From: Candidatus Thorarchaeota archaeon
GTDB lineage: Archaea; Asgardarchaeota; Thorarchaeia; Thorarchaeales; Thorarchaeaceae
Assembly (NCBI GenBank): GCA_048884965.1
Contig: JBHLQH010000006.1
Span: 1 to 64,000, forward strand
Length of the DNA: 64,000 bases
Reading direction: 5' to 3'
This document shows positions 1-64,000 of this stretch, in pieces. Numbering within the stretch: the stretch's first letter is position 1; each line of letters starts with the position of its first letter. A program made the position numbers and the translations under genes. The notes beneath the pieces were generated by a model. That model was given only the letters and a program-made list of their open reading frames with translations. It made no database searches and was not told where the DNA came from.

Positions 1-19
1 GCTTTATGAAAAATATGGG

Positions 20-28
20 TTATTAAAA
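20..28 (+). promoter_or_regulatory. Candidate archaeal TATA box for the 97-16100 operon
   Basis: TTATTAAAA preceded by an A-rich stretch (GAAAAATATGGG), about 70 nt upstream of ATG 97. Confidence 0.4.
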
Positions 29-68
29 GGGACTACTATTCCGCGCCATAATTTGAACTTCTAGTTTG

Positions 69-83
69 TACCTAGACTAGGTA
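69..83. promoter_or_regulatory. Perfect 7-1-7 inverted repeat, candidate operator
   Basis: TACCTAG-A-CTAGGTA between the putative TATA box and the first start codon of the operon. Confidence 0.5.
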
Positions 84-96
84 GGGTGCTAAGACG

Positions 97-810
97 ATGT
101 CAAAGAATTTCGAGGCAGGACTGTCACGTCAATTCGAAACCGCCGAAGATAAACACACTATTGACGTGACCATCTACCTTCAGATGATGTTTGAGAGCAC
201 AGATCGCCACATCGCGAAAGCGATTTTGAATGACGGTAGATCATTAGTGCTTCAAGTAGGAATGCGAAGTGAGATCCTCTCACCATTTCCAAGATACGTA
301 GAGGATTTCATTGGGAATTTCAACCAGTGCGATATCATAGGACTTGTTCCAATAGTCGCCTTGATGGCTGAGCAAAAGGAGAAGATGATCACAGCATCTG
401 CGATAGAGCGGGATGAAGCGACTCGTATCATCTTGATTTTCGAAGCTGACAGTACTGAACTCTTGGCTAGAAAGGTTTGGCGTTTCATGGACAGATGGGA
501 GAAATGGATCAAGGTTCTGACCGGAGTGCTAGAGAAGGATTTCCAAATTGACATTGACTGGAGAGAGTTCCTCGCTGGAGAATCAGGATACATCACAATG
601 GATTGGTACAAGCCATTGGACTATGATACACGGATGGTTGCATTACATCGTGTAAGACTCGCTTCCAAGGCATTGCTCCAGTCTGTCCTTACCAAATCTC
701 AGCTCGAGAACTATATGGTAAGTGAACTAGCGAACTGGCTAGATGCATTGCAGCCTCAACTTGAGGTCATGAGTGCATATCAATCACTTGTTCCGGAGGA
801 GATTACATGA
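97..810 (+). CDS. Hypothetical protein (operon gene 1)
   Basis: 237-aa ORF; stop overlaps next start (ATGA); no recognised motif. Confidence 0.8.
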   Translation: MSKNFEAGLSRQFETAEDKHTIDVTIYLQMMFESTDRHIAKAILNDGRSLVLQVGMRSEILSPFPRYVEDFIGNFNQCDIIGLVPIVALMAEQKEKMITASAIERDEATRIILIFEADSTELLARKVWRFMDRWEKWIKVLTGVLEKDFQIDIDWREFLAGESGYITMDWYKPLDYDTRMVALHRVRLASKALLQSVLTKSQLENYMVSELANWLDALQPQLEVMSAYQSLVPEEIT

Positions 811-1268
811 ATCTGGTCCTCGATATGAACTCACGGTTTCTTCTACCCAATGAGCACATGTTAGATTACACATGGCTGGGAGGCGCTGTCGCTGGCCTCA
901 GAGTCGTGCGTCTACGAGATGCTGATTGGAAATGGGCTCCTTTCATCGTTGATATTATGGACACTCTTGAGATGGTGGATGATATCAAAGAGATACCCCC
1001 TGGAGAAGAGCCTGAAGTTGGATCAGTTCTTGACTCACTTGGCGGTTACGTGAGTATTGCTGGTGTCGTTCGTCCTGAGGGACTCTACTTTCCAGTCCCA
1101 CGAGAGGCGGCAACCAAGGTCATCGATCAAATCCCAGGGATTCCATATACGTATCATGCAGATGGCTGGATGCTGATCCCTCGAGAGGCGCTGGAGTCGT
1201 TCTCGTGCTTAGTACCATTGAGAGGACCATTAGAAACCTATCTACAGGAGGATTCGAATCATGACTGA
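807..1268 (+). CDS. Hypothetical protein (operon gene 2)
   Basis: 153-aa ORF with GGAGGAG SD upstream; overlaps both neighbours. Confidence 0.8.
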   Translation: MNLVLDMNSRFLLPNEHMLDYTWLGGAVAGLRVVRLRDADWKWAPFIVDIMDTLEMVDDIKEIPPGEEPEVGSVLDSLGGYVSIAGVVRPEGLYFPVPREAATKVIDQIPGIPYTYHADGWMLIPREALESFSCLVPLRGPLETYLQEDSNHD

Positions 1269-2325
1269 ATTAGAAGCTGTTAGTGGCGTTGGACCTGCAG
1301 CAGCCAAGAAATTGAGAGAAGTATATGTCACCACTGCTGAGCTCCTTGCAGTTCAAAATCCTGTGGAGCTTCAAGATAAGACCAAACTTGGAGAAGGCAC
1401 CGTGATCAAGTTGGTCAAGAACGCACGAATCCTTGTCGGCAAGTTTGGTTTCAAATCTGGTCTTGACGTGGAAAAGGAAATGGAGACCAAGCCTCGATTG
1501 AAATCTGGTCTACCAAAATTAGATGAGGCGTTACTTGGAGGACTTGAGGAAGGATCCATCCTAGAATTCTATGGACCCGCGCGTGGAGGCAAGACCCAAT
1601 GGTGTTCCTACTTTGCAGTACGATCACAGCTACCAATCGAAGAAGGTGGGCTTGGTGGAAGAGTACTATGGTTGGACAGCGAGTCTTCCTTCAAACCTTG
1701 GGTGATTAGAGCCAATGCGCTCAGATGGGGAATGGACCCTGATGTGACTCTTGGGAATATTGGACATGCTGAGGTCATTCTCTCTGGTCAGATTACTGAG
1801 ATCTTTGAAACTATTCCTCAATTATGTGCCGAGCAGAACTACAAGTTCGTTGTACTCGATTCTTTCACAGGGTTGTTTAGAGCTGAGTACACCGGTCTAG
1901 ATCAACTCAAGCTAAGACAGCAAGATATGAACAGCATCCTCAATCAAATGCGTAGGACTGCAGCAGCAACAGGGGCAGTATTTGCGTATACTAACCAAGT
2001 CATGGCCAACATTAGTTCCTACGGCGGGAATCCAAACGCGCCAGTGGGAGGACATGTTCTCTCACATGCTAGTGACTATAGGTTCTATGTCCGGAGAATC
2101 AAGGATGATGAGCGAAGGATAACGCTTCAAGATAACGCTGGTGTTCCAGAATTCGATATTAGTACAAAGATAGGCTGGGGTGGATTCTACGAGGATTCGA
2201 AAGCAAAGAAGGACTCCGAGTCAATCATTCTCGATAAGCTAGGCAAGACAGGGGACTCAGGCTTTGATGAAGCAAAGACCGAGATCGATGAGGAAGTAAC
2301 AGAAGCGGAGGTAGAAGCCGTTTGA
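1261..2325 (+). CDS. radA: RadA/Rad51-family recombinase (divergent paralog)
   Basis: N-terminal HhH (VSGVGPAAAKKL), LDEALLGG, Walker A GPARGGKT, Walker B VVLDS, FRAEY..RQQ, TNQV, PVGGHVLSH; acidic C-terminal tail. Confidence 0.9.
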   Translation: MTELEAVSGVGPAAAKKLREVYVTTAELLAVQNPVELQDKTKLGEGTVIKLVKNARILVGKFGFKSGLDVEKEMETKPRLKSGLPKLDEALLGGLEEGSILEFYGPARGGKTQWCSYFAVRSQLPIEEGGLGGRVLWLDSESSFKPWVIRANALRWGMDPDVTLGNIGHAEVILSGQITEIFETIPQLCAEQNYKFVVLDSFTGLFRAEYTGLDQLKLRQQDMNSILNQMRRTAAATGAVFAYTNQVMANISSYGGNPNAPVGGHVLSHASDYRFYVRRIKDDERRITLQDNAGVPEFDISTKIGWGGFYEDSKAKKDSESIILDKLGKTGDSGFDEAKTEIDEEVTEAEVEAV

Positions 2326-2765
2326 AGACCAGAGGCATGTTCAGAATATATCAATGTCGAAGGTGCAGGAACATCGGATTTGCCGCGGTTGAAACTGAGG
2401 AAGACGAAGCTCGTTGTAGTCTTTGTAATGGCATGATACTTCACGAGCAAGGCACTCTCTATGCCGCAACAATCGATGAAGCACGAGAGATAATGACCGA
2501 CCTGGTAGTAAGCACAAGATTAGAAGCAAAGAAGGTCGGTTCCTCGCGAGGGATAGGTCTAAAGAAACGGGTCCTAAATATCGTCGAGGCGATCATAGAA
2601 ATCAATCGTGGCAGACCTGCTTCAATTGAACAGGTCTTCCGAGAGTGCAGCGAGGCAGGAATCGATCTTGGCAGAGCCTCTCATTTTGTCAATCAACTCA
2701 AGAGTGAGGGCTTGATCGCAGAAATCGCTGGTGGACTTGTTATAAATGATGGAGGAATGCTCTGA
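2322..2765 (+). CDS. Zn-ribbon + C-terminal winged-helix protein (DUF1922/DUF5817-like)
   Basis: CRRC...CSLC, then wHTH-like IEQVFRECSEAGIDLGRASHFVNQLKSEGLI; alternative start ATG 2337. Confidence 0.65.
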   Translation: MKTRGMFRIYQCRRCRNIGFAAVETEEDEARCSLCNGMILHEQGTLYAATIDEAREIMTDLVVSTRLEAKKVGSSRGIGLKKRVLNIVEAIIEINRGRPASIEQVFRECSEAGIDLGRASHFVNQLKSEGLIAEIAGGLVINDGGML

Positions 2766-3383
2766 GTGTCATCCAGCTCTCGCTATATTCAGATTCCCCA
2801 TGACACTCCTAATAGAAGCTCAATTGCCCTTGTGAATCTCATCATGAGACATACGACCACACGACTGACGGTTATTCAGATGGCTGATCACGAGCCTGAT
2901 CCGGAGCTCTTCGTTGTGACATCCGTGTTCTGGCGTGATACTGATCGACCTCTACTTGCACAACTACCAAAGATTCTCTCTTACCTTGAGACTATGAGAG
3001 GGACTCGAGGAGTACCAAGCAAAGTCTATCTTGATAGTGATGAGGGTCTCCAACTATACATTCCAACTTCAACAAGAGCATCAGAGATTCCTGCTGCGTC
3101 AAAGGACGCTGTAAAATTCCTGCGAACTCTGATCGATTCGACTTGTGAATTTGTCCATACTACTGCAAAAGAGGTAGAAGAGACCTTCTGGTCCATCGCC
3201 ATGAAACGAGGATATAGTCCAGAGATAGTTGATCGGATAGCTACTGCTGCAAAAGGGTACACTTCCTCGTCCAATGTGCAGAGCTTCAACGACCTCTTGC
3301 AACGTTACTTCTCTATTAGATTTAGGATTCATACTGCTGAGTCGACTTTACATTTGGAGGATATGAATTGGCAGAGAGCATAG
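2766..3383 (+). CDS. Hypothetical protein (operon gene 5)
   Basis: 205-aa ORF, GTG start with GGAGGA SD, abuts upstream stop. Confidence 0.75.
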   Translation: MSSSSRYIQIPHDTPNRSSIALVNLIMRHTTTRLTVIQMADHEPDPELFVVTSVFWRDTDRPLLAQLPKILSYLETMRGTRGVPSKVYLDSDEGLQLYIPTSTRASEIPAASKDAVKFLRTLIDSTCEFVHTTAKEVEETFWSIAMKRGYSPEIVDRIATAAKGYTSSSNVQSFNDLLQRYFSIRFRIHTAESTLHLEDMNWQRA

Positions 3384-5332
3384 TAGACCCGTTGTCATGG
3401 TTCCCATATGAGCCTCGTCCCCAACAGGACAAGGCAGTGGTCCTAGCAGCTAGGACCTTCAATGAGAGAACCGTGGGTCTACTATCTGCTGATTGTGGAG
3501 TCGGGAAGACTATTGCCTCACTCTCTGGGTATCTTGCGGTAAGAGGGTCTGATCCCGACTCTCGGCTCTTTGTCCTGACTCGCACACATTCACAATCCAA
3601 AGTTTTCGAAGAAGAGCTAGAGGTCTTAAAATCGAGCGTTCCTCAGAGTGATATTCCTTTGACTGCTACAAGTATGGTGTCTCGAATCCATGTGTGTCCA
3701 ATCCGCCATCGGATGGATACTGATTCATCAATGGGATTCATGCGTGGGTGTGCCATGCTAATACGATCGGGTCGATGTGCCTACTACTGGAATTTCTACA
3801 AGCGTCAGGGTGATGAAGGAACTCCGATAATCAGGGAAAGCGCACGAGCCATCGTGACAGATCTCCTAGATGGCGGAGTTGTAAATCGAGAAAAAGTAGA
3901 ATCTCTTGGGGAGGATGGTGGTATCTGTCCCTATGAAGCTCTGAGATGGTGTGCCAGGAAGAGTCGAGTGGTTATTGGTCCCTACTCCTATCTCTTCAAA
4001 GAACGTATCCGAACAGCTCTTCTTTCGAGTCTCGGACAGCATTTGGCAGATGCTGATCTTCTCATCGATGAAGCACATAATCTTCCTGAGCATGTCTTGT
4101 CATCTGAAGGAGCAATCCTTGCAGGTGAGGATTTGCAATGGCTACGGGATAACAAATCCACTGTTCGGAAGGAAACTGGAGTAAGCTGGGTTGGAGAGGC
4201 TATCGACTTCCTTTGGGAGACTCTGATGGTCGCATTGGACAAGCTGAGTATAAAGAAGAATGAAGTTGTCTTGAACAAATGGCAAGTACTTCCTAGGTTT
4301 GTAGATCCTGCTCTCATTCATATACTCATGGAGAAGACCCTCATTCCCACTGGGGATGATAGCATCCCAACTGAGACTCCCTTGGACCGATTGATAGAAT
4401 TCCTGTATGCAGGACTTCGTTCTCGAGAGAGCGATGATTGGCATATAACAGCGGAGCTTGCACCGCGATGGACGACAGAAGTTCGTATCTCTGATGGTTC
4501 ACTCAGAATTCGTCCATTGAATGCTGCGGGTTTGGTGGCTCCAGTTCTCCGTGGTGCACGCGCGGCTCTTCTTATGTCTGGCACGTTCCGACCAACACAA
4601 CTCTACGCAGGTTTAATGGGTGTCAAAGGTGCTCTTTCAGAGGACCTTGGTAGCCCGTATCCGAAGGCTTCCCGCCTTGTTCTTCTTGATCGCGAGATCT
4701 CAACAAAATACACCAATCGGACTCCAACTCTTTGGCGTGCAATTGCTGAACGTATTGAAACTGCATTAGTGGCTACTCCTGCAGAGAAGACTGCGCTAAT
4801 AGCATTCTCCAGCTATGAGGTCATGGAACAGGTACTTAGTTACAATATCGATTGTGGTTTTCGAGAGCGTTTGGTTGAAGATAGAGATGCACGGATAGAG
4901 GACCTCAAGGAACAAGTTGATGAAGGACCAAAAGCTGTTTTCCTCGTATATGGGGGGAAGTTCAGCGAGGGTGTTGACTTGGTCGCTGCTGGTAGATCAC
5001 AAGTGGATCTCATAATTGGAGTTGGGATTCCCTTTAGCCCTCCCACAAGTTATCAGAAATCTCTACAAGAATGGTACGAAAGGAGATTCGGGGAAGGTGC
5101 AGGTTATTATTACTCATCCGTGATTCCTTCGGTGCGTAAAGTAGTCCAGCTAGTAGGACGATTACGAAGGTCTCCTGAGGATCGGGGTGTTGTTATTTTA
5201 CTTGATTTACGATTCGAGAAATTCGTCTCAATGTTCGGGGACGATATTGTGTCAGACCTCTGGCCTTACAGAGGTATAGATGAAATGAGGGAGGCGATTT
5301 CAAGCTTCCTAGAAATGCGGGGTGGTAGATGA
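3368..5332 (+). CDS. XPD/Rad3/DinG-family Fe-S SF2 DNA helicase
   Basis: Q motif YEPRPQQ, Walker A ADCGVGKT, RTHSQ, four Fe-S cysteines (VCPI, RGC, GRCAYY, GICPY), DEAH, MSGT, SEGVD, QLVGRLRRSPEDRG. Confidence 0.92.
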   Translation: MAESIVDPLSWFPYEPRPQQDKAVVLAARTFNERTVGLLSADCGVGKTIASLSGYLAVRGSDPDSRLFVLTRTHSQSKVFEEELEVLKSSVPQSDIPLTATSMVSRIHVCPIRHRMDTDSSMGFMRGCAMLIRSGRCAYYWNFYKRQGDEGTPIIRESARAIVTDLLDGGVVNREKVESLGEDGGICPYEALRWCARKSRVVIGPYSYLFKERIRTALLSSLGQHLADADLLIDEAHNLPEHVLSSEGAILAGEDLQWLRDNKSTVRKETGVSWVGEAIDFLWETLMVALDKLSIKKNEVVLNKWQVLPRFVDPALIHILMEKTLIPTGDDSIPTETPLDRLIEFLYAGLRSRESDDWHITAELAPRWTTEVRISDGSLRIRPLNAAGLVAPVLRGARAALLMSGTFRPTQLYAGLMGVKGALSEDLGSPYPKASRLVLLDREISTKYTNRTPTLWRAIAERIETALVATPAEKTALIAFSSYEVMEQVLSYNIDCGFRERLVEDRDARIEDLKEQVDEGPKAVFLVYGGKFSEGVDLVAAGRSQVDLIIGVGIPFSPPTSYQKSLQEWYERRFGEGAGYYYSSVIPSVRKVVQLVGRLRRSPEDRGVVILLDLRFEKFVSMFGDDIVSDLWPYRGIDEMREAISSFLEMRGGR

Positions 5333-5333
5333 A

Positions 5334-5531
5334 ATGGATTTGAAACATGGAGCGATAATCATAGCTGCAGGGCTAACATGGTCCTTGTATCTACTTGGTC
5401 AAATAGCAATATCATCAGCTGTAGGACTTAGCACGATACTTTGGATGGTGTTTGCCGTTAGCTGCACGTTGGGAAGTAAGAATGAGAATGAACAGAGTAT
5501 CAATGCTATCGCAGAGAGGGATATTTTGTGA
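5334..5531 (+). CDS. Small 2-TM membrane protein (pilin-sized)
   Basis: ~65 aa with two hydrophobic segments; ATG 5334 follows GGTGG SD, 1 nt after helicase stop; overlaps next start. Confidence 0.65.
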   Translation: MDLKHGAIIIAAGLTWSLYLLGQIAISSAVGLSTILWMVFAVSCTLGSKNENEQSINAIAERDIL

Positions 5532-6130
5532 AAGTGTCAGAGTCTCTCAATCTACAATGGATGCTGCCATCTTCGTTCGCTGCGGCATGGGGCATTAGTT
5601 TCGCCCTTCAGCAGTCCATCGAGGGGCTTGTACTATCAATCGCAGGAATGGCATCTCTACTAGTTGCCATCTATGCATATACTAGAGTTGACTCAGGCAT
5701 CAAATTGTATTGGGATGATTCTCGACACGTTCTATCAATTATCAGAAGGTGGAAGGTTGAGGTCACTGCACTCAGGCTCTTTCAGAGTGTACCCTTAGGA
5801 ATAGATCTGAGTCACTCAGCCAATAAAGTGCTCTCGTCTATGAGGTCGCGATATCAGGGAGAACCAGATGGGACTCTTCAGTGGGTGGTATGCCGTCCTT
5901 TAGGATCATCAAAGACCAGAGTTGGCTTTATGGTATCACGTCAAGGGACAAGACTGCCTACTGGTATTCGCAGGATGGAATTACTTTCTGATATGGTGCT
6001 AGAGGATGCCTTCGTCTTGGAGAGTGCGATGCGAGCCGCATATCCTCACACACCAATCGTCGATGCTTCTGTTGAGGATATTGAATTGATAAGAAGGGGA
6101 GGTATAGAACCTATTGAAACCGTTTCATAA
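5528..6130 (+). CDS. Membrane protein, two N-terminal TM helices + soluble domain
   Basis: 200 aa; hydrophobic FAAAWGISFAL and LVLSIAGMASLLVAIYAY segments. Confidence 0.75.
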   Translation: MKVSESLNLQWMLPSSFAAAWGISFALQQSIEGLVLSIAGMASLLVAIYAYTRVDSGIKLYWDDSRHVLSIIRRWKVEVTALRLFQSVPLGIDLSHSANKVLSSMRSRYQGEPDGTLQWVVCRPLGSSKTRVGFMVSRQGTRLPTGIRRMELLSDMVLEDAFVLESAMRAAYPHTPIVDASVEDIELIRRGGIEPIETVS

Positions 6131-6392
6131 TACAAGTAGGATTCAGATCCCTCCTACGCTATCAGTCGAATACCTGACTAGTAGCCTTGAGATAGGGCAT
6201 GGCTACAGCTGGACTAGGCTACTCTCTTCTCCTAAACTGATCATTCATGGAAAGCCCCCTTTGGGGGATCTTCCTGAAGTTCTAATCTATGGCAAGAATA
6301 TATTGCTGGAAAATGGTGACGAATACCTTCTACGTTTCCGAAGAATGCTTCAGGCTTTGGCGCAACAAAGTCAGATAGTGGGGGGAAGATAA
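6114..6392 (+). CDS. Hypothetical protein
   Basis: 92 aa; TTG start with GGGAGGT SD; fills the gap between coupled genes. Confidence 0.6.
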   Translation: MKPFHNTSRIQIPPTLSVEYLTSSLEIGHGYSWTRLLSSPKLIIHGKPPLGDLPEVLIYGKNILLENGDEYLLRFRRMLQALAQQSQIVGGR

Positions 6393-6393
6393 G

Positions 6394-8730
6394 ATGGCAA
6401 AAGGTCGAGGGTATGTACTTGGTTCAGAACCTCCTCAGGATCCAATGGCTGAAATGAACAGAACTACCTATTCAGTAACGAGCACTACAGAAATCAAGTG
6501 GAATGATAGGGAAGTCCGAGAATCGTGGACTCAGGCAATTGCGATTGCAATTACATCTTTCATTCTTGTCTTCTTTGCCCCTCAACTTATGATAGCTGTT
6601 TCGCTTCTTGTAGGTATTGGATTCTATGTGTTCTCCAGCCTAATGAAACGCCAGGAAGTGCTTGACCCCCAGAGTGGATGGACTGAGCGACCTCAACCTG
6701 ATTTTGATCTCGTAGAAGAGGAGAAGTTCCTCAGATACCCAAGAGATGAGAAGTACTCTTTGACCGGAATTGAGCTAATGGCTGCCGCTCCGAAACTACC
6801 TGGAAATTTGGCGGCATTGATAAGGGCATTGCCCACCTCGGATGGTTTCTCTCTCTCAGTCACGCTTCGCCTTGGTGATGAGGGCAAAATCATTGAGGAT
6901 AGGAATGTTTCAAGTTCTATTGAAGCGTATCTACGAACTAGATCAAAAGGCGAACTTGAAACCTATATGGATTTCAGATCTGGTCTTTGGATTGCCAAGG
7001 TCAACTACTTTGGATTGGTCCGGGACGAAACAGGTGTTCGATTCCATGAGTCTTCTGTGAAAGGTTCAATTCCCTCTAAGGGTTGGAAGCGAATCAAGCC
7101 TTCAGACATGATGACGCGTTTGAAGGAATATCATGGTGGACAATCCCGCCCAGCATACTATGCGGTTGGACAAGAGCTATCAGAGTGGCTCGTACAGCTA
7201 AGATCTGAACTTGCCAATGAAGTTGGTACGAACGTTCCTGGACAGTTTGTTGTGGATATCAGAAGTCGTCCTGCAGATTTAGTACTCGGCAACATCCTAA
7301 ATCCCGACACTCTTCAGGTAGGGCCAACAACCGGTCTCTCCTTTGAGGATATTTCGAATGGAGTGCTAATGTGTGGAGGAACTCGTCATGGGCGAAGAGA
7401 TCTACTTGCGTTACTCGCGAAATCCATTGTCGATGCTGGTAAACGTGTGATGGTACTCAGTTCTGATCCCGAAGCTCTTGCACTAGTAAACCTTCATGAT
7501 AGCGGAATTGGGTTAACATTAGGTAAGGACTTCATTCTGAATCCAATTGATGCAGAGGACGTTCACAGAACAGTCTATGTTCCCAAGCTCCTGAGAGCGC
7601 TAGAAACACTGGCCGATAAGTCATTGACTTCAGCGGCAGATTTGGAAGTAGCACTCGGGCGAGCAGTAGCGCTCCCACACTCTACAGTTGCAGATGTAAA
7701 ATTCGAACCTGATGCAGATGTGATGACAGATGATGAGATTGTAAAGGCAAACATGCATCCTGTAAAACTGTCACTTTGGGGTTTGGAGGGTCTCCGGAAG
7801 CTGTATGAAGGATCTGGCGCAAGAGCATTCTATGGTACACAGACCACCTCGATGTCATCCATCGCTTCATTGCCACTTAGTGTGCTCATCACGAATCTTC
7901 GTGATATCCCTCTAGACATCTTCGCATTCGATCTATTAATGATGAAGCTATCAGGCATGAAACACGATAAGGATCTTGTTATCATCATTGATGATCCCGA
8001 CAGTCTACGTGTTGCCAATAGCAGTTACTCTCGAAGATCACTTTGGACAGACTCCCTCATCAAGGAGTTATCAGAGGTCGCATCTGTTATAGTGAGTATA
8101 GATCAACCACATATGCTCTCATCAGGTGTCAAGAACGAGCTGAGTTCTTGTGTCTCGCTTAGGCTAAGAGACGAGAAGGATATTGCCTCTGTTAGCACGA
8201 GACTTGCATTGAGTGTAATTGGATCAGGTCTTCATAGTAAGGCAAGATGGTCTGCTCGAGAATCCTCATTCCTTCGAACAATGGATGACGGAATAGCATT
8301 ACTTGTTCATAATGAGGTAGAAACAGCTCAACCTATCAAGTTGCACGCTACTCCCGAGTTGCGAAGTCCATCGAATGATGTCCTGCAGGAACGAATCGCA
8401 AGAAGTCTCAAACCTGAAAGCACTTCCAAAACACTTCCAACAGCAAATCTTCTATCTCTCAGCTCAACACGAGATGGTGACCTTCCACTGAAGATACTGA
8501 AACTAATCGAGCGATATGAACCTCTGACTGAAGAGGCAATAAGAAGATTCATTCAAGCTTCTGGTAGTGATGGAGATGTTGAGGGCATAATAATTCGTCT
8601 GAAAGAATCAAGCTTGATTCTGGAGGGTCATGAGTCTCATAGCGGTGTATCATACAAGAATTATCGGTTGACGATGAAGGGAAATGTTGCATTACGAAAG
8701 GCGACAAAAGAGGTGACAGTACCAGAATGA
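6394..8730 (+). CDS. Membrane-anchored VirB4/HerA/FtsK-like P-loop protein with degenerate Walker motifs and C-terminal wHTH
   Basis: Two N-terminal TMs; VLMCGGTRHGRR at Walker A position; KRVMVLSSDPE; FILNPID; LVIIIDDP at Walker B; IDQPHMLSSGVKNELSSCVSLRL; terminal wHTH ending YRLTMKG. Confidence 0.65.
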   Translation: MAKGRGYVLGSEPPQDPMAEMNRTTYSVTSTTEIKWNDREVRESWTQAIAIAITSFILVFFAPQLMIAVSLLVGIGFYVFSSLMKRQEVLDPQSGWTERPQPDFDLVEEEKFLRYPRDEKYSLTGIELMAAAPKLPGNLAALIRALPTSDGFSLSVTLRLGDEGKIIEDRNVSSSIEAYLRTRSKGELETYMDFRSGLWIAKVNYFGLVRDETGVRFHESSVKGSIPSKGWKRIKPSDMMTRLKEYHGGQSRPAYYAVGQELSEWLVQLRSELANEVGTNVPGQFVVDIRSRPADLVLGNILNPDTLQVGPTTGLSFEDISNGVLMCGGTRHGRRDLLALLAKSIVDAGKRVMVLSSDPEALALVNLHDSGIGLTLGKDFILNPIDAEDVHRTVYVPKLLRALETLADKSLTSAADLEVALGRAVALPHSTVADVKFEPDADVMTDDEIVKANMHPVKLSLWGLEGLRKLYEGSGARAFYGTQTTSMSSIASLPLSVLITNLRDIPLDIFAFDLLMMKLSGMKHDKDLVIIIDDPDSLRVANSSYSRRSLWTDSLIKELSEVASVIVSIDQPHMLSSGVKNELSSCVSLRLRDEKDIASVSTRLALSVIGSGLHSKARWSARESSFLRTMDDGIALLVHNEVETAQPIKLHATPELRSPSNDVLQERIARSLKPESTSKTLPTANLLSLSSTRDGDLPLKILKLIERYEPLTEEAIRRFIQASGSDGDVEGIIIRLKESSLILEGHESHSGVSYKNYRLTMKGNVALRKATKEVTVPE

Positions 8731-10922
8731 CCGCCACTCTTGATATTCCTTCTCAAGTTCATAGGATTCTGGAGCAGGTAGGCCTAGAGCCAAGAGGTGT
8801 ACAATCCGAGTCTATTGAGAAAGGTCTCCTCGATGGTGGTAGTATTCTGGTGTGTAGCCCCACAGGGTCTGGGAAGACATTGGTTGGTGAGATTGCTTTG
8901 TTGCGCTCGGTGACATCGGGGAAACGAGGTCTCTATCTCACCCCCTTGAGAGCATTGGCAGATCAGATTTTCGATACACTCAAAGAACGCTACACACCAC
9001 TGGGCATCAGAATTGGTATCTCTACAGGAGATTTCCAGACAGACGGCTCAGCTCTTGAGGAGTATGACATCATTGTATCTACCTATGAGAGAGCTGATTC
9101 ACTTCTAAGGCATAAATCCCCATGGATGGAACAAGTAGCTACATTAGTTGTGGATGAGATACAGACAATTTCTGAAGGGAACCGTGGTGCCCGATTAGAG
9201 TCTGTCATCATACGTTTTAAGCGAATAGTTGAGAATCTACAGATAATTGCCCTTTCTGCTACGATAGGGTTCCCAGAACAGCTTGCTGACTGGTTAGGTT
9301 GCAGACTGGTTGAGTCTATTGACCGACCAGTCCCACTACTATGCAATGTCATAGCGAAACCAAACAAAGAGGCAGCTGTCCTGAAGTATGTTATGACGAC
9401 AATTCAAAAAGATGGGCAAGTGCTAGTATTCCATAGGACTCGGAGAGAGGCTGAAGCAGAAGCTCGGCGGCTAGCAGAACATGTGGGAAAGCAACTCACT
9501 CAGAATGAGCGAGAGTATCTCGTTTCCGAGCTTGATTCTATTGAGCATTGGAATGCAAATATCCCAAAGGATTTGCGCTCTCTGCTTCATAATGGGATTG
9601 CATATCACCATGCAGGTCTTGGAGTCGGAGCGAGAAAGCTGGTCGAACATCTATTCAAGACTGGTAGAATAAGAGCAATATCTGCAACTACAACCTTATC
9701 ATCAGGAATGAATCTTCCAGCTCGTACTGTAGTAATTGCAAATGCTCGCTCTCCAATCGACTATAGACATATCATGCCGCCAAATCAAATGCACCAGATG
9801 TTAGGACGAGCTGGTCGGCCCGGTCTTGATTCTCGTGGTTATGGGGTTATTATTGCTGATAGTCGCGGACAGGCAGATGATATCATTCAGAAATCGTTTC
9901 TAAAACGAAGAGATGACACTCTGAACAAGGATATCCTCGAACCAAAATATGAGGCAGTGACCAGTGCATTCAGATCACCTGATGTCCTAGAGGAACAGCT
10001 GCTCGTGGCTCTTGATATGCTAAATGAAGCTAGCTTGGAAGAAATAGAGAATGGGATTTTTGGTGAAACTTACTTACTACACCAAGCAGTTCGTAACACC
10101 TATTCTCCAATGAGATTGATTTACTTAGATGCCATAGATGCTATGTCTGCTTTGGAATGTCACGCTCTTTCGGACACAATCCGCGCTGCCAGAGGTGGTG
10201 TCTTAGGAACGGTCAGAATTCGGGAGGTAAATGACTCTGTAATCGGAGGCATGGTTGCACAAAAAGGAGGTAACAATGCAACTTGCCGGTTTTCCACTCG
10301 CACCAGGCGAAGTGGAACTATTGAAGGGCCGATGTGCTCCTGTGGCCGCCCTATCGATGGGTCCGGCATCCTCTGCCCTCATCTTGTTACTCTAGGAATG
10401 ATGGCGTCAAAGGAGCATTCAGAAGTCGCCGACTATATTATTCCTCTCGCCTTAGGAGAATCAAGTCCGTCAGGTAGTCTGATTAGACTTCAACTAATAG
10501 AAGGCGCAGAAGATGGTCGGGTCAAGATAACACGTCTCGGACGACTCGTTTCCAGATTGTATCTACGTCCTGGTACAGCAAGAGAGCTTCTTGCTATGGT
10601 CCCTTTTGTTAAGGATACAGTGCAGCTAGTTTCGATGCTGAAGCATCTGGTGTCTCTTGAAAGCAATCAGACTATTGATGATACATTTGAGATGATGATA
10701 GGATTAGCAGCATCAACGAGAATGCATATGGTGGATATGGCTGAGGAACTCAATCTTTCTATTGGCGATCTCTCGTCACTATTGGAACGTTCTCGGTGGC
10801 TACTCTACTCAATTGCAGCGATTGCACGAGAAGGGAATCTGAGCTTTGTTTCCGAGCATGCTCAGCAACTATGGGAAGATATCGATTCACGGTTTTCAGG
10901 TGATGACAATGGCAATAACTGA
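8727..10922 (+). CDS. Hel308/Ski2-like SF2 helicase with inserted SWIM zinc finger
   Basis: SPTGSGKT, PLRALA, TYER, DEIQ, LSAT, HHAGL, TTTLSSGMNLPA, QMLGRAGRPG; CSC-x10-CPH; TRLGRLVSRLYL. Confidence 0.9.
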   Translation: MTATLDIPSQVHRILEQVGLEPRGVQSESIEKGLLDGGSILVCSPTGSGKTLVGEIALLRSVTSGKRGLYLTPLRALADQIFDTLKERYTPLGIRIGISTGDFQTDGSALEEYDIIVSTYERADSLLRHKSPWMEQVATLVVDEIQTISEGNRGARLESVIIRFKRIVENLQIIALSATIGFPEQLADWLGCRLVESIDRPVPLLCNVIAKPNKEAAVLKYVMTTIQKDGQVLVFHRTRREAEAEARRLAEHVGKQLTQNEREYLVSELDSIEHWNANIPKDLRSLLHNGIAYHHAGLGVGARKLVEHLFKTGRIRAISATTTLSSGMNLPARTVVIANARSPIDYRHIMPPNQMHQMLGRAGRPGLDSRGYGVIIADSRGQADDIIQKSFLKRRDDTLNKDILEPKYEAVTSAFRSPDVLEEQLLVALDMLNEASLEEIENGIFGETYLLHQAVRNTYSPMRLIYLDAIDAMSALECHALSDTIRAARGGVLGTVRIREVNDSVIGGMVAQKGGNNATCRFSTRTRRSGTIEGPMCSCGRPIDGSGILCPHLVTLGMMASKEHSEVADYIIPLALGESSPSGSLIRLQLIEGAEDGRVKITRLGRLVSRLYLRPGTARELLAMVPFVKDTVQLVSMLKHLVSLESNQTIDDTFEMMIGLAASTRMHMVDMAEELNLSIGDLSSLLERSRWLLYSIAAIAREGNLSFVSEHAQQLWEDIDSRFSGDDNGNN

Positions 10923-12561
10923 AGGAACTGCAGTAAAGGATGAACAAGAAGAAAAGGTGGCCTCTGAAGAAACTGAGGATGTCACAACACCTACAAGAGA
11001 CCATGACTACGATGTGCTGAGAGCACTAATAGCAACAGGACATCACGTTTGCGAATATCCAAATGGATTGGTACTTGGTGTACATATTGAGGGTATCCCA
11101 GGTCGACGTGGAGTACATGTGGATTCTGTCTATGTACTTGACTTGCGTCGTGCGTCTTTTGGAACTGCACGTCTTGCAATGCAGGCAGCCGTTTTGGAAA
11201 CGATAAATCGCGATATGTGTTCTGTATTGCAGGATATTGAAATGGATTACACTTTGACCACTGTGTCAAAACGGACAACGAAGGGAAAACTCATTCTTCC
11301 CATGCTCAAAGCAAATCAGAGTCACCCTGGAACGATGGTACATAACACACGAACAGTCTATGTTGTCACTGGGAATGAACGTCCAAAACTGGATCTTTCG
11401 TGGCTTACTGAGCCAAGCAGAGTCCTCCATGCAGACGATTTCCTCCTTGCAAGACGCTCTGATATGAGGTCATTCCTCTCTGAGATGCAAAATAGGGTTC
11501 TTCTGGATAAATGGGAACTTCTTGGCGATAGTATTAGGCAAGGCTGGTTTGGATTATTATCGTTGGTTTTTGCATCAATTAGTGCGTTCTCACTAATAGC
11601 TGCGCTGATGGTTCCAGAGGGAATTATTCTCATTCCAACACTTGCGACTGCATTAGGTGGGATTTTGGGTTTGTGGATGATTGATCGTTCAAGGAAGAAT
11701 TTGGATGAGTTCAATGTACTATTACGTGAGGAGGAGGCAAAGACCAACAGAGTTGGTGATGGCCATCGTATTGACGCTAGTATCTCTGAGAACGAGGAGA
11801 AGCTCAAATTACAGAGAGATTTAGGATTCGTAATATCTCCTCTTCTGGCATCTGTCGCTGGATCTATTAGCATTGGGGATTATGATGATGCCGTTTCATC
11901 AGCATGCTTGGTCCTTGATGAATGCGTTCGGTTCTCTCAAGCTGATGGGATTCCAATGGGCGATGAAGGTCTTGCCAAGTTCATCGGTCTTTTTGAAAGT
12001 TTCAATGCTGAATTCGATGAAGCAGAACTGTCGATTTGCTATGCCGGCTTGACCAATCACCTAGTTTCACCTTTGGGTGAGGAGGAGATTCTAAGGCAGT
12101 GTACAGTATTGTCAGATTCACTCTATAATGTTGGCATTCTGAAACCTACAGTAAAGGATAGAATCGACGATCTAATGAACCAGAGAGCGTTGAAAGAGAA
12201 TCTCAGGTATCTTGATCACGCAATTGATGTAGATAATGAATCTCATGAAGAAGGAGGTGACGGAGATGATGACTCTTGGTTCACTGATGAAATGCTCCAA
12301 GAGAATTTAGCTTCAAAAGAAGAATTCGATTCTATTCCAGTTTTAATCGCATACACTCATCCAGATGATTTGGACGAAGACGATATGGAGCAGACCGCAA
12401 AGCAGCTTGATGATCTGTCTGTTGCTGCAACTCAAACCTCTCCTCCTGATGATGTTGAGATGACTGCCAGTGATGTAGTCAATTCCGCTCATTCCAACAA
12501 GGGTTCGAGAAATTTGGATGACAAAGAGGATTCATTGGAGGATGATATTCCTGCTCGATAA
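10909..12561 (+). CDS. Membrane protein with central 2-TM hairpin and acidic C-terminal tail
   Basis: ATG 10909 after AGGTGA SD (track starts at 10846); two hydrophobic helices; D/E-rich last ~110 aa. Confidence 0.75.
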   Translation: MAITEGTAVKDEQEEKVASEETEDVTTPTRDHDYDVLRALIATGHHVCEYPNGLVLGVHIEGIPGRRGVHVDSVYVLDLRRASFGTARLAMQAAVLETINRDMCSVLQDIEMDYTLTTVSKRTTKGKLILPMLKANQSHPGTMVHNTRTVYVVTGNERPKLDLSWLTEPSRVLHADDFLLARRSDMRSFLSEMQNRVLLDKWELLGDSIRQGWFGLLSLVFASISAFSLIAALMVPEGIILIPTLATALGGILGLWMIDRSRKNLDEFNVLLREEEAKTNRVGDGHRIDASISENEEKLKLQRDLGFVISPLLASVAGSISIGDYDDAVSSACLVLDECVRFSQADGIPMGDEGLAKFIGLFESFNAEFDEAELSICYAGLTNHLVSPLGEEEILRQCTVLSDSLYNVGILKPTVKDRIDDLMNQRALKENLRYLDHAIDVDNESHEEGGDGDDDSWFTDEMLQENLASKEEFDSIPVLIAYTHPDDLDEDDMEQTAKQLDDLSVAATQTSPPDDVEMTASDVVNSAHSNKGSRNLDDKEDSLEDDIPAR

Positions 12562-13219
12562 GCAGTTTATTGACACAATCATGAAATCGGGTGGTATGCT
12601 ACATGTTTCTGGAGCGGCAGGTTCAGGAAAAACGCTCTTCGCTTCCATCCTTGCTTCTATCCTCTCGGAGAAAGGATATGTAGATTGGATTTCTACGGAT
12701 GGTAAGGCTGGATTCGTCAAACATATTCGAAGCAATCTCGAACATTATGGTGGAATTTCTTCGAATATATCTGTGACTAGGGTGATGGGATATGATGAAA
12801 CTTTACAGGTAATTCTATCAATGGACCAGCGTTTGAAGGAGAACACCCGACTTATCGTAATTGATTCAATAACCAGAGTTTTGGATATGTCACGAAACGA
12901 TCCTCTACTTTGGGGTCGCACGCTATTCGAGGATGCTTTGCCCACTCTTGCTTCAATCTCAGAAGGCAGGAGAGTGCCTATTGTTCTCATAAGCGAGATT
13001 CGAGAATCACAAGGTGTTCCAAGTGCAGTCTATCATGAGAAGATCCGTAAATGGGCGAAATGGGATCTAGTCTTTGAAAGACCACATGGATTGAATCAGT
13101 CCAAGATTCTTCAGGAAGGTGGAGGAGAAACTTCTCAAATGCAGATAGGCACTCTGCAACTGAATCCTGCCGGTTGGGCTAATCTGACAATTGAAATGAT
13201 ATCGATGGAGGTGCAATAA
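12542..13219 (+). CDS. RadB/Rad51-paralog-like RecA-fold ATPase
   Basis: Walker A GAAGSGKT, WISTDG, Walker B LIVIDSI; no N-terminal HhH; start uncertain (12518/12542). Confidence 0.8.
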   Translation: MIFLLDKQFIDTIMKSGGMLHVSGAAGSGKTLFASILASILSEKGYVDWISTDGKAGFVKHIRSNLEHYGGISSNISVTRVMGYDETLQVILSMDQRLKENTRLIVIDSITRVLDMSRNDPLLWGRTLFEDALPTLASISEGRRVPIVLISEIRESQGVPSAVYHEKIRKWAKWDLVFERPHGLNQSKILQEGGGETSQMQIGTLQLNPAGWANLTIEMISMEVQ

Positions 13220-14199
13220 TGATTGGAGGAGGTATGATTGGGAAGCTGATGAAGTGGGGGATTATGGCGGGTGTAGCCCTCGTAATAGGTACTGAATTGC
13301 TTTCATCTGTTTCATGGGTAGTTGTGAGCATGAGGACAGGTGACTATCTCCCTGTTGCCATAATTTGTGGTTTCACATTGACCTTACAAAGAATATCGTC
13401 AATTCTCAAGACTGACTCAAAGCTGGTCACCATTCTTGTAGATATCCTTGCAGGAGCTTCAATGTTGTATCTATTCTTCGTTGTTCTTATCGGACTCATT
13501 CCTTTTGGTCTTGTTGTAGCTATTGGTGGAGCTGGAGCCTCTCTTCTGCTTTCTATGATAATTCGGGATCCAACATCCATGCGAGAAACTCTCAGGGATT
13601 TGGTTGAATCCGCTGAGGTATATCGTGAAGGAGGTATCTCGCTGAATGGCAATCAAGATTATGTAAGTGGGAAGTACATTGAGAAACTGAATATTTCGAT
13701 TCTCCAGATTCCACATTACTATTTCAACGATGTAGTACGTATCCTTCAGAATCGTCCCATGCTTCCTGTTGCATTATTGCATTTAGAGGATGCTGATTTC
13801 CTATTCGTCCGGCAAAGTGTTGAATTAGATTGGACACGTCAAGTGAAACGTGTATTGCAGGATGAGGGATTAACTCAAATTACTACTGCTACACCTCTTT
13901 TGAAGAAATCACTCCTATTCTTACCTCTAATGGAGGAACAGCACGGATATCCTATGTCAGAATATGCTATAGCAGCCAAGGACGAATCCATTAGCACACT
14001 TTTGGCAACGAAACCATTACGAATGGTCGTATTTCCCAGCTCATGCGGAATAAGAATCGTGGTCCGTAAAGAGAGTATTCTTGGTATTGACCTCTCTCCG
14101 ATTCCTCAACATCATCTACAGCAGATCATCTTAGGCCGAGAGGCCGAGGCAATCAAAACCATTCTTGATACTACGGAGGGAGTCATACCTGCCTATTGA
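13219..14199 (+). CDS. Membrane protein, ~4 N-terminal TM helices + soluble domain
   Basis: 326 aa; hydrophobic first ~115 residues; alternative ATG 13234 after GGAGGAGGT. Confidence 0.75.
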   Translation: MIGGGMIGKLMKWGIMAGVALVIGTELLSSVSWVVVSMRTGDYLPVAIICGFTLTLQRISSILKTDSKLVTILVDILAGASMLYLFFVVLIGLIPFGLVVAIGGAGASLLLSMIIRDPTSMRETLRDLVESAEVYREGGISLNGNQDYVSGKYIEKLNISILQIPHYYFNDVVRILQNRPMLPVALLHLEDADFLFVRQSVELDWTRQVKRVLQDEGLTQITTATPLLKKSLLFLPLMEEQHGYPMSEYAIAAKDESISTLLATKPLRMVVFPSSCGIRIVVRKESILGIDLSPIPQHHLQQIILGREAEAIKTILDTTEGVIPAY

Positions 14200-14911
14200 A
14201 ACAAAGAATCTTGATGAGATTGATGCATTTGACAAGCCGCTATTCAAACTTCATCCCCGCGTGCTTGATGCTGTCATAGGAAAGATCCTCCTTCCATCTC
14301 ATATCAGCGTCCTTCATGGAGAAGAACGCTTTCCTCTTACTGCGATTTCCCATGCTGTCATGATTGGAGCGGGCAAGAACAACAAACACGCGATCTATCT
14401 TGATTCTGGAAGTAACTTCAATCCTCAACTTATTCGAGTCCTTTCTCAGGGTGACGAAGAACATGTCCTAGATCGAATCAAGATTGCAAATCCATTGAGT
14501 CTTGCTGACCTAGAGATGATAATGGAATCAGTAGAGTCCATGGAAAATATCTCTTTGGTAGTCATTGACAGTCTCACCGGAATAATGAACATGAGTGCAG
14601 CTCCTGGAAGTAAAGAACGACAGCGGCAATTATTCAAGACATTGGAAGTACTTCGGAATATAGTACTTAGGTTGAATACTCATCTTCTGTTAACAGACCA
14701 CTCGGCCAAGAACTGGAGAACAGGTCAATCTCGTCCTGTTGGAGGAAATGTTATTGATCATGCTGTTGACAGTGTGATTCAAGTGACCACTCTTCAGGAA
14801 GTTCCTGATGCTGTACGGATAGATGTTGAACGAACTCCCATCACACCAAATCCTGGCGGTGTCATATTGAAGATTGGGCACAAAGGGATAAGGTCGATAA
14901 AATCTCCTTAG
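14165..14911 (+). CDS. RecA/RadB-fold protein with inactivated Walker A
   Basis: LDAVIG, HGEERFPLT at the P-loop position, IYLDSGSNFNP, Walker B LVVIDSL, RQRQL, RPVGGNVIDH; true start probably slightly downstream. Confidence 0.78.
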   Translation: MILRRESYLPIETKNLDEIDAFDKPLFKLHPRVLDAVIGKILLPSHISVLHGEERFPLTAISHAVMIGAGKNNKHAIYLDSGSNFNPQLIRVLSQGDEEHVLDRIKIANPLSLADLEMIMESVESMENISLVVIDSLTGIMNMSAAPGSKERQRQLFKTLEVLRNIVLRLNTHLLLTDHSAKNWRTGQSRPVGGNVIDHAVDSVIQVTTLQEVPDAVRIDVERTPITPNPGGVILKIGHKGIRSIKSP

Positions 14912-14917
14912 GAGGCT

Positions 14918-15916
14918 ATGTTGTTGGGTGTTAAGAATTGGAATGACCTAATCCCATGGAGATGGATTTCAGCGGATGAGCTCAAACCACGAGTTATCGC
15001 CATTGATGCACCAAACTATCTTACTCGCAGACATCAAGCATATGCCTATGGCACAAAGCAAAGCATTGAGCGAATTCCTACTTCTCATTTCTCAGCGTCT
15101 CTAGGAATAATCAAATCATTTCTATCAAAAGGTTTTCTTCCAGTGTTTGTTTTTGATGGCCCCCCGGAGGTGTTGAAGCGTCCTTCAAACCCCCATCTCA
15201 TCATAAAATCCTCAGAATTGTATAATCGCTACAGAAGTACGAAGAATCTGTTTGATACTCATATCGCTGAACCCCTCGCTAATAGCGCAGGGTTGTTCTG
15301 GTATTTCTCAGTTCTTCACATCAAAGAACTGTGCTCAGCGGCTGGCATTCCAGCGGTAACTGCTGCAAGCGAAGCCGAGATGACAGCAGCAGTTCTTGTT
15401 AAAGATGGGCTTGCAGGAACTACTCTCTCTAATGACGTAGATGCACTGCTATTTGGCAGTCCTCATGTGACCCGGACAATTCAACTAGGTAAGAATCTGA
15501 TTGAACGATGTTCTGCCGTGGATTTGGAATCAAACACCAAGCTCGATTTGAACAGATTACGTGATCTCGCCATTCTCTGTGGATGTGACTTTCATAATGG
15601 TGTGAAGGGAGTAGGACCCAGAAAAGGATCCGTTCTACTTCATAGATTTGGAAATCTCGAAAGAGTGTTGAAATCTAAAGCATATACCTCCTCGGAGATT
15701 GAGGAACTTCTGATTGCTCGTGAAGTATTCGAGGAACCAAGCTATATCTCCACGAAAGGTATGAATCTATCTTTATGTGCTCCAATACCTCATCAGCTGA
15801 TCGAGATTCTAGAACCTGTGCTGGGAAGAGAGCATGCAGAAACTCAAGCAAATGTCATTGTGAAACTCTGGAAGTCATTTGGAACTCATCAATCCACACT
15901 AGAACAGTGGGTGTAA
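14918..15916 (+). CDS. fen1: FEN1/XPG-family structure-specific nuclease (paralog) with PIP box
   Basis: IAIDA, FVFDG, SEAE, SNDVDALLFG, GCDF, GVKGVGP; C-terminal QSTLEQWV. Confidence 0.88.
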   Translation: MLLGVKNWNDLIPWRWISADELKPRVIAIDAPNYLTRRHQAYAYGTKQSIERIPTSHFSASLGIIKSFLSKGFLPVFVFDGPPEVLKRPSNPHLIIKSSELYNRYRSTKNLFDTHIAEPLANSAGLFWYFSVLHIKELCSAAGIPAVTAASEAEMTAAVLVKDGLAGTTLSNDVDALLFGSPHVTRTIQLGKNLIERCSAVDLESNTKLDLNRLRDLAILCGCDFHNGVKGVGPRKGSVLLHRFGNLERVLKSKAYTSSEIEELLIAREVFEEPSYISTKGMNLSLCAPIPHQLIEILEPVLGREHAETQANVIVKLWKSFGTHQSTLEQWV

Positions 15917-15920
15917 ATAT

Positions 15921-16100
15921 ATGACTCAGAAGGATCGACCCGAATTTCCTTGCATTGAATGTGGGGACTACACTTACTATGGATGTTCCCGTCAGATTTG
16001 TGGCCGATTCATTGTATGGAGAAAGTATCTAGAACTATCTGAAGTTAGGATGTCCAAGGGTCTCTCCATCTCGTCATTTCTGAATCGAAAAGCTTGCTAG
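15921..16100 (+). CDS. Unannotated 59-aa Cys4 metal-binding mini-protein
   Basis: Translated by hand: MTQKDRPEFPCIECGDYTYYGCSRQICGRFIVWRKYLELSEVRMSKGLSISSFLNRKAC; starts 4 nt after the fen stop, GGGTG upstream; just below the ORF-track size cutoff. Confidence 0.55.
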   Translation: MTQKDRPEFPCIECGDYTYYGCSRQICGRFIVWRKYLELSEVRMSKGLSISSFLNRKAC

Positions 16101-18045
16101 GCATGGTGAACATATAGGAAATCTCTTGCTTGATAGACCCGAGATGGATTTCATAGTCAGTCCATTTTTCAAGAATCTCGTTATTCAAGACTGCAAGCAG
16201 CAAACCTCCTCGACCAGATGGAGCATATATCTTTGCAGCTAACGAACCTTCTTTGCTCCAGTAGAGATGGATGAACGGTGAAATCTCTATTAGCCATTTC
16301 TTCACTCTGTTCAATGCTCGCTTATCAATTGAAGGAATCAATATCAATGCTCCTTCTGAAAGACCTGAGTATTCTAGGGATGGATAATAGAGGGGAATCA
16401 TTGCAGAAGCTTTTGTGACCCGGTCAACGATTTGAGCAATCAGTCTGCTGTCCATTTCTATCATTGACAGTATGAGATTTCGATTTCCAGGAGACCCTCT
16501 GTTCAGCAATAGATGGGCCATAAGAAGCACATCATCTGGAGTGAGATTGATACTTTTACCCTTGATACTTGACGTGTCAAAGTATGTCCAGTACTTCTCT
16601 TCACTTGGCGAAGATCGCTCCCAAGGTCTAAAGTTCCACAATCGCTTTTCAGTGTCATAAAGGTCGAGTCGGTATGATATGAGTTCCTCTTCCGTTATGA
16701 AATCACTAGCACCCAGCTCAAGATTCTTAGGTCCCCCGCTATCACGTGGCTCAAGATGAATAGTTGCCCCTTCAATATTTGCGAAAGTGGGGAATTCATC
16801 CTGCATCTCTCTAGTAATGATGGTCTTGAATTTGACCTCAAGTGAGCGTAACTCTGCAAGCTCATTCGTTTCTTCCCTAGTCCTATTCTCGGATTGTTGG
16901 AGATCTATTTTTGATTCGATTATTCTGTCCAAGGAAGAAAGTCCTTTTTGCCGGAGAAGGATTCTATATGCTTTCTCGAGGTCTTCGTCTGATATATGTG
17001 GATTCGACAATGCTTCTTTGAATTCAGTGGGGATGATAATATGGTGTCGGTCTATATCTCCCCATTTGTATCTCCTCCTTTCCTCTATCATCTCATCATA
17101 TGGTCTACAATCAAAACGATGGATTAGTCCTGGTGATGTTTTGTACTTTCTAGCCTTCTCCGTTATTATCCATCTGTGCTGCAGGTCCAACATCTTGGGG
17201 ATTAGAATAGCATGTTCTGTCAGGACCAAGTCCAATAGTGATGCAACATACCGAGCTTTACTAGGGGAGAATCCTGTAGCTTTAGTTACGTCTTGATATG
17301 ATATTGATTGGAATGATTTAGACCTATTGAGTTCCATGCATATTTTCCTGAGTGGCTCATATCCTCCAATTCCAATTTCATGCTTCGATTTTGTGAGAAA
17401 CTCCGGTTGATCCTTGATCATCACACTATCTGGTCGCGAAACCAATTGAGGTACTCTTGAAGGATATTGTCCCGCGTTAGGTCCGTGAAGAATCTCAAGC
17501 CAGTTGAGGCGAACTCCTATCTTTGAAGAAATCTCGTTGACAATGAATAGTGCTGAAGTTATATGGTCGATATCCTGTTGATAGAGAAGCCATTTATGAT
17601 TCCTGGGCAGCCTGCCAAGCATGAGTCTTGAAAGGAAATAGTGGACTCCGGTTTCATATGTCATTGCGTCAGAGTCGAATGAGGGAAGCAGAGATGAGAT
17701 CTGTTTTGAGAATGTATTGCCTTCTACTGCTAAAGAAAGATTTGAGAAATCGCCAAGCATTCTGGTGAAATCGGATTCCTTCACAGATTCCTTCGGAAGC
17801 GGAGCCAGCTTGCTTCGCTTCTCAATACTGTCTGGATGAAGTGTTGGTTCTTTTCCTTGATACTTGAGATCCTGCAACGACTGACGAAGAACAAGCTCAT
17901 CGCTCACGAACCTGTTCAAGACACTGTAATATCTCTTGGTAGCAAGAACCACCTTTACTACGCACTCCTGTATATTCAAAGATTCTCGTTGCACAAATAT
18001 CCTACAATTCAATATATACAAGGCTCTTATATCTGTATCACTCAT
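16045..18045 (-). CDS. Large hypothetical protein with probable tandem Lrp/AsnC-like (HTH + RAM) modules
   Basis: 666 aa; HTH-like SYQDVTKATGFSPSKARY followed by IPKMLDL; second unit LTPDDVLLM...YYPSLEYSGL. Confidence 0.5.
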   Translation of the reverse strand: MSDTDIRALYILNCRIFVQRESLNIQECVVKVVLATKRYYSVLNRFVSDELVLRQSLQDLKYQGKEPTLHPDSIEKRSKLAPLPKESVKESDFTRMLGDFSNLSLAVEGNTFSKQISSLLPSFDSDAMTYETGVHYFLSRLMLGRLPRNHKWLLYQQDIDHITSALFIVNEISSKIGVRLNWLEILHGPNAGQYPSRVPQLVSRPDSVMIKDQPEFLTKSKHEIGIGGYEPLRKICMELNRSKSFQSISYQDVTKATGFSPSKARYVASLLDLVLTEHAILIPKMLDLQHRWIITEKARKYKTSPGLIHRFDCRPYDEMIEERRRYKWGDIDRHHIIIPTEFKEALSNPHISDEDLEKAYRILLRQKGLSSLDRIIESKIDLQQSENRTREETNELAELRSLEVKFKTIITREMQDEFPTFANIEGATIHLEPRDSGGPKNLELGASDFITEEELISYRLDLYDTEKRLWNFRPWERSSPSEEKYWTYFDTSSIKGKSINLTPDDVLLMAHLLLNRGSPGNRNLILSMIEMDSRLIAQIVDRVTKASAMIPLYYPSLEYSGLSEGALILIPSIDKRALNRVKKWLIEISPFIHLYWSKEGSLAAKIYAPSGRGGLLLAVLNNEILEKWTDYEIHLGSIKQEISYMFTMPSKLFDSEMTRWRDPWTS

Positions 18046-18226
18046 ATAATAAGTCTTATGAACGTCTATTTCATGCTATAGAGTTATTATAATGTTATTA
18101 TTAGCAAAATTGATGCTATAATTGACTATAGTTTCACGACACAAAAGTAAGCTATCTCTTTGTCATGTCTAATACTGAGCAACACGTCATAGTGGACGAT
18201 GAGAGTCGTCCTTGAGGTGAAAAGGG

Positions 18227-18826
18227 ATGCAACAGACTGACATAGTGTTCCTAGTATTAGCGAATCTATACTTCGCGTTTCAATGGACCCCTATCATCAT
18301 GGTGGTCATTACAGTAATACGAGGGGCATTATTGTTGAAAGGTCAGAAAAGGGAATTTGAGGATTGGTTCCGCAACCCTTGGATGACCTTTCTTTCCATA
18401 TTCTTTCTACCTGGTACTCTGATCTATACAGGAATTCGATACGTGGTTTCTAAGATTGCTGGAATCAAAATCGCTCGAGTTAGTGGCACCTCCACCTATG
18501 GTGAACTGAATATGTTCATCGAGGTAGAACGTCCCCCTCGTGTCGGAGTGTTGATCGTTGCTCTGTATATGAACATCATGCTTTCGGTGTTTGTAGCTTT
18601 GACCTTGCTGGTCCTTCCCCTAGTGCTGATTCTCGATTTAGCTTGGACCGGGATTTGCATCTATGTTTCATTGGGCGTCCTGTATAACAGCTCACTACGA
18701 AGTGGAGATGCTGGACTTGTACTCTCGTCATTGCGTCAAAAACCGAGATCTGGTGCAATAGAGCTCATAGTTGTCATTGTCAGCATTGCTGTGCTTTACT
18801 GGCAAACATTGGGGGTACCGCTATGA
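18227..18826 (+). CDS. Multi-pass membrane protein
   Basis: 199 aa, ~5 hydrophobic segments, GAGGTGA SD. Confidence 0.8.
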   Translation: MQQTDIVFLVLANLYFAFQWTPIIMVVITVIRGALLLKGQKREFEDWFRNPWMTFLSIFFLPGTLIYTGIRYVVSKIAGIKIARVSGTSTYGELNMFIEVERPPRVGVLIVALYMNIMLSVFVALTLLVLPLVLILDLAWTGICIYVSLGVLYNSSLRSGDAGLVLSSLRQKPRSGAIELIVVIVSIAVLYWQTLGVPL

Positions 18827-18957
18827 GCACAGAACAAAGCCAAGTCTGGGAGGGAGCTATCCCCTTCGTTGATGTATATCAACATGTCAATCCCGACACT
18901 CACGCCCCTGCTTCCCTCAGACCTGGTAACCCTGTTGGAGAGTGCAGGAATAATTGA
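18823..18957 (+). CDS. Unannotated 44-aa small protein, translationally coupled on both sides
   Basis: MSTEQSQVWEGAIPFVDVYQHVNPDTHAPASLRPGNPVGECRNN; ATGA overlap upstream, TTGA overlap downstream; GGGGGT upstream. Confidence 0.5.
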   Translation: MSTEQSQVWEGAIPFVDVYQHVNPDTHAPASLRPGNPVGECRNN

Positions 18958-21900
18958 AAACAACACATCTGACTACTATTATTCTAATATTTGCTATACT
19001 ACTATCTTGGCCCGCGTCGTCCATAGCTGAACCTATGAGTCTATCTAATAGCTCTTTGAATGCAAGAAACCCATACAATCAACCCTTCGCTCCTGCCGCT
19101 TCAACTGGCATCGGAGCTGATTTGGGTTCCTATCTTATTGTCCATGAGATTGGAATGAGTGTAGATTCCCATGGAATTGAAATCCAGAAACTCTTGGAGT
19201 CAAAAGGTGTTGTCGTAGACCTCATTCAAGCTTCCGACCTTCTTCTCGACCGATCACCCCTTAGTGACGCAATTGCCATAATATGCGACGGAAGTCTTGG
19301 TTCTGACAACGGAACCTCGATCTCTCAAGCTTTGATTGACCTTCTTGTCTGGGCAGACAAACCGACCATTCTCTTAGGTCAGTCTGCTTGGCTATTGCAT
19401 TCATTCAAGGAGGAAGGTCCACCCCAACTGACTGCCCCCGCATCTCTCTACATATATTCCTCACCAGCCTATGCTGGGGCAGTCTTCCTTAATTCTCCGA
19501 ATATTATAGTTTCAGGGAGTGCAATTACCAGTGAGTCGCTATTACTTCCAATTGATAGGACGCAGTCTGAACATTCTCGACTTGTGAATTTGACGTTGGG
19601 AACTGGTTCCTCTGTGCTAGCCCCTCTCCGATATGACTCTTATCCGCTTGATTCTCTTCTCATTGGATTAGAAGACCCAACTCAATGGACTGGTGCAGGC
19701 GAGAACCTTCTTCTTAATGCTCTTGCATACTCTACAACCTTGAGTGAAAGTGTAACTACAAGGACTTTAGCTCAGAGGCAGAGTGCTAGTACCTTGGAAG
19801 GTGGATTCACCTACTATCATGAAGGAACTATTGAATCCGCATACTTTGCTATCACTTCCCTCTACTCTATCTTGGATAGCGTTTCTTGGACCAATTGGGT
19901 TTCAGAGAATGGTGACTTGGTTAAGTCATTGCTTGATTCTCTGTATGTTGACCTAGGATCAGAGGCTGGATTCATGGACTCTCGTAGTGGAGGTAGTATT
20001 GGCCTTAGAAGCACGTCACAAGGTATATGGATTGCCAATACCATGGGTATTGCTTCATCCTATAATTCGACAGAATTGACAAGCTATCTCAGCTCCCGTC
20101 AATCAGGGGATGGAGGTTTTGGGAACATACTCACAACCTATTATGTCACCCAAGCTCTTTCAGTTACTAGTACTCTGAATCAGATAGATACAGGTGATCT
20201 CGAAACTTGGCTTCGAGATTGCGTCATCACCGGTAGCGATACTCCTGATCCCAATAAATGGGGCGGAGTAGCATATTCGCCAGCAACTTCTACACCTCAG
20301 AATAACTATGCGACTAGGTATCTTTTGTCTCTGAGCTTTCTGGGGCTAACTCACGACGATCCTGTAAAGCTCACAAACTGGATTCTTAGTAGGACTGCAA
20401 ATGGCGACGGATCCTTTGACAATACATTATCCACTGGATCTGAGCCCGTCACTGGTACCGCTTCTGCGCTTACTTCACTGGAGTTGCTTGGTACTCTCAG
20501 TCCTTCGAATATTACTTCGGGCGTTGAATGGATCGCGAGAAATCAATTAGGATCAGGTGGCTTTGGGATTAGTACAATTGATATCGATATAATTGCAAAG
20601 ACTGAAGAAACCTCAAACATGGCTATTTGTCTAGGGACAATCGACATCACTAACGAAACCATCTTAGATGGAATTGTATCCTATATGAACAACATCAAGA
20701 GTCCTGCTGGCTTCGAAGGGATGGAATCTGAGCCATCATTGATGTGGAATTATTGGATATTGGAGTCCACTCGATATGCACACGCTGGGTCATCCATAGA
20801 TCAACTTTTAGCTGAGGACTATCTCAACTTCTTCACTACATGGGCTCAATACCCGACTTGGCCAAATATAACTGCGTATATCTCCCCTGAGTATAGCTAT
20901 CTTCAATACAATGCCAAGGGCGTGTGGACACAGTACTTTGGTTCACTAGCAGGTCGAGCTTTAGGAATAAATACTCCATCAAGTATCATCAGCGAAACAG
21001 TCAATTATCTTGAGATATGCCAATATATCACAGGGCACTACCGTCCTACTTCATTCTCTGGAACCGCTCACATGCAGAATACAGTTGCTGCCATTGAAAC
21101 CCTATATCTTCTTGATTCTCTAGATTCCATCAATTACCTTAGCGCTCTTCAGACTGCCGTGATGTCTGAATATTCATCTGGTACTTGGGATTCCTCAGGT
21201 TGGACGATTAATCCATTCACCAACAGCCAAGCAGCAATTGACTGGCTGTCGACTCGAACAGCACTAAGATTGAATCTTGTGGATTCAACAATGGCTTCTG
21301 AGATTGCCGCTTCTATCGAAGGCAGAGTCCAATATGATGATCTCTGGGCTTTGAGCAGAGATGTAGCGACACTTGCACTTCTCAATTCATCCTTTCCTGT
21401 TAGCCTTGAGGCAATAGATGAAAGCCTTGTTCTATCAGCACTGAATTCAGTATTCTCAGATGGATGGTTCAATTCATCAATTCAGTGGCAACCTATCTAC
21501 ACTCAAGGCGTATTGGAAATGATCTCCATTTTGGGAATACGTCCTGACCTACAAGTCCCCTCTGGCTCATCATGCTCCATTTCTATACCTTCAGAGGTTA
21601 GCCAAACAAGCACCATAAGTATCTCTATTTCAATATCCTCTGGAGCCACAACTCATACTGCCTATGTCTTTGCATTCGATGAGTGGATTCAATTTGATGA
21701 TGTTGGCAATTCTGATGTGCTGAGCATTAGCATTCCAACTTCGCCAGACGCACTTGGTCTCCAGAATATCTCTGTGATGATTTGGGACTACAACGCTTCT
21801 CGCAGTTATTCAAAAGGTATGATAACAGTGCTTGGATCTCTGGATGGATCTCTTGATGTTGCGACTCCATCAGTACTTCTAGGCGACTTGATCAATGGCA

Positions 21901-24900
21901 CAATTTCTTGGACCTTGGAGTCTGGTAGTCCAACTGGGAATGCAAATCTTAGTATTCGTCTAGAGAATCTAATGGAATACCAAGAATGGTACTATGTATC
22001 ATCAAGTCCATTGGATTTTGAAATCCCTACAAGTGATTTTGATCCAGGTGTCCAGAATCTCACAGTCACTATAGATGTAGCCGATTGCGAGAGTCTTGTT
22101 CTTGCAGAATCAGTATACATCTTTGCTCCAAATCCGACTTACATTGAATCTGTTGCACACACGACCGGTGAGATAGGTGAACAGATCTCTATTCCTTGGT
22201 CATTATTATTCCAAGAGAATGATTCCTATGTACTCAGTAATGAGGTTTCTATTATAGTAAGAAACTCCTCAAACGATATAGTCTATTCTGCATCGCAATT
22301 CTCAACAGGTGCCATTTCATATTTCAACTGGACCCCCCTAGGACGTGGTAACTATACCTTCACACTTGAGCATATGAGAAATGGGACGATTGAGAGATGT
22401 GTGTTTAATGGTGAAGTAGAGATTTTTGAAGCAACATCTCTTTCATGGATAGCTAACCCAATCGAATCTCAGTATGATTCTGTCACGTTTGTTGTCCATC
22501 TAGAGGACACATCAAGTACTGGTCTTGGTGGATATCCTGTAAACATCCAAGTCATCGCTCCTAATCTTACAGTGGTTTACGATGGTACACAAATCACGAA
22601 CTCGAGTGGCTACATATCCATCGAGCTGGTTTTGTCTTCTAACGGGAATTACACCCTTGAAGCGATATTCGATGGTTCCGGTTTCCTTTACTCATCATCA
22701 GCTACAGATCAGGTGATTGCTTGGTCTGATAGTGTGATCACAGTTGGAGGACTTAATTCAGAGGGATTGGTCAATACAACTTGGACTATCTGGTTTGACC
22801 TGCATGATGCCGTTGGTTATCCTATAGTTGGAGAATCAGTAGATATAACAATCACCTATCTTCCTTCTACTATTGTATACGAAACAACTCTGACGACGAA
22901 TGGAACTGGAGGTGGGTCTCTCCAGTGGATTGCTGATAGTCCTGGCTCCTATCTTGTGGAGGTTGTTTTTTCTGGAACATCATCCCGACAGACTGCTTCT
23001 GACTCTATTTCTGGCTATCTTAGGATACCTGTCACTCTCTCAATGGTAGAGGTATCTAGCTATAAGGTGGGTCAAGTGGGTTGGTGTCAAATTCAAGCTA
23101 CTAATCATGAATCAGAGATGATTCACGGGCTTGAGGTGGAGTTCGTCGTCAGAGATCCTTCTGGAGCCATTTTCTATCAAACCACCGTGATTACTACGAA
23201 TGGACTAGTCAACGTGTCATGGATTCCTGGCGTTCGTGGCGTAAATATGGTTTACATTTCTGCTGACCGAACATCATTCTATGAAGCTGCAGCAATATCC
23301 CAAGAGGCGGATGTTTATGACCAGAGTATAACAACAATCTCCGTTGTAGGGGACCTTGTTGCAATATCCTCTATCATTGTCCGGATAGAGGTTACAGACA
23401 GTCAGGTCATTCCTGTTGAAGGAATCTCAGTGCATACAATTGTATCCCTTAATGGTATTGAGATACTTGACACTTGGAGCGATACATCACCGACTGGTAT
23501 TATCCAATTACCAATCAATCTGACTAGTCCAGGAGACCTTGTTATTGACGCAATAGTCACACTACAGGATTGGTTATTCTCTTCATCCGAACAAGAGTCG
23601 TTGTACATCAAGGGGAGAACATCACTAGATATTGATTCAAATGGTCTTCCTATCTCTCAAGGAAGTACTGTAGGATATCTGGCTCATCTGTTGGATTGGC
23701 AATCTTCTCCAATCTCGGGAGCCACAATAGTCTTTCAAGTAGTTGCCTCGAATGGATCAATCTTACGAACTGCAACAAGAACAACTGGAATTGATGGAAC
23801 CTGTGCATTCGCCTATACATTCAATGTTCTTGGTGACTTCATCATACGGGCCAATTATTCAGGGACATCAGCAAATGCACCATCAACACATCAGCTCGTT
23901 CAGCGAGTGAATGTGAATCCGATTCTCTTGATAACGCATTCACCTACGTCTCTTTACGGTACAGAAGTAGAAGTACAGATAGGTATTCGAGATGCTTTTG
24001 GTGCATTGATGCCGGGTCTATCTCTACGTTTGACGATTAGCTTTGATGGAGATATCGTTTTTGATAGTCAAACTCCCTCATCAACTGGACTCGTTGTGAT
24101 TCATTGGACCCCTGAGGATAGAGGACAAGCAACACTCGCACTCTCATATGTTGGGAGCACATACATCCTTCCGGCCTCCAATTCATCGGTCATATCGATA
24201 CTTGAGCAAGTATCAGGCGCCTTGACGCTATCCGATGAAATCATAGATTTAGGAAATCAAACATCTCTATCCTATCAACTAAGTGCATCCGGAGACCTCT
24301 TTGGCGTTGAAATCGAATTCCAGATTCTTGATTATGATCTTGTACCAATATGGACTACCACTGCATATACTAATGGTTCAGGAATTGCGGCAGTCCTATA
24401 CACAGCATCGGGCGTGACCGGAGTGCTGACTCTTACAGCGGTTCCAGTTGAAGCGCAATTTCTGATTGGTGGTGATACTCAGGACGAGCTTATTGTGATG
24501 TCCTACTGTCATACTACTAGCTCCTTATTGCCAGCTCCCGCTTCATTGGGAGGGCCTTTGAATATCACTATCTCATGTACAAACGACTTGGGCGGCTTGA
24601 TAGATGGACTATCCATTAGGGTTTATCTCTATTATCTCGGGCAGCCTATCAAACTTGGTTATCTTACTGATTGGATTACCGTTGTTACCAACGAGGGGAT
24701 TGCTTTGGTTGAATTCACCCCACAGTACTCAGGATCCTATCAAGTTATTCTGCAATCGAGCGGAAGCGTTAGCATTCATCCAATGAGCTATAGCGCCTAT
24801 CATATCGTTCACAATCCTACCTCCCTAGAATTCGTCGTATTGCGTGGGGATATTGAGGTAGGGGATTCCCTTGAGGTTACTGCAAGATTATCAAACTACT

Positions 24901-26744
24901 ATGGCAATCCAATGGTTGGTCATACGATCTGGTTGTCAGTCGATGGACTCATTGCACCAGTAAATCTGGTAACAAATGACACAGGCTATATTCAATGGAC
25001 TTCCATTATCTCTGTAGAAGGCCAATGGTCTGTTGTAGCAGAATTCTTGGGTGTTGGTGTCTATCTTCCAGTCAGCATTGAGGATGAAATCGATGTAAGA
25101 TACGGCACAGAGGTTTCTGTAGCAAGAATAGACAATGCTACTTTAATTGCAGGGCAAGTTGATCTGAGTGTTGCAGTTCTTCTTGAAGACACTGACGGCA
25201 ATCCTCTCGAAGGTCGAACCATATGGTATCAGGTTTACCACGATGATGTTGGATTCTTATTCGAGGATTCATTTGTACAAACAGGACAATCAGCTGAGGT
25301 TATCGATATTCTACTTGATCGAATGGGTGATTATACCATTATCTTCGCTTTTGTTGGGACTGATCACTACCATCCATCTTCTTCAGCCATCGCTGTGTTT
25401 GTGCTAGGAACAAGTAGGATTATCGTTGATGCAGAACCTGAATATGATAGAAGCTCATCGGAGAATGTAACTATCACACTGCTTGATGAGAGTGATGTCC
25501 TTCTCAATCCAGAGGTTCTATCTCTTGAACTCACACTCGATGGTATCTCCATTGGTCTATCTCAGCGAGTCGTGCAATTCGCTGATAGTCTTGCGTTTAA
25601 TATAACAGGTCTTAGCGTAGGGAGCTATCGCTTGCATGTTTCCCTGGATTCCACTAGTTATCGCATTGGCACTTCACTTGATTTCGAGTTCAATATTACT
25701 ACCGCAGCGTCAATAATTCAATCGGATTCATCTTTGAGCGGCTTAATAGGTCAACCGCATGTGCTTTCTATAGAAGTACGAGATTCTATGAGTATATTGA
25801 TTTCCGATGCCAAGATCTTCGTTAGTATCTATAATCCTGATGGACAGGAGATCTATGGAAGCATCCTTTCTACTCGGACACTAGTTGTAACAGGAGGAGG
25901 ATGTGCGGAGATAGAGTGGACTCCCACAAAAACTGGAAACTATACAATCCTCATCGAATTTGAATCAACCAATTACATCGATGGCACATCATTGACTCTT
26001 ATTATCGAAATGCGATATGAAACCCATATGGATGTGACCATGCCAGAAAGCCTCATCTTCCCAGATCATGGGCGATTAATGGTCACTCTTTCTGGTGGAA
26101 TTGGCAAAGTCACCGGTGCAGAGATATTCATTCACATTCAAGTTGATGGCAATTCGATTGAGGAGCTAACTCTCTCCACTGACGTTCGTGGCTTGGTTCA
26201 AACAGATATCTATCCTACACTTGCTGGGAATATGACAATCGTGATCGAGTATCGAGGGTCTGGTGTCTATGCCGCATGCATCCATACTGTTTCTGTTCTG
26301 GTACAACCATTGGCAGAACTTACCATATCTACTAGTCCTAACTTCTATAGTGGAATGAATGGCTCGATTACAGTAGATGTTGACATTCAAGGACTTGATG
26401 ATGAATGGATAGGAACGTTGAATATTCAGGTCTACGATTACTTGAACAACCTGCTAAGAAACTATACCACTTACACATCAGCTACCGATCAGATTCAGAT
26501 ACAATTCTGGTCTACGAGTATCGGGTTCTATACTGTAGTAGCTGAGATCTCCCAAGTTCCAGTTCTTGGTAGCGTGAATGCCACCGCAACCTTTGCAATA
26601 TCTGATCTACCCCTCAGTATTCCAATGGATGGTAGCAGTACGACTGTGATGAGCAGTGGCATCCTCCTTGGCATTATCGGATTCGCATTGAGAAGACGGC
26701 TAGGTGGAGCGTTGGAGAATGTTTCAGTAGAATGGGATATCTAG
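18954..26744 (+). CDS. Giant cell-surface protein: prenyltransferase/squalene-cyclase-like alpha/alpha repeats, many Ig-like repeats, C-terminal TM anchor
   Basis: Signal peptide; repeats YLSSRQSGDGGFG, WILSRTANGDGSF, WIARNQLGSGGFG; ~100-aa beta repeats (G.Y.....F.G...Y); GILLGIIGFALRRR. Confidence 0.8.
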   Translation: MKTTHLTTIILIFAILLSWPASSIAEPMSLSNSSLNARNPYNQPFAPAASTGIGADLGSYLIVHEIGMSVDSHGIEIQKLLESKGVVVDLIQASDLLLDRSPLSDAIAIICDGSLGSDNGTSISQALIDLLVWADKPTILLGQSAWLLHSFKEEGPPQLTAPASLYIYSSPAYAGAVFLNSPNIIVSGSAITSESLLLPIDRTQSEHSRLVNLTLGTGSSVLAPLRYDSYPLDSLLIGLEDPTQWTGAGENLLLNALAYSTTLSESVTTRTLAQRQSASTLEGGFTYYHEGTIESAYFAITSLYSILDSVSWTNWVSENGDLVKSLLDSLYVDLGSEAGFMDSRSGGSIGLRSTSQGIWIANTMGIASSYNSTELTSYLSSRQSGDGGFGNILTTYYVTQALSVTSTLNQIDTGDLETWLRDCVITGSDTPDPNKWGGVAYSPATSTPQNNYATRYLLSLSFLGLTHDDPVKLTNWILSRTANGDGSFDNTLSTGSEPVTGTASALTSLELLGTLSPSNITSGVEWIARNQLGSGGFGISTIDIDIIAKTEETSNMAICLGTIDITNETILDGIVSYMNNIKSPAGFEGMESEPSLMWNYWILESTRYAHAGSSIDQLLAEDYLNFFTTWAQYPTWPNITAYISPEYSYLQYNAKGVWTQYFGSLAGRALGINTPSSIISETVNYLEICQYITGHYRPTSFSGTAHMQNTVAAIETLYLLDSLDSINYLSALQTAVMSEYSSGTWDSSGWTINPFTNSQAAIDWLSTRTALRLNLVDSTMASEIAASIEGRVQYDDLWALSRDVATLALLNSSFPVSLEAIDESLVLSALNSVFSDGWFNSSIQWQPIYTQGVLEMISILGIRPDLQVPSGSSCSISIPSEVSQTSTISISISISSGATTHTAYVFAFDEWIQFDDVGNSDVLSISIPTSPDALGLQNISVMIWDYNASRSYSKGMITVLGSLDGSLDVATPSVLLGDLINGTISWTLESGSPTGNANLSIRLENLMEYQEWYYVSSSPLDFEIPTSDFDPGVQNLTVTIDVADCESLVLAESVYIFAPNPTYIESVAHTTGEIGEQISIPWSLLFQENDSYVLSNEVSIIVRNSSNDIVYSASQFSTGAISYFNWTPLGRGNYTFTLEHMRNGTIERCVFNGEVEIFEATSLSWIANPIESQYDSVTFVVHLEDTSSTGLGGYPVNIQVIAPNLTVVYDGTQITNSSGYISIELVLSSNGNYTLEAIFDGSGFLYSSSATDQVIAWSDSVITVGGLNSEGLVNTTWTIWFDLHDAVGYPIVGESVDITITYLPSTIVYETTLTTNGTGGGSLQWIADSPGSYLVEVVFSGTSSRQTASDSISGYLRIPVTLSMVEVSSYKVGQVGWCQIQATNHESEMIHGLEVEFVVRDPSGAIFYQTTVITTNGLVNVSWIPGVRGVNMVYISADRTSFYEAAAISQEADVYDQSITTISVVGDLVAISSIIVRIEVTDSQVIPVEGISVHTIVSLNGIEILDTWSDTSPTGIIQLPINLTSPGDLVIDAIVTLQDWLFSSSEQESLYIKGRTSLDIDSNGLPISQGSTVGYLAHLLDWQSSPISGATIVFQVVASNGSILRTATRTTGIDGTCAFAYTFNVLGDFIIRANYSGTSANAPSTHQLVQRVNVNPILLITHSPTSLYGTEVEVQIGIRDAFGALMPGLSLRLTISFDGDIVFDSQTPSSTGLVVIHWTPEDRGQATLALSYVGSTYILPASNSSVISILEQVSGALTLSDEIIDLGNQTSLSYQLSASGDLFGVEIEFQILDYDLVPIWTTTAYTNGSGIAAVLYTASGVTGVLTLTAVPVEAQFLIGGDTQDELIVMSYCHTTSSLLPAPASLGGPLNITISCTNDLGGLIDGLSIRVYLYYLGQPIKLGYLTDWITVVTNEGIALVEFTPQYSGSYQVILQSSGSVSIHPMSYSAYHIVHNPTSLEFVVLRGDIEVGDSLEVTARLSNYYGNPMVGHTIWLSVDGLIAPVNLVTNDTGYIQWTSIISVEGQWSVVAEFLGVGVYLPVSIEDEIDVRYGTEVSVARIDNATLIAGQVDLSVAVLLEDTDGNPLEGRTIWYQVYHDDVGFLFEDSFVQTGQSAEVIDILLDRMGDYTIIFAFVGTDHYHPSSSAIAVFVLGTSRIIVDAEPEYDRSSSENVTITLLDESDVLLNPEVLSLELTLDGISIGLSQRVVQFADSLAFNITGLSVGSYRLHVSLDSTSYRIGTSLDFEFNITTAASIIQSDSSLSGLIGQPHVLSIEVRDSMSILISDAKIFVSIYNPDGQEIYGSILSTRTLVVTGGGCAEIEWTPTKTGNYTILIEFESTNYIDGTSLTLIIEMRYETHMDVTMPESLIFPDHGRLMVTLSGGIGKVTGAEIFIHIQVDGNSIEELTLSTDVRGLVQTDIYPTLAGNMTIVIEYRGSGVYAACIHTVSVLVQPLAELTISTSPNFYSGMNGSITVDVDIQGLDDEWIGTLNIQVYDYLNNLLRNYTTYTSATDQIQIQFWSTSIGFYTVVAEISQVPVLGSVNATATFAISDLPLSIPMDGSSTTVMSSGILLGIIGFALRRRLGGALENVSVEWDI

Positions 26745-26851
26745 GAAATATGCACGAAACTCCGTCTTCATGGATTAGATATTGAGTCACCATAACCCTA
26801 AATACGGTACATCGCAACTAGCCATAGACTCTAACACAGGAGTGTTTTACT

Positions 26852-27880
26852 ATGGGATCGGAAGCACAGGCAGCTGACATGTTCAAATGTCCAGTGTGCA
26901 ATGGAAACGTTAAGACCGGCCCAGACGATGTTGTGATTACTTGTGCCTTCTGTGGTTCTACAACGACTATGGATGGTAAGGAAATCGGTGATCACTTGAT
27001 GGAAATCGCAGTCGATTCAGAAACTCGGATTGATGCTTTCCGCAAATTCCTTGACAAGAACAAGGGGATGAACAAATCCCTTGTACAAGGGGCTCAAGTG
27101 GTCGAGAACCGCCTCGTCTACGTACCGGTCTGGACTTCAAAAGTCAAAGCTGATACTTGGTATAAGGGATACAAGACCGTTCAAGTACCAGTTCAAAAAC
27201 AGGAAACCTATCGCGATAGCGATGGAAATACACAAACAAGAACTGTTACCGAGTATGAAACTGGGTACGTTCCTGTTCAAGATGAAATCCATACCGATAC
27301 AAGCGAACCGATGCTCGCGAGAAAGGGAGCTGCACTTTATGGGCTCGAGGAATATCTCGCAGAGGTCGATTTGTCAAAGACAGAAAGATATGACTACAAC
27401 AAGATCAAAGACTTGGAACCAATCATGCTTAATGCAGAGATTGGTCAAGAAGAATATGAGAAGGCTATTCATGGCAAGGTATCAGATCGGCATAGAAGCC
27501 AAGCAGCCAGTGGACTAGCAGAACTCTTCGACTGCAGGACAACTACCAATGTTCGCGGAACAACCTACCTACAAGCCCCCTTCTCCCTTGTTCGCTACAA
27601 GTTCCAAGGCGACCTCTACAAGTGTGCCATTAATGGACGGACCGGAAAGGTCGTATTAGGTGAGATTCCAATAACCAAATTCCAGCGAGCTATCTGGACC
27701 TTGTTAGGACTCATAGGAATTATCCTTTCTGGTGTTGGTGGTGAAATCTTGTACTATGGATTGGGCCTTGATGAATTCGCGTTTATTGCTGGAGGAGGCA
27801 TTGCAGCAGTAATTGGAATAATTATGGCTATCTTCGGATTTAGAGTATTGCTGATGACTCAGCGGGAGAAGAAGGGGTGA
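26852..27880 (+). CDS. Zn-ribbon protein with C-terminal 2-TM anchor
   Basis: CPVC...CAFC, YVPVW, INGRTGKV, two C-terminal hydrophobic helices. Confidence 0.8.
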   Translation: MGSEAQAADMFKCPVCNGNVKTGPDDVVITCAFCGSTTTMDGKEIGDHLMEIAVDSETRIDAFRKFLDKNKGMNKSLVQGAQVVENRLVYVPVWTSKVKADTWYKGYKTVQVPVQKQETYRDSDGNTQTRTVTEYETGYVPVQDEIHTDTSEPMLARKGAALYGLEEYLAEVDLSKTERYDYNKIKDLEPIMLNAEIGQEEYEKAIHGKVSDRHRSQAASGLAELFDCRTTTNVRGTTYLQAPFSLVRYKFQGDLYKCAINGRTGKVVLGEIPITKFQRAIWTLLGLIGIILSGVGGEILYYGLGLDEFAFIAGGGIAAVIGIIMAIFGFRVLLMTQREKKG

Positions 27881-27884
27881 TCAA

Positions 27885-28853
27885 ATGGCAAGATGCGCTT
27901 TTTGTGATGCAGATTTCAGTACCGGTCCTGGCGACCTTCTACTAATCTGTCCTTACTGCGGTACTGCACAAACAACCCAAGGGGCGAAGTTCACTGATCA
28001 CTATATGATCCGAGTGCACTTTCCTCAACATGAGGCTCAGACTACATTGTTGGATTGGTGTTCGAAACAACTTGGAGCACCAAATGATCTAGCAGCAAAA
28101 GCCCGGTTTGTTGGATACAAACAAATCTGGTATCCCTTCTGGATTAGCCGTGTCGATGCAGATACGACATATAGCGGATTAGGAAAGGATGCGAACTTCT
28201 ATGATGAATGGCCTCAGCGGAGAGGAGCATACAAGAGAATCGATTTCTTCTGGAAACCTGAGTCTGGCCGCTTTACTCGTCGTCATGAAATCAAAATACC
28301 CTCTGTGAAGGGAATTGATGAGGATATCCAAAGACATCCGATCCCAACTCGTGCTAAGGAGTATTTTAGTCACGCACACGCTGAGGAATTCGGTGGTGAG
28401 GTTCTGCACAGTCAGATATCTGAGGAGCAAGCTCGTCAGATGGCTCGCGACCAAGCACAAGCCCTCCAGACAAATCTAATCCTAACTGAAGTTTCTAAAA
28501 TCGAAACAAGAAATGATAACATAGATGTCGGTGAAACCTTCCTTATTCATATCCCCGTGTGGGAACTTGAGTACAGATATGGAAATGGTAAGTATAAGGC
28601 ATCAGTCGCTGCAGCTACTGGCTATGTCATTGAGAGCAAGTATCCTCGATCGATGGCATTCCGAGCTGCTGGTGTAGGCTTTGGACTCATCATGCTCCTT
28701 ATAGGAATTGGCTTGATCAGCTTGGCAGCAGGCGTACTTGGCACACCAATATTTCCATTTGGTGGTTTCCTGTCAGGCGGTATCCTATCCATTCTTGGAT
28801 TGGCTCTCTTATACAAGGGAGCATCAAGGAAGGAAGCAAAGGAGAATCTGTAG
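27885..28853 (+). CDS. Zn-ribbon protein with C-terminal 2-TM anchor (paralog of upstream gene)
   Basis: CAFC...CPYC, WYPFW, HIPVW..Y.Y, AATG, two C-terminal TMs. Confidence 0.8.
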   Translation: MARCAFCDADFSTGPGDLLLICPYCGTAQTTQGAKFTDHYMIRVHFPQHEAQTTLLDWCSKQLGAPNDLAAKARFVGYKQIWYPFWISRVDADTTYSGLGKDANFYDEWPQRRGAYKRIDFFWKPESGRFTRRHEIKIPSVKGIDEDIQRHPIPTRAKEYFSHAHAEEFGGEVLHSQISEEQARQMARDQAQALQTNLILTEVSKIETRNDNIDVGETFLIHIPVWELEYRYGNGKYKASVAAATGYVIESKYPRSMAFRAAGVGFGLIMLLIGIGLISLAAGVLGTPIFPFGGFLSGGILSILGLALLYKGASRKEAKENL

Positions 28854-28861
28854 TATCTATT

Positions 28862-28890
28862 GGGGGTTATACCCCCTTTTCCTTCTTTTT
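28862..28890 (+). terminator. Hairpin + pyrimidine tract terminator
   Basis: GGGGGT-TAT-ACCCCC followed by TTTTCCTTCTTTTT, between convergent genes. Confidence 0.6.
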
Positions 28891-30046
28891 ACAAGTAATG
28901 TTCCAATGTTGAGCTAGGTTCAAATCCCAATCTCTTCAGAAGTGGAGTGCCTTCAGCCCATATGGGAAGCTTGGGATATAGTAGAGCATCAAGAATTATT
29001 TCGAAATTGGCTATTGAGTCGATTTCCACGCCTTCTCCACAGTAGGCCTCTTGAACTCCAGCCCTAGCAATCCATGGTCCAAAGGTTGAATTTCGATTAT
29101 CTCTGTTTAGATGGAAAACAAAAACATGACTTGACTCATTCTGCCTCATCATCTCTTGATAGGAAGAGAATCTAGCATGTGAGGCATAGAGAGAAGCTTT
29201 TGCATTCGATGATCCATAGTGCACGCTCTCAATGCTATGGTGTCTTTGCACACGATCTTGGGATATCTCCATCTGGAAATAATCCACTCGAGGCTCTCCT
29301 GGTGCAGATACCACGATGAAGGAATCTCCGAATAGTGATGATTGATGTATGCGTATTGTGGATGATGAGGGCTTCTCAGAGAGATCAAGTAAGGCATTGT
29401 CAATATACGAATCGATAGAAATCTTGAAGGCGTTCTTGATCGGCACAAGTTTTCTGTGCTTGTGCATCCCCAGTAGCCCAACTGCGAGTAACCTAGCGAT
29501 CTGCTCAAGGGCATAGTCATAATCGAAAAGCTGGCAGATGGCTTCCGAAGCAGGAATATCCTTTTGCGATATCTTCTGAGCCACTCTGCTTATCTCGGGT
29601 TCCGATCTAATATCAAAGGACTTTACCAAGATGTCCGAACCCATGGGCAGCTGTCCCGGAAAAGAGTGAAGACGGCGCGGAGGTAGGGTGGGAGCCTCCA
29701 CGCCTATTGCTACGGGACTAACGGAGAGAGCAATTTGCTGCAGGGATTCAACAACATCCTTTGGGACCAAGGATCTAGCATCCGTAGGAACAAGAAATCG
29801 GTACAGCTGTCTACGCATTGAAATGATTGCCTCCCGGTCGAGACCTCGCCAAGCTGTGGGGTGGTCATAGATGGAGAGAAACTCAGCAGGCTGAGTAGAA
29901 GCAAGAATACCAGACATGAGAATCGGATATTTCGCGGTCTCCACTGTGATACCTGGCGGGCAGAAGACTGTGAGGTCTTCTTGGTGTGTTGTATCTCCAA
30001 GCTGGAGTTGCGTAGTCACTGACTGTCCACTTGACATAGCTGCCAC
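28889..30046 (-). CDS. nreA: Nre-family DNA repair protein (divergent, lacking N-terminal Cys motif)
   Basis: PPGI...YP, D.P..W.G, IISMR, LLAVGLLG..RKLVP, GPWIARAGV; C-terminal PIP-like SSTLEHYL. Confidence 0.7.
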   Translation of the reverse strand: MAAMSSGQSVTTQLQLGDTTHQEDLTVFCPPGITVETAKYPILMSGILASTQPAEFLSIYDHPTAWRGLDREAIISMRRQLYRFLVPTDARSLVPKDVVESLQQIALSVSPVAIGVEAPTLPPRRLHSFPGQLPMGSDILVKSFDIRSEPEISRVAQKISQKDIPASEAICQLFDYDYALEQIARLLAVGLLGMHKHRKLVPIKNAFKISIDSYIDNALLDLSEKPSSSTIRIHQSSLFGDSFIVVSAPGEPRVDYFQMEISQDRVQRHHSIESVHYGSSNAKASLYASHARFSSYQEMMRQNESSHVFVFHLNRDNRNSTFGPWIARAGVQEAYCGEGVEIDSIANFEIILDALLYPKLPIWAEGTPLLKRLGFEPSSTLEHYL

Positions 30047-30194
30047 CCTGTAGTCCCGTGGATAGATAAGTCAGAGAGGCTTTGATATTTTTCACATCGA
30101 AATGTACACTCATTCGGACTAATTGGTTGTGGAGAGAGATGACCGAAAGTAAAATCGTCTTCATCAAAAGATAGACTCATATTCAAAATGGAGT

Positions 30195-31820
30195 TTGAAA
30201 GATAGAAACCAAATGAGCGAAGTGAAGGAGGAGTCTTCGTTTGGGGATGATGCATCATCTCATCCGACTGAATATCAGAAACCATTTCAGATGATTAATG
30301 ATGTGTTGAATCGGATTCCCATTCATGTTCTTCTTCTCATCGGTTCAGTGATAGTCACGATCGGTACGTGCACGCATTATATTCTTCATCAACTAACATG
30401 GACGCCAATAGGATTCAGTCTTGATGACTCGTGGATCCATCTTGAATACGCACGATCCATCTTCGAAGGACGCGCGTGGGAGTATTCACCAGGAACCCCG
30501 TCTAGTGGTTCGACCAGCCCCTTATGGTCCATTATTCTATCCCCCATCTTCCTCTTCACCTCTGATATTCCCTCTATTGTATGGGGTGTTATTATCATCT
30601 CAGTGATTTTCTATATTCTGTGCACATTCATTATTGGAGCGTTCTTTCAATCCCTATTGCAAAGCAAGATTGTCAGTTTCTTCTCTATGCTTGGATTCGT
30701 TCTAATCCAATCGAACACATGGCTTATGCTCTCCGGGATGGAATACCCTATCCTCATGTTCTTGCTGTTGCAACCATTATGGATGCTAGATAAACCAGAT
30801 CACAAGTTTGACATTCTATTGGGCATTGTCGCTGGTCTTGCCTATCTAGCTCGCCCGGAAGGTGTTCTTCTGGCTCTGATTGTCTTTCCAATAAGACTTC
30901 TTCAGCATGTCAACGAGAGAGATTTCACAAAGAAGCGATTTGCTTCTATGACTTTGATGGTCGTTTCAGCTGGACTAGCCGTTCTTCCTTGGGTGCTTCA
31001 CTGTCTCACTGTTTCTGGCTATCCCCTTCCTGACACTTTCTATGTGAAGGTCGGGAGTGTATCTGATACTGATGTTGAAGCTTGGAATATCTTCTGGACC
31101 TTCTTCCTCTCTACTATGCCATTCCTACTGATCGGATTTGTAATTGGCTCTTTGACATTGGCAATCAAAAAGCCCTATGCATGGTTAATGGGAATTGCCC
31201 TTACTCTGTTGTATCGCTATACTATGCCATATCAGGCCTTGATTAACAATAGCCGATATCTAATTCCGATCTTTGGATTCCTTGCTATATCATGCATAGC
31301 AGGATTCATTGTTGCGTTCAAACTGATAGCCGATCGTTCCCCAAAGGCGGATCCCCGTATCATACCTACTGCTGTGACACTGCTTATTATTATCGTTATG
31401 ATAATTCCCTCAGTTCCCTATTATCAACATCAAGCCAATGTTCACCGTCAAGCAGTCAAGAATATCAATGAGATGCAGGTAGAAATTGGGTATTGGATCC
31501 GAGAGAACACTCCCTCTGATGCAATTCTGGCCATAGGTGACGTAGGGGCAATCAGATTTGTTGGCGATCGGAGGACCATTGATCTTGTGGGTCTTACAAC
31601 TCCAGATATCGCACATGGTAATTTCACTGGAGCTCAGTTGATGGACTATCTAAGAAATATGAGTACTGATTATCTCATCATTTTCGGTAAATGGACTGGG
31701 TATTTCTATTCCTATCTCGGGAGTAAATTGGAAATGCTCTATAGAATCCAGTTGGATGACAATCTTATCTGCGGTGATAGCGTGATGATTGTCTTTGAGA
31801 TAGACTGGGATGCCTCTTAG
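30195..31820 (+). CDS. GT-C superfamily integral membrane glycosyltransferase
   Basis: LDDSWIHLEYARS, SGSTSPLW, LSGME, ARPEG, RYLIP, DVGAI, IDLVGL; ~11 TMs; start may be ATG 30213. Confidence 0.75.
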   Translation: MKDRNQMSEVKEESSFGDDASSHPTEYQKPFQMINDVLNRIPIHVLLLIGSVIVTIGTCTHYILHQLTWTPIGFSLDDSWIHLEYARSIFEGRAWEYSPGTPSSGSTSPLWSIILSPIFLFTSDIPSIVWGVIIISVIFYILCTFIIGAFFQSLLQSKIVSFFSMLGFVLIQSNTWLMLSGMEYPILMFLLLQPLWMLDKPDHKFDILLGIVAGLAYLARPEGVLLALIVFPIRLLQHVNERDFTKKRFASMTLMVVSAGLAVLPWVLHCLTVSGYPLPDTFYVKVGSVSDTDVEAWNIFWTFFLSTMPFLLIGFVIGSLTLAIKKPYAWLMGIALTLLYRYTMPYQALINNSRYLIPIFGFLAISCIAGFIVAFKLIADRSPKADPRIIPTAVTLLIIIVMIIPSVPYYQHQANVHRQAVKNINEMQVEIGYWIRENTPSDAILAIGDVGAIRFVGDRRTIDLVGLTTPDIAHGNFTGAQLMDYLRNMSTDYLIIFGKWTGYFYSYLGSKLEMLYRIQLDDNLICGDSVMIVFEIDWDAS

Positions 31821-31828
31821 TATTGTGC

Positions 31829-33022
31829 CTATCCCAGTTTATCTTTGATTTTACTCACTAGCTCGTTGAAAATGGAGGCTGGATCTTGAGCTTCTGCAAA
31901 ACCTCCAGTGAATGAATCCTTACTTCCACCGCCTTTTCCTCCCAATCTCTCAGTTACGTCTCTGACATAGTATGATGCGTCATGCGATAGTCCATATGTC
32001 CAGAACAGGAAATTGGTTTTCCGTCCAGGTGCGAATAGCAAAATGGCAGTGTTGCTATCTGAGGGAAGTGCTTTGAGGGTTTGTTTCAAATCCTTTGCCT
32101 CGAACCCTGGTAAATAGAATGTGTGAAGAGTTTGGTCATTAACTACATACGGTTGAGGTGTTTGAGTAAGAAGTGTTCTAATTAGTTCGATCATCTCATT
32201 CCTTTCTTCCTGACTCCTTTTTGATTTGTCAAGAACAGAACCTATCTGTTCCATCTCAAATGGAAAGTGAGTCTTTCTGCTGAGAACCTCATTGTAGATA
32301 GATCCCACATGACTAACTGCCTTCAGGTGTGTTAGGAATTGGATTCTGGTAATCTTCCCCTCCTTTTTCATCTCGGTAATCTTGAAGTAGCCAATATCTC
32401 CTGTTGAAATTACATGAATCCCAGAGCATGCAGAATCATCTATGCCATCTATGGTCACCACACGCAATCTCTCATATTTCGAGTCAAGCCCTTCTCTAGC
32501 TCGAGTTAAATCTGACAGTTCGGATGACGCAACCATTGAAGAACGAACCTGCTTGTCTGAGAAGATGATTTCTTGTACATGTTTCTCAGCTTGGAATATC
32601 ATCTCCTCATTCAATTGTCCTTCAATATCCACAGTACCCTGATCACCGTCTATCCAGATGTAACCCAACCTAAGATTCTCATCCTGTTGCTTCAGCTGCT
32701 TCACAAGAATGTGTTCAGCTGTATGATTTCGCATTGATGCTCTTCGCCACTCCATATCAATCATGAGTGTGGTGGTCGATCCTTCCTCAAGAGATCTATC
32801 AACTAGCAAGAAAATGTGGTTGTCTAAAAGTATTGTATTGGATATTCTAGCTTCACCAATTGATCCTCTATCTCCAGCTTGTCCTCCTCCCTCAGCTCTG
32901 ATGACATCCTTATCTATTGAAACTCGATATCCATCTTCGTTCCTCTCCACACTTAGCACTGTAACCTCAAATCTGTCTACTAGAGGTTCATCCCAATACG
33001 GTTTTGACGACAACATTTTCAA
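31829..33022 (-). CDS. alaX: AlaX-type alanyl-tRNA editing protein with DHHA1 domain
   Basis: EGGGQAGDRG, HTAEH, ACSGIHV, LGGKGGG. Confidence 0.88.
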   Translation of the reverse strand: MKMLSSKPYWDEPLVDRFEVTVLSVERNEDGYRVSIDKDVIRAEGGGQAGDRGSIGEARISNTILLDNHIFLLVDRSLEEGSTTTLMIDMEWRRASMRNHTAEHILVKQLKQQDENLRLGYIWIDGDQGTVDIEGQLNEEMIFQAEKHVQEIIFSDKQVRSSMVASSELSDLTRAREGLDSKYERLRVVTIDGIDDSACSGIHVISTGDIGYFKITEMKKEGKITRIQFLTHLKAVSHVGSIYNEVLSRKTHFPFEMEQIGSVLDKSKRSQEERNEMIELIRTLLTQTPQPYVVNDQTLHTFYLPGFEAKDLKQTLKALPSDSNTAILLFAPGRKTNFLFWTYGLSHDASYYVRDVTERLGGKGGGSKDSFTGGFAEAQDPASIFNELVSKIKDKLG

Positions 33023-33099
33023 ACCATCCTAGCCGAAAGCAATATAGCACCTACATTATGCTCACATATCATCCAACTTATCTTTGAGGTTTGAGGCGG

Positions 33100-34350
33100 A
33101 TGTTTAAGTTCCTAAATAAGGACCCAATTGACAAGGCCAAGCGCCATGTTGAGAAAGCATTGAAAGAGATAGAAGAAGGCTATCTTGATTATGCGAGTAC
33201 AGAATACGAAAAGGCCGCAAACTTGTTCATTGAGGCAGGGTCTTCTGATTTTGCTGTCAAGTATTTCCGAGAAGCTGCATACTGTGCGTTAGAGCATGAG
33301 GATCATTCCCGCGCAGCTCAAATGAAGCTTTGCGCTGCAGAAGCTCTTCTCAACGACACTCTTTTTGATGAGGCAGGAGGTCTGTATCAAGAAGCATCCG
33401 ATCATCTTTTCAGAGCCAAGAAGATTGCTGAATCTTTGAGAGCTCTCGCATTGTCAGTAATGTCACATCTTGGTTCGAGGAATTTTGACACCGCTGTGAA
33501 CTTGCTTCGAAAGATGGAGAAGCGCTTTCCAGACAAGAACCCTCCGAAGGTTCCCGCGTGTGATGTCGCAAAGGAATTTGTTGAAGTTCTGATTGAAGGT
33601 TATGAAACGACTAAAGATAATCTTACCAATTGTATACAAAAATACAAACCCAAAGATAGTGAGTTGGAGCTGATCGAGTTCTTGACTAATAGTGCTAGTA
33701 TTGCCATTGCTACTGATGTACGGATTGAATGGGCTGGAAAAGAAATGCCTGAAGTGAGTGCGAAGACTCCTCTTGAATTCGAATTGCTTCTCAGATGTCC
33801 GGTCCCTATAAGAATTATTGACTACAAGCTTGACACATCAAATAGTCTTACATTCATCAAAGAACCCGCTATCACAAATGTACCACAAACTGATGCTTCT
33901 TTCCTCCTAACTGTAAATCCAGTTTTGAGCGGAGAAGGAACGATAGGTCCTTTCAAGCTAACAATTTCAGGCGAGAGAATTCTTGCGCACAAGCACAGCA
34001 ATCAAATAAAATTCAAGATTGCAAAGGCACCTGCACAGCTTGCTGTAGATTTCACTCCTGAGAGAATATCATGTGGCATTGGAGATGAGGTCGTCTTTGA
34101 TGTAACCCTCTCCAATGAAGGAGAAGGCCCTGCAGATAACATTCTAGTGAAGCTTGCACTGTCTGACGGCATTGAATTATCTCTCGGAGGCAACGAGAGG
34201 TCTATACAATTTCTGGGTGCTAATGAGAAGATGCGCTTGCAAGTGTATGTTAGAGGAATTTCGATGGGCGATCAGGTTGTTATGTTATCAGTTAAAGATG
34301 GACGTTCCAGTCAAGAGATAGTTAAGAATGCGTATATTCGAGTTGGATGA
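33100..34350 (+). CDS. alpha-SNAP-like TPR solenoid fused to two Ig-like domains
   Basis: YASTEYEKAANLF, AVKYFREAAYC, AGGLYQEAS repeats; C-terminal beta-sandwiches (VTLSNEGEGPADNI, LGANE); ATG 33100 (track TTG 33091). Confidence 0.65.
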   Translation: MFKFLNKDPIDKAKRHVEKALKEIEEGYLDYASTEYEKAANLFIEAGSSDFAVKYFREAAYCALEHEDHSRAAQMKLCAAEALLNDTLFDEAGGLYQEASDHLFRAKKIAESLRALALSVMSHLGSRNFDTAVNLLRKMEKRFPDKNPPKVPACDVAKEFVEVLIEGYETTKDNLTNCIQKYKPKDSELELIEFLTNSASIAIATDVRIEWAGKEMPEVSAKTPLEFELLLRCPVPIRIIDYKLDTSNSLTFIKEPAITNVPQTDASFLLTVNPVLSGEGTIGPFKLTISGERILAHKHSNQIKFKIAKAPAQLAVDFTPERISCGIGDEVVFDVTLSNEGEGPADNILVKLALSDGIELSLGGNERSIQFLGANEKMRLQVYVRGISMGDQVVMLSVKDGRSSQEIVKNAYIRVG

Positions 34351-34356
34351 ATTGGA

Positions 34357-35091
34357 TTACTTTCTTTTCCTAGCTACATCCTCTCTGATATCCAAACAGG
34401 CCCCCATAACCTGTTGAATGGTTTCTTCTTCCTTGAAGCCCTTCAGAAGGTCGTCAGCTCTATCAAGATTATCCTCAGTCAAAGCCTCACTGAAGGCTAG
34501 TAGTGTACCTAACCACTCCCATCTGGTTTTATCTACAACCCTCTTTGCCTTACTGATGAGTTCTTTTGCTTTGTCCATTTCATCGATTGTGGCAAACCCC
34601 ATAGCAGCCAAAGAGAGGTCTATAACTGCTCTTTCAGCCTTGCCATCTTCTAAAGCCTTCTCTGAGGCTTTTTCATAGAGATTTCCCATATTCTTTGCAG
34701 CTGTGAGGAAATACTCTGAATTACCAAGTTTATGACATGAGAAGGCTGCCCAGAGGTACGCCTGTGCTGCAGTTTCAGTCATACGCTCAAGAAGTGCTTC
34801 TTTAGCAGCATTTTCATATAATGTGAGTGCGGTACCAAAATCACTAACCTGTCTGTATTGTGTCGCAGCTTCGAAGTATCCATTTGCTGCGGCTTTGTGG
34901 TCGTCCTTTTCGACACTGGCTTCCGCATAGATATGATAGTACTCGGCAGATTTTCGAGTCATTTCAATTACTCGGTCAAGATAGCAAGCAGCTGCTTGCT
35001 TATAGCGCATCGCAGCTTGATTGTATTTCTCAACCTCGGCATACTCGCCAGCCAGACGTTCCCACTGAGAGCATTCATCCTCCATTGACAT
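34357..35091 (-). CDS. alpha-SNAP-like TPR protein
   Basis: AAMRYKQAAACY, AANGYFEAATQYRQ, ALTLYENAA, GNLYEKAS repeats. Confidence 0.65.
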   Translation of the reverse strand: MSMEDECSQWERLAGEYAEVEKYNQAAMRYKQAAACYLDRVIEMTRKSAEYYHIYAEASVEKDDHKAAANGYFEAATQYRQVSDFGTALTLYENAAKEALLERMTETAAQAYLWAAFSCHKLGNSEYFLTAAKNMGNLYEKASEKALEDGKAERAVIDLSLAAMGFATIDEMDKAKELISKAKRVVDKTRWEWLGTLLAFSEALTEDNLDRADDLLKGFKEEETIQQVMGACLDIREDVARKRK

Positions 35092-35210
35092 ACAGACTCC
35101 TTAGATTGATACCTAGCATTAAGTAGGTCAATACATCAGCAGGATACTTTTTGTGAGTACAAATATGTTGTGTGTTCGAATCTCCCGCGATTTTTCGAAC
35201 AGAAGCAAGG

Positions 35211-36548
35211 TTATTTTCCTTGCGTTAACTCATCCAGCAGTTCCTTAGCTCTCTCGACTTTCACATTTTTCTCCTTTACAAGAATTTCCGCAATCTTCTC
35301 GACAAGATCACCACGAGCTCCTGCAGTGGCAGCTACGTTCCGAGCATGTAGGGACATATGCCCTCGCTGAATACCTTCTGAGGCTAATGCTCGAAGAGCA
35401 GCTAGATTCTGAGCAAGCCCTACTGATGCGATAACATGACCGAGTTCCACTGCGGTCTTCACATTTAGTATCTTGACTGCTGCCCGTGCGACTGGGTGAA
35501 TCTTGGTCGCACCTCCAACAAGTCCCACTGCCATGGGAATCTCGATTGACCCAACAAGATTACCGTCCATGTCTTTCTCGTACTTTGTGAGAGAGCTATA
35601 TCCACCTACCGATGCATAACTATGGGCTCCAGCTTCGATTGCTCGAAAGTCATTTCCCGTTGCAACTACAACTGCATCGATACCATTCATGATTCCTTTG
35701 TTATGAGTAGCACATCTGAAAGGATCTGCTTCTGCGAATGCCCAAGCTGCGATAATGCCATCAACGACATCATCACCACCTAGGAGATCTTTTTCAAAAG
35801 TAGCACGAACACGGACTAATCTCTTTTCAGCGAGATTTGACAGGATTCTGAGAAGAACTACCCCCCCAGTTATCTTCTCTATCTCTGGTGCGAGCGCTTC
35901 AGCCATTGTATTCACAGCATTTGCTCCCATCGCATCGCGAGTATCAACCAAGAGTTCACAGATAACCATCGGTCCAACCTGAGTGTCAATCACTTTGACA
36001 CGGATATCTCTCGCGCCTCCACCAAACTTCACAAGGATAGGGTCTTGTTCATTTGCCAGTGCTAATAGCCTGTCCTTTTCCTCAAGAACCTTCATCTTCG
36101 CGAAGAAAGGGTTCGGTACCTTGATGGTCTGGATTTGGGCAATCATTATCGGTCCTGTATCAGTTGCTTTGAACCCTCCTGATGCTCTGGTCATTCGGGC
36201 TGCATTGCTTGCTGCCGCAACAACGGATGGCTCTTCAATTGCCATTGGGATCAAGTAATCCTGATCATTGACTCGAAAGTTTGTGGCAATTCCTAGGGGG
36301 AGAGTCATTGCGCCAATAACATTCTCAATCATGTGGTCTAGAATTTCCATGTCCACTTTTCCTGGGTCTGCGAGAGGTTCTAGTTCCTCGAACGCAATCC
36401 CCGTCAGGTCGGCAATCTTCTTCACACGATCTTCCCGCGTGAGCTTATACAATCCGGATATTCTGGAGTCCTCTACCAAGCCATCCACCGAAATCAACCC
36501 CTCAGATTTTCCTAATAAGAATGATGGAGTGGCAGATATTTTATACAT
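35211..36548 (-). CDS. mvaA: Class II HMG-CoA reductase
   Basis: ENVIG, EEPSVVAA, DAMGAN, THNKGIMNG, GIQRGHMSLH; true start probably ~20 codons downstream. Confidence 0.95.
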   Translation of the reverse strand: MYKISATPSFLLGKSEGLISVDGLVEDSRISGLYKLTREDRVKKIADLTGIAFEELEPLADPGKVDMEILDHMIENVIGAMTLPLGIATNFRVNDQDYLIPMAIEEPSVVAAASNAARMTRASGGFKATDTGPIMIAQIQTIKVPNPFFAKMKVLEEKDRLLALANEQDPILVKFGGGARDIRVKVIDTQVGPMVICELLVDTRDAMGANAVNTMAEALAPEIEKITGGVVLLRILSNLAEKRLVRVRATFEKDLLGGDDVVDGIIAAWAFAEADPFRCATHNKGIMNGIDAVVVATGNDFRAIEAGAHSYASVGGYSSLTKYEKDMDGNLVGSIEIPMAVGLVGGATKIHPVARAAVKILNVKTAVELGHVIASVGLAQNLAALRALASEGIQRGHMSLHARNVAATAGARGDLVEKIAEILVKEKNVKVERAKELLDELTQGK

Positions 36549-36615
36549 CCTTGATTTTCCACTAGACCATAGAGTTTAAGTCTGAAGCAATCTTGCTTGC
36601 GCGAGAGGTTACAAA

Positions 36616-38130
36616 ATGACTTCAGAAAGAGACTTTAGCGAAGTAATCAGTGGTCTGGCCAAGAAGAGAGGATTCTATTGGGGTCCATCCCCCGAGATTT
36701 ATGGAGGCAGTGCTGGATTCTTTGATCTTGGACCACTTGGGAAACTTCTGAAGAATCGACTTGAGAATGTCATTCGTTCCTCATTTGTTAAAGCGAACTT
36801 TTGGGAAGTCGAGTGCCCTACCGCATCACCTGAAATCGTATGGAAAGCATCCGGGCATCTAGATGGTTTCATTGATCCGCTGACTAAATGTACAAAATGC
36901 GAACAAGTTTTTCGAGCTGACAATATCATTGAGGAGCATATTGGTGAGGGTGCACCAAAAGGACTTACCTTAGAACAGATGACTAACAAGATACAGGAAC
37001 TTGGTATTCGGTGCTCTCAATGCAAAGGCGAGCTGGGTCCAGTCGAGCAATACAATCTGATGCTTAAAACGACCCTTGGACTTGATCAACCCGCTTTCAT
37101 GCGTCCAGAAACAGCAACTACTACCTACCTTCTCTTTCGAAGGTTTCTAACATTTTTCCGTGATAAGTTGCCCGCATTAGTCTTTCAGATCGGTAAGGCC
37201 TATAGAAATGAGATATCCCCTCGTCAAGGAATGCTACGTTTGAGAGAGTTCACTCAAGTTGAAGGACAGATGTTTATCCTCGATGAAGACGAGAGGAATT
37301 GGCCTCCCTTTGAAGATGTGAAAGGTGACGATTTACCTCTTCTAACGCATCAAGCACAAGAGAAGGGTAGAGAGGAAGTACAAATGGTGAGTATGTCAGA
37401 CGCAGTAAAGAATGGCTACTTCCAGAAACCCGCATATGCTTGGTGTGTTTGGCTTGCATACAAGATTTTTAGTGGGATGGGCTTTACAACGGCAAATATG
37501 CGACTTCGCCAGCATCTACCGACTGAGCGAGCACATTATGCAAATGATGCTTGGGATGTCGAGCTGCACACACGGAGCTTTGGATGGGTCGAATGCTGTG
37601 GTATTCATGATCGAGGCAACTACGATCTAACTAGACATCAAGAATACTCGAAAGAAAAACTTAGCGTAAAGGTCGAAGGAAAACCTGTTGTACCAAATGT
37701 CCTAGAGATTGCTTTTGGTGTTGAACGTCCTTTATTCTGTTTAATCGATAATTGCTATGATGAGAATGAGCAAGAAGAAGTCTTTCTTAGGTTTCCACCT
37801 CACTTAGCACCAATCCAAGTCGCAGTCTTCCCTCTAATGGGGAAGGAGGAACTTGTGTGTCCAGCAACTGAAATCTACAATGAGATATTGGAAAGCGGAC
37901 TTGTGACACAATTTGATCAAGGTGGTTCAATTGGACGTCGCTATAGGAGGCAAGATGAGGTTGGCACGCCCTTCTGTGTGACGATTGATTATGATACACT
38001 TGAAAATGACACTGTTACCCTGCGAGAGCGTGATTCAATGAACCAGGTTCTCATAAAGCGCTCTGAGCTAGTTTCGATTCTTCATAGCCTAGTAAAGACC
38101 AGATTTACCTTTGAATCGTTGATGCAATAA
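36616..38130 (+). CDS. glyS: Glycine--tRNA ligase (archaeal/eukaryotic type)
   Basis: WKASGH, RPETA, RNEISPRQGMLRLREFTQ, GSIGRRYRRQDEVGTPF. Confidence 0.95.
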   Translation: MTSERDFSEVISGLAKKRGFYWGPSPEIYGGSAGFFDLGPLGKLLKNRLENVIRSSFVKANFWEVECPTASPEIVWKASGHLDGFIDPLTKCTKCEQVFRADNIIEEHIGEGAPKGLTLEQMTNKIQELGIRCSQCKGELGPVEQYNLMLKTTLGLDQPAFMRPETATTTYLLFRRFLTFFRDKLPALVFQIGKAYRNEISPRQGMLRLREFTQVEGQMFILDEDERNWPPFEDVKGDDLPLLTHQAQEKGREEVQMVSMSDAVKNGYFQKPAYAWCVWLAYKIFSGMGFTTANMRLRQHLPTERAHYANDAWDVELHTRSFGWVECCGIHDRGNYDLTRHQEYSKEKLSVKVEGKPVVPNVLEIAFGVERPLFCLIDNCYDENEQEEVFLRFPPHLAPIQVAVFPLMGKEELVCPATEIYNEILESGLVTQFDQGGSIGRRYRRQDEVGTPFCVTIDYDTLENDTVTLRERDSMNQVLIKRSELVSILHSLVKTRFTFESLMQ

Positions 38131-38201
38131 AGGGAATAGTTTTTCTACATGGGGAAACAAGTATAAGTCTGATAGTAAATGTAGATGATAGAGGCTAGGT
38201 A

Positions 38202-38648
38202 ATGAGTGAGGTCGAGAATACAGCAGTTCAGATAAAAACCATATTGGTTGCAGTAGATGGATCTGAATTCTCAGAGAAAGCAGTGAGATATGGATGTGCC
38301 ATGGGTCCACCTCTTAATGCTGAGGTGATTCTCTTGCATGTTGTCCCAATGCTTGTATCGGCAACACCCTATCATGATACGGTATCCGATCAACCTTTCC
38401 TTGCTCTTCAGAAGGTAGGAGAGGATATTCTCGCAAAAGCCAAGAAGATTGCTGGTTCTGTTCCAGTATCGGATTTGATTGATCATGGAGACCCTGCTGC
38501 AAGAATCATCGAGATTGCTGAGGAGCGACAAGTTGATCTTATCATAATGGGTTCAAGAGGACTAAGTGGCATTCGTCGTCTCTTCACAGGTTCTATCAGT
38601 GATAAGGTCGCGAACCAAGCGAACTGTCCTGTTATGATTGTAAGATGA
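38202..38648 (+). CDS. Universal stress protein
   Basis: ILVAVDGS, GDPA..I, DLIIMGSRG, GSISDKV, CPVMIVR. Confidence 0.93.
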   Translation: MSEVENTAVQIKTILVAVDGSEFSEKAVRYGCAMGPPLNAEVILLHVVPMLVSATPYHDTVSDQPFLALQKVGEDILAKAKKIAGSVPVSDLIDHGDPAARIIEIAEERQVDLIIMGSRGLSGIRRLFTGSISDKVANQANCPVMIVR

Positions 38649-38681
38649 TATCATTGACCCCTCATGGTTGGGTATCTCCTC

Positions 38682-39932
38682 ATGGCCAATAATGGGATAG
38701 CAATTGACATCGGAACCAGTACAATTTCTCTTAGTATTCTTGATATATCCGAACGAAGAAGAATAGGAGCACTGAGTATTCCTAATCCCCAGTTGGACTA
38801 TGGCGAAGATGTCATCACTCGACTTGAATACGAGATGAATAGGACACATACTCAACCCTCACTTACTGAAGTGGTTCGTAGAGGTCTCTCACAATCCTTG
38901 GAGACCATGCTGATTTCCTATGGTATTCGGCACGAAGATGTATCTGAGATTGTGATCGTGGGGAATACACCAATGCACCATCTTCTGTTTGGACTTCCTT
39001 TCACTTCTCTTCTTGAAGAACCATTTAGATCAGAGTATACTTCGGCTATCGAGCTAGATGCACGTGATATCGGACTGAACGTGGATGCAACATGCTATTC
39101 TCCTCCGGTAATTCAGTCATTCGTTGGCTCTGATGCCCTCGGTGTAGTTCTTGGTTTTGGTGTGTCTTCTGATATCTACCCATCCCTTGCATTGGACATC
39201 GGCACCAATACAGAGATTATCATCCAATACTACAACAAGCTGTGGGTCGCATCTGCAGCTTCTGGTCCTGCCTTTGAAGGCATGTCCTTGAAAGATGGAA
39301 TGCCAGCTATTGCTGGAGCAATCTCAAAGGTAGCGATTGATCCCGCTGACCATACTTTGTCATTTGAAACGATTGGGAATATCTCACCATTAGGAATTTG
39401 TGGAGTAGGAGCCATTTCTGCACTTGGATCTTTGAGATCTCTCATGCTAATTGATGCGAATGGTTCTATCAATCGGAACTCGAACTCTGAATATGTGAAG
39501 AGGGATGGAGACATCTATCGAATAGAACTAGTGCAGCCTCATCAATCAGCAAATGGGAAGAGTATCTCCCTTGATCAGATGGATATTAGAATGCTTCAGC
39601 AATCAAAAGCCTCAATACGAGCAGTTATTGAAGTGCTCTTGCTGGAGTCAAATTGCTCTTCAGAAGAAATTCAGAATCTTTACATCACTGGAGCTTTTGG
39701 TGGCGGACTTGATATAGATAATGCGATTAGGATTGATATGTTCCCAGAATTCCCAATACTGAGGAATGTGCATCAACAGGCAGGAGGTGCTCTCCTTGGT
39801 GCAGAATTACTGCTATGGCATACTACAACTAGAAACAAAGTTGGAGAACTACTCGAATCGGTCAAATATGTAGAGATGATGGATAATCCTCTGTACCAAG
39901 AACTACATTCCAAGCACTTGTTCATTCCGTGA
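38682..39932 (+). CDS. ASKHA-family ATPase, RACo/RamA-like corrinoid reductive activator core
   Basis: IDIGTST, NPQ..YGEDVITR, GNTPMHH, FVGSD, DIGTNTE, GPAFEG, GICG, GAFG; alternative ATG 38664. Confidence 0.85.
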   Translation: MANNGIAIDIGTSTISLSILDISERRRIGALSIPNPQLDYGEDVITRLEYEMNRTHTQPSLTEVVRRGLSQSLETMLISYGIRHEDVSEIVIVGNTPMHHLLFGLPFTSLLEEPFRSEYTSAIELDARDIGLNVDATCYSPPVIQSFVGSDALGVVLGFGVSSDIYPSLALDIGTNTEIIIQYYNKLWVASAASGPAFEGMSLKDGMPAIAGAISKVAIDPADHTLSFETIGNISPLGICGVGAISALGSLRSLMLIDANGSINRNSNSEYVKRDGDIYRIELVQPHQSANGKSISLDQMDIRMLQQSKASIRAVIEVLLLESNCSSEEIQNLYITGAFGGGLDIDNAIRIDMFPEFPILRNVHQQAGGALLGAELLLWHTTTRNKVGELLESVKYVEMMDNPLYQELHSKHLFIP

Positions 39933-39933
39933 A

Positions 39934-40416
39934 TCATATCTTAAAATCCATTCCATCGAAATCTTCCCCTTCTCGTATTCTTGATGATGACAGAGGTCTG
40001 TCATCCTCAGAACGGACACGAGGAATTACAATGATGTGATAACGAGGAAGCCCATTCATTGCTCTCATTTCATTGATTGCGAATGCGTTATTGACAACCG
40101 AAATCTCGTCAGATACGACTAAAGCTTCCAGATCGATCATTGTATCTGCTCCCCCTTCTTTAGAATCTATGGGAAAAATCTCGTATGCTGTTCCCTTTGA
40201 TTCAGATTGAAGGAACTCGTATAGGGCATGATATCTTTCCTGATATGGTTGAATCTTTTCCCTGTTCTTCTTATGCTTCAGAAGTTCGTCAGTAGTCAAT
40301 CCAACTGCAAGGAACTCCCCTAGCTTCAGAGCTGTCCTGAGGAGGTATTTGTGCCCCTCATGAAGGTGATCAAAGGTTCCTGCAAAGACCACCTTCTTGT
40401 AGAGACGCTCTATCAT
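39934..40416 (-). CDS. coaD: Phosphopantetheine adenylyltransferase (archaeal type)
   Basis: GTFDHLHEGH, VGLTTD, LVVS.E, IN..R...GL, LSSSRIR. Confidence 0.9.
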   Translation of the reverse strand: MIERLYKKVVFAGTFDHLHEGHKYLLRTALKLGEFLAVGLTTDELLKHKKNREKIQPYQERYHALYEFLQSESKGTAYEIFPIDSKEGGADTMIDLEALVVSDEISVVNNAFAINEMRAMNGLPRYHIIVIPRVRSEDDRPLSSSRIREGEDFDGMDFKI

Positions 40417-40421
40417 GCTAT

Positions 40422-42419
40422 TTACTCAACCTCTCTGTAATCAATCACTCCCATATCCCTTAGGTCCTTGACAATATCCTCAAGAAGTTCAAGTTTCATT
40501 TTACCAAATTGAAAACACAATCTATCCCAAATCTCCCCAAGTGGAGTCCATTTCTCACAGAGGTTTAGAAGTTCATCAATCCTGCTTGTTAGATCATGAT
40601 GTTCTTGCATAAGCAAGATGTATTTCTCATATCGTTCAGTATCCAGTTGTTTGAACGCACCTGGAGGCAATGCATATTCTAGCTTGCGCTTGATCTCAAT
40701 GACTGATTCAAAGGAATGCAAATCGAAGTGCGTTTCATCCTTTGCTTCTAATCCGACTTCAGCACAAGCACCAAGGTATGCCTTCCGTGTTAGTGCCATT
40801 TCAGTTGTATAATACATCTCAATACTTGTCTTTAGAGCGTTCCTAATCTCTCGATGCTCTGAGATCAAATGCCATTCCTTCTCAGCAATGTCTAGTGTGG
40901 CGAAACCAAGCTCCTTTGCATAGCGGAGCCACTTCATAGTTCGAGGATAGACTATCTCAGGATTCTCAGTACATCTACCAAGAACAGTCACTGCTTCGAT
41001 GCTAATTCTGTTCATGAGTTCCACAATCTCATTTCTGCAGATTGTAAGGAGCCGCTCCTTGCATGTGTATCTTGGATGAGCAAGTGTTAGTGCTGAAAGA
41101 GTCACGATTCGAGAAGCTCTAGCCATCTGTCCGAGATCGATCTTATCTATGGTGTCTGTTGATGTGTGATAGAACTTGTCAGGAAACTGATTCAACATTA
41201 TAGCAGGAATCGAAAGCGTCGAATCTGTGAACAAGAAATGGTCACTTCCTGCCGAATAGGGTCTGTACTTCCATGAAAGGGGTGCCATTGACCCTCCCTT
41301 TGAAGGGTTATGACTTCCGTCAGATTCGTTGCATATCCAATGAGATACAACATTGTTCAACGTGCTTGGCAATGAATAGGGCGTTCTGAATAGATTCATC
41401 ATTGAACCTGATTTGCAGGGGTCTGCACCAACCATATCTGCATTGATGACAAAGGCACACTTCCCTACTGCATCCTTTTCGTTGTGAATATACTCTATTG
41501 TTCCATGCCATTCTGGCATCCATATGAATCGTATTGAGAGATCTGGTTGCTCTATCTTACCTTCTTTGATTAGAGCACTGATTACTCGCAGAGCCTCAAG
41601 AATAGCAGCGCTTCCGGATGCGTTGTCATTTGCACCTGGGTGTGGATGGCAGATATGTGCCACAATCCAGACTTCTTTGCTGGTATCTTTTCCCTGCAAA
41701 AGTGCAGAGAGAACTCCCTGCGCACCCTTTCCTAGGTCTGCTTTAATCTTTGCTTGTATCTTGACGTCCTTCCCAGCTTCAAGCCACTCCTTCATCTTGA
41801 GACCATCCGCCTGTGTGAGGGCAAATCCAAATGTTGTCTTGTCTGCCTCGCCAGGATCTGGCCAGACGGCTTCATATCGACGGATATTAGCAATCTCGTC
41901 TTTCCCAGAAGGAGGAATGAACGTCAGAATTCCAATTGCTCCTCTTTCAATACATGCGGGTCGGTGAACTTGCGTTGCTCGAGATGTTGTCAAGACAAAT
42001 TTTCCCTTAACATCCTTACCTTCGTAGTCTTCCTTCAGGATACCTCTCCCGATATACACAACATCTCCAGCGATGTCAGCACTTCGAGAATGAGCGGCCA
42101 GTGAGATTGGTTCAGATGAGAAATCTGCTAGGGTCTTCTTCTCAGGCTCTAGTAAAACAAGCTTGCCGGATTCAGGAGTCCATCCATACAACTGGTCCCA
42201 TTTTCCTATGCCTCCTACTCCGTTCGCATCATATCTGTGTAGAGTTGCTTTCGCATCTGATACTCTCTCGACTTCTTCTTTCACGAAATTAAGTGCATCA
42301 ATCAGACCGGGACTTGCTTGGATGCGATGAAATCTTGAAATCTCAATTACATAGTCAAGCGCCTTCAAACCAGACACTGTATCAGCAACTGCTTCGACCA
42401 TATCATCGGGTAACAGCAT
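40422..42419 (-). CDS. M28-family / DUF4910 aminopeptidase-like protein with PA domain
   Basis: RFHRIQASPG, HICHP.PGANDNASG, PEWHG, GSDH, YHTSTD. Confidence 0.82.
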   Translation of the reverse strand: MLLPDDMVEAVADTVSGLKALDYVIEISRFHRIQASPGLIDALNFVKEEVERVSDAKATLHRYDANGVGGIGKWDQLYGWTPESGKLVLLEPEKKTLADFSSEPISLAAHSRSADIAGDVVYIGRGILKEDYEGKDVKGKFVLTTSRATQVHRPACIERGAIGILTFIPPSGKDEIANIRRYEAVWPDPGEADKTTFGFALTQADGLKMKEWLEAGKDVKIQAKIKADLGKGAQGVLSALLQGKDTSKEVWIVAHICHPHPGANDNASGSAAILEALRVISALIKEGKIEQPDLSIRFIWMPEWHGTIEYIHNEKDAVGKCAFVINADMVGADPCKSGSMMNLFRTPYSLPSTLNNVVSHWICNESDGSHNPSKGGSMAPLSWKYRPYSAGSDHFLFTDSTLSIPAIMLNQFPDKFYHTSTDTIDKIDLGQMARASRIVTLSALTLAHPRYTCKERLLTICRNEIVELMNRISIEAVTVLGRCTENPEIVYPRTMKWLRYAKELGFATLDIAEKEWHLISEHREIRNALKTSIEMYYTTEMALTRKAYLGACAEVGLEAKDETHFDLHSFESVIEIKRKLEYALPPGAFKQLDTERYEKYILLMQEHHDLTSRIDELLNLCEKWTPLGEIWDRLCFQFGKMKLELLEDIVKDLRDMGVIDYREVE

Positions 42420-42475
42420 TGTAATTCACAAAAGATTGCACTACAATACTACCATAAGTACTCTGCTGAAAGCGT

Positions 42476-42517
42476 GAAAAAAGAAGATTCACCGGCTCCC
42501 TCTGTATGCGGAACCGG
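42476..42517 (-). terminator. Hairpin + U-tract downstream of ferritin
   Basis: Minus strand reads CCGGTTCC-N10-GGAGCCGG then TGAATCTTCTTTTTT. Confidence 0.5.
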
Positions 42518-42536
42518 ATCTCTATTCATACACCAA

Positions 42537-43064
42537 CTATGGTGCCATTGAATCAGCTGGAGGGGCAGGCGCAGGTGGTCTCGCACCAAGCTCCTTATCA
42601 AGCATGTAAAGGGCTTGAGCTGAGTCCCCCATTCTCTTCAAGTTGTCACGAATCTCACTAGTGTTCTTCTCTTCTTCAACCTGTTCGTTATAGAACCATT
42701 GAAGCAATCCTTGAGCACCTCTGTCCTTCTCCTCATCGGCTATATCTCCGATTCTGTAGATTCTTGCCGTGACCTTTCTCTCATGCTCATAGGCATCAGC
42801 AAACACCTCATGTGGTGAGGTCCATTCAGTTTTGGGTGCTTCGATCTCTTTGAAGATTACTCTTCCCCCGCGTTCGGTTACATGACGGTAGAATCTTATA
42901 GCATGGGCAAACTCCTCTTGGTATTGCACCTCCAACCAATGTGCGAATCCCGGTAAGTTTTGCTCTTGGCACCAGGATGCCATTGAAAGGTAGATGAACC
43001 CTGAATAGAGTTCATAGTTTATTTGATCGTTTATTGCATCGGTTAGTTTCTTACTAATCTCCAT
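42537..43064 (-). CDS. ftnA: Ferritin (non-heme, prokaryotic type)
   Basis: INDQINYELYS..YLSM, QEEFAHA, HE..VT, EQVEEE; start moved to MEISKK (43064); Pro-rich tail. Confidence 0.93.
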   Translation of the reverse strand: MEISKKLTDAINDQINYELYSGFIYLSMASWCQEQNLPGFAHWLEVQYQEEFAHAIRFYRHVTERGGRVIFKEIEAPKTEWTSPHEVFADAYEHERKVTARIYRIGDIADEEKDRGAQGLLQWFYNEQVEEEKNTSEIRDNLKRMGDSAQALYMLDKELGARPPAPAPPADSMAP

Positions 43065-43225
43065 TGCATCTCGCCTTTCCTTTTTGTGTACTTCACTATC
43101 GTTATTTATCATATATTATAACTTTCGGTCTAACGCTTCATTTTGTAAGTATTCACTCAGTCCCACGAAGCTTTTTTACTGTCTCTCAATACAGATTCGA
43201 TATTACTGCATCCGGAGTAATGATC

Positions 43226-45967
43226 ATGGCAGATATCACCCTCTTTACCATAATCGTGAGTTTTATTCCGACACTCGTTGTAACATTGGTGTATACACTT
43301 CTGTTCGGAGAGAAGAGGAATCAATTCATTGAAGCATTCATTGGCATTTTGCTTGTCAATGCTATTGGATTCACTCTTCTGAATGTCTATCTCTCCACTG
43401 TATTCGTTCCCCCAGGGTTTAACCCTCAGACTTTTGGCGGCGAATTGAGTTGGGTCATTCTTTTGGAATTCTTGTTTCAAATCGGAAATGGACTCCAGAC
43501 ATTCTTCATTTGGATTACAATTTCCTTCGTTGCAGTTCTCTTTGGTCAGCTAGTAGTCATGCTCAAGATGTCACTGCAAGATCCTCTAAAGATGAAATTC
43601 AGTAACGTGATCAAACGAATTGTTGGGAAGGAGCCAGTTTCAGATGGATACTCAGGTCTGCGAGATCGTCTTCGGAATATCAAATTTGAAGGCGTTGAGC
43701 CCCAGCCGCTAAATCCAGAGGTCATCAGTAGGGCATGGAAAGAGTCATGGAGGGATTATCTACTCATCGGACTAGTTACAATTGTTCCATCGATATCCAT
43801 CTACATAAACCCTGTATCTGATGCATATGTGTATGGTATTCTCGTTTTTGCCATCTGGATTTACCGATTTGGCTACCCTGCATCAAATCGTATTGCCAAG
43901 GGTGCTGGATTGACACTAGGCAATCGTGATGTCGGTTCTGAGATGATGCGCGGGGTACTTGGTTGGTTCTTCAGATTGAACCTCCTTCTTTCTATCTTCA
44001 CAATTGGGATTGATGTGATTGGTGCCTTTAGTAATGGAACGATCAACCTAATGGCATATAATTATGCCATTGGTCTTGCTCTTGCCGGGGTGCCTATAGT
44101 TTATGCAATCATCATGCTCCCTCTTGTAGAGGACTTCTCTGTGGTGCTCTATAAGAAGGTCTTCGAATCAATATCCAGTCCAAAGCAGAAACTCCGTAGT
44201 CTGGATATAGTGGGGGCCCTCAGGAATATCGGATCTAGTGCAATAACGAGTCTTCTCGTTCTAGGTGCCTTTATTGGAACTGTTTTCGCAGTATGCATAA
44301 ACTATGCCGTTTATCATACAGGCGGCAATTTGTTTCTCTATCCAAGTCAAGTTGATGAATATGTATTGAATGCGATTTGGGGATCAACCAATATCGCTGG
44401 TATGATACCTGCTGTTACTTGGACAATAATGATGCTATTGATTCCCTTGGGAATGATTCTTCTGCTTGGAGTATTAGGATCGTACATCAAGAACTTCTTT
44501 GGAGGTCAGAATGAGGGATTTGCCTTCTTTGCAGGACTGATTGTATCAGTGGTGATTTGGTTCGTTCTACCCGGTATGGACTATGCACTTGGACTATATG
44601 CGACTCCTGTAGGTACGGGAGCTACTCGATTCTTCTGGTTACCTCCCTTTACGAATATTCCCAGTGATGCTGTTACCCTATACCGAATCATATCGCAATT
44701 CGTCATCAACCTACCAATGTATATCTCAGTGGTTCTCTTCATCCTATACTACTTTGAGTTCAAAGGCTCTTGGGAAGATGAAACTGGTGTTGAAGTTTCG
44801 CCCTTGGTCCATGTCACTCGAAGGGATATGTCCGATGTTGTGGTCCTGTTCACAGCTGGAATATTGGGGTCCATACTTGGTGTGATAATACTGAGCATCT
44901 TCATAGCTCCTCTGGATTTGTATTATTTGATGTGGTCACTGATTTCAGAGATAGGGAATCCTGACGGTTTGGAGCTGGTACTAGCGGAAAATGTAAGTTA
45001 TTTCATGATTGTTGCCGAGCACAATATTATTCGTACATTCCTTATGCTTGTGGCTGGGCCACTCTTCTGGATGCTCGTACTTTGGTTTGTTGCAGCTCAA
45101 AAGAAATCAAAGAGCAACAAGATGATAGGATTTACTGCTTTGCTACTAGTTCTTATTACTGGTGCAGCATCAGTCATCTGGACGATGGCGGACCTTGCCG
45201 CTGGAGTGTTCATCCCTGCAATGGAACCCCTCAACCCATCATGGCCTTGGACCTATGCGGCTCAGTTGGGATTACGAGCTGGATTCCTCTATGGTATCGT
45301 ATTTGGCGCATATCTTGTGATATTTCTAATCAATAGGTACGTGAGAGGGTCTGCAGGAGGTTGGTGGTTACCACCAATCCTGACATTCTTCGCGATAGAG
45401 TATTTTGTCTATGATGATCAATTCACGATCATTGCTGTAGTGATACTTCCGATGATACTCGCTGCATTTTCGAATCTTGGCTTCAAGAAGTCTGCCAATC
45501 CAGAATCATCAACCTCCTCAAGTTCTGAGGGTGACGATGAAAGATATGAGCTGACTTCAGAGCCAAAAGAAGAGGATTTCATCTTGACCTACATACGCTA
45601 TGGTCTGATGTCACTGGCAATAGCTGAGATTCTTTCAACCGCATTGTGGGTTGCAGGTATGGGCACAGCTGAGGCTCTCCTAGGATATGATGCATTTCTA
45701 TATGTCCTAGGGCTACTTCCTCATGGTCTAGTTGAAATCCCGACATTCCTATTTGCGGGAGCAGTGTCAATTAGAATCGCAAGAGACTTGGGTGAATACA
45801 TAAGCAACGAAGATTGGGACACCTATATTGAGAAGACAAAGAGTTTGCTAACAGATAGGAAGATCTGGCGTACTTTCGTCTTCATCATGTTCTTCTTGTT
45901 GATCGCAGCTTTGATTGAAGAGCACATTACAGATATTGTCGTGTTTATTGTACAGTATCTGCTGTAA
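43226..45967 (+). CDS. Large polytopic membrane protein with C-terminal SpoIIM-like domain
   Basis: ~20 hydrophobic segments; LLPHGLVEIP and LLIAALIEEHIT; start ATG 43226 or 43220 after GGAG (track start 43064 is implausible). Confidence 0.75.
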   Translation: MADITLFTIIVSFIPTLVVTLVYTLLFGEKRNQFIEAFIGILLVNAIGFTLLNVYLSTVFVPPGFNPQTFGGELSWVILLEFLFQIGNGLQTFFIWITISFVAVLFGQLVVMLKMSLQDPLKMKFSNVIKRIVGKEPVSDGYSGLRDRLRNIKFEGVEPQPLNPEVISRAWKESWRDYLLIGLVTIVPSISIYINPVSDAYVYGILVFAIWIYRFGYPASNRIAKGAGLTLGNRDVGSEMMRGVLGWFFRLNLLLSIFTIGIDVIGAFSNGTINLMAYNYAIGLALAGVPIVYAIIMLPLVEDFSVVLYKKVFESISSPKQKLRSLDIVGALRNIGSSAITSLLVLGAFIGTVFAVCINYAVYHTGGNLFLYPSQVDEYVLNAIWGSTNIAGMIPAVTWTIMMLLIPLGMILLLGVLGSYIKNFFGGQNEGFAFFAGLIVSVVIWFVLPGMDYALGLYATPVGTGATRFFWLPPFTNIPSDAVTLYRIISQFVINLPMYISVVLFILYYFEFKGSWEDETGVEVSPLVHVTRRDMSDVVVLFTAGILGSILGVIILSIFIAPLDLYYLMWSLISEIGNPDGLELVLAENVSYFMIVAEHNIIRTFLMLVAGPLFWMLVLWFVAAQKKSKSNKMIGFTALLLVLITGAASVIWTMADLAAGVFIPAMEPLNPSWPWTYAAQLGLRAGFLYGIVFGAYLVIFLINRYVRGSAGGWWLPPILTFFAIEYFVYDDQFTIIAVVILPMILAAFSNLGFKKSANPESSTSSSSEGDDERYELTSEPKEEDFILTYIRYGLMSLAIAEILSTALWVAGMGTAEALLGYDAFLYVLGLLPHGLVEIPTFLFAGAVSIRIARDLGEYISNEDWDTYIEKTKSLLTDRKIWRTFVFIMFFLLIAALIEEHITDIVVFIVQYLL

Positions 45968-45974
45968 GAAAATC

Positions 45975-46010
45975 GCACGGTCAAAATGGCCGTGCTTCTA
46001 TTTCTTTTTC
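45975..46010 (+). terminator. Hairpin + T-tract terminator
   Basis: GCACGGTCA-AAA-TGGCCGTGC followed by TTCTATTTCTTTTTC. Confidence 0.6.
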
Positions 46011-46108
46011 TAATAAATGATTTCGCGGTCTTATTCTATAAATCGTACAAGGTACATCAGCTAATAGCTTATATTCAAATCTTAATCAACTTAGTATGCA
46101 ATTCAAGA

Positions 46109-46191
46109 CAGCGCGCCGGCTGGTTTAGACTTGTATGTTTAGGCCGCCACATATCTAATAGACTACGACAAGTCAGACCTAGCTGCGCCTG
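46109..46191 (+). promoter_or_regulatory. Long structured 5' leader (stem-loop) of the surface protein gene
   Basis: Nested pairings CAG/CTG, GCGC/GCGC, GGCT/AGCT, GGTTT/AGACC, GACTTGT/ACAAGTC, GTTTA/TAGAC, ending at the GAGGAG SD. Confidence 0.55.
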
Positions 46192-46205
46192 AGGAGACAA
46201 TTAAA

Positions 46206-49200
46206 ATGCGACTACGAGAAAAAAGACGTTCATTCTACTCGCTAGTTGCTGTTGGGATTTTTCTATTTTCCATGATTTACTCAGGAATGGCGACGCCAAT
46301 TCCTGAAGCAGGAACAGATTCTACAGTTATTTATTCTTATACTCAAACTTTGCCGGCGCAAAGCGGTGGAGAATCTGGCACATGGGTAAATTGGGAACAG
46401 GATTCTGACACAACAAGTGATGAGTGGACGTGGGAGAGTAAGAACTGGCTCTTTGGACCAAGTCCAAGCTTTGAGATATTCCATGAAAACGGATCTCCTT
46501 TGACCTCCGAAAGCTACGCTGAGATAAACGAGATTATTGATGTAGTAGTGACAGTACCTAAGGATATCCTACAAGGTGCAGATATTGGAGCAGTGAGATT
46601 CTACGGATGGTACAGAACCGCAGATTGGAACTTCTCAGCTGGTTTCGACTTCAGTTACGACAATTGGGAATATACATATCAAGCATGGAATGCTTGGAGC
46701 TATCAGTACAATAGGACTGATGAGGGAGGACCTCCACTGCCAAGCTTCGTAGATATCATTCCTACAAGTTGTTCTAACACAACTGATACACATAATTACT
46801 ACTTCACTTTTGCAGTTCGATTCACAGAATACACTCCACTGGGGCTATATGAACTGAACATGAATATTGAGGATAGTAATCACAACTACATTGGCTCATA
46901 CAACTTTGGCTCGGGATACCAGTTTCAAGGCATTGCCGTAGGAATGGACCCCGATGATGCTTGGAGCTACTCCTATGGAGGTAGCTATACGCTCCAAAAG
47001 TTGGATATGTCAGGTGATTTGCTATATTCAGTAAGTCGGGAAACTGACTTCAAGATGAGGTACAACATCACAGGAGACAATCCGGAATGGGCTATGCTTA
47101 GCTTCAATATGCCTGGTGGTATGCAAGTTCCTGTCACTCGAACTGGTTGGCATCAAATGCTTCAGACCTCTTTAGGAGGTTGGGTCTTTGATGAATCTCT
47201 TCAGACTTATGTTTGGGATGCTGGAGTAGAAGTCACGACTATGGTTGAAGTATATGGTCAGTACGATTCCTACGAATGGACAGACATAGGCCTATACTCT
47301 GAAGTCAATGTGACTCAACTTCGAGAGGAGTGGGACGGATCTACTTGGGTTAAATACCTCGAGAATTATACATACTGGGTAGAGAAGAAGATGTTCTTCC
47401 TGTACAACTTTACCTCTGGATTGTTTGAGGAATACTTCGGGTACCAGTACTATGGATATCCATATGATACTATTCTACCTGATACCTGGAACGAGGAGAT
47501 AACAGTCTTCGAACCTATCCCAGCTGACTTCCCAATCTTCTATGAAATGAATATTGGCGCATCTTCAGCGCAAACGATTGGCAATGAGATTGTCGTCGAT
47601 TTTGTTGGGCATTTCACAGAAATTATGCCTAAGACAGATCAATATTCATACTTTAGTTTCCAGACCCGTGTGATGGGTCCAGACTATGAGTTCTATCCAG
47701 ACACCTATGGTGAAAGACCAAGGCAAACACAACAAGACTTCGAGCTAGCAAGGAGCATAACAATTGAAAGCCCTGTTACTATTGCAAAGATTCTGAATTC
47801 CGATGGAACAGCACCTAATGGTTGGATGTTCCAAGTTGACCAAGAAGAAGAATTCAGAGTCCGAGGAAGACTTCAGGGAGGAAGTGCGATTGCAGACGAT
47901 ATCGATGGAGTTTCATTCTACCTAGAGGCATATGATAGCTTCTGGAGTGAAGATTACTACCGATGGTCAAACCTGCAATTTGTCATTGAAATTGAAAATG
48001 ATGGCACAGAAACACTGAAAGCTTTCAATATGACTCAGATGAACAACTACACCTTTGGTACATACATGGACTATGTTCTTATGAACCAAACAGGCTGGTA
48101 CTATTCCTACAACTCAACTACAAACTCTTGGCAGTGGGTCTATGGTGAGTACCAAGAATGGCAATGGGGTGAAGTAGAAGGCTGGCATTGGCAGGACTGG
48201 TACTTCAACCAAATAACCCAAAAATGGCAGAAAGAATGGATTCAGTATAGATCCGCAGAAACTGTTGTTTCAGCAAACTTTGGTACTGTATCATCGTATA
48301 CGAATTGGACAGATGGTGGTGATTTCTTCGCGACCTTCCTATTTACTCCTAGCACGAACATGCCCGAAACCAACTACTGGTGGGACTTCGCGTTCATGAA
48401 CCGAACTTGGTTTGAGGACTATTCTACAGGTTGGGGCGAGCATGAGGTCTTGAGCTGGGGTGAAGAATGGACACATAGCTTCGACTATAATACTGACCGA
48501 GTATATGTTGATGCTATTGTCGATAACCAGCTCGGTTATGAAGTTGTCAATGGAACAGCAAGTCCAACTACTCCTGATACTGGTGAGATGCTTCTTGGTA
48601 AAGAACGTCCATACATCATGATTGATGGAGTAAAGTACCCAATCAAAATACGTGAGAACTATGATCCTTGGAGTGGTTATACTTGGGAAACCCTGTATTT
48701 CTATGATCACTATGATCCAGCAACAGGACAAGATGTATACTACTACGAGCTATTGAATGGCACAAAGGTATGGGTATCATCTGTGGAAACATACTATATC
48801 TATAACGTTACTACAACAACCGGAGATAGTTTCCTAACTGCAATGGATTATGCGAACTCATACAATACTGGGTCAACATACGAATACTTCTGGATTGACA
48901 TTGATGGAGTTGTGCATCATGGCGACTATAGTATATATGGAACATACAACCTTGCATACTTTGGTTTCCATGACCAAGTTGAGAGAACCCCAAATCCAAC
49001 ATTCAAAGGATTTGTTCTGTATGGTACTGGACTTACCATGCTAAAAATCATTGATTTCTGGTGGAACAGTGCTACTCAGCAATATTACATGACCACTGAA
49101 GGCGGTGTTCTTGTACCGATGAAGTACAATTCGGCGACCTATCGATATGAGATATACTACGGTGGCTCTTGGCAACCATGCTCCTGGCCTCAGGAGTTCT

Positions 49201-52067
49201 TTACTGAGAACTATGATGGATCAGACCGGATGCTAGTCACTTACAACATCAATCGATATTACTTCACTGAAATTGGCGGGGTTGAGTACGAGATGCCATA
49301 CGAGGGTGCGAATGCAAATTGGCACTCTGACCTTGCACAGACAGAATCTGACGGTGGCTTAGTCCCTGTTACAACTTCTGTGTTCTATAACGGAAATGCA
49401 TACCCCGTGTTCAATGTAAGCACTACTGATTATGTGAAGATCGGTGGATTGGTCTACGAACTTATCGAAACATATTCTACCTATCTAAAGGCGAATGATA
49501 CAGAAGTATGGAATCCCACACTTGTTGGCTACAGTGGACGAATTGGAACCTATGATGGCGATCTCGTCTTTACTGAAGTTGATACGGTTCTCTATGGACC
49601 CAATGACTATCCATACTACTATTCCGGAAATGCCGACTATATTGATTTGCTAAATGGATCCACATGGATCATGAATGAAACCTATGTCATGACAATCTTC
49701 GAATATGATCTTGATGGTAAGGCATTCTTCTCAACACAAGAATGGCCTGCGTACCATGAGATTGGTAATGACAGCTGGTATCAGTACATTGCATTGAATA
49801 AGACGAACTACATTTTCGAAGAGTGGTATCGACCGCCGGTCGTAGACACATTTGCCGTACCTGTCTTCTATAATTATACATCCTATGAGTATGAGTTCTC
49901 CTTTGACGGAACTGATTATTCGGTTCCGAGCAGTGAATTCGGTGGCCGTTACGTGCGTGCCTATTTGATTCATAATGCAAACTATTCAGCAGGAGATATC
50001 TACTTCTATTGGGAGAACTATGGCTCTTCAGTGAAACCCGTCTATGAATTCGAATATCATTCTACCATTGTACAGGCATCTGCCGCCAAAGAGATGGTCG
50101 AAAGAGTTCGACTTCGCTGGGGATATGCTCTTGTGAACGGTCTCAAGAAGATTGATGGCGCTGTTTACAGGAACTTCTATGACTTTGTCCTAGGCACTCC
50201 TCAGTGGGGAATGTGGGGAATCAAGAATTGGGCCATCAATGAAGACAACGGTGCTCTTGACCTAGACGGTAACTTGGACACGACCAATGATCAATACTAT
50301 ATCCAAGAGGAATACAACTCGAAAGATAGCTGGACACACGAGTACAGCAAGATGTGGGTCAACCTAATGTGGGATCCAAACACTACTCTCTATGGAGATG
50401 ACATGAATGTTTGGTCTTGGATGGGCCTCGATACCTACACTTGGTCATATGAATGGAACCAGACATTCTATTGGTACGACGCCAACGATTTCACACAACT
50501 AACCTCTGCCGAGATGCAAGCTGTCATTGACACATTGATCTCTCCTGAGGGAGATCCAATGCCCGGTTATTGGGACATCTCTTGGATGGCCCAAAATGTG
50601 ACCTGGCAGGACATACTCGATGATGCGATTGCGAATGGCTGGGATTGGATAACCTCCAATGAACAGACTTGGACTTGGCTTAGCTTCGGCATAAGCCAGA
50701 ACTATGGTACAAGTTACGTCGAGGAGGATGTCGATCACTGGCTAAGTATCGGAATGCACTATGAGTTCAGCGGTCTAATGGTTTGGGAAGATGAGAATGC
50801 TGATGGTTTGATGCAGGTCGACCTCATTAACCCTGGTACAGCAGAACTGTCTCATTACCTAATGCCTGACTCCGTCGACTCAGTGTCTTTCGTGACTCCT
50901 GGAGAAGCATATGGTCAGTTTAGCGATAGTGGCAACATGGTCCGAGATATCGAAGATGAGATCACATGGGGCGTAGAGTTCCATGATGTCAATGGTACAG
51001 TATTCCCATTCACCACCTATGGTTACTGGGGATGGTACGATGGAGTAGTCTCTGGTTCTGACCTCAGAACATTCGATGAGCGTCCAACTAAGATCACTAT
51101 CGACGAGCTATCTTTCCTGGTACACTTCCAAGGATATCTGAACACCACTGAAGGTGCTGTGAACAACTATGCAGAGATCAAGGTTGACAACTATGTTGGC
51201 AACTGGAATGTTGATATGACCGGAGGTCGCAGCAATCTGGAGAACAGGTCGCTTGCGTTGAACTACTTCGCAGATGTACAGATGAATGACTTTGCCTTCA
51301 AGGCTAATGGTAGCTTTGCTGATGGCGAATCAACTGTGGCTGCTGATGTTTTCGGCTTCGAAACAGCAGGCGCCCAATTTGCGGAGATGATTATGGGTGG
51401 CGTGACCTATGATTGGGGTAAGAACACTACTGCACCTTATGATGTAGTAAGCATGACTACTCCAGTAGGAACCTTCCGACAAGCATTCGAGTCCGAGAGC
51501 GGACAGAGCGCTGTTGGATGGTCATCCACTTCAAGCATGTTCTATGTCACAATTGGCTTCCCACAGTGGGAGGGCTACAGTGTGATGCAAGACCCAGTCT
51601 TTGTCAGCTATACCTCAAGTCGTGGTACTTCAGCTCCGATCGGAACTGTTACCTTTGGAACCTTTGCGATTTCGCCAACAGTACCAGAAGATGGTGAACC
51701 AGTTACAGTCAGTGTTGACATAGTGTCTCAGATGCCCATTGACCAGGTCTATCTCGAGTATTCGACAGACATGGCTTCGTGGGATGAGAATTCTATGTGG
51801 AATAGCGGTGGAAGCACCTATTCAGGTGAGATACCTGGCTATCCCGATAACACTATCGTGTACTTCAGAGTACAAGTTGAAACTGGCGGACAGTGGACAA
51901 CCTCCCAACTTGGTTCGTATCGAGTTGGACAAGGTATCATCACTACACCAACTGGTCCAACTCCACCAACTGGTGGTGGCGATATCCCAGTAGAGCTAAT
52001 AGTCATGGTCGCTGGTATCGCAGTCGTTCTCGTAATCGTCTTGATGCTTGTGAAGCGACGAAAATAG
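46206..52067 (+). CDS. Giant Trp/Tyr-rich secreted glycoprotein with C-terminal TM anchor (S-layer-like candidate)
   Basis: Signal peptide; many N-x-S/T sequons; DLDGN and DENADG Ca-loop-like motifs; TTPTGPTPPTGGG linker, TM, KRRK. Confidence 0.8.
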   Translation: MRLREKRRSFYSLVAVGIFLFSMIYSGMATPIPEAGTDSTVIYSYTQTLPAQSGGESGTWVNWEQDSDTTSDEWTWESKNWLFGPSPSFEIFHENGSPLTSESYAEINEIIDVVVTVPKDILQGADIGAVRFYGWYRTADWNFSAGFDFSYDNWEYTYQAWNAWSYQYNRTDEGGPPLPSFVDIIPTSCSNTTDTHNYYFTFAVRFTEYTPLGLYELNMNIEDSNHNYIGSYNFGSGYQFQGIAVGMDPDDAWSYSYGGSYTLQKLDMSGDLLYSVSRETDFKMRYNITGDNPEWAMLSFNMPGGMQVPVTRTGWHQMLQTSLGGWVFDESLQTYVWDAGVEVTTMVEVYGQYDSYEWTDIGLYSEVNVTQLREEWDGSTWVKYLENYTYWVEKKMFFLYNFTSGLFEEYFGYQYYGYPYDTILPDTWNEEITVFEPIPADFPIFYEMNIGASSAQTIGNEIVVDFVGHFTEIMPKTDQYSYFSFQTRVMGPDYEFYPDTYGERPRQTQQDFELARSITIESPVTIAKILNSDGTAPNGWMFQVDQEEEFRVRGRLQGGSAIADDIDGVSFYLEAYDSFWSEDYYRWSNLQFVIEIENDGTETLKAFNMTQMNNYTFGTYMDYVLMNQTGWYYSYNSTTNSWQWVYGEYQEWQWGEVEGWHWQDWYFNQITQKWQKEWIQYRSAETVVSANFGTVSSYTNWTDGGDFFATFLFTPSTNMPETNYWWDFAFMNRTWFEDYSTGWGEHEVLSWGEEWTHSFDYNTDRVYVDAIVDNQLGYEVVNGTASPTTPDTGEMLLGKERPYIMIDGVKYPIKIRENYDPWSGYTWETLYFYDHYDPATGQDVYYYELLNGTKVWVSSVETYYIYNVTTTTGDSFLTAMDYANSYNTGSTYEYFWIDIDGVVHHGDYSIYGTYNLAYFGFHDQVERTPNPTFKGFVLYGTGLTMLKIIDFWWNSATQQYYMTTEGGVLVPMKYNSATYRYEIYYGGSWQPCSWPQEFFTENYDGSDRMLVTYNINRYYFTEIGGVEYEMPYEGANANWHSDLAQTESDGGLVPVTTSVFYNGNAYPVFNVSTTDYVKIGGLVYELIETYSTYLKANDTEVWNPTLVGYSGRIGTYDGDLVFTEVDTVLYGPNDYPYYYSGNADYIDLLNGSTWIMNETYVMTIFEYDLDGKAFFSTQEWPAYHEIGNDSWYQYIALNKTNYIFEEWYRPPVVDTFAVPVFYNYTSYEYEFSFDGTDYSVPSSEFGGRYVRAYLIHNANYSAGDIYFYWENYGSSVKPVYEFEYHSTIVQASAAKEMVERVRLRWGYALVNGLKKIDGAVYRNFYDFVLGTPQWGMWGIKNWAINEDNGALDLDGNLDTTNDQYYIQEEYNSKDSWTHEYSKMWVNLMWDPNTTLYGDDMNVWSWMGLDTYTWSYEWNQTFYWYDANDFTQLTSAEMQAVIDTLISPEGDPMPGYWDISWMAQNVTWQDILDDAIANGWDWITSNEQTWTWLSFGISQNYGTSYVEEDVDHWLSIGMHYEFSGLMVWEDENADGLMQVDLINPGTAELSHYLMPDSVDSVSFVTPGEAYGQFSDSGNMVRDIEDEITWGVEFHDVNGTVFPFTTYGYWGWYDGVVSGSDLRTFDERPTKITIDELSFLVHFQGYLNTTEGAVNNYAEIKVDNYVGNWNVDMTGGRSNLENRSLALNYFADVQMNDFAFKANGSFADGESTVAADVFGFETAGAQFAEMIMGGVTYDWGKNTTAPYDVVSMTTPVGTFRQAFESESGQSAVGWSSTSSMFYVTIGFPQWEGYSVMQDPVFVSYTSSRGTSAPIGTVTFGTFAISPTVPEDGEPVTVSVDIVSQMPIDQVYLEYSTDMASWDENSMWNSGGSTYSGEIPGYPDNTIVYFRVQVETGGQWTTSQLGSYRVGQGIITTPTGPTPPTGGGDIPVELIVMVAGIAVVLVIVLMLVKRRK

Positions 52068-52073
52068 TATAGT

Positions 52074-52107
52074 GAGGGGGTTTTCCCCCTCTACTCCTTT
52101 TCTTTTT
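52074..52107 (+). terminator. Hairpin + pyrimidine tract terminator
   Basis: GAGGGGG-TTTT-CCCCCTC then TACTCCTTTTCTTTTT. Confidence 0.65.
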
Positions 52108-52173
52108 AATTCTTGAAAAATGGTTCAGAACTATCATTGCTATTTCTATATGAAATCTCTTCGATATAGAAGA

Positions 52174-52578
52174 TTATTCCTTGAGAATCAATGGTTTCAT
52201 CTTTGAATAGAAGAATTCTAATCCTGCGATATGAGCTTCATAGATGCTATTGAAGGCATCATACGATATGCCTATGACGGGAAGCGCGTTTCGTAAAATG
52301 ATACAGTCCTTCTTGTCTAATCCAAAGGAAATCTCGACTAACTTCGCATTAGCTTTCAGGAGCTGCTCATAGGCTATTCTCTTCTGCTTTGCAGAAAGAC
52401 CATCAAGAGACATCAATCGTGTCGTGAGAGTTATCCAATTCTCTCCAGGGAATACTTCGATCTCCTCAGTCTTTGGAGGGCCATAGGGGGTCAAACTGAA
52501 TGTCTTTCTTCCTTTCTCTTCAAATGTGATCTCAAGTCTCTTAAGATACTCTTTCGTGATGTACCAAGTGGTACTCAT
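52174..52578 (-). CDS. YbjN / type III chaperone-like fold protein
   Basis: 134 aa; YEQLLKANAKL..ISFGLD..DCIIL pattern. Confidence 0.6.
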   Translation of the reverse strand: MSTTWYITKEYLKRLEITFEEKGRKTFSLTPYGPPKTEEIEVFPGENWITLTTRLMSLDGLSAKQKRIAYEQLLKANAKLVEISFGLDKKDCIILRNALPVIGISYDAFNSIYEAHIAGLEFFYSKMKPLILKE

Positions 52579-52724
52579 TCTGTCGTTTGCTCCTTAAGCA
52601 AGTCATAGGCTAATTATCAATGAACCTATTTCACTCTCTCGGTATAATAATATAACAAAAGCTAGTAAAAGTCTTCGTTTTCATATGAATTCCTGAAAAA
52701 GTATAGCTTCAGCTTCTCACGTCA

Positions 52725-53228
52725 TTACTCAAGTTGAACTCTACGTAGTTTTCCGACTTCCATGGGATCTTCATCTTGGTATTTACCATGCTGGTCACGA
52801 ATGACCAAGAGACCATCTTCATTGAAGCCCTCGATATATGATCCTTCGTGCACTCCCCATGCTCCGGCATCGGTATTCTCACGGACATACTTGAATGATT
52901 GGATTGCCCACTCGTTCAAATCTTCGGGTGATTTAGCTTCAGATGGTGCGGTATCTATCAGTCCGATCCAATCATATCGCACAACGCAATAATAGGGGTC
53001 CCCACTTAGTCTATCAGTTGATTGATCCATTGTTGTTCCTTCCCAACGAAAGACTACTGTGACGACTAGCCACTTTCCAATTTCCTGAGAGTTAGGCGCA
53101 CCGACAGGAGAACCATCTGGTCTAAAGCTACCAAAATCGGTATAATCGCTAAGCCAAGGAAGTTCCGCATGACTTTCTATTCTGCTCTCAAGTTCTTTCA
53201 TGAGTGCATCGGTCTTCATCTCTACCAT
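52725..53228 (-). CDS. Hypothetical protein
   Basis: 167-aa acidic ORF with GGAG upstream. Confidence 0.65.
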   Translation of the reverse strand: MVEMKTDALMKELESRIESHAELPWLSDYTDFGSFRPDGSPVGAPNSQEIGKWLVVTVVFRWEGTTMDQSTDRLSGDPYYCVVRYDWIGLIDTAPSEAKSPEDLNEWAIQSFKYVRENTDAGAWGVHEGSYIEGFNEDGLLVIRDQHGKYQDEDPMEVGKLRRVQLE

Positions 53229-53327
53229 TTCTCCAGCTGGTCATGTATCCTGCATACCTGCTTATAGTTTGTATTATCCATTGCCATTTCCGATCGGCTG
53301 ACATTTCCCTATCAAAGAATACAATAC

Positions 53328-53789
53328 TTAGTTTAATTCCAATTCCTCAAGCGCCTGCTTCAAGTAATCCTTTGTTTCTTGGACAAATATGCGTTGGAAT
53401 AGCTCTTCCTTTGCTACAAACTCAACTCTATCGATTTCTTCATCATTTGGTACTAGGTCATCGAATGTTCCTATGTATTCTACGAAGAACACTGTTGTTT
53501 CCTGCCTTTCGAATCCAGTCTTCTCTCTTATGTCCGAAGGGAATCTGAAGCAGAGCTTATCTTCCAGTTCCCTAATTATCCTAAATTTCTGTGAACCTGT
53601 TTCTTCTTTGAGCTCTCTCTTTATTGCTTCGAGATTCGATTCATCGTTATCCTTGATTTCCCCTCCTGGAATATACCATGCAAGTGGAACATCTACTGGT
53701 CCATTAGGTAAGTTCATCACCTTCACCTTGCCTACGAGGAGGTATTTGCTCTCTTTGTAGACTATTGCTCCGACTGCTTTCCTAATCAT
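53328..53789 (-). CDS. Nudix hydrolase (RppH/Ap4A-hydrolase-like)
   Basis: Nudix box GGEIKDNDESNLEAIKRELKEETG. Confidence 0.88.
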   Translation of the reverse strand: MIRKAVGAIVYKESKYLLVGKVKVMNLPNGPVDVPLAWYIPGGEIKDNDESNLEAIKRELKEETGSQKFRIIRELEDKLCFRFPSDIREKTGFERQETTVFFVEYIGTFDDLVPNDEEIDRVEFVAKEELFQRIFVQETKDYLKQALEELELN

Positions 53790-53928
53790 AAATCTCTCTT
53801 CTCCAACTCCTCAGTAACTGACACTCAGATGAATTATTCTCTGATATTGAATGCCATAAACAAGCATTGTAGGAAAATCCAGAGGCAAAAAAGAGGAGGA
53901 ATTACTACGATTCCTCCATTCGCTATAG

Positions 53929-55755
53929 TTAGATCAGCATACCAGCTGTCATGATCCAAACAACGAGTAATGTGGCCATTATTGACCCTAAGTATATCCT
54001 CCCTGTTTGCTGATAGAATGCTGTCATCAAGAAGAACAAACCTGCAAACAAAGGAAGATATGCCATGAGGAAGATACCATAGAGACCCATATTCAGTATC
54101 GGTCCAGTTCCCAACAGGAACATGGGGAGATAGTTCACAAGGATCATCAGTAGCAGTACAGACTCCATTGCAATTACGATCTTGGCCCACCAAATCAATA
54201 GTGTCTTCAATTGTGACTCATATTCTGGTTGACGAATCATTCCATAGGCGAATACACCTCCGTTAATGAGAAAGAACGGGAATACCGGAATGATGTTCAC
54301 AAGAAATTGCATGAACTTCTCTGGTGTGAATCCTTTGAACACAGGCCACATGTACCTCAACTCTATATTCCAGAAGAATTGGGTCGACACCGCCACTAGG
54401 TATAGATACGTGAAAAGAAAGACCGACAGCAAAATTGAGCGGAAGATCACATCCCAATTCTCGGGATCTCTGATACTCTTAAATCTGCCAACATCTTCGT
54501 ATGTTATGCCACCTTCTCCCTGAGAGTTCTTCTTGAACCATGATCTGAAGAAGATATACCCGATCAAAGCGTTGACCAAGAACCACACGATAAGTCCGTT
54601 TCCTGTTACCAAGAGGAAAACAGGTAGAACTGATGCAAGGACAGCTCCTCCAAACAATCCAAGCATTGGTAGAAATAGAAAGGTGACTCCTCCTATCACC
54701 GCATTGAGTAAAGCGAACATCCACCACTGTTTCCCTGTAGTAGGTATTCTTTGAGGAAGTGGTCTAACGATTTTGCTAAAGTAAGGGATCTCCAAGAGAA
54801 TACTAGCAAGTGGGATCAATGAAAGAAATGACACAATTAGTGCAAACAGTGTAGCACCTTCTCTAATCATGTATGTTTGCGTTTCAATTCCTGAGATTTC
54901 CCAAGCTGCTGACTCAGTATATCCTGCTAGGGCTTGGAGCATCCATGCTGTGGTTTCAGCAACTCCCTTCTGATTCCAAGTTGCACCTGGATGTGTACAG
55001 GGGCATTGAGCATATCTATGGGCCGATCCATTCGCAAAATTACCATAGGTGTAGTCAACTTGAGATACTTCTGGACCTGATAGTCCTTCATTCTGCGCAA
55101 TCATCGCTAGGCTATCTGCAAGGAAATCCGCACGTGTTTGGCTAGTAAATAGTTCCTCATAGAATGACCAGACTGCAAGGTAGTTGTTCATGTAGTTGTT
55201 CTCAGTCAAGTTGTAGGGACCATCTGCCTGAATTGCAATGGCTCTATGATCTGGGTTCATCGCAGCTATTGCACTTGCAGTACCGGCACCCATTGAGTGA
55301 CCTACAAGTCCTAGTTGTGTGGCATCGACAAACGAGAGAGTCTTTAGCCACAGATAAGCCGCGTTCCCTCCAAGTGTAGCGGCTCCCATCCCGGTTAGAG
55401 CTTCTAGGAAGTTAATGACACGGTCAGAATCCCCATGGCTAAGCTCATCCAGAGCTAATGCTACGATTCCTCTTTTCGCTAGCTCAAGAGCTGCTGGTCC
55501 CTCGGTGTCCTTGTCATTATTCATTCCATGAAGAAGCAGGACTGCTGGAGCCGGATTATCCTCTGTAGCTGTCAGCGGTCGATATAACTTGCCTGTAACA
55601 ACTAGTCCATTCTCTTCAATTATTCTGATATTGTCTACATCTATTGTTCCAAAATTGATTTGTATAGCAAAGCCTACAAATGCGGACGAACCAATTAGAA
55701 TCAGACAAAGAAGAAAGAGTTGTCTTTTCTTATCTAGTCCCTTTATCCGTTGCAT
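53929..55755 (-). CDS. alpha/beta hydrolase fused to multi-TM C-terminal domain
   Basis: PAVLLLHG, nucleophile elbow GHSMG, THPG; ~8 C-terminal TMs. Confidence 0.85.
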   Translation of the reverse strand: MQRIKGLDKKRQLFLLCLILIGSSAFVGFAIQINFGTIDVDNIRIIEENGLVVTGKLYRPLTATEDNPAPAVLLLHGMNNDKDTEGPAALELAKRGIVALALDELSHGDSDRVINFLEALTGMGAATLGGNAAYLWLKTLSFVDATQLGLVGHSMGAGTASAIAAMNPDHRAIAIQADGPYNLTENNYMNNYLAVWSFYEELFTSQTRADFLADSLAMIAQNEGLSGPEVSQVDYTYGNFANGSAHRYAQCPCTHPGATWNQKGVAETTAWMLQALAGYTESAAWEISGIETQTYMIREGATLFALIVSFLSLIPLASILLEIPYFSKIVRPLPQRIPTTGKQWWMFALLNAVIGGVTFLFLPMLGLFGGAVLASVLPVFLLVTGNGLIVWFLVNALIGYIFFRSWFKKNSQGEGGITYEDVGRFKSIRDPENWDVIFRSILLSVFLFTYLYLVAVSTQFFWNIELRYMWPVFKGFTPEKFMQFLVNIIPVFPFFLINGGVFAYGMIRQPEYESQLKTLLIWWAKIVIAMESVLLLMILVNYLPMFLLGTGPILNMGLYGIFLMAYLPLFAGLFFLMTAFYQQTGRIYLGSIMATLLVVWIMTAGMLI

Positions 55756-55838
55756 GATTCTCTTCTCCTATATAGAGCCTTGAAACGGATTCATACAAAC
55801 AGCAATCCACGAGAATAATCTTCCGATTCAAAGAAGAC

Positions 55839-56633
55839 TCATTCCAACCAGAAATGCGTTTGATACACATCAGGATCAGTAAATCCTAGCTTGGTTGCCA
55901 GCTTTGCTGAAGGCGGATTGTCAGCATCCCAATGAGGAACAAGTCCCATCTCTAGACTGTGTTTGATCAGTTTTGCTGCCGGTATCATTGCTAGTCCTCT
56001 CTTCTGGTACTCGGGATCGGTTTCTATGTGGATTTCGAAGTTACCCTCTTCAAATGGTGTTGCAGCCAAAGTCAAGGATATTATTCTATCATCTTTCCTT
56101 AGACAATATCCAAAATTCGTCTTCATGAAGCTATCTAGATCTGGAAATAGTAGTTTGACGATTCCTTTGGCTTGCTGTGAAATAAGATGGATCGTGTCCC
56201 GGGTTAATGGTTCCAAATGCATGCTCTCAGGTATTTCTTCTAAAATATTGTTCATATGCTCGATGGTAAGATTCTTGGAAGAGAACTTTGTTCTTTCTCT
56301 TGATTTGAGTTTCTCTCCCCAATGTTCCTTCATCTTAGCAGTCCATGTATCATCAGGTACAACCAACAGGAATCTTTGAGGCACACGTTCTAATAATTCA
56401 GGTACCAATGGATAATTTGCATCTCCGGTAACAAAGATTAGAAATTTATAGCTCAGCATCGCGACCTTTGGCTCATCCAAGTCATCTACATACACAACTC
56501 CTAATCTCTGTCTAAGAAGCGATTTCGAAAGAAGGCCAAGGTACTGATTTCCTTCAAAGAGCGCAATGAGATTCGGGTGCTTATCTGAGGGTATCTCAAT
56601 GATCATCGTATCTACCAGCATCAGTTTAGTCAT
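55839..56633 (-). CDS. GNAT-family acetyltransferase
   Basis: IETDPEYQKRGLA, PHWDADNPPSAKLATKLGF. Confidence 0.88.
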   Translation of the reverse strand: MTKLMLVDTMIIEIPSDKHPNLIALFEGNQYLGLLSKSLLRQRLGVVYVDDLDEPKVAMLSYKFLIFVTGDANYPLVPELLERVPQRFLLVVPDDTWTAKMKEHWGEKLKSRERTKFSSKNLTIEHMNNILEEIPESMHLEPLTRDTIHLISQQAKGIVKLLFPDLDSFMKTNFGYCLRKDDRIISLTLAATPFEEGNFEIHIETDPEYQKRGLAMIPAAKLIKHSLEMGLVPHWDADNPPSAKLATKLGFTDPDVYQTHFWLE

Positions 56634-56648
56634 TTAATGATATATGAA

Positions 56649-57113
56649 TTAGATTGAGCTAGCAATGGTTCTCCATGCAGTACCGTCTTCAAGTGAATGA
56701 TATGCAATGTATGATAAACAGATACCGATGCTTGAGTATGTCGTGATGACTATCGACGATATTAAGCCACTTGCGTGTATTGAAGCTTCCCCAAAGATGT
56801 AGAATGTTGATAGATACGTGGTTATGGTGATTACAAGATATCCAAATAGGATTGCGATCAGATTAGAATATGCAAAGCGATGTAGTAGATATCCAAGTGT
56901 GTTCGATTTGTCTACCATATTGATGATGAGGAATATCTCTCCGAAGGACACGAGCAGACCGATTAGAACACATATTCCTGCAAGTGATTGAATGAAGTGG
57001 TTTCCGGATGCTCCTAGAATTAGAAGTATGATACTAATTGAGAGAATCAAACTGCATACAATTGCATACCCTTTTCGAACCGCTGCATTCTCCAGTATCT
57101 TGTTAAATCGCAT
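56649..57113 (-). CDS. 4-TM membrane protein
   Basis: 154 aa, four hydrophobic helices, coupled to the upstream esterase. Confidence 0.7.
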   Translation of the reverse strand: MRFNKILENAAVRKGYAIVCSLILSISIILLILGASGNHFIQSLAGICVLIGLLVSFGEIFLIINMVDKSNTLGYLLHRFAYSNLIAILFGYLVITITTYLSTFYIFGEASIHASGLISSIVITTYSSIGICLSYIAYHSLEDGTAWRTIASSI

Positions 57114-57118
57114 CTATG

Positions 57119-58420
57119 TCAACCTCCTATCAACTCCAAAGCGATGAAACGTTCAACGTAATATGTTGATAGTTGTCCACCAAACCCAGAAAAATCATAG
57201 TCAAAACCATGTCCAGCATTTGGAATAGTTATGAAAAGGCATTTCCTTCCCAAACTAGATGCGAGATTATAAAATCCCAATCCTTGAATCGAATATGTAG
57301 CCAGACCATCTTTACTCCCATGAAGGATCAAGATTGGCGGAACAATCGTGCTGTTGGTGATTAGATTCGCTGCGAAGAGTTTCTTGTATTGCTCTTCAAT
57401 AGGTAGGTTTCCTTCAACAAATGAATCGAATGATCCTGCATCGTCACGAGTGATATTGGTCACAGGATAGAACCAGACACCTCCCCTTACAGTCATTCCT
57501 GATGAGAAGTTCCCTTCAAATAACGGGTTCTTGTATCCGAGAGTGACGAGTGATGCTAGATTCCCACCAGCTGATCTACCGATGATGAAAACATTGTCAA
57601 TATCTGCTTTGAACTTCGTACTATTAAGCTCCATCATCTTAGTGAAGTAACCAACGTTCTCTATCTGATCTTGGATATTATAGCTTCTATTGTAGTTTGG
57701 CAGTAGTCCTCCACCCATCGTAGCAAAAGCTGCAAAAGTGTTGAATTGATCATTTGGCAGTGTTGATAGGTCAAAGAGACCATATTGGATGTCAAAGACA
57801 ACGAACCCCTTTGACGCGAAATAATGATTGAACAACGGGATATTCATTGGTCCCTTGTTTCCAATGACCCATGCGCCTCCATGAATCGCGATGATAACTG
57901 GAAACGGTCCTTCACCAGCTGGACAGTACCAGTCAAAGAACATCTTGTCTTGGCCATTGTCAAGGTATTCAATATCATACTCTACTGAATATCCGGTTTG
58001 GTCGATCGTTATTCCAAGGAGATCATCGTAGAGCGAGTACGGTACTGGTCTCATTGCCGATGTATCTAAATCGCTATAGAGAGAACCATATGTGTTTAGC
58101 ATTTGGTTCTCGGCCTCAGCTATTCCAAAGGGAATGGTTGCGTAAGGCAATGCAGTGCCAATGAAGATGAAGGTACAAATCCCAACAACAAGAAGCATCT
58201 CTCGCTGCCTTCTAAGAAATGAGAAACGAATGACTATGAAACCGCTAGTAAGTACTAGAATGAATAGCATTGGAGCAATACTCGGATAGAATATTGCTAA
58301 TAGCCATCCAATCGTTGATGCGTCCATGAACAGATACAGGAATGTAATAAGTGAGAATGTCCCTATGCAGATATAGCATAGAAGCAAAAGGATGTATCTA
58401 AGTAACTTCTTTCTCGTCAA
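57119..58420 (-). CDS. Membrane-anchored HSL-family alpha/beta esterase
   Basis: Three N-terminal TMs; IHGGAW, GRSAGG, HGSKD, AGHGF. Confidence 0.88.
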   Translation of the reverse strand: MTRKKLLRYILLLLCYICIGTFSLITFLYLFMDASTIGWLLAIFYPSIAPMLFILVLTSGFIVIRFSFLRRQREMLLVVGICTFIFIGTALPYATIPFGIAEAENQMLNTYGSLYSDLDTSAMRPVPYSLYDDLLGITIDQTGYSVEYDIEYLDNGQDKMFFDWYCPAGEGPFPVIIAIHGGAWVIGNKGPMNIPLFNHYFASKGFVVFDIQYGLFDLSTLPNDQFNTFAAFATMGGGLLPNYNRSYNIQDQIENVGYFTKMMELNSTKFKADIDNVFIIGRSAGGNLASLVTLGYKNPLFEGNFSSGMTVRGGVWFYPVTNITRDDAGSFDSFVEGNLPIEEQYKKLFAANLITNSTIVPPILILHGSKDGLATYSIQGLGFYNLASSLGRKCLFITIPNAGHGFDYDFSGFGGQLSTYYVERFIALELIGG

Positions 58421-58582
58421 TTTAGAGGCACCTCAGAACCAATTGAGTAATCCCTTATTTCTCATCTTTTCTCTCTCTTTATTTCTGTTCTGTAGACTCC
58501 CGCCAGATAGTTACTGATGTCCAATTGCCACAATGATTAATATCAAAGTATAGCTTTGTGTACCATCGTAAGGTGGTATCTC

Positions 58583-60208
58583 GTGGCCAAAGACTTTGAG
58601 ATTGATGACGATTCAGAGGTGGTCATTGGTCGAGGGACTTGGATCGACAAGCTTGCCCTTGACGTTATTGAACGTAAGGATTCTATTCAAGGCGATACTT
58701 CTGCAGTTATTCGCACTGAGAGTGGTCTTGGCGCATCAGGTTTCCCGCACATTGGTTCGTTTGCAGATGCATCAAGGGCATACGTCTTCAAACTCGCTCT
58801 AGAGGATATGGGGCGTGATGCGGAGTTCATAGCTTTTGCGGATAGTATGGATGGACTTCGGAAAGTGCCTATTGGGACTCCTACTTCACTCAAGGAGCAT
58901 CTAGGAAAACCCGTTTCAATTATTCCGGATCCGTGGGAATGCCATCAAAGCTATGGTGAGCATATGTCTTCATTGCTAATGGAATCCCTTGATGCTGCTG
59001 GGATAGAATATACGCCAGTTTCTGCCTTCGATTTGTATAGTACTGGAAAATTGGTTGACCAAGTCAGGATGGTATTACTTCAAGCACAGCTCGCGGGTAG
59101 GATCATTCATGAAACAACAGGTCAGGAGAAATATCTGACAACACTTCCTTATCATGCGATCTGCGAAAACTGTCAGAAGATCTATACTACTAGAGCTATC
59201 TCTTTCGATGAAAAAAGAAATCTTGTTGAATACCTCTGCGAAGGTGATGACATAGGCGGGAAAGCGCTTGGAGGATGCAATCATCACGGTTTTTCCTATA
59301 TCTCCAAAGGTGAAGGAAAGCTCACTTGGAAGGTCGAATTCGCTGCTCGATGGCATTTTCTACATATTGACTTCGAAGCGTTTGGCAAGGACATCTTTGA
59401 ATCAGTAATCTGCAATGACAGAGTGTCCAAGGAGATATTCAATTATGAACCACCTACTCATGCTAGATATGAGGTCTTCTTGGATGATGAGGGGCGGAAA
59501 ATCTCAAAATCAAAAGGGAATGTCATTGAACCCAAGACCTGGTTCAAATATGGTTCATCTCAGTCGCTTGCACTGCTGACATACAAACGGATGACTGGTA
59601 GTAGGAGGTTGACTGTGAAAGATATCCCTATCTACATGAAAGAGCTCGATGATTTGGAGGATATCTATTTTGGAATAACAAAGGAAAGCAATCCCTCCCG
59701 GATGAGAAAGCTAAAAGGTCTCTATGAATACTGCTTGTATCTAAGACCTCCCAAGGAGGCTCCAATACATATTCCGTATAGCCTCCTCGTCAATCTTGTT
59801 TCCGTTGCACCGGATGTGAACCGTGATGAATTCCTTGATTCGCGGCTGAGAGAATATGGATATCTACAAGAAGGTAATGAGTTGAATGATATCATCGACC
59901 GTGTAGAATATGCGGAGAACTGGGTTGCAGACTTCGAACAGATTGAGGGAACCAAGATCGATCTATCCCCATCAGAGAGAACCGCGATAGAAGGACTCAT
60001 CAATTGTCTGAAGTCCGGAATGACCGCAGATGAAATTCAAACTGCTATATTTGAAACATCTCGCGAAAGCAATATCAAACCCAACAGCTTCTTCAAGTTG
60101 CTCTATCAACTCTTACTGAATGATATAAAGGGACCTAGACTTGGTCCTTATATCCATACCATTGGAGTAGATGTAATATCAAGGGCTCTTCGTGCTCGAC
60201 TATCTTAA
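58583..60208 (+). CDS. lysS: Lysine--tRNA ligase, class I
   Basis: GASGFPHIG, DGLRKVP, GKLTWKVEFAARW, KISKSKGN, GPRLG; GTG 58583 after AGGTGG SD. Confidence 0.95.
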   Translation: MAKDFEIDDDSEVVIGRGTWIDKLALDVIERKDSIQGDTSAVIRTESGLGASGFPHIGSFADASRAYVFKLALEDMGRDAEFIAFADSMDGLRKVPIGTPTSLKEHLGKPVSIIPDPWECHQSYGEHMSSLLMESLDAAGIEYTPVSAFDLYSTGKLVDQVRMVLLQAQLAGRIIHETTGQEKYLTTLPYHAICENCQKIYTTRAISFDEKRNLVEYLCEGDDIGGKALGGCNHHGFSYISKGEGKLTWKVEFAARWHFLHIDFEAFGKDIFESVICNDRVSKEIFNYEPPTHARYEVFLDDEGRKISKSKGNVIEPKTWFKYGSSQSLALLTYKRMTGSRRLTVKDIPIYMKELDDLEDIYFGITKESNPSRMRKLKGLYEYCLYLRPPKEAPIHIPYSLLVNLVSVAPDVNRDEFLDSRLREYGYLQEGNELNDIIDRVEYAENWVADFEQIEGTKIDLSPSERTAIEGLINCLKSGMTADEIQTAIFETSRESNIKPNSFFKLLYQLLLNDIKGPRLGPYIHTIGVDVISRALRARLS

Positions 60209-60300
60209 ATTTCCTTCAATCATCATTTGTACTTACTCAAAATTAAGTGAGGTATACATTACGATAGTATATTTAAGTATACTATTTGATATTAGGAAGA

Positions 60301-60897
60301 ATGGAGAGGCATCTATTGAGTGCGCCGTCGTTTATTTACAAGGTATGTGTCATTGGGAACGGTGGAGTAGGAAAAAGCAGTGCAGTTCGTCGATACTCTC
60401 AGGGTGTGTTCACTGAAGATTACCAAGTTACGGTTGGAGTGCAACACTCATCCCAATCAGTTAATATCAACGGTCCAGAGGGTCCAACTGAGGTGAAACT
60501 AATCGTCTGGGATCTTGGGGGTCAAGACAAGTTCAAGTTCGTACGTCCGATGTTCTATAAAGCCGCGAAAGCACTAGTACTGATGTTTGATATCACCAGC
60601 AAGGAATCCTTTGAATCACTACCGAAGTGGATCAAGGAAGCAGAAGACAATATTGGCCGTAGTGTTCCTATGGTGATTGCTGCTAACAAGACAGATCTCC
60701 CTGGACATGAGATAGAACTTGAGGAGATTGAGCGATATGCGAATCACATTGGTGCTGAATTCATTCTTACCTCCGTCAAGACCGGGGATAATGTAGTCAA
60801 TATGTTCGAGAAGCTAGGTGAAGCCGTATATAACTCACGAAGTGAGTTCTCTCCCATGAGTAGCTCCGCCAATCCTGTGCAGGCAAGCTGTAAATAG
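60301..60897 (+). CDS. Rab-like small GTPase (eukaryotic signature protein)
   Basis: G1 GNGGVGKS, G2 TVGV, G3 WDLGGQ, G4 NKTD, G5 SVK; ATG 60301. Confidence 0.92.
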   Translation: MERHLLSAPSFIYKVCVIGNGGVGKSSAVRRYSQGVFTEDYQVTVGVQHSSQSVNINGPEGPTEVKLIVWDLGGQDKFKFVRPMFYKAAKALVLMFDITSKESFESLPKWIKEAEDNIGRSVPMVIAANKTDLPGHEIELEEIERYANHIGAEFILTSVKTGDNVVNMFEKLGEAVYNSRSEFSPMSSSANPVQASCK

Positions 60898-61006
60898 ATA
60901 AAATGATTATTTTTCTTTCAGCCATACCTTAATACCGGTTTGATACTTCAATTCTCTACTATAAGCATGGCTGTACCTGCCAGACTACCACCGAGGGACC
61001 TAGAAC

Positions 61007-61870
61007 TTGACAGATTTCGAAGAGATGCGTATACTTGACAATTTCTATCAGACAAGCTCATTCTTTCCTATGCCTGTTGTCCTTGTGGGAACCCTATCAG
61101 AATCCGGTCAGACCAATCTTGGACCGTACTCTCTTTGCTTTCCACATATTATTGCTGAAGACAATGAATGGGCGATGATGCTAATCACAAGGAAAGATAG
61201 CAATACAGCGGAGAATATCAAACGTACAAAGGTTTGCTCAATTAACTTCATTCCCGATGATCAAAAATTCATGGAAAACTGTGTTCTTCTTGGATTTCCA
61301 GGAGAAACTACTGAAGAGAAGATGAATGATAGCATATTCACTCTTGTTCCATCGCGGAGGAATGGGAATGGAGGCATGAAGTATCCTGATCTAGTGGGAG
61401 AAGCACTCCAAGTCTTTGAGTGCACTTGGGATGATTCCTTTAATCATCGGTTAGTAGAACCCTCTGATAACTTTGTTCTGCGAATTGAGAAGATTCTATT
61501 GAAGAAACCATATCGCGATGCTATCATTCAGGGTGTGAATAAGAAGAGCTTCCCACCACTCCCAATAGACTATGGCTTTCGAGATAACTATCAATTCTGG
61601 TTCACGAAATCCGCAAAACCGTATAGTATACCAATTCCTGCATCAAAGGGCGTCGAAGCACAACATGTGCTTTTTGCAGCCCGAAGAATCGAACCGGACA
61701 TAATCTGGGAGGAAGCTGCCGCTGCGAAGATAGCCGGAGTTCCTCGCATCTTTCTGAACCGGGTCATCAAAGGAGTCATTGATGCAGCGAAGGAAGATGG
61801 TCTAACAGTGATCACTCCTGAGTTCATGGACAAGGTTCGAGACAAACGAAATCAAGAGAAAACCAATTAG
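61007..61870 (+). CDS. Flavin reductase-like FMN-binding protein with C-terminal PCP_red-like domain
   Basis: PMPVVLVGT...NLGPYS, SNTAENI; C-terminal WEEAA..IAGVP.IF...AKEDG..VITPEFM. Confidence 0.75.
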   Translation: MTDFEEMRILDNFYQTSSFFPMPVVLVGTLSESGQTNLGPYSLCFPHIIAEDNEWAMMLITRKDSNTAENIKRTKVCSINFIPDDQKFMENCVLLGFPGETTEEKMNDSIFTLVPSRRNGNGGMKYPDLVGEALQVFECTWDDSFNHRLVEPSDNFVLRIEKILLKKPYRDAIIQGVNKKSFPPLPIDYGFRDNYQFWFTKSAKPYSIPIPASKGVEAQHVLFAARRIEPDIIWEEAAAAKIAGVPRIFLNRVIKGVIDAAKEDGLTVITPEFMDKVRDKRNQEKTN

Positions 61871-61876
61871 AGGTTT

Positions 61877-62137
61877 CTAGTCGCTCTCTCTCCAATTAGG
61901 CTCAGCTTCACCAAGATAGGTCCATCGAAGAAGACCTAACTTATTTCGCACCAAGGCTGGAATGAAATCTGAGACATAGCCATTGGCTACTGTGAATTCT
62001 CTCTGCCATGCGATCTCAAGCTCCTCGGTTGGAAACGAGTCAGAATCCATAAGCAGCTTGGCTTCAGTTACTGAGATTCCCAGATGCTTATCGATCCACA
62101 ATTGCCATTCAATAGGATTAGTAGGATAAGATGTCAT
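61877..62137 (-). CDS. Small hypothetical protein
   Basis: 86 aa, starts 3 nt after the upstream stop. Confidence 0.6.
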   Translation of the reverse strand: MTSYPTNPIEWQLWIDKHLGISVTEAKLLMDSDSFPTEELEIAWQREFTVANGYVSDFIPALVRNKLGLLRWTYLGEAEPNWRESD

Positions 62138-62140
62138 TGC

Positions 62141-63049
62141 TTATTCTTCAAGCCTAGAGTAATCTTCCTTCATATGTTTTTCACTGTCGATTTCCTCAGT
62201 ATGTTCTTGGTACTTACTGAGTAGGATAACTCCTATTACTCCAAACACAAGGCCAATCCCATAGAACAAAGCATTTGACATTGCTTGTGAATAGATAATG
62301 GTTCCTCCAAGGATAACTGCAAACATGCTTACCGTACCAACAATCGCGTTGAATCTTGCTGCGGGATTCTTCTGAAGACCAATTGAAACCGCATAGACAC
62401 CTGCCGCGAAAGTGAAGGCTCCCATTAATACAAGCGGGATAAATCCAGCAATGAATCCCTGAACGAGATCCTCCTCGCCAAAAAGGGATAGTGTGAACCA
62501 TTGTGTAAAGATTGAGGCTAGTGCTTGAAGAAATGAAGTGATCGGGGCCCATAGTAGGGGTATCCTTCTCGAAGATGGGATCATTATACCAATCCCTATG
62601 ATCAGTAAGGCACAGAAAGATACGATTGGTAGATAATCCTCAAACAACACTGGCTCTGTTACTCCTCCAAATGCAATGAATACTGGTGTTAGAATAAGGA
62701 GAGCAATTCCTGCAATCGCTTGAGCATCTATTGCTTCACCAAGTCTTCGAGACGAAAGGATGACGAGAGCGATTAGACCAACGTTCATGAGGGGTTGCAC
62801 AACAACAATACCAGCAAGCTGAGTCGCGACAAGATAGGTAATGCCTCCAAGCAGAGACATCAAGAATCCAGTTGTCCATCGTTTGTTCGTGAAGAGACCT
62901 CTAGTGTGTTTGGCAGCCCCTGCAGCTTCTATCTTTTCCATTGTTTCAAGAGCTTCTTTTTGAATCACTGGTGCAATATTCCATAGCAATGATGTGATGA
63001 TTGCTAGTACTAATCCTAGGAACACGCCAGGGATGAGAAATTGTAGCAT
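62141..63049 (-). CDS. DMT-superfamily membrane transporter
   Basis: ~9-10 TMs; VIQK, VVVQPL, LGE motifs. Confidence 0.75.
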   Translation of the reverse strand: MLQFLIPGVFLGLVLAIITSLLWNIAPVIQKEALETMEKIEAAGAAKHTRGLFTNKRWTTGFLMSLLGGITYLVATQLAGIVVVQPLMNVGLIALVILSSRRLGEAIDAQAIAGIALLILTPVFIAFGGVTEPVLFEDYLPIVSFCALLIIGIGIMIPSSRRIPLLWAPITSFLQALASIFTQWFTLSLFGEEDLVQGFIAGFIPLVLMGAFTFAAGVYAVSIGLQKNPAARFNAIVGTVSMFAVILGGTIIYSQAMSNALFYGIGLVFGVIGVILLSKYQEHTEEIDSEKHMKEDYSRLEE

Positions 63050-63101
63050 TCGAGGTCAATGGGTCGCAGTAGCATCTACTAATAAGATGGACTATACGAC
63101 A

Positions 63102-64000
63102 TCAATTCAATGCATAGACCAACTTCTCTTCTATCCATGACTTGAGCTCATCACTTGCAACCATTCTCGATTTCCAATCCCGATCCTTGTAGAATCCTTC
63201 GTGTCGTATCGTAGTGCATTGGTCCATCATCTGAGGCTTTGAATCAGTCACATCTTCGCCGTGGAGATGTGAAGGATAGTTGTATGAAGAGGGAAGCTCA
63301 AGCATATTGCTTCGTTCCAAAGATGATAAAACAACTCCAGTGAATAGAGCTTGATGGATAAAGATGGCATATCTATCATCCTGTTGATAAAGTGCTTGAA
63401 GTCTTGGGTCCTGATATCCTTGCGTGAAAGCATCTCTCCATCTCTCTAGAATTCCTTCTTCAGGTCGCAATGAGAAAGACCCTGCATTGAAGTAAGGTTT
63501 GATCTTTTCTCCGTCAATATGACTAGTCATGGGGAATATTTGACTCTCCTCGATACCGCAGTATTTGTAAACCCAAGACCAGAATTCATCCAAGGGTTCT
63601 CCCCATCTTGATCCTACCAATTTGTGATGCACAGGTCGATAGCCAAATGCGTATCTCTCTGGAAGAAGAAAGGCAGATGGCTCCTTCAAAATCAGTGTGT
63701 TTGTGGTGAGCCAGATGAGGATATCATGCTCTCGTTTTGCAAGTTTCTCTGCAGTCCCTGCTGCATTGGCTTCAGCTATGAATGGGAATTTCATCATCTC
63801 AGTATCGAGTTTGAATTCAGTGATAGATGCGTTGAGCGATTCTAGCTTCTCTTTTGCATATGGAGATATCTCCTTGTCGTTATTCGGAGTAAAGAACCAT
63901 ACAGGTGCCTTAGATAAATGTCCTGCATTTTCTCGTATGCTCTCAAGAAACAAAATTGCATTCACTTCTGACCACTTATTGGGTAGTAGGGTGGACGCAA
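63102..64000 (-). CDS. GT8-like glycosyltransferase-fold protein, 5' end beyond the window
   Basis: YFNAG, HQA, YNYP motifs; frame stays open from GTG 63965 to the window edge. Confidence 0.6.
   Translation of the reverse strand, partial: ASTLLPNKWSEVNAILFLESIRENAGHLSKAPVWFFTPNNDKEISPYAKEKLESLNASITEFKLDTEMMKFPFIAEANAAGTAEKLAKREHDILIWLTTNTLILKEPSAFLLPERYAFGYRPVHHKLVGSRWGEPLDEFWSWVYKYCGIEESQIFPMTSHIDGEKIKPYFNAGSFSLRPEEGILERWRDAFTQGYQDPRLQALYQQDDRYAIFIHQALFTGVVLSSLERSNMLELPSSYNYPSHLHGEDVTDSKPQMMDQCTTIRHEGFYKDRDWKSRMVASDELKSWIEEKLVYALN

Follow-up and report, generated by a model that had tools for sequence, protein, structure and literature searches.

A Hel308-type helicase paralog with a SWIM-type insert in its winged helix, encoded in a conserved Thorarchaeota operon

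The helicase gene and its operon

The window, a 64,000-nucleotide stretch of Thorarchaeota DNA, contains an open reading frame for a 731-aa protein, P0001, on its forward strand (8727..10922). The P0001 ATG shares ATGA with the stop codon of the upstream gene, an overlap that predicts translational coupling of the two genes, and GAGGTGA lies 11 nt 5' of this ATG. A sequence-only reading had assigned the gene to the Hel308-like helicases, and the assignment holds for sequence and fold. A PDB sequence search matched P0001 to the Hel308 structures 2va8 and 2p6r with E-values of 1e-69 to 1e-80. The AF2 model (pLDDT 89.5), superposed on archaeal Hel308 as had been suggested, gave Z 33.8 and an rmsd of 3.5 A over 565 residues against 2p6r_A, and Z 32-34 across about 565 residues against the solved Hel308 structures. 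P0001 is thus confirmed, by sequence and by model, as a Hel308/Ski2-type helicase, although it scores far under the cut-off of the NCBIfam Hel308 equivalog (333 bits vs 1200).

The RecA1 and RecA2 motor occupies about residues 1-405 (8727..9941, forward strand; Pfam DEAD 6.7e-32 and Helicase_C 5.8e-12). Walker A (SPTGSGKT, 8856-8879), motif II (9153-9164) and motif VI (QMLGRAGRPG, 9795-9824), all on the forward strand, are invariant among orthologs. Motif II reads DEIQ at residues 143-146, as noted earlier, and Q146 is likewise invariant; DEIQ instead of DExH appears compatible with activity. The motif also fits a Suv3-type Pfam model (2.8e-09), and Brr2 cassettes match the full P0001 model strongly (Z 30), as would suit an RNA helicase of the Ski2/Brr2/Suv3 kind sited among DNA-repair genes by chance. 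Such an enzyme is highly improbable here, since the top sequence and fold matches are the DNA helicases Hel308/Hjm, and all identifiable neighbours act on DNA.

The P0001 gene lies within a 15-gene operon, syntenic across Thorarchaeota, that includes second RadA, XPD-like, HerA/CedB-like, two RadB-like and FEN-like genes; those located below are on the forward strand. Near the operon head is a diverged second RadA (354 aa, 1261..2325), with a Pfam Rad51 score of 170 bits; the canonical RadA, encoded on contig C11, reaches 313.6 bits. An XPD/Rad3-like helicase gene follows at 3368..5332 (Pfam DEAD_2 and Helicase_C_2; NCBIfam rad3). The 778-aa gene upstream of P0001 (6394..8730) has no Pfam match; language-model features and predicted structure suggest a HerA/DUF87/CedB-like protein, with Atlas feature scores of 0.91-0.92 to DUF87/HerA_C/CedB clusters and TM 0.45-0.50. 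This gene is kept upstream of the helicase in four loci (L009, L010, L014 and L053) and weakly in G038.

Downstream of P0001 are two candidate partners. The first, a RadB-like RecA-fold protein of 233 aa (12518..13219; NCBIfam RadB 9.7e-10, under the cut-off), has an intact Walker A with G37/K38/D116 invariant. Its gene was found in all 17 Thorarchaeota loci searched, and relatives adjoin the SWIM helicase in G038 and G043. The second, a Rad51/RadB-like protein of 248 aa (14165..14911; Pfam Rad51 1e-10; NCBIfam RadB 2.5e-15), is also encoded syntenically in 17/17 loci, and the Walker A pattern GxxxxGK[ST] is missing from its alignment consensus. A FEN1/XPG-like nuclease gene (14918..15916), recognised by family matches and synteny, is the last enzyme gene of the operon and is also present in the G038 cluster.

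The 15-gene order is the same in divergent Thorarchaeota and is rearranged in a sister lineage. The downstream series of RadB-like, membrane-type, RadB-like and FEN-like genes is retained in 17/17 Thorarchaeota loci. In four distant Asgard families (G038, G043, G004 and G018), Rad51/RadB-like genes lie about 2 kb or less from the SWIM helicase. The neighbourhood alone cannot single out a partner among the about 14 operon proteins.

We also weighed whether P0001 is a defence or mobile-element helicase (Hachiman HamB-like or similar) instead of a recombination enzyme. The PADLOC HamB and PDC-M23B models fit its motor domains (E 1e-38 to 1e-43) and the XPD-like neighbour fits type IV CRISPR DinG models, but the PADLOC matches span the generic SF2 core only and are far weaker than the Hel308 matches, and the neighbouring genes yielded neither HamA nor any other defence partner. 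Furthermore, the operon holds a constant chromosomal position in divergent Thorarchaeota, flanked by a GH3 gene on one side and a 2,600-aa gene on the other, and is present in 57 of the 76 sampled genomes of the family, a distribution that fits a core locus passed on vertically and not a defence island. A defence role is therefore very doubtful.

A SWIM-type module within the winged helix

The winged-helix domain 3 of P0001 is split. Its first part (residues about 413-435, EEQLLVALDMLNE; 9963..10031, forward strand) aligns by hhalign with residues 388-411 of P0054, the canonical Hel308 of the same genome, and contains a model helix at 418-432. Its second part (residues about 573-614, LIEG..VKITRLGRLVSRLYL; 10443..10568, forward strand) aligns with P0054 437-480. 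Between the two parts, hhalign and the AF2 model place an insert that spans about 137 residues (about 436-572; 10032..10442, forward strand), where P0054 has about 26 in the profile alignment. This gives a net gain of about 110 aa between EEQLLVALD, the first helix of the winged helix, and LIEG.., in agreement with the ~100 aa first estimated between EEQLLVAL and the same end point. In the model, the insert folds as a pair of short helices, a sheet of four strands (494-537) and two more helices (551-575).

Within the insert is the SWIM signature C537-S-C539-x10-C550-P-H552 (CSCGRPIDGSGILCPH), at exactly the coordinates first given for it (10335..10382, forward strand). All 27 of 27 orthologs compared, at 49-79% identity, carry its presumed zinc ligands C537, C539, C550 and H552 unchanged; the cysteines at 43, 206 and 478 vary freely in the same set. 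R499, R521 and R525, flanking the motif, are invariant or nearly so. The pattern C.C.{6,25}C.H turned up in 60 of 200,000 shuffles of P0001 (chance 3e-4), and the spacing of n=10 falls inside the typical SWIM range of n=6-16 (PMC5727457).

When the insert was folded alone, the top PDB structural match was region 114-214 of ZSWIM8 (Z 6.3, rmsd 3.5 A, 88 residues), followed by a match at Z 3.8. The ZSWIM8 region takes in the SWIM domain of that protein, residues 172-208 (PMC13083262). Most non-self ESM Atlas matches belong to SWIM or SNF2_assoc+SWIM families: of seven rows, three list SWIM, three are SNF2 helicase clusters and one is without a family. A Foldseek search of the insert against the PDB gave no significant match, and the P0001 sequence itself stayed below the Pfam SWIM cut-off of 19.6 bits. 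The homologous inserts score 27.7 bits (L054/P0184) and 21.7 bits (P0053), and the P0001 signature aligns with these Pfam-scored motifs. Taken together, the sequence and model evidence supports the insert as a real, conserved SWIM-type module within the winged helix, and the invariant ligand positions and the ZSWIM8 match bear out the SWIM finger that the sequence-only reading had placed here.

Paralogs, the ratchet domain and domain 5

P0001 is a paralog and not the cell's general Hel308. Its own genome encodes the canonical P0054 (HTH_61, domain 4, HHH) and a third copy, the ATPase-dead, SWIM-bearing P0053. In the phylogenetic tree, a branch with 99/98 support separates all SWIM-bearing sequences from canonical Hel308. 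The insert extends across the Asgard archaea: SWIM-bearing Hel308 paralogs, named only 'DEAD/DEAH box helicase' in public records, are present in at least 10 other Asgard families. The Baldrarchaeia P0184 and the Lokiarchaeia-type 842-aa L058 have the SWIM motif at the same winged-helix position and fall on the same tree side as P0001, but unlike P0001 they retain the HhH domain 5 and have DEIH as motif II. The query used found no separate canonical Hel308 in the single complete Loki-type genome that was checked.

The coexistence of these copies bears on a further reading, in which the SWIM module would be a structural or oligomerisation organiser, forming a homodimer or a heterodimer with P0053, loosely like the active/inactive pair of Brr2 cassettes. 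ZSWIM8, the best solved match, has a dimeric superdomain in which SWIM acts as the 'central organizer' (PMC13083262); active and degenerate SWIM-bearing paralogs are both conserved among Thorarchaeota, and the Brr2 match given above also fits. On the other hand, the P0053 gene lies away from the operon, beside PAC2 and beta-CASP genes, and the searches run in G038 and G043 found a single SWIM paralog and no second one. We regard the organiser as unlikely.

The C-terminal part of P0001 is a shortened ratchet domain 4 (about 615-720; 10569..10886, forward strand), delineated by a partial Pfam Helicase_dom4_arc match at 670-715, hhalign and conservation. In the ratchet helix, GD (680-681) is invariant and W691 nearly invariant among orthologs. 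The protein ends about 11 residues past this domain, and the alignment to P0054 stops at residue 615 of 709. A counterpart of the P0054 HhH domain 5 (Pfam HHH_5/HHH_2 at 625-676) is absent from P0001 by profile alignment, Pfam and structure comparison, just as had been read from the sequence.

Domain 5 of canonical Hel308/HELQ is described as a brake and annealing module, and truncations of it in canonical Hel308 are the published basis for the term 'de-repressed' (review, PMC13623763). By analogy, P0001 might be de-repressed, as was proposed; since the review calls domain 5 an annealing module, its loss may equally give a translocase without annealase activity. Because HHH_5 is found in three fetched SWIM-bearing members (the third weak, E 0.005), the loss in P0001 looks secondary, the SWIM insert and the loss of domain 5 are separable features, and SWIM is no simple replacement for domain 5. 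Domain 5 retention in some members, the Asgard-wide insert and paralogy beside canonical Hel308 go beyond the sequence-only reading.

These relatives also weigh on the possibility that the SWIM module binds nucleic acid, widening winged-helix recognition to branched or duplex DNA and assuming the DNA contacts of domain 5, so that P0001 would work on its own, as a helicase whose substrate preference has changed and which has no docking module. The Hel308 winged helix is a substrate-recognition domain and domain 5 an ssDNA sensor (PMC13623763), and the original prediction for SWIM was binding to both DNA and proteins, as cited in PMC5727457. In the Atlas, the insert is structurally most similar to the SWIM modules found in SNF2 DNA translocases of bacteria, and the conserved arginines around the motif would suit such binding. 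However, SWIM did not arise to replace domain 5, since the three relatives keep both, and in Shu2, the best-studied recombination SWIM protein, the domain contacts protein, touching the Rad51 paralog Shu1 (PMC5727457). The recurrent Rad51-like neighbours are compatible with nucleic-acid binding but are not explained by it. We hold it to be a possible, though not a probable, account.

Proposed role and comparison with known systems

We propose, with a probability of roughly 0.55, that P0001 is an active, specialised Hel308-paralog motor whose SWIM module docks operon partners in a dedicated recombination machine. P0001 would be an ATP-driven DNA translocase/helicase of the Hel308 family, its motor, winged helix and ratchet threading 3'-5' along single-stranded DNA as in Hel308; DNA, not RNA, as substrate and this polarity are inferred. 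A SWIM domain, presumably zinc-binding and zinc-stabilised, would have entered the winged-helix domain in a common Asgard ancestor, and the HhH domain 5 would have been lost later, in the Thorarchaeota operon lineage, probably together with braking and annealing. Control and targeting may then have shifted from the internal domain 5 to the SWIM module. The recurrence of Rad51-like genes as neighbours makes a built-in partner-binding role, as first suggested, plausible; the module would dock the helicase onto same-operon partners, most probably the two RadB/Rad51-like proteins, for action in a machine with the second RadA, XPD-like, HerA/CedB-like, RadB-like and FEN-like proteins.

Archaeal Hel308/Hjm (PDB 2p6r, 2va8, 2zj2) and metazoan HELQ share with P0001 the RecA1-RecA2-winged helix-ratchet arrangement and the motifs, with about 30% identity to Hel308 in the structural alignment (Z 32-34) and a conserved ratchet Trp. 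HELQ binds the BCDX2 Rad51-paralog complex (PMC13623763), a tie that parallels the RadB-like neighbours of P0001. Unlike Hel308, P0001 has a SWIM-split winged helix, a shortened domain 4, no HhH domain 5 and DEIQ in place of DExH, and its genome also encodes a canonical Hel308.

The SWIM zinc finger (Pfam PF04434), known from bacterial SNF2/RapA-like helicases and ZSWIM8, has the same CxCxnCxH signature as P0001 (n=10), and the P0001 model likewise has a beta-sheet followed by a helix bearing the last two ligands. In both P0001 and the SNF2/RapA-like helicases, SWIM is attached to an SF2 motor; in SNF2 it stands apart as a module of its own, outside the motor, whereas in P0001 it lies inside the winged-helix domain of a Ski2-like helicase. 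Shu2/SWS1 (ZSWIM7) of the Shu complex places SWIM in the Rad51-paralog branch of homologous recombination, and the P0001 SWIM is encoded in one operon with two RadB/Rad51-like proteins. One of these proteins is missing Walker A, as in the stripped-down Shu paralogs. Among the top 50 structural matches of the isolated insert there were no Shu2 chains. Unlike P0001, Shu2/SWS1 are small stand-alone proteins without a helicase, and the spacing in Shu2 is n=59.

Motor and domain architecture of P0001

P0001 is the Hel308-like helicase of 731 aa encoded at 8727-10922 (+). Its ATG shares bases with the stop codon of the preceding gene (ATGA) and is closely preceded by a GAGGTGA. The window comes from a Thorarchaeota (Asgard) genome, and the closest database relatives are named Candidatus Thorarchaeota. 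Residues 5-392 matched the solved Hel308/Hjm helicases (E 1e-69 to 1e-80), and Pfam found DEAD (6.7e-32) and Helicase_C (5.8e-12). Motifs I, II, III and VI are intact, with SPTGSGKT (Walker A), DEIQ, SAT and QMLGRAGRPG invariant in 27 orthologs of 49-79% identity. The NCBIfam Hel308 models matched P0001 over the motor domains alone and far under their equivalog cut-offs: NF040935 (helicase_Hel308) scored 333 bits against a cut-off of 1200 and matched only residues 4-392. This score places P0001 in a paralogous subfamily rather than in the equivalog.

The full-length AlphaFold2 model of P0001, built from the ortholog alignment, had a mean pLDDT of 89.5 and a pTM of 0.87. It matched Hel308 structures with Z of 32-34 and an rmsd of 3.3-4.0 A over 561-589 residues (Foldseek E 1e-33 to 1e-35), and 2p6r_A with Z 33.8 and an rmsd of 3.5 A over 565 residues spanning model residues 5-731. 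In the superposition, the winged-helix domain 3 and the ratchet domain 4 of P0001 were packed as in solved Hel308. Profile alignment (hhalign) with P0054, the canonical Hel308 of the same genome, likewise continued through domain 4, which is shortened in P0001. The alignment placed about 137 residues of P0001 (~436-572) where P0054 has about 26, between the first helix of the winged helix and the LIEG..RLGRLVSRLYL part, and Pfam HTH_61 had no score on the winged helix so interrupted. It stopped at residue 615 of the 709 of P0054, before the HhH domain at residues 625-676 (Pfam HHH_5/HHH_2), and no Pfam HHH match was found in P0001. The absence of domain 5, which the sequence-only reading had claimed, is therefore borne out. 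In P0001 and its orthologs, the junction of RecA2 with the winged helix (residues 391-406; 9897-9944, +) also carries an additional beta-hairpin of some 13 residues (FLKRRDDTLNKDILEP); canonical Hel308 has a gap there in the hhalign alignment.

Identity of the winged-helix insert

Nucleotides 10335-10382 of the window translate to CSCGRPIDGSGILCPH, and the four candidate ligands C537, C539, C550 and H552 are invariant in 27 of 27 orthologs, while the cysteines at 43, 206 and 478 vary. Of 200,000 shuffles of P0001, only 60 contained the CxCxnCxH pattern of SWIM, and the spacing of n=10 in P0001 is typical for SWIM, in which 6-16 is usual (PMC5727457). Pfam SWIM (PF04434) gave no match even at E 10, whether P0001 was searched whole or cut to residues 400-731 and 490-600; a weak metallothionein match in the same scan was judged spurious. 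The SWIM family was, however, recognized in homologous inserts. Against a gathering threshold of 19.6 bits, the insert of P0184 (L054), a SWIM-bearing relative from Baldrarchaeia, scored 27.7 bits, and that of P0053, the ATPase-dead paralog in the genome of P0001, scored 21.7 bits in a genome scan; the SWIM motifs of both aligned in register with that of P0001.

When the insert was modelled alone (core pLDDT ~90), Foldseek against the PDB returned nothing at E below 0.02, with ZSWIM8 only at rank 29. Alignment of the model to 48,161 PDB representatives without pre-filtering gave residues 114-214 of ZSWIM8 as the best match (Z 6.3, rmsd 3.5 A, 88 residues), and the second match had Z 3.8. The SWIM domain of ZSWIM8 comprises residues 172-208 (PMC13083262). 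Since a Z value of this size is modest, the support for a SWIM fold, with a beta-sheet and a helix that bears ligands, is good but not overwhelming. A shape search of the ESM Atlas returned seven rows after the cluster of P0001 itself. SWIM was a listed family in three of these, covering 45% of members in a row of small proteins with Pfam SWIM (TM 0.63 by the row), 32% in a SWIM/SNF2_assoc cluster and 75% in a RapA-like SNF2 cluster. Three further rows were bacterial SNF2 helicase clusters and one was without a family. Neither Shu2 nor any other Shu-complex chain appeared in the 50 best structural matches to the insert, so that a specific likeness to Shu2/SWS1 cannot be claimed.

Taken together, four independent lines (solved structures, predicted structures, Pfam hits on homologous inserts and ligand spacing) agree, and as far as computation can go the insert is established as a SWIM module, presumably with a single putative zinc site formed by the CxCxnCxH ligands. 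The SWIM insert in the winged helix, as noticed from the sequence alone, holds up on ortholog conservation, fold and homologous inserts.

A second Hel308 branch in Asgard archaea

When the C-terminal half of P0001 was searched in 300 sampled genomes of the phylum, strong orthologs came from 57 of the 76 genomes that belong to its family and from the single sister-family genome, and nine further families gave weaker matches. All 12 loci fetched from these further families encode a Hel308-like protein of 711-845 aa with CxCx(10-20)CxH at the same position. Every one of the 27 SWIM-group sequences, drawn from at least 10 Asgard families, has the CxCxnCxH motif, and none of five other sequences does (four canonical Hel308 and one other Ski2-like protein). 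A profile of the Thorarchaeota insert found only 8 clusters among 1.84 billion representatives, all from the same family or close to it; this profile is too lineage-specific, so that the wider family was missed there and was reached through the genome searches.

In a maximum-likelihood tree, all SWIM-bearing sequences lie beyond a branch with 99/98 support that separates canonical Hel308. This one-sided placement is consistent with a single gain of the insert, while the deep order within the SWIM group is not settled by the tree. Three SWIM-bearing members (L054, L055 and, weakly at E 0.005, L058) have the HhH domain 5, and seven others are like P0001 in having none. The loss of domain 5 in the P0001 lineage thus looks secondary, and it can be separated from the gain of the insert. 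A canonical Hel308 accompanies a SWIM paralog in four other genomes. In a 100%-complete Loki-type genome (G207, family f9), only the SWIM-plus-HhH form was found with the canonical query, and this lineage may have no Hel308 other than the SWIM form. The gene lies on contig C21 (L058:1835-4363, +; also L067), and the 842-845-aa proteins of the family carry the database names Promethearchaeota/Lokiarchaeota. As a separate observation, the canonical Hel308 of genome G043 (contig C22:56309-59947, -) was matched in two pieces (query 2-316 and 311-696) within one frame of 1,284 aa, which suggests an intein or other large insertion; database matches P0228-P0230 combine Hel308 domains with intein/LAGLIDADG Pfam families.

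The genome of P0001 has three Hel308-like genes. P0054 (contig C7) is canonical, with HTH_61, a full domain 4 and HHH, and P0001 has the SWIM insert and no domain 5. The third, P0053 (734 aa; contig C9, L005:1222-3426, -, which is L013:9311-11515, -), has a SWIM motif, CTCx14CKH, at the same place as P0001 and has lost Walker A and motif II. P0053 is conserved across Thorarchaeota: its database clusters number more than 200, most of them under the name 'hypothetical protein'. It is likely to be a pseudo-helicase that acts as a scaffold. PAC2 and beta-CASP genes adjoin both P0053 and its Ranarchaeia counterpart P0062, in which helicase motifs are still present. It is doubtful that the SWIM module of P0001 serves as an organiser or dimerisation element, for example by pairing with the dead paralog P0053.

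Operon context and comparison with known systems

P0001 is gene 10 of a tightly packed operon of 15 co-directional genes (97 to ~15916, +). The operon encodes a diverged second RadA (1261-2325, +), which scored 171 bits against 313.6 bits for the main RadA of the cell on contig C11; an XPD/Rad3-like helicase (3368-5332, +); and a 778-aa HerA/DUF87/CedB-like protein (6394-8730, +) that is translationally coupled to P0001. Downstream of P0001 follow a RadB-like protein (12518-13219, +) with an invariant Walker A (GxxGSGKT) and Walker B Asp, a Rad51/RadB-like protein (14165-14911, +) without Walker A and a FEN1/XPG-like nuclease (14918-15916, +). The P-loop position of the Rad51/RadB-like protein reads HGxERAPLT, and in lacking the consensus it resembles the ATPase-dead Rad51 paralogs of the Shu complex. 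The other operon genes had no family match. Pfam had no match on the 778-aa protein, which resembles HerA/DUF87/VirB4 ATPases in language-model features (0.91-0.92) and predicted structure (TM 0.45-0.50) and has clusters named 'DNA import protein CedB' among its look-alikes. This predicted resemblance may point to a coupling of DNA transport and recombination in the operon.

The order of the operon is unchanged in Thorarchaeota whose helicases are only ~50% identical, and the five downstream genes stand in order in 17 of 17 Thorarchaeota loci searched, bar one locus that ends at the contig end. In divergent Thorarchaeota the chromosomal position is also fixed, with a GH3 gene on one side and a 2,600-aa gene on the other; the sister lineage has a rearranged version. 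The SWIM helicase also heads a similar gene string in the closed genome G038, which belongs to a distant Asgard family: a 632-aa protein, the SWIM helicase, a zinc ribbon, a Rad51-like protein of 268 aa, a 446-aa protein, a TPR protein and a FEN-like protein, with a divergently transcribed RadA gene. The comparison of the operon and this related cluster covered L009, L010, L014 and L064/L065. Rad51/RadB-like genes adjoin the SWIM helicase in three more genomes (G043, G004 and G018). That the helicase would work with Rad51-type proteins is suggested mainly by this recurrent gene linkage, which also counts against reading the locus as a defence island. PADLOC HamB models did match P0001, but the matches were confined to generic motor domains, and the locus is positionally conserved. 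Among the neighbours, HamA (DUF1837) was not found, and PADLOC gave only DinG-like matches to the XPD-like gene and a weak mad8 match to a RadB-like gene (E 0.005). A Hachiman HamB or other defence system was rejected on locus conservation, the missing HamA partner and the motor-only matches, and we consider a defence helicase highly improbable. That P0001 is an RNA helicase seems just as far-fetched.

In canonical Hel308, domain 5 bends ssDNA, acts as a brake on ATPase and helicase activity and serves as an annealing module; when it was deleted, however, translocation through nanopores was not significantly altered (PMC13623763). Because P0001 has no domain 5, it would be expected from this published work to be a translocase without a built-in brake and without annealase activity. 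'De-repressed', as the sequence-only reading put it, is one reading of the domain-5 loss, and 'annealing-incompetent' is another. Two published contacts bear on the SWIM module: that between the SWIM domain of Shu2 and the Rad51 paralog Shu1 (PMC5727457), and that between HELQ and the BCDX2 paralog complex (PMC13623763). By analogy with these contacts and from the gene linkage, the RadB-like proteins of the operon are the likeliest SWIM partners, onto which the module would most likely dock the helicase. In P0001 the basis for a link between SWIM and Rad51 paralogs is gene adjacency to the RadB-like genes only; a complex prediction with the C-terminal half of P0001 and both RadB-like proteins scored 0.00, which speaks neither for nor against binding. 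Direct binding of DNA by the SWIM module is an unlikely alternative, though a better one than an organising or dimerising role. We favor, at roughly 55%, a Hel308-type motor that the SWIM module docks to RadB-like partners, in which the identity of the partner is the weakest step. The computed basis of this model is a Hel308-type motor with ratchet, a SWIM-type module, the absence of domain 5, paralogy and linkage to recombination genes.

SWIM-Hel308 is a real, conserved second branch of the Hel308 family across Asgard archaea, and its proteins appear in public records as 'DEAD/DEAH box helicase' or 'hypothetical protein'. Because P0001 has no domain 5 and falls under the NCBIfam cut-off, it lies outside the Hel308 equivalog; it would work like Hel308 and is best filed as a new subfamily. 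A 2026 review still gives Hel308/HELQ a single five-domain layout, archaeal and animal alike (PMC13623763), and in the literature searched on SWIM, Hel308, Asgard and RadA we found no description of SWIM in the winged helix of a Ski2-like helicase. One sub-branch has discarded the controlling domain 5 and has its gene locked in an operon with Rad51-like proteins. This provides a natural experiment on whether domain 5 is a brake, an ssDNA sensor or an annealing gate, and on the way in which Hel308-type motors and Rad51 paralogs are coupled.

The significance rests on the Asgard setting and on the parallel to HELQ, Rad51 paralogs and SWS1. Asgard archaea are the archaeal lineage closest to eukaryotes, in which the HELQ-BCDX2 and SWS1-Rad51-paralog contacts are known and their mechanism is poorly understood, and the SWIM-Hel308 family is a tractable candidate model. 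Rather speculatively, and with a low probability, a polypeptide and operon that would join a motor of the Hel308/HELQ type with a Shu2/SWS1-like SWIM and stripped-down Rad51 paralogs could be an archaeal counterpart or forerunner of the HELQ / Rad51-paralog / SWS1 mediator network, serving a membrane-associated Ced-like DNA-uptake-and-recombination machine in Thorarchaeota. On this speculative reading, Asgard archaea would physically combine elements that in eukaryotes are separate interacting proteins: the HELQ-type motor, the SWIM module and the Rad51 paralogs. In bacterial SNF2 proteins, SWIM has long been known to accompany an SF2 motor as a separate module, whereas in P0001 it lies inside the winged helix.

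Follow-up and report, generated by a model that had tools for sequence, protein, structure and literature searches.

Asgard archaea are the closest relatives of eukaryotes, and the control of recombination is known to involve Hel308/HELQ helicases, SWIM proteins, and RAD51 paralogs alike. A single stretch of Thorarchaeota DNA encodes counterparts of all three. Is this a prokaryotic form of the mediator networks that assist eukaryotic recombinases, or something else? We studied a window of 64,000 nucleotides (positions 1 to 64,000 of contig JBHLQH010000006.1, from a Candidatus Thorarchaeota archaeon of the family Thorarchaeaceae). A first-pass annotation had singled out nucleotides 8727-14911 as encoding a SWIM-bearing helicase, a Rad51-type paralog with an intact P-loop, and another with a dead P-loop, and all three were found where it had placed them. 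This segment makes up the distal half of an operon of 15 genes, and it encodes, in series, a Hel308 paralog (g10), a membrane protein (g11), a RadB-family ATPase (g12), another membrane protein (g13), and a RadA-core paralog (g14). The two conserved membrane-protein genes (10909-12561 and 13219-14199) are interleaved with the others and were absent from the first-pass annotation. The features discussed below are as follows.

1261 to 2325, forward strand: g03 (RadA2), a full-length second recombinase (Pfam Rad51 at 170 bits, plus HHH_5).
2322 to 2765, forward strand: g04, a Zn-ribbon and winged-HTH protein of 147 amino acids (in the alignment, CxxC...CxxC and then a wHTH-like C-terminal half).
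8727 to 10922, forward strand: g10 (SWIM-Hel308), a Hel308-paralog SF2 helicase of 731 amino acids (NCBIfam Hel308, Pfam DEAD and Helicase_C, and PDB matches).
10209 to 10415, forward strand: the SWIM zinc-finger module in the winged helix of g10 (invariant ligands, Pfam SWIM in relatives, an AF2 model, and a structural match to ZSWIM8).
10909 to 12561, forward strand: g11, a membrane protein of 550 amino acids if it begins at the ATG at 10909 (hydropathy).
12518 to 13219, forward strand: g12, a small RadB-family ATPase of 233 amino acids without an N-terminal domain (NCBIfam RadB and a family profile).
13219 to 14199, forward strand: g13, a membrane protein of 326 amino acids (AF2 model, pLDDT 89.5).
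14165 to 14911, forward strand: g14, a RadA/Rad51-core paralog without an N-terminal domain (Pfam Rad51 and profile search).
14918 to 15916, forward strand: g15, a FEN1 paralog and the last gene of the operon, beyond the singled-out segment but linked to it (NCBIfam fen_arch).

The order of the 15 genes is syntenic in the 19 loci of our first sample of the family and, as far as the contigs reach, in 36 species-representative Thorarchaeota loci. From g09 through g15, starts and stops overlap or abut throughout. The synteny, which is found in every Thorarchaeota locus that is long enough, supports a functional link among these genes. Housekeeping RadA, Hel308, and FEN1, as well as a RadB-like gene, are encoded elsewhere in the genome, and the repair-gene copies in the operon all score far under their own family cut-offs. 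For example, g15 scores 130 bits against fen_arch (cut-off 352) while the housekeeping FEN1 on contig C8 scores 433 bits. The canonical RadA lies on contig C11 and scores 314 bits. The operon is a vertically inherited second, divergent recombination set. RadA2 is the presumed client of the paralogs. One Thorarchaeota chromosome record (CP070658.1) contains g10-g15, but we searched it for g09 and RadA2 and found neither; the assembly is 77% complete, so either the presumed client may be dispensable or the assembly may be faulty. Our literature search found no paper that describes the helicase subfamily or the operon.

The helicase has two RecA domains, a winged helix that an insert interrupts, and a ratchet. 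Residues 4-392 match NCBIfam Hel308 (E = 2.6e-99), Pfam DEAD and Helicase_C both exceed their cut-offs, and Hjm and Hel308 are the nearest single-cassette chains with solved structures (E of about 1e-106). Since g10 scores just 333 bits against the Hel308 equivalog cut-off of 1200, we consider it a divergent paralog rather than the Hel308 orthologue. The canonical Hel308 of the same genome is on contig C7 and is 34% identical to g10. Ratchet domain 4 (PF21280) was found in 13 of 15 g10 orthologues (best E = 6e-7), and the wing motif of the winged helix (T-x-L-G-x-x-V-x-x-L-Y-L) aligns to that of Brr2. Like archaeal Hel308/Hjm and metazoan HELQ (PDB 2p6r, 2zj2, 2va8, 9b15), which are Ski2-like SF2 DNA helicases, g10 combines two RecA domains that carry all of the helicase motifs with a winged helix and a ratchet. 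It differs from them in two ways. First, the winged helix bears an insert of about 140 residues with a SWIM finger. Second, domain 5, the helix-hairpin-helix domain that acts as an autoinhibitory brake, is absent from g10, which stops about 16 residues past the ratchet match. This tail is missing in Thorarchaeota SWIM-Hel308 but is kept in the genome's canonical Hel308 and in some SWIM-Hel308 proteins from outside the Thorarchaeota.

By BLAST of g10 against the genome's canonical Hel308, the insert spans residues ~446-588. Its putative zinc ligands are C537-x-C539-x10-C550-x-H552 (nucleotides 10335-10382). When the inserts of 41 Asgard helicases are aligned, the columns of these four residues are invariant and no others are. 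The spacing in g10 (n = 10) fits the SWIM pattern CxCxnCxH (PF04434), in which n is about 6-25. Pfam SWIM matches 17 of the 41 family members (best E = 9e-8), although the match to g10's own copy alone is not significant. An AF2 model (pLDDT 90.3) has four strands (13-19, 23-29, 35-44, and 50-55) and then a helix (69-81) that begins at the C-x-H. In a structural search of 48,161 PDB chains, the SWIM region of ZSWIM8 ranked first, but with a Z score of only 5.0, and Foldseek gave no significant match. A search with the profile of the insert, with E values up to 10 allowed, matched neither Shu2 nor SWS1 chains. Neither protein appeared in the fold-search lists, although a relationship could escape such lists.

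The first of the two RecA-fold paralogs, g12, has an intact Walker A (GAAGSGKT at 12611-12634) and a Walker B aspartate (D116), and both motifs are conserved in 39 orthologues. Its best NCBIfam match is RadB (TIGR02237; E = 9.7e-10), at 38.7 bits versus a cut-off of 172.4, and it does not match PF08423. An Asgard-wide profile of the g12 family matches RadB (2cvf) over its full length with E = 3.2e-28, while the eukaryotic matches are RAD51C (6e-14), RAD51D (6e-12), XRCC3 (2e-11), RAD51B (1e-10), and Rad57 (1e-10), so RadB is ahead of any eukaryotic paralog by at least eleven orders of magnitude. As in archaeal RadB, the protein is a RecA core of about 230 amino acids with Walker A and B intact and no N-terminal domain. 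Unlike RadB, it falls below the equivalog cut-off, co-exists with a separate and closer RadB-like gene (on contig C59, 145 bits against the cut-off of 172.4), is tied to SWIM-Hel308, and is flanked by membrane-protein genes. A quick tree places g12 with its partners from outside the Thorarchaeota and with the RadB-like gene. RadA paralogs other than RadB, such as aRadC and the Sulfolobus Ral proteins, belong to the same group of closest known systems.

The other paralog, g14, is homologous to g12 (hhalign probability 98%) and matches Pfam Rad51 (PF08423) at 41.7 bits, above the cut-off of 22. Its profile matches RadA, Rad51, and DMC1 at about 1e-15 and RAD51D at 1e-7; against RadB (TIGR02237) it scores 56.9 bits, under the cut-off of 172.4. 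The dead P-loop reads GEERFPLT at 14318-14341, exactly as first reported, and aligns to GEFGSGKT of Pyrococcus furiosus RadA. In all 19 g14 orthologues, G-x-x-R-x-P-L-T replaces G-x-x-G-x-G-K-T, while the Walker B (D135 in g14) and the GGN..H motif are retained; g14 also keeps an L1-like RQR. A genome from a sister family (G025) has the gene order g12, g13-like, g14-like, and FEN1, and its positional orthologue of g14 reads GGPGTGKT. The quick tree groups g14 with this orthologue and RadA. Outside the family (f1), all of the paralogs that are associated with SWIM-Hel308 keep Walker A. The dead Walker A is a late loss that is specific to the family Thorarchaeaceae, while g13 and g14 themselves were added in the order that contains this family. 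We also checked for a relationship to KaiC, and neither paralog groups with it: g14 is nearest to RadA/Rad51/DMC1 (1e-15), and the g12 family is nearest to RadB (3e-28).

How widespread is this gene set? A profile of the SWIM module plus the ratchet had 46 matches among 1.84 billion proteins. The full-length matches from outside the Thorarchaeota, which are from Heimdall-, Baldr-, Hermod-, Jord-, and "Asgardarchaeia" records, all have CxCxnCxH. Within the phylum, 89 of 400 genomes contain a match to the SWIM-Hel308 profile. Across 18 loci from outside the Thorarchaeota, the neighbors of the helicase included g12-like genes (nine loci), RadA2 (eight), FEN1-like genes (seven), g09-like genes (six), g04 (six), XPD (three), and g11 (three); these counts are lower bounds because many of the contigs are short. 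In particular, g04 separates the helicase from the g12-like gene in three loci (L132, L133, and L137), adjoins the g12-like gene in L128, and also occurs in L126 and L143. Gene order varies among these loci. A core of SWIM-Hel308, the g12 ATPase, g04, RadA2, and the FEN1 paralog is conserved across Asgard archaea.

Each paralog in the operon shows translational coupling to a gene for a membrane protein, a feature that the model in the first-pass annotation ignored. The start of g11 overlaps the stop of the helicase. The N-terminal domain of the protein is soluble, its C-domain is helical, and its tail is acidic; hydrophobic helices lie near residues 233-279 and 325-344 in the 571-aa ORF. It is conserved in 33 loci, and its relatives adjoin SWIM-Hel308 in three loci (L125, L132, and L133); we found no match for it in Pfam, the PDB, or the Atlas. 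Translational coupling joins g13 to g12 on one side and to g14 on the other, and a g13-like transmembrane protein also lies between the two paralogs in G025. It has four N-terminal transmembrane helices and a cytosolic alpha/beta domain. The fold matches to g13 are weak, with all Z scores below 8: EccE of ESX-3/5, the VirB4 N-domain, and ACT-like domains.

Taking these observations together, our preferred explanation is that the operon encodes an accessory-factor module for RadA2 within a membrane-anchored machine, and that its resemblance to eukaryotic systems is convergent. We would put the chance that this whole explanation is right at about even. SWIM-Hel308 would translocate on or remodel ssDNA and D-loops, g12 would be an ATP-dependent mediator that acts on RadA2 filaments, and the FEN1 paralog would trim the resulting flaps. 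Having lost its Walker A, g14 may now be a non-catalytic structural partner, and g11 and g13 may hold the paralogs at the membrane, within a larger envelope-associated DNA-handling machine. A mediator activity is suggested by homology and gene linkage. To our knowledge, the mechanism of RadB is not settled, which counts against a mediator explanation.

The membrane proteins and the HerA-like g09 could instead mean that the operon serves mainly to transport DNA and not to mediate filaments. Crenarchaeota have Ced, a domesticated DNA importer of the conjugation type that is encoded on the chromosome (PMC9905601), and a Ced/Ted-like machine for DNA import or exchange is the most serious alternative, although we hold it only tentatively. 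Membrane proteins and a giant surface protein would pass DNA through the envelope, SWIM-Hel308 would be the motor that pulls in ssDNA, and the membrane-tethered paralogs would load RadA2 on the DNA that comes in. Four membrane proteins (g07, g09, g11, and g13) are encoded within the operon; the g09 profile has a weak match to HerA chains (E = 0.013-0.024); and the cytosolic domain of g13 weakly resembles EccE of type VII secretion and the VirB4 N-domain. Furthermore, the operon of G025 holds a 2599-aa surface-type protein and a transmembrane protein between g11 and g12, and homologues of these two proteins flank the operon in our window (18227-26744). Like Ced/Ted, this chromosomal operon places membrane proteins and a HerA/VirB4-like protein in a setting of DNA recombination. 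However, the g09 homologues, from Thorarchaeota or otherwise, lack a Walker A (GxxxxGK[ST]) in every lineage examined, so no transport ATPase is evident. We identified no pilin or VirB6-like channel, the structural matches are all below Z = 8, and many loci outside the Thorarchaeota have the helicase/paralog core without detectable membrane genes. Also, Ced operons are not known to carry RadA, Hel308, XPD, or FEN1 paralogs.

The first-pass annotation proposed that g12 (active) and g14 (inactive) form a heterodimer that docks on the helicase at its SWIM finger to load RadA2, in an ancestor-like form of the Shu and BCDX2-HELQ assemblies. All three parts exist and are conserved, and SWIM-Hel308 is linked to a RadB-family partner across Asgard archaea. 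The eukaryotic contacts that it drew on are also documented: HELQ does bind BCDX2 (PMC13623763), which the genetic tie between g10 and the RecA-family paralogs mirrors, and in yeast the SWIM domain of Shu2 directly contacts the Rad51 paralog Shu1 (PMC5727457). Its parts list and gene linkage hold up. The idea of an active/inactive pair as the conserved core does not, because the dead subunit is confined to one family, a single, active paralog accompanies the helicase elsewhere, and the orthologue in G025 has an intact site. Besides, g13 separates g12 from g14 and is coupled to both. Nor is the ancestor-like form supported: archaeal RadB is far nearer to g12 than RAD51B/C/D, XRCC3, or Rad57 are, g14 is nearest to RadA, the SWIM profile matches no Shu2 or SWS1, and the helicase core is nearest to archaeal Hel308. 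We consider this proposal unlikely.

Comparison with the eukaryotic complexes shows likenesses and differences. Shu and SWS1-SWSAP1 combine a SWIM protein with Rad51 paralogs, some of them without ATPase motifs; similarly, the operon encodes a CxCxnCxH finger together with RecA-fold paralogs, of which one has no Walker A. But here the SWIM finger is a helicase domain rather than a stand-alone protein, n is 10, as in generic SWIM domains, instead of 59 as in Shu2, the paralogs are RadB-like and RadA-like rather than Csm2-, Psy3-, or SWSAP1-like, and the dead subunit is limited to one archaeal family. In Rad55-Rad57, BCDX2, and CX3, paired RecA-fold subunits whose ATP sites are unequal help a recombinase, and g12 and g14 may follow the same logic; the matches of the g12 family profile to these proteins are weaker than to RadB and RadA and indicate no orthology, as judged from profile E-values. 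The best reading is convergence with HELQ and Shu by independent duplication, not ancestry. It is very improbable that the Asgard module of SWIM-Hel308 and a RadB-family protein was the evolutionary source of the HELQ-RAD51-paralog and SWS1-SWSAP1 partnerships, with the SWIM-paralog contact arising in an Asgard helicase complex and the SWIM region later splitting off as a stand-alone protein.

A role in defense against viruses or plasmids, with a Ski2-like (Hachiman-like) helicase, a DinG/XPD helicase, and a nuclease, seems about as improbable. PADLOC does give HamB-type and type IV DinG matches for the two helicases, but these reflect generic SF2 similarity, and it found no HamA or other effector among the ten operon proteins. 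The fixed gene order and the same flanking gene across the family are unlike patchy defense islands, and no relative was found in viral contigs. Finally, archaeal repair genes are sometimes clustered, but an ordinary cluster of housekeeping repair genes without a joint function is hardly credible given the housekeeping copies elsewhere, the operon copies far under their family cut-offs, the tight gene overlap, and linkage that is kept over class-level distances; this idea is contradicted by the conserved synteny.

The present analysis adds that SWIM-Hel308 also occurs in Asgard lineages beyond the Thorarchaeota, where its neighbors again include RadA2, a g12-like ATPase, a Zn-ribbon/wHTH protein, and a paralog of FEN1. 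The interleaving of membrane-protein genes with the paralogs suggests that recombination is coupled to the cell envelope, and we know of no described counterpart for coupling of this kind. In g14, we have a dated case of a RecA-fold paralog that lost its ATP site after duplication, which is the same evolutionary path that eukaryotic paralogs took. The operon also offers a simple prokaryotic system in which to ask if RecA-fold mediators are brought to a helicase by a SWIM finger.

The helicase and paralog genes at 8727-14911 (g10-g14) are part of an operon of 15 co-directional genes (g01-g15; 97-15916), each of which overlaps or abuts its neighbor. The operon lies on contig C6, the window, of a 4.09-Mb archaeal genome from a metagenome assembly. 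The first-pass annotation had described a Hel308 with a SWIM motif, a paralog with an intact P-loop, and a paralog with a degenerate one, and all three are present:

Genes of the operon (positions in the window)
1261-2325: g03, full-length second RadA (RadA2), upstream of g10
2322-2765: g04, Zn-ribbon/wHTH protein of 147 aa, upstream of g10
g06: XPD-like helicase, upstream of g10
6394-8730: g09, 778 aa, no Pfam match, upstream of g10
Other genes upstream of g10: two unknown genes before g03, one unknown gene after g04, and small membrane proteins
8727-10922: g10, helicase
10909-12561: g11, membrane protein (the 550-aa form from ATG is the one in ESM Atlas)
12518-13219: g12, small ATPase, GAAGSGKT at 12611-12634
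13219-14199: g13, membrane protein
14165-14911: g14, RadA-core paralog, GEERFPLT at 14318-14341
14918-15916: g15, FEN1-like, directly after g14

A scan for sigma-70 promoters and terminators, whose model does not apply to archaea, showed nothing. The genome encodes a housekeeping RadA (contig C11, 314 bits), Hel308 (C7, 617 bits), and FEN1 (C8, 433 bits) as well as a RadB-like gene (C59, 145 bits) elsewhere, so the operon represents a second, fast-evolving set.

The N-terminal 390 residues of g10 form an unmistakable Ski2-like/Hel308 core. Hjm and Hel308 chains in the PDB match g10 at about 1e-106, and the NCBIfam Hel308 model matches it with E = 2.6e-99, yet with a score of 333 bits versus a cut-off of 1200. 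(PADLOC matches of the helicases to HamB and DinG were judged to be generic SF2 similarity.) When g10 is compared by BLAST to the genome's canonical Hel308, residues 34-445 and 589-706 align, and the gap between 445 and 589 indicates an insert of ~140 residues inside the winged helix of g10. The canonical protein has no CxC..CxH motif and retains the HhH domain 5, which is absent from g10. Domain 5 is also kept at the C-terminus of some SWIM-Hel308 proteins from Baldr-, Heimdall-, and unnamed lineages (P0028, P0031, and P0044), so its loss in Thorarchaeota is secondary. In one orthologue from the same genus (L027:9571-11748, on contig C119 of genome G004), codon 111 is an in-frame stop (..LLS*YDIL..), a sign of either a sequencing error or a recent pseudogene.

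We accept the inserted module as a SWIM finger (C537-x-C539-x10-C550-x-H552). Its four ligands are invariant in 33 helicases from Thorarchaeota, and after 17 helicases from other Asgard lineages were added, they are the only invariant columns (alignment A8, 41 sequences). Of the 41 inserts, 17 match Pfam's SWIM model (best E = 9e-8), and the copy in the window is not significant by itself. An AlphaFold2 model of 10173-10463 (pLDDT 90.3) has four strands and then a helix, which begins at the C-x-H. In a structural search of 48,161 chains, the SWIM-bearing region of ZSWIM8 ranked first with Z = 5.0, a modest value. A Foldseek search with the AlphaFold2 model had no significant match, and a SWIM profile found none among PDB chains.

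Homology between the two paralogs extends along their full length (hhalign probability 98%), and neither of them groups with KaiC-like ATPases or with other ATPases from outside homologous recombination, which would have undercut the first-pass reading: g12 is nearest to RadB and g14 is nearest to RadA/Rad51. (An affinity of g12 to KaiC was dropped because that alignment is confined to the P-loop.) Across 39 orthologues of g12, the Walker A, the Walker B aspartate, and an S-E-x-R motif are all conserved. The Asgard-wide g12 family profile matches Thermococcus RadB along the entire length of both proteins (3.2e-28); weaker matches are to RadA from S. solfataricus (8e-17), RAD51C (6e-14), RAD51 (about 1e-13), RAD51D (6e-12), XRCC3 (2e-11), and RAD51B and Rad57 (about 1e-10). 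The g14 profile matches RadA, Rad51, and DMC1 at about 1e-15, RAD51D at 1e-7, and RadB at 3e-7. In a quick tree, g12 groups with its partners from other Asgard lineages and with the RadB-like gene, and g14 groups with RadA and RadA2; this tree has long branches and was weighed only together with the profile E-values. The profile matches indicated no affinity to any particular eukaryotic paralog.

The GEERFPLT of g14 aligns to GEFGSGKT in RadA from P. furiosus. All 19 orthologues of g14 share the degenerate pattern h-G-x-[ED]-R-x-P-L-T, and they also have an intact Walker B and L1-like RQR and GGN..H motifs. This conservation implies that g14 is a selected pseudo-ATPase rather than a decaying gene.

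The full operon is syntenic in 19 loci from the same GTDB family and, to the extent that the contigs cover it, in 36 loci from species representatives, nearly all of them labeled as Thorarchaeota or Promethearchaeota. It is flanked by the same convergent gene (16045-18045 in the window). The synteny and the shared flanking gene argue for vertical inheritance and against mobility, and a search of viral contigs for relatives found none. One Thorarchaeota chromosome (bin8, CP070658.1; L085) has g10-g15 in order and none of g01-g09 within 10 kb upstream. A search of its whole record, which is about 77% complete by marker genes, found neither g09 nor a match of RadA2 grade. The shortened operon is either a natural variant or the product of faulty assembly.

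A profile of the SWIM finger plus the ratchet matched just 46 proteins among 1.84 billion representatives, and 89 of 400 genomes of the phylum, across many families, have a match. The full-length matches from outside Thorarchaeota (700-885 aa) all have CxCxnCxH at the same place; their sources are labeled as Heimdallarchaeota, Baldrarchaeia, Hermodarchaeia, Jordarchaeum, and 'Asgardarchaeia'. We scanned 18 neighborhoods from outside Thorarchaeota, up to about 10 kb from the helicase, with an HMM of each operon gene. Relatives of g12 were found in 9 loci, of RadA2 in 8, of FEN1 in 7, of g09 and of g04 in 6 each, and of the XPD-like helicase and of g11 in 3 each; these counts are lower bounds because several contigs are just 4-8 kb. 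In three of the loci, the order is helicase, g04, and then the g12-like gene. These counts and gene orders identify the core as SWIM-Hel308, g04, the RadB-family ATPase, RadA2, and FEN1, and not as an active/inactive pair. The g04 protein, with its CxxC...CxxC zinc ribbon, is found beside the g12-like ATPase and SWIM-Hel308 in distant lineages of Asgard archaea; it has no assigned family and is a candidate subunit of the core. The small RecA-fold paralog that adjoins SWIM-Hel308 in genome G029 (L130:3544-4413) combines an N-terminal zinc ribbon of two CxxC pairs with the ATPase core.

The inactivation of g14 came late. All 11 small paralogs from outside Thorarchaeota retain GxxxxGK[ST]. In G025, a genome from another family of the same order, a g12-like gene is followed by a g13-like four-TM protein, a 223-aa paralog, and FEN1. 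The 223-aa paralog is the positional orthologue of g14 and groups with it in the tree, and its Walker A reads GGPGTGKT. Hence, the second paralog and g13 were gained at about the level of the order, and the loss of the Walker A followed in the Thorarchaeaceae-level family. The genome of the window encodes a third small RadA-like paralog (contig C5, 74897-75508; L004:1258-2148, minus strand), and its Walker A is likewise degenerate (LFYGERSLHND), so ATP-site loss has occurred more than once in this lineage.

The operon's membrane proteins, g11, g13, and g09, together with a giant surface protein, suggest a machine located at the cell envelope. The N-terminal soluble domain of g11 is conserved and is accompanied by hydrophobic helices and by a helical C-domain that has an acidic tail, and no relatives of g11 were detectable in the PDB or ESM Atlas; a putative BRC-like FxxA recombinase-binding motif was dropped because it is not conserved (FGTA in the window, FGK[STG] in orthologues). 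The confident model of g13 (pLDDT 89.5) has four TM helices and an alpha/beta domain, which led us to reject it as a cryptic RecA-fold paralog similar to Shu1 or Psy3. The weak structural similarities of g13 point in different directions: to EccE of ESX-3/5 type VII secretion (Z = 7.8 and 6.8), to the N-domain of TrwK/VirB4 (Z = 6.8), and, in Foldseek, to ACT-like regulatory domains. For g13, ESM Atlas gave no usable match and a profile search against PDB sequences gave nothing meaningful. The g09 profile weakly matches HerA chains (E = 0.013-0.024), and g09 has no Walker A in any lineage examined (the position reads GGTRHGRR in the window). g09 is TM-anchored with a C-terminal wHTH; outside Thorarchaeota, its sequence is divided between two ORFs (about 280 and 530 aa). 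The G025 operon contains, between g11 and g12, a 2599-aa surface-type protein and a TM protein (L125:4591-12977). Their homologues in the window are just downstream of the operon (18227-18826, a multi-TM protein of ~199 aa, and 18954-26744, a surface-type protein of 2596 aa), and these proteins are probably part of the same system as the operon. Further along the window, at 46206-52067, is a second giant ORF, of 1953 aa.

Taking the established gene content, motif states, conserved linkage, and order of evolutionary events as given, we propose that the helicase, g12, and g04 would support RadA2 as mediators or in D-loop processing and that FEN1 would trim flaps. g14 would act as a non-catalytic partner, and g11 and g13 may tether the paralogs to the membrane. 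Alternatively, the whole operon could be a machine for DNA import or exchange. The envelope-related genes are what suggests this, no transport ATPase or channel was identified, and we consider it rather unlikely. That an active/inactive heterodimer of paralogs docks on the SWIM finger seems quite improbable. The sole precedent for docking of paralogs on a SWIM finger is the interface of the Shu2 SWIM with Shu1 (PMC5727457), and the active/inactive pair is not part of the conserved core.

In eukaryotes, HELQ and its binding partner BCDX2 both limit gene-conversion tracts (PMC13623763), and the SWIM proteins Shu2/SWS1 stand alone and bind Rad51 paralogs (PMC5727457). The Asgard module is alike in logic, and to this extent the first-pass interpretation holds: this is a real, conserved helicase-paralog module in a setting like that of HELQ and Shu. 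In contrast to Shu2/SWS1, the Asgard SWIM finger is a helicase domain with generic spacing (n = 10), and neither a PDB profile search, Foldseek, nor the fold-search lists detected a sequence or fold link between Shu2/SWS1 and the SWIM of g10. Unlike in the eukaryotic systems, the paralogs are RadB-like and RadA-like, and the inactivation of one subunit was late and local. A study of Asgard RadA reported two RadA clades in some groups, with Rad51/DMC1 outside all of them (PMC12722695), which fits RadA2 being an Asgard-internal duplicate. Our literature searches found no description of the SWIM-Hel308 subfamily or of the operon. The module is not supported as an ancestor-like form of the eukaryotic mediators. 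Its likeness to HELQ and Shu most probably arose by convergence, and the module is most probably embedded in a membrane-associated system that the first-pass model did not include.
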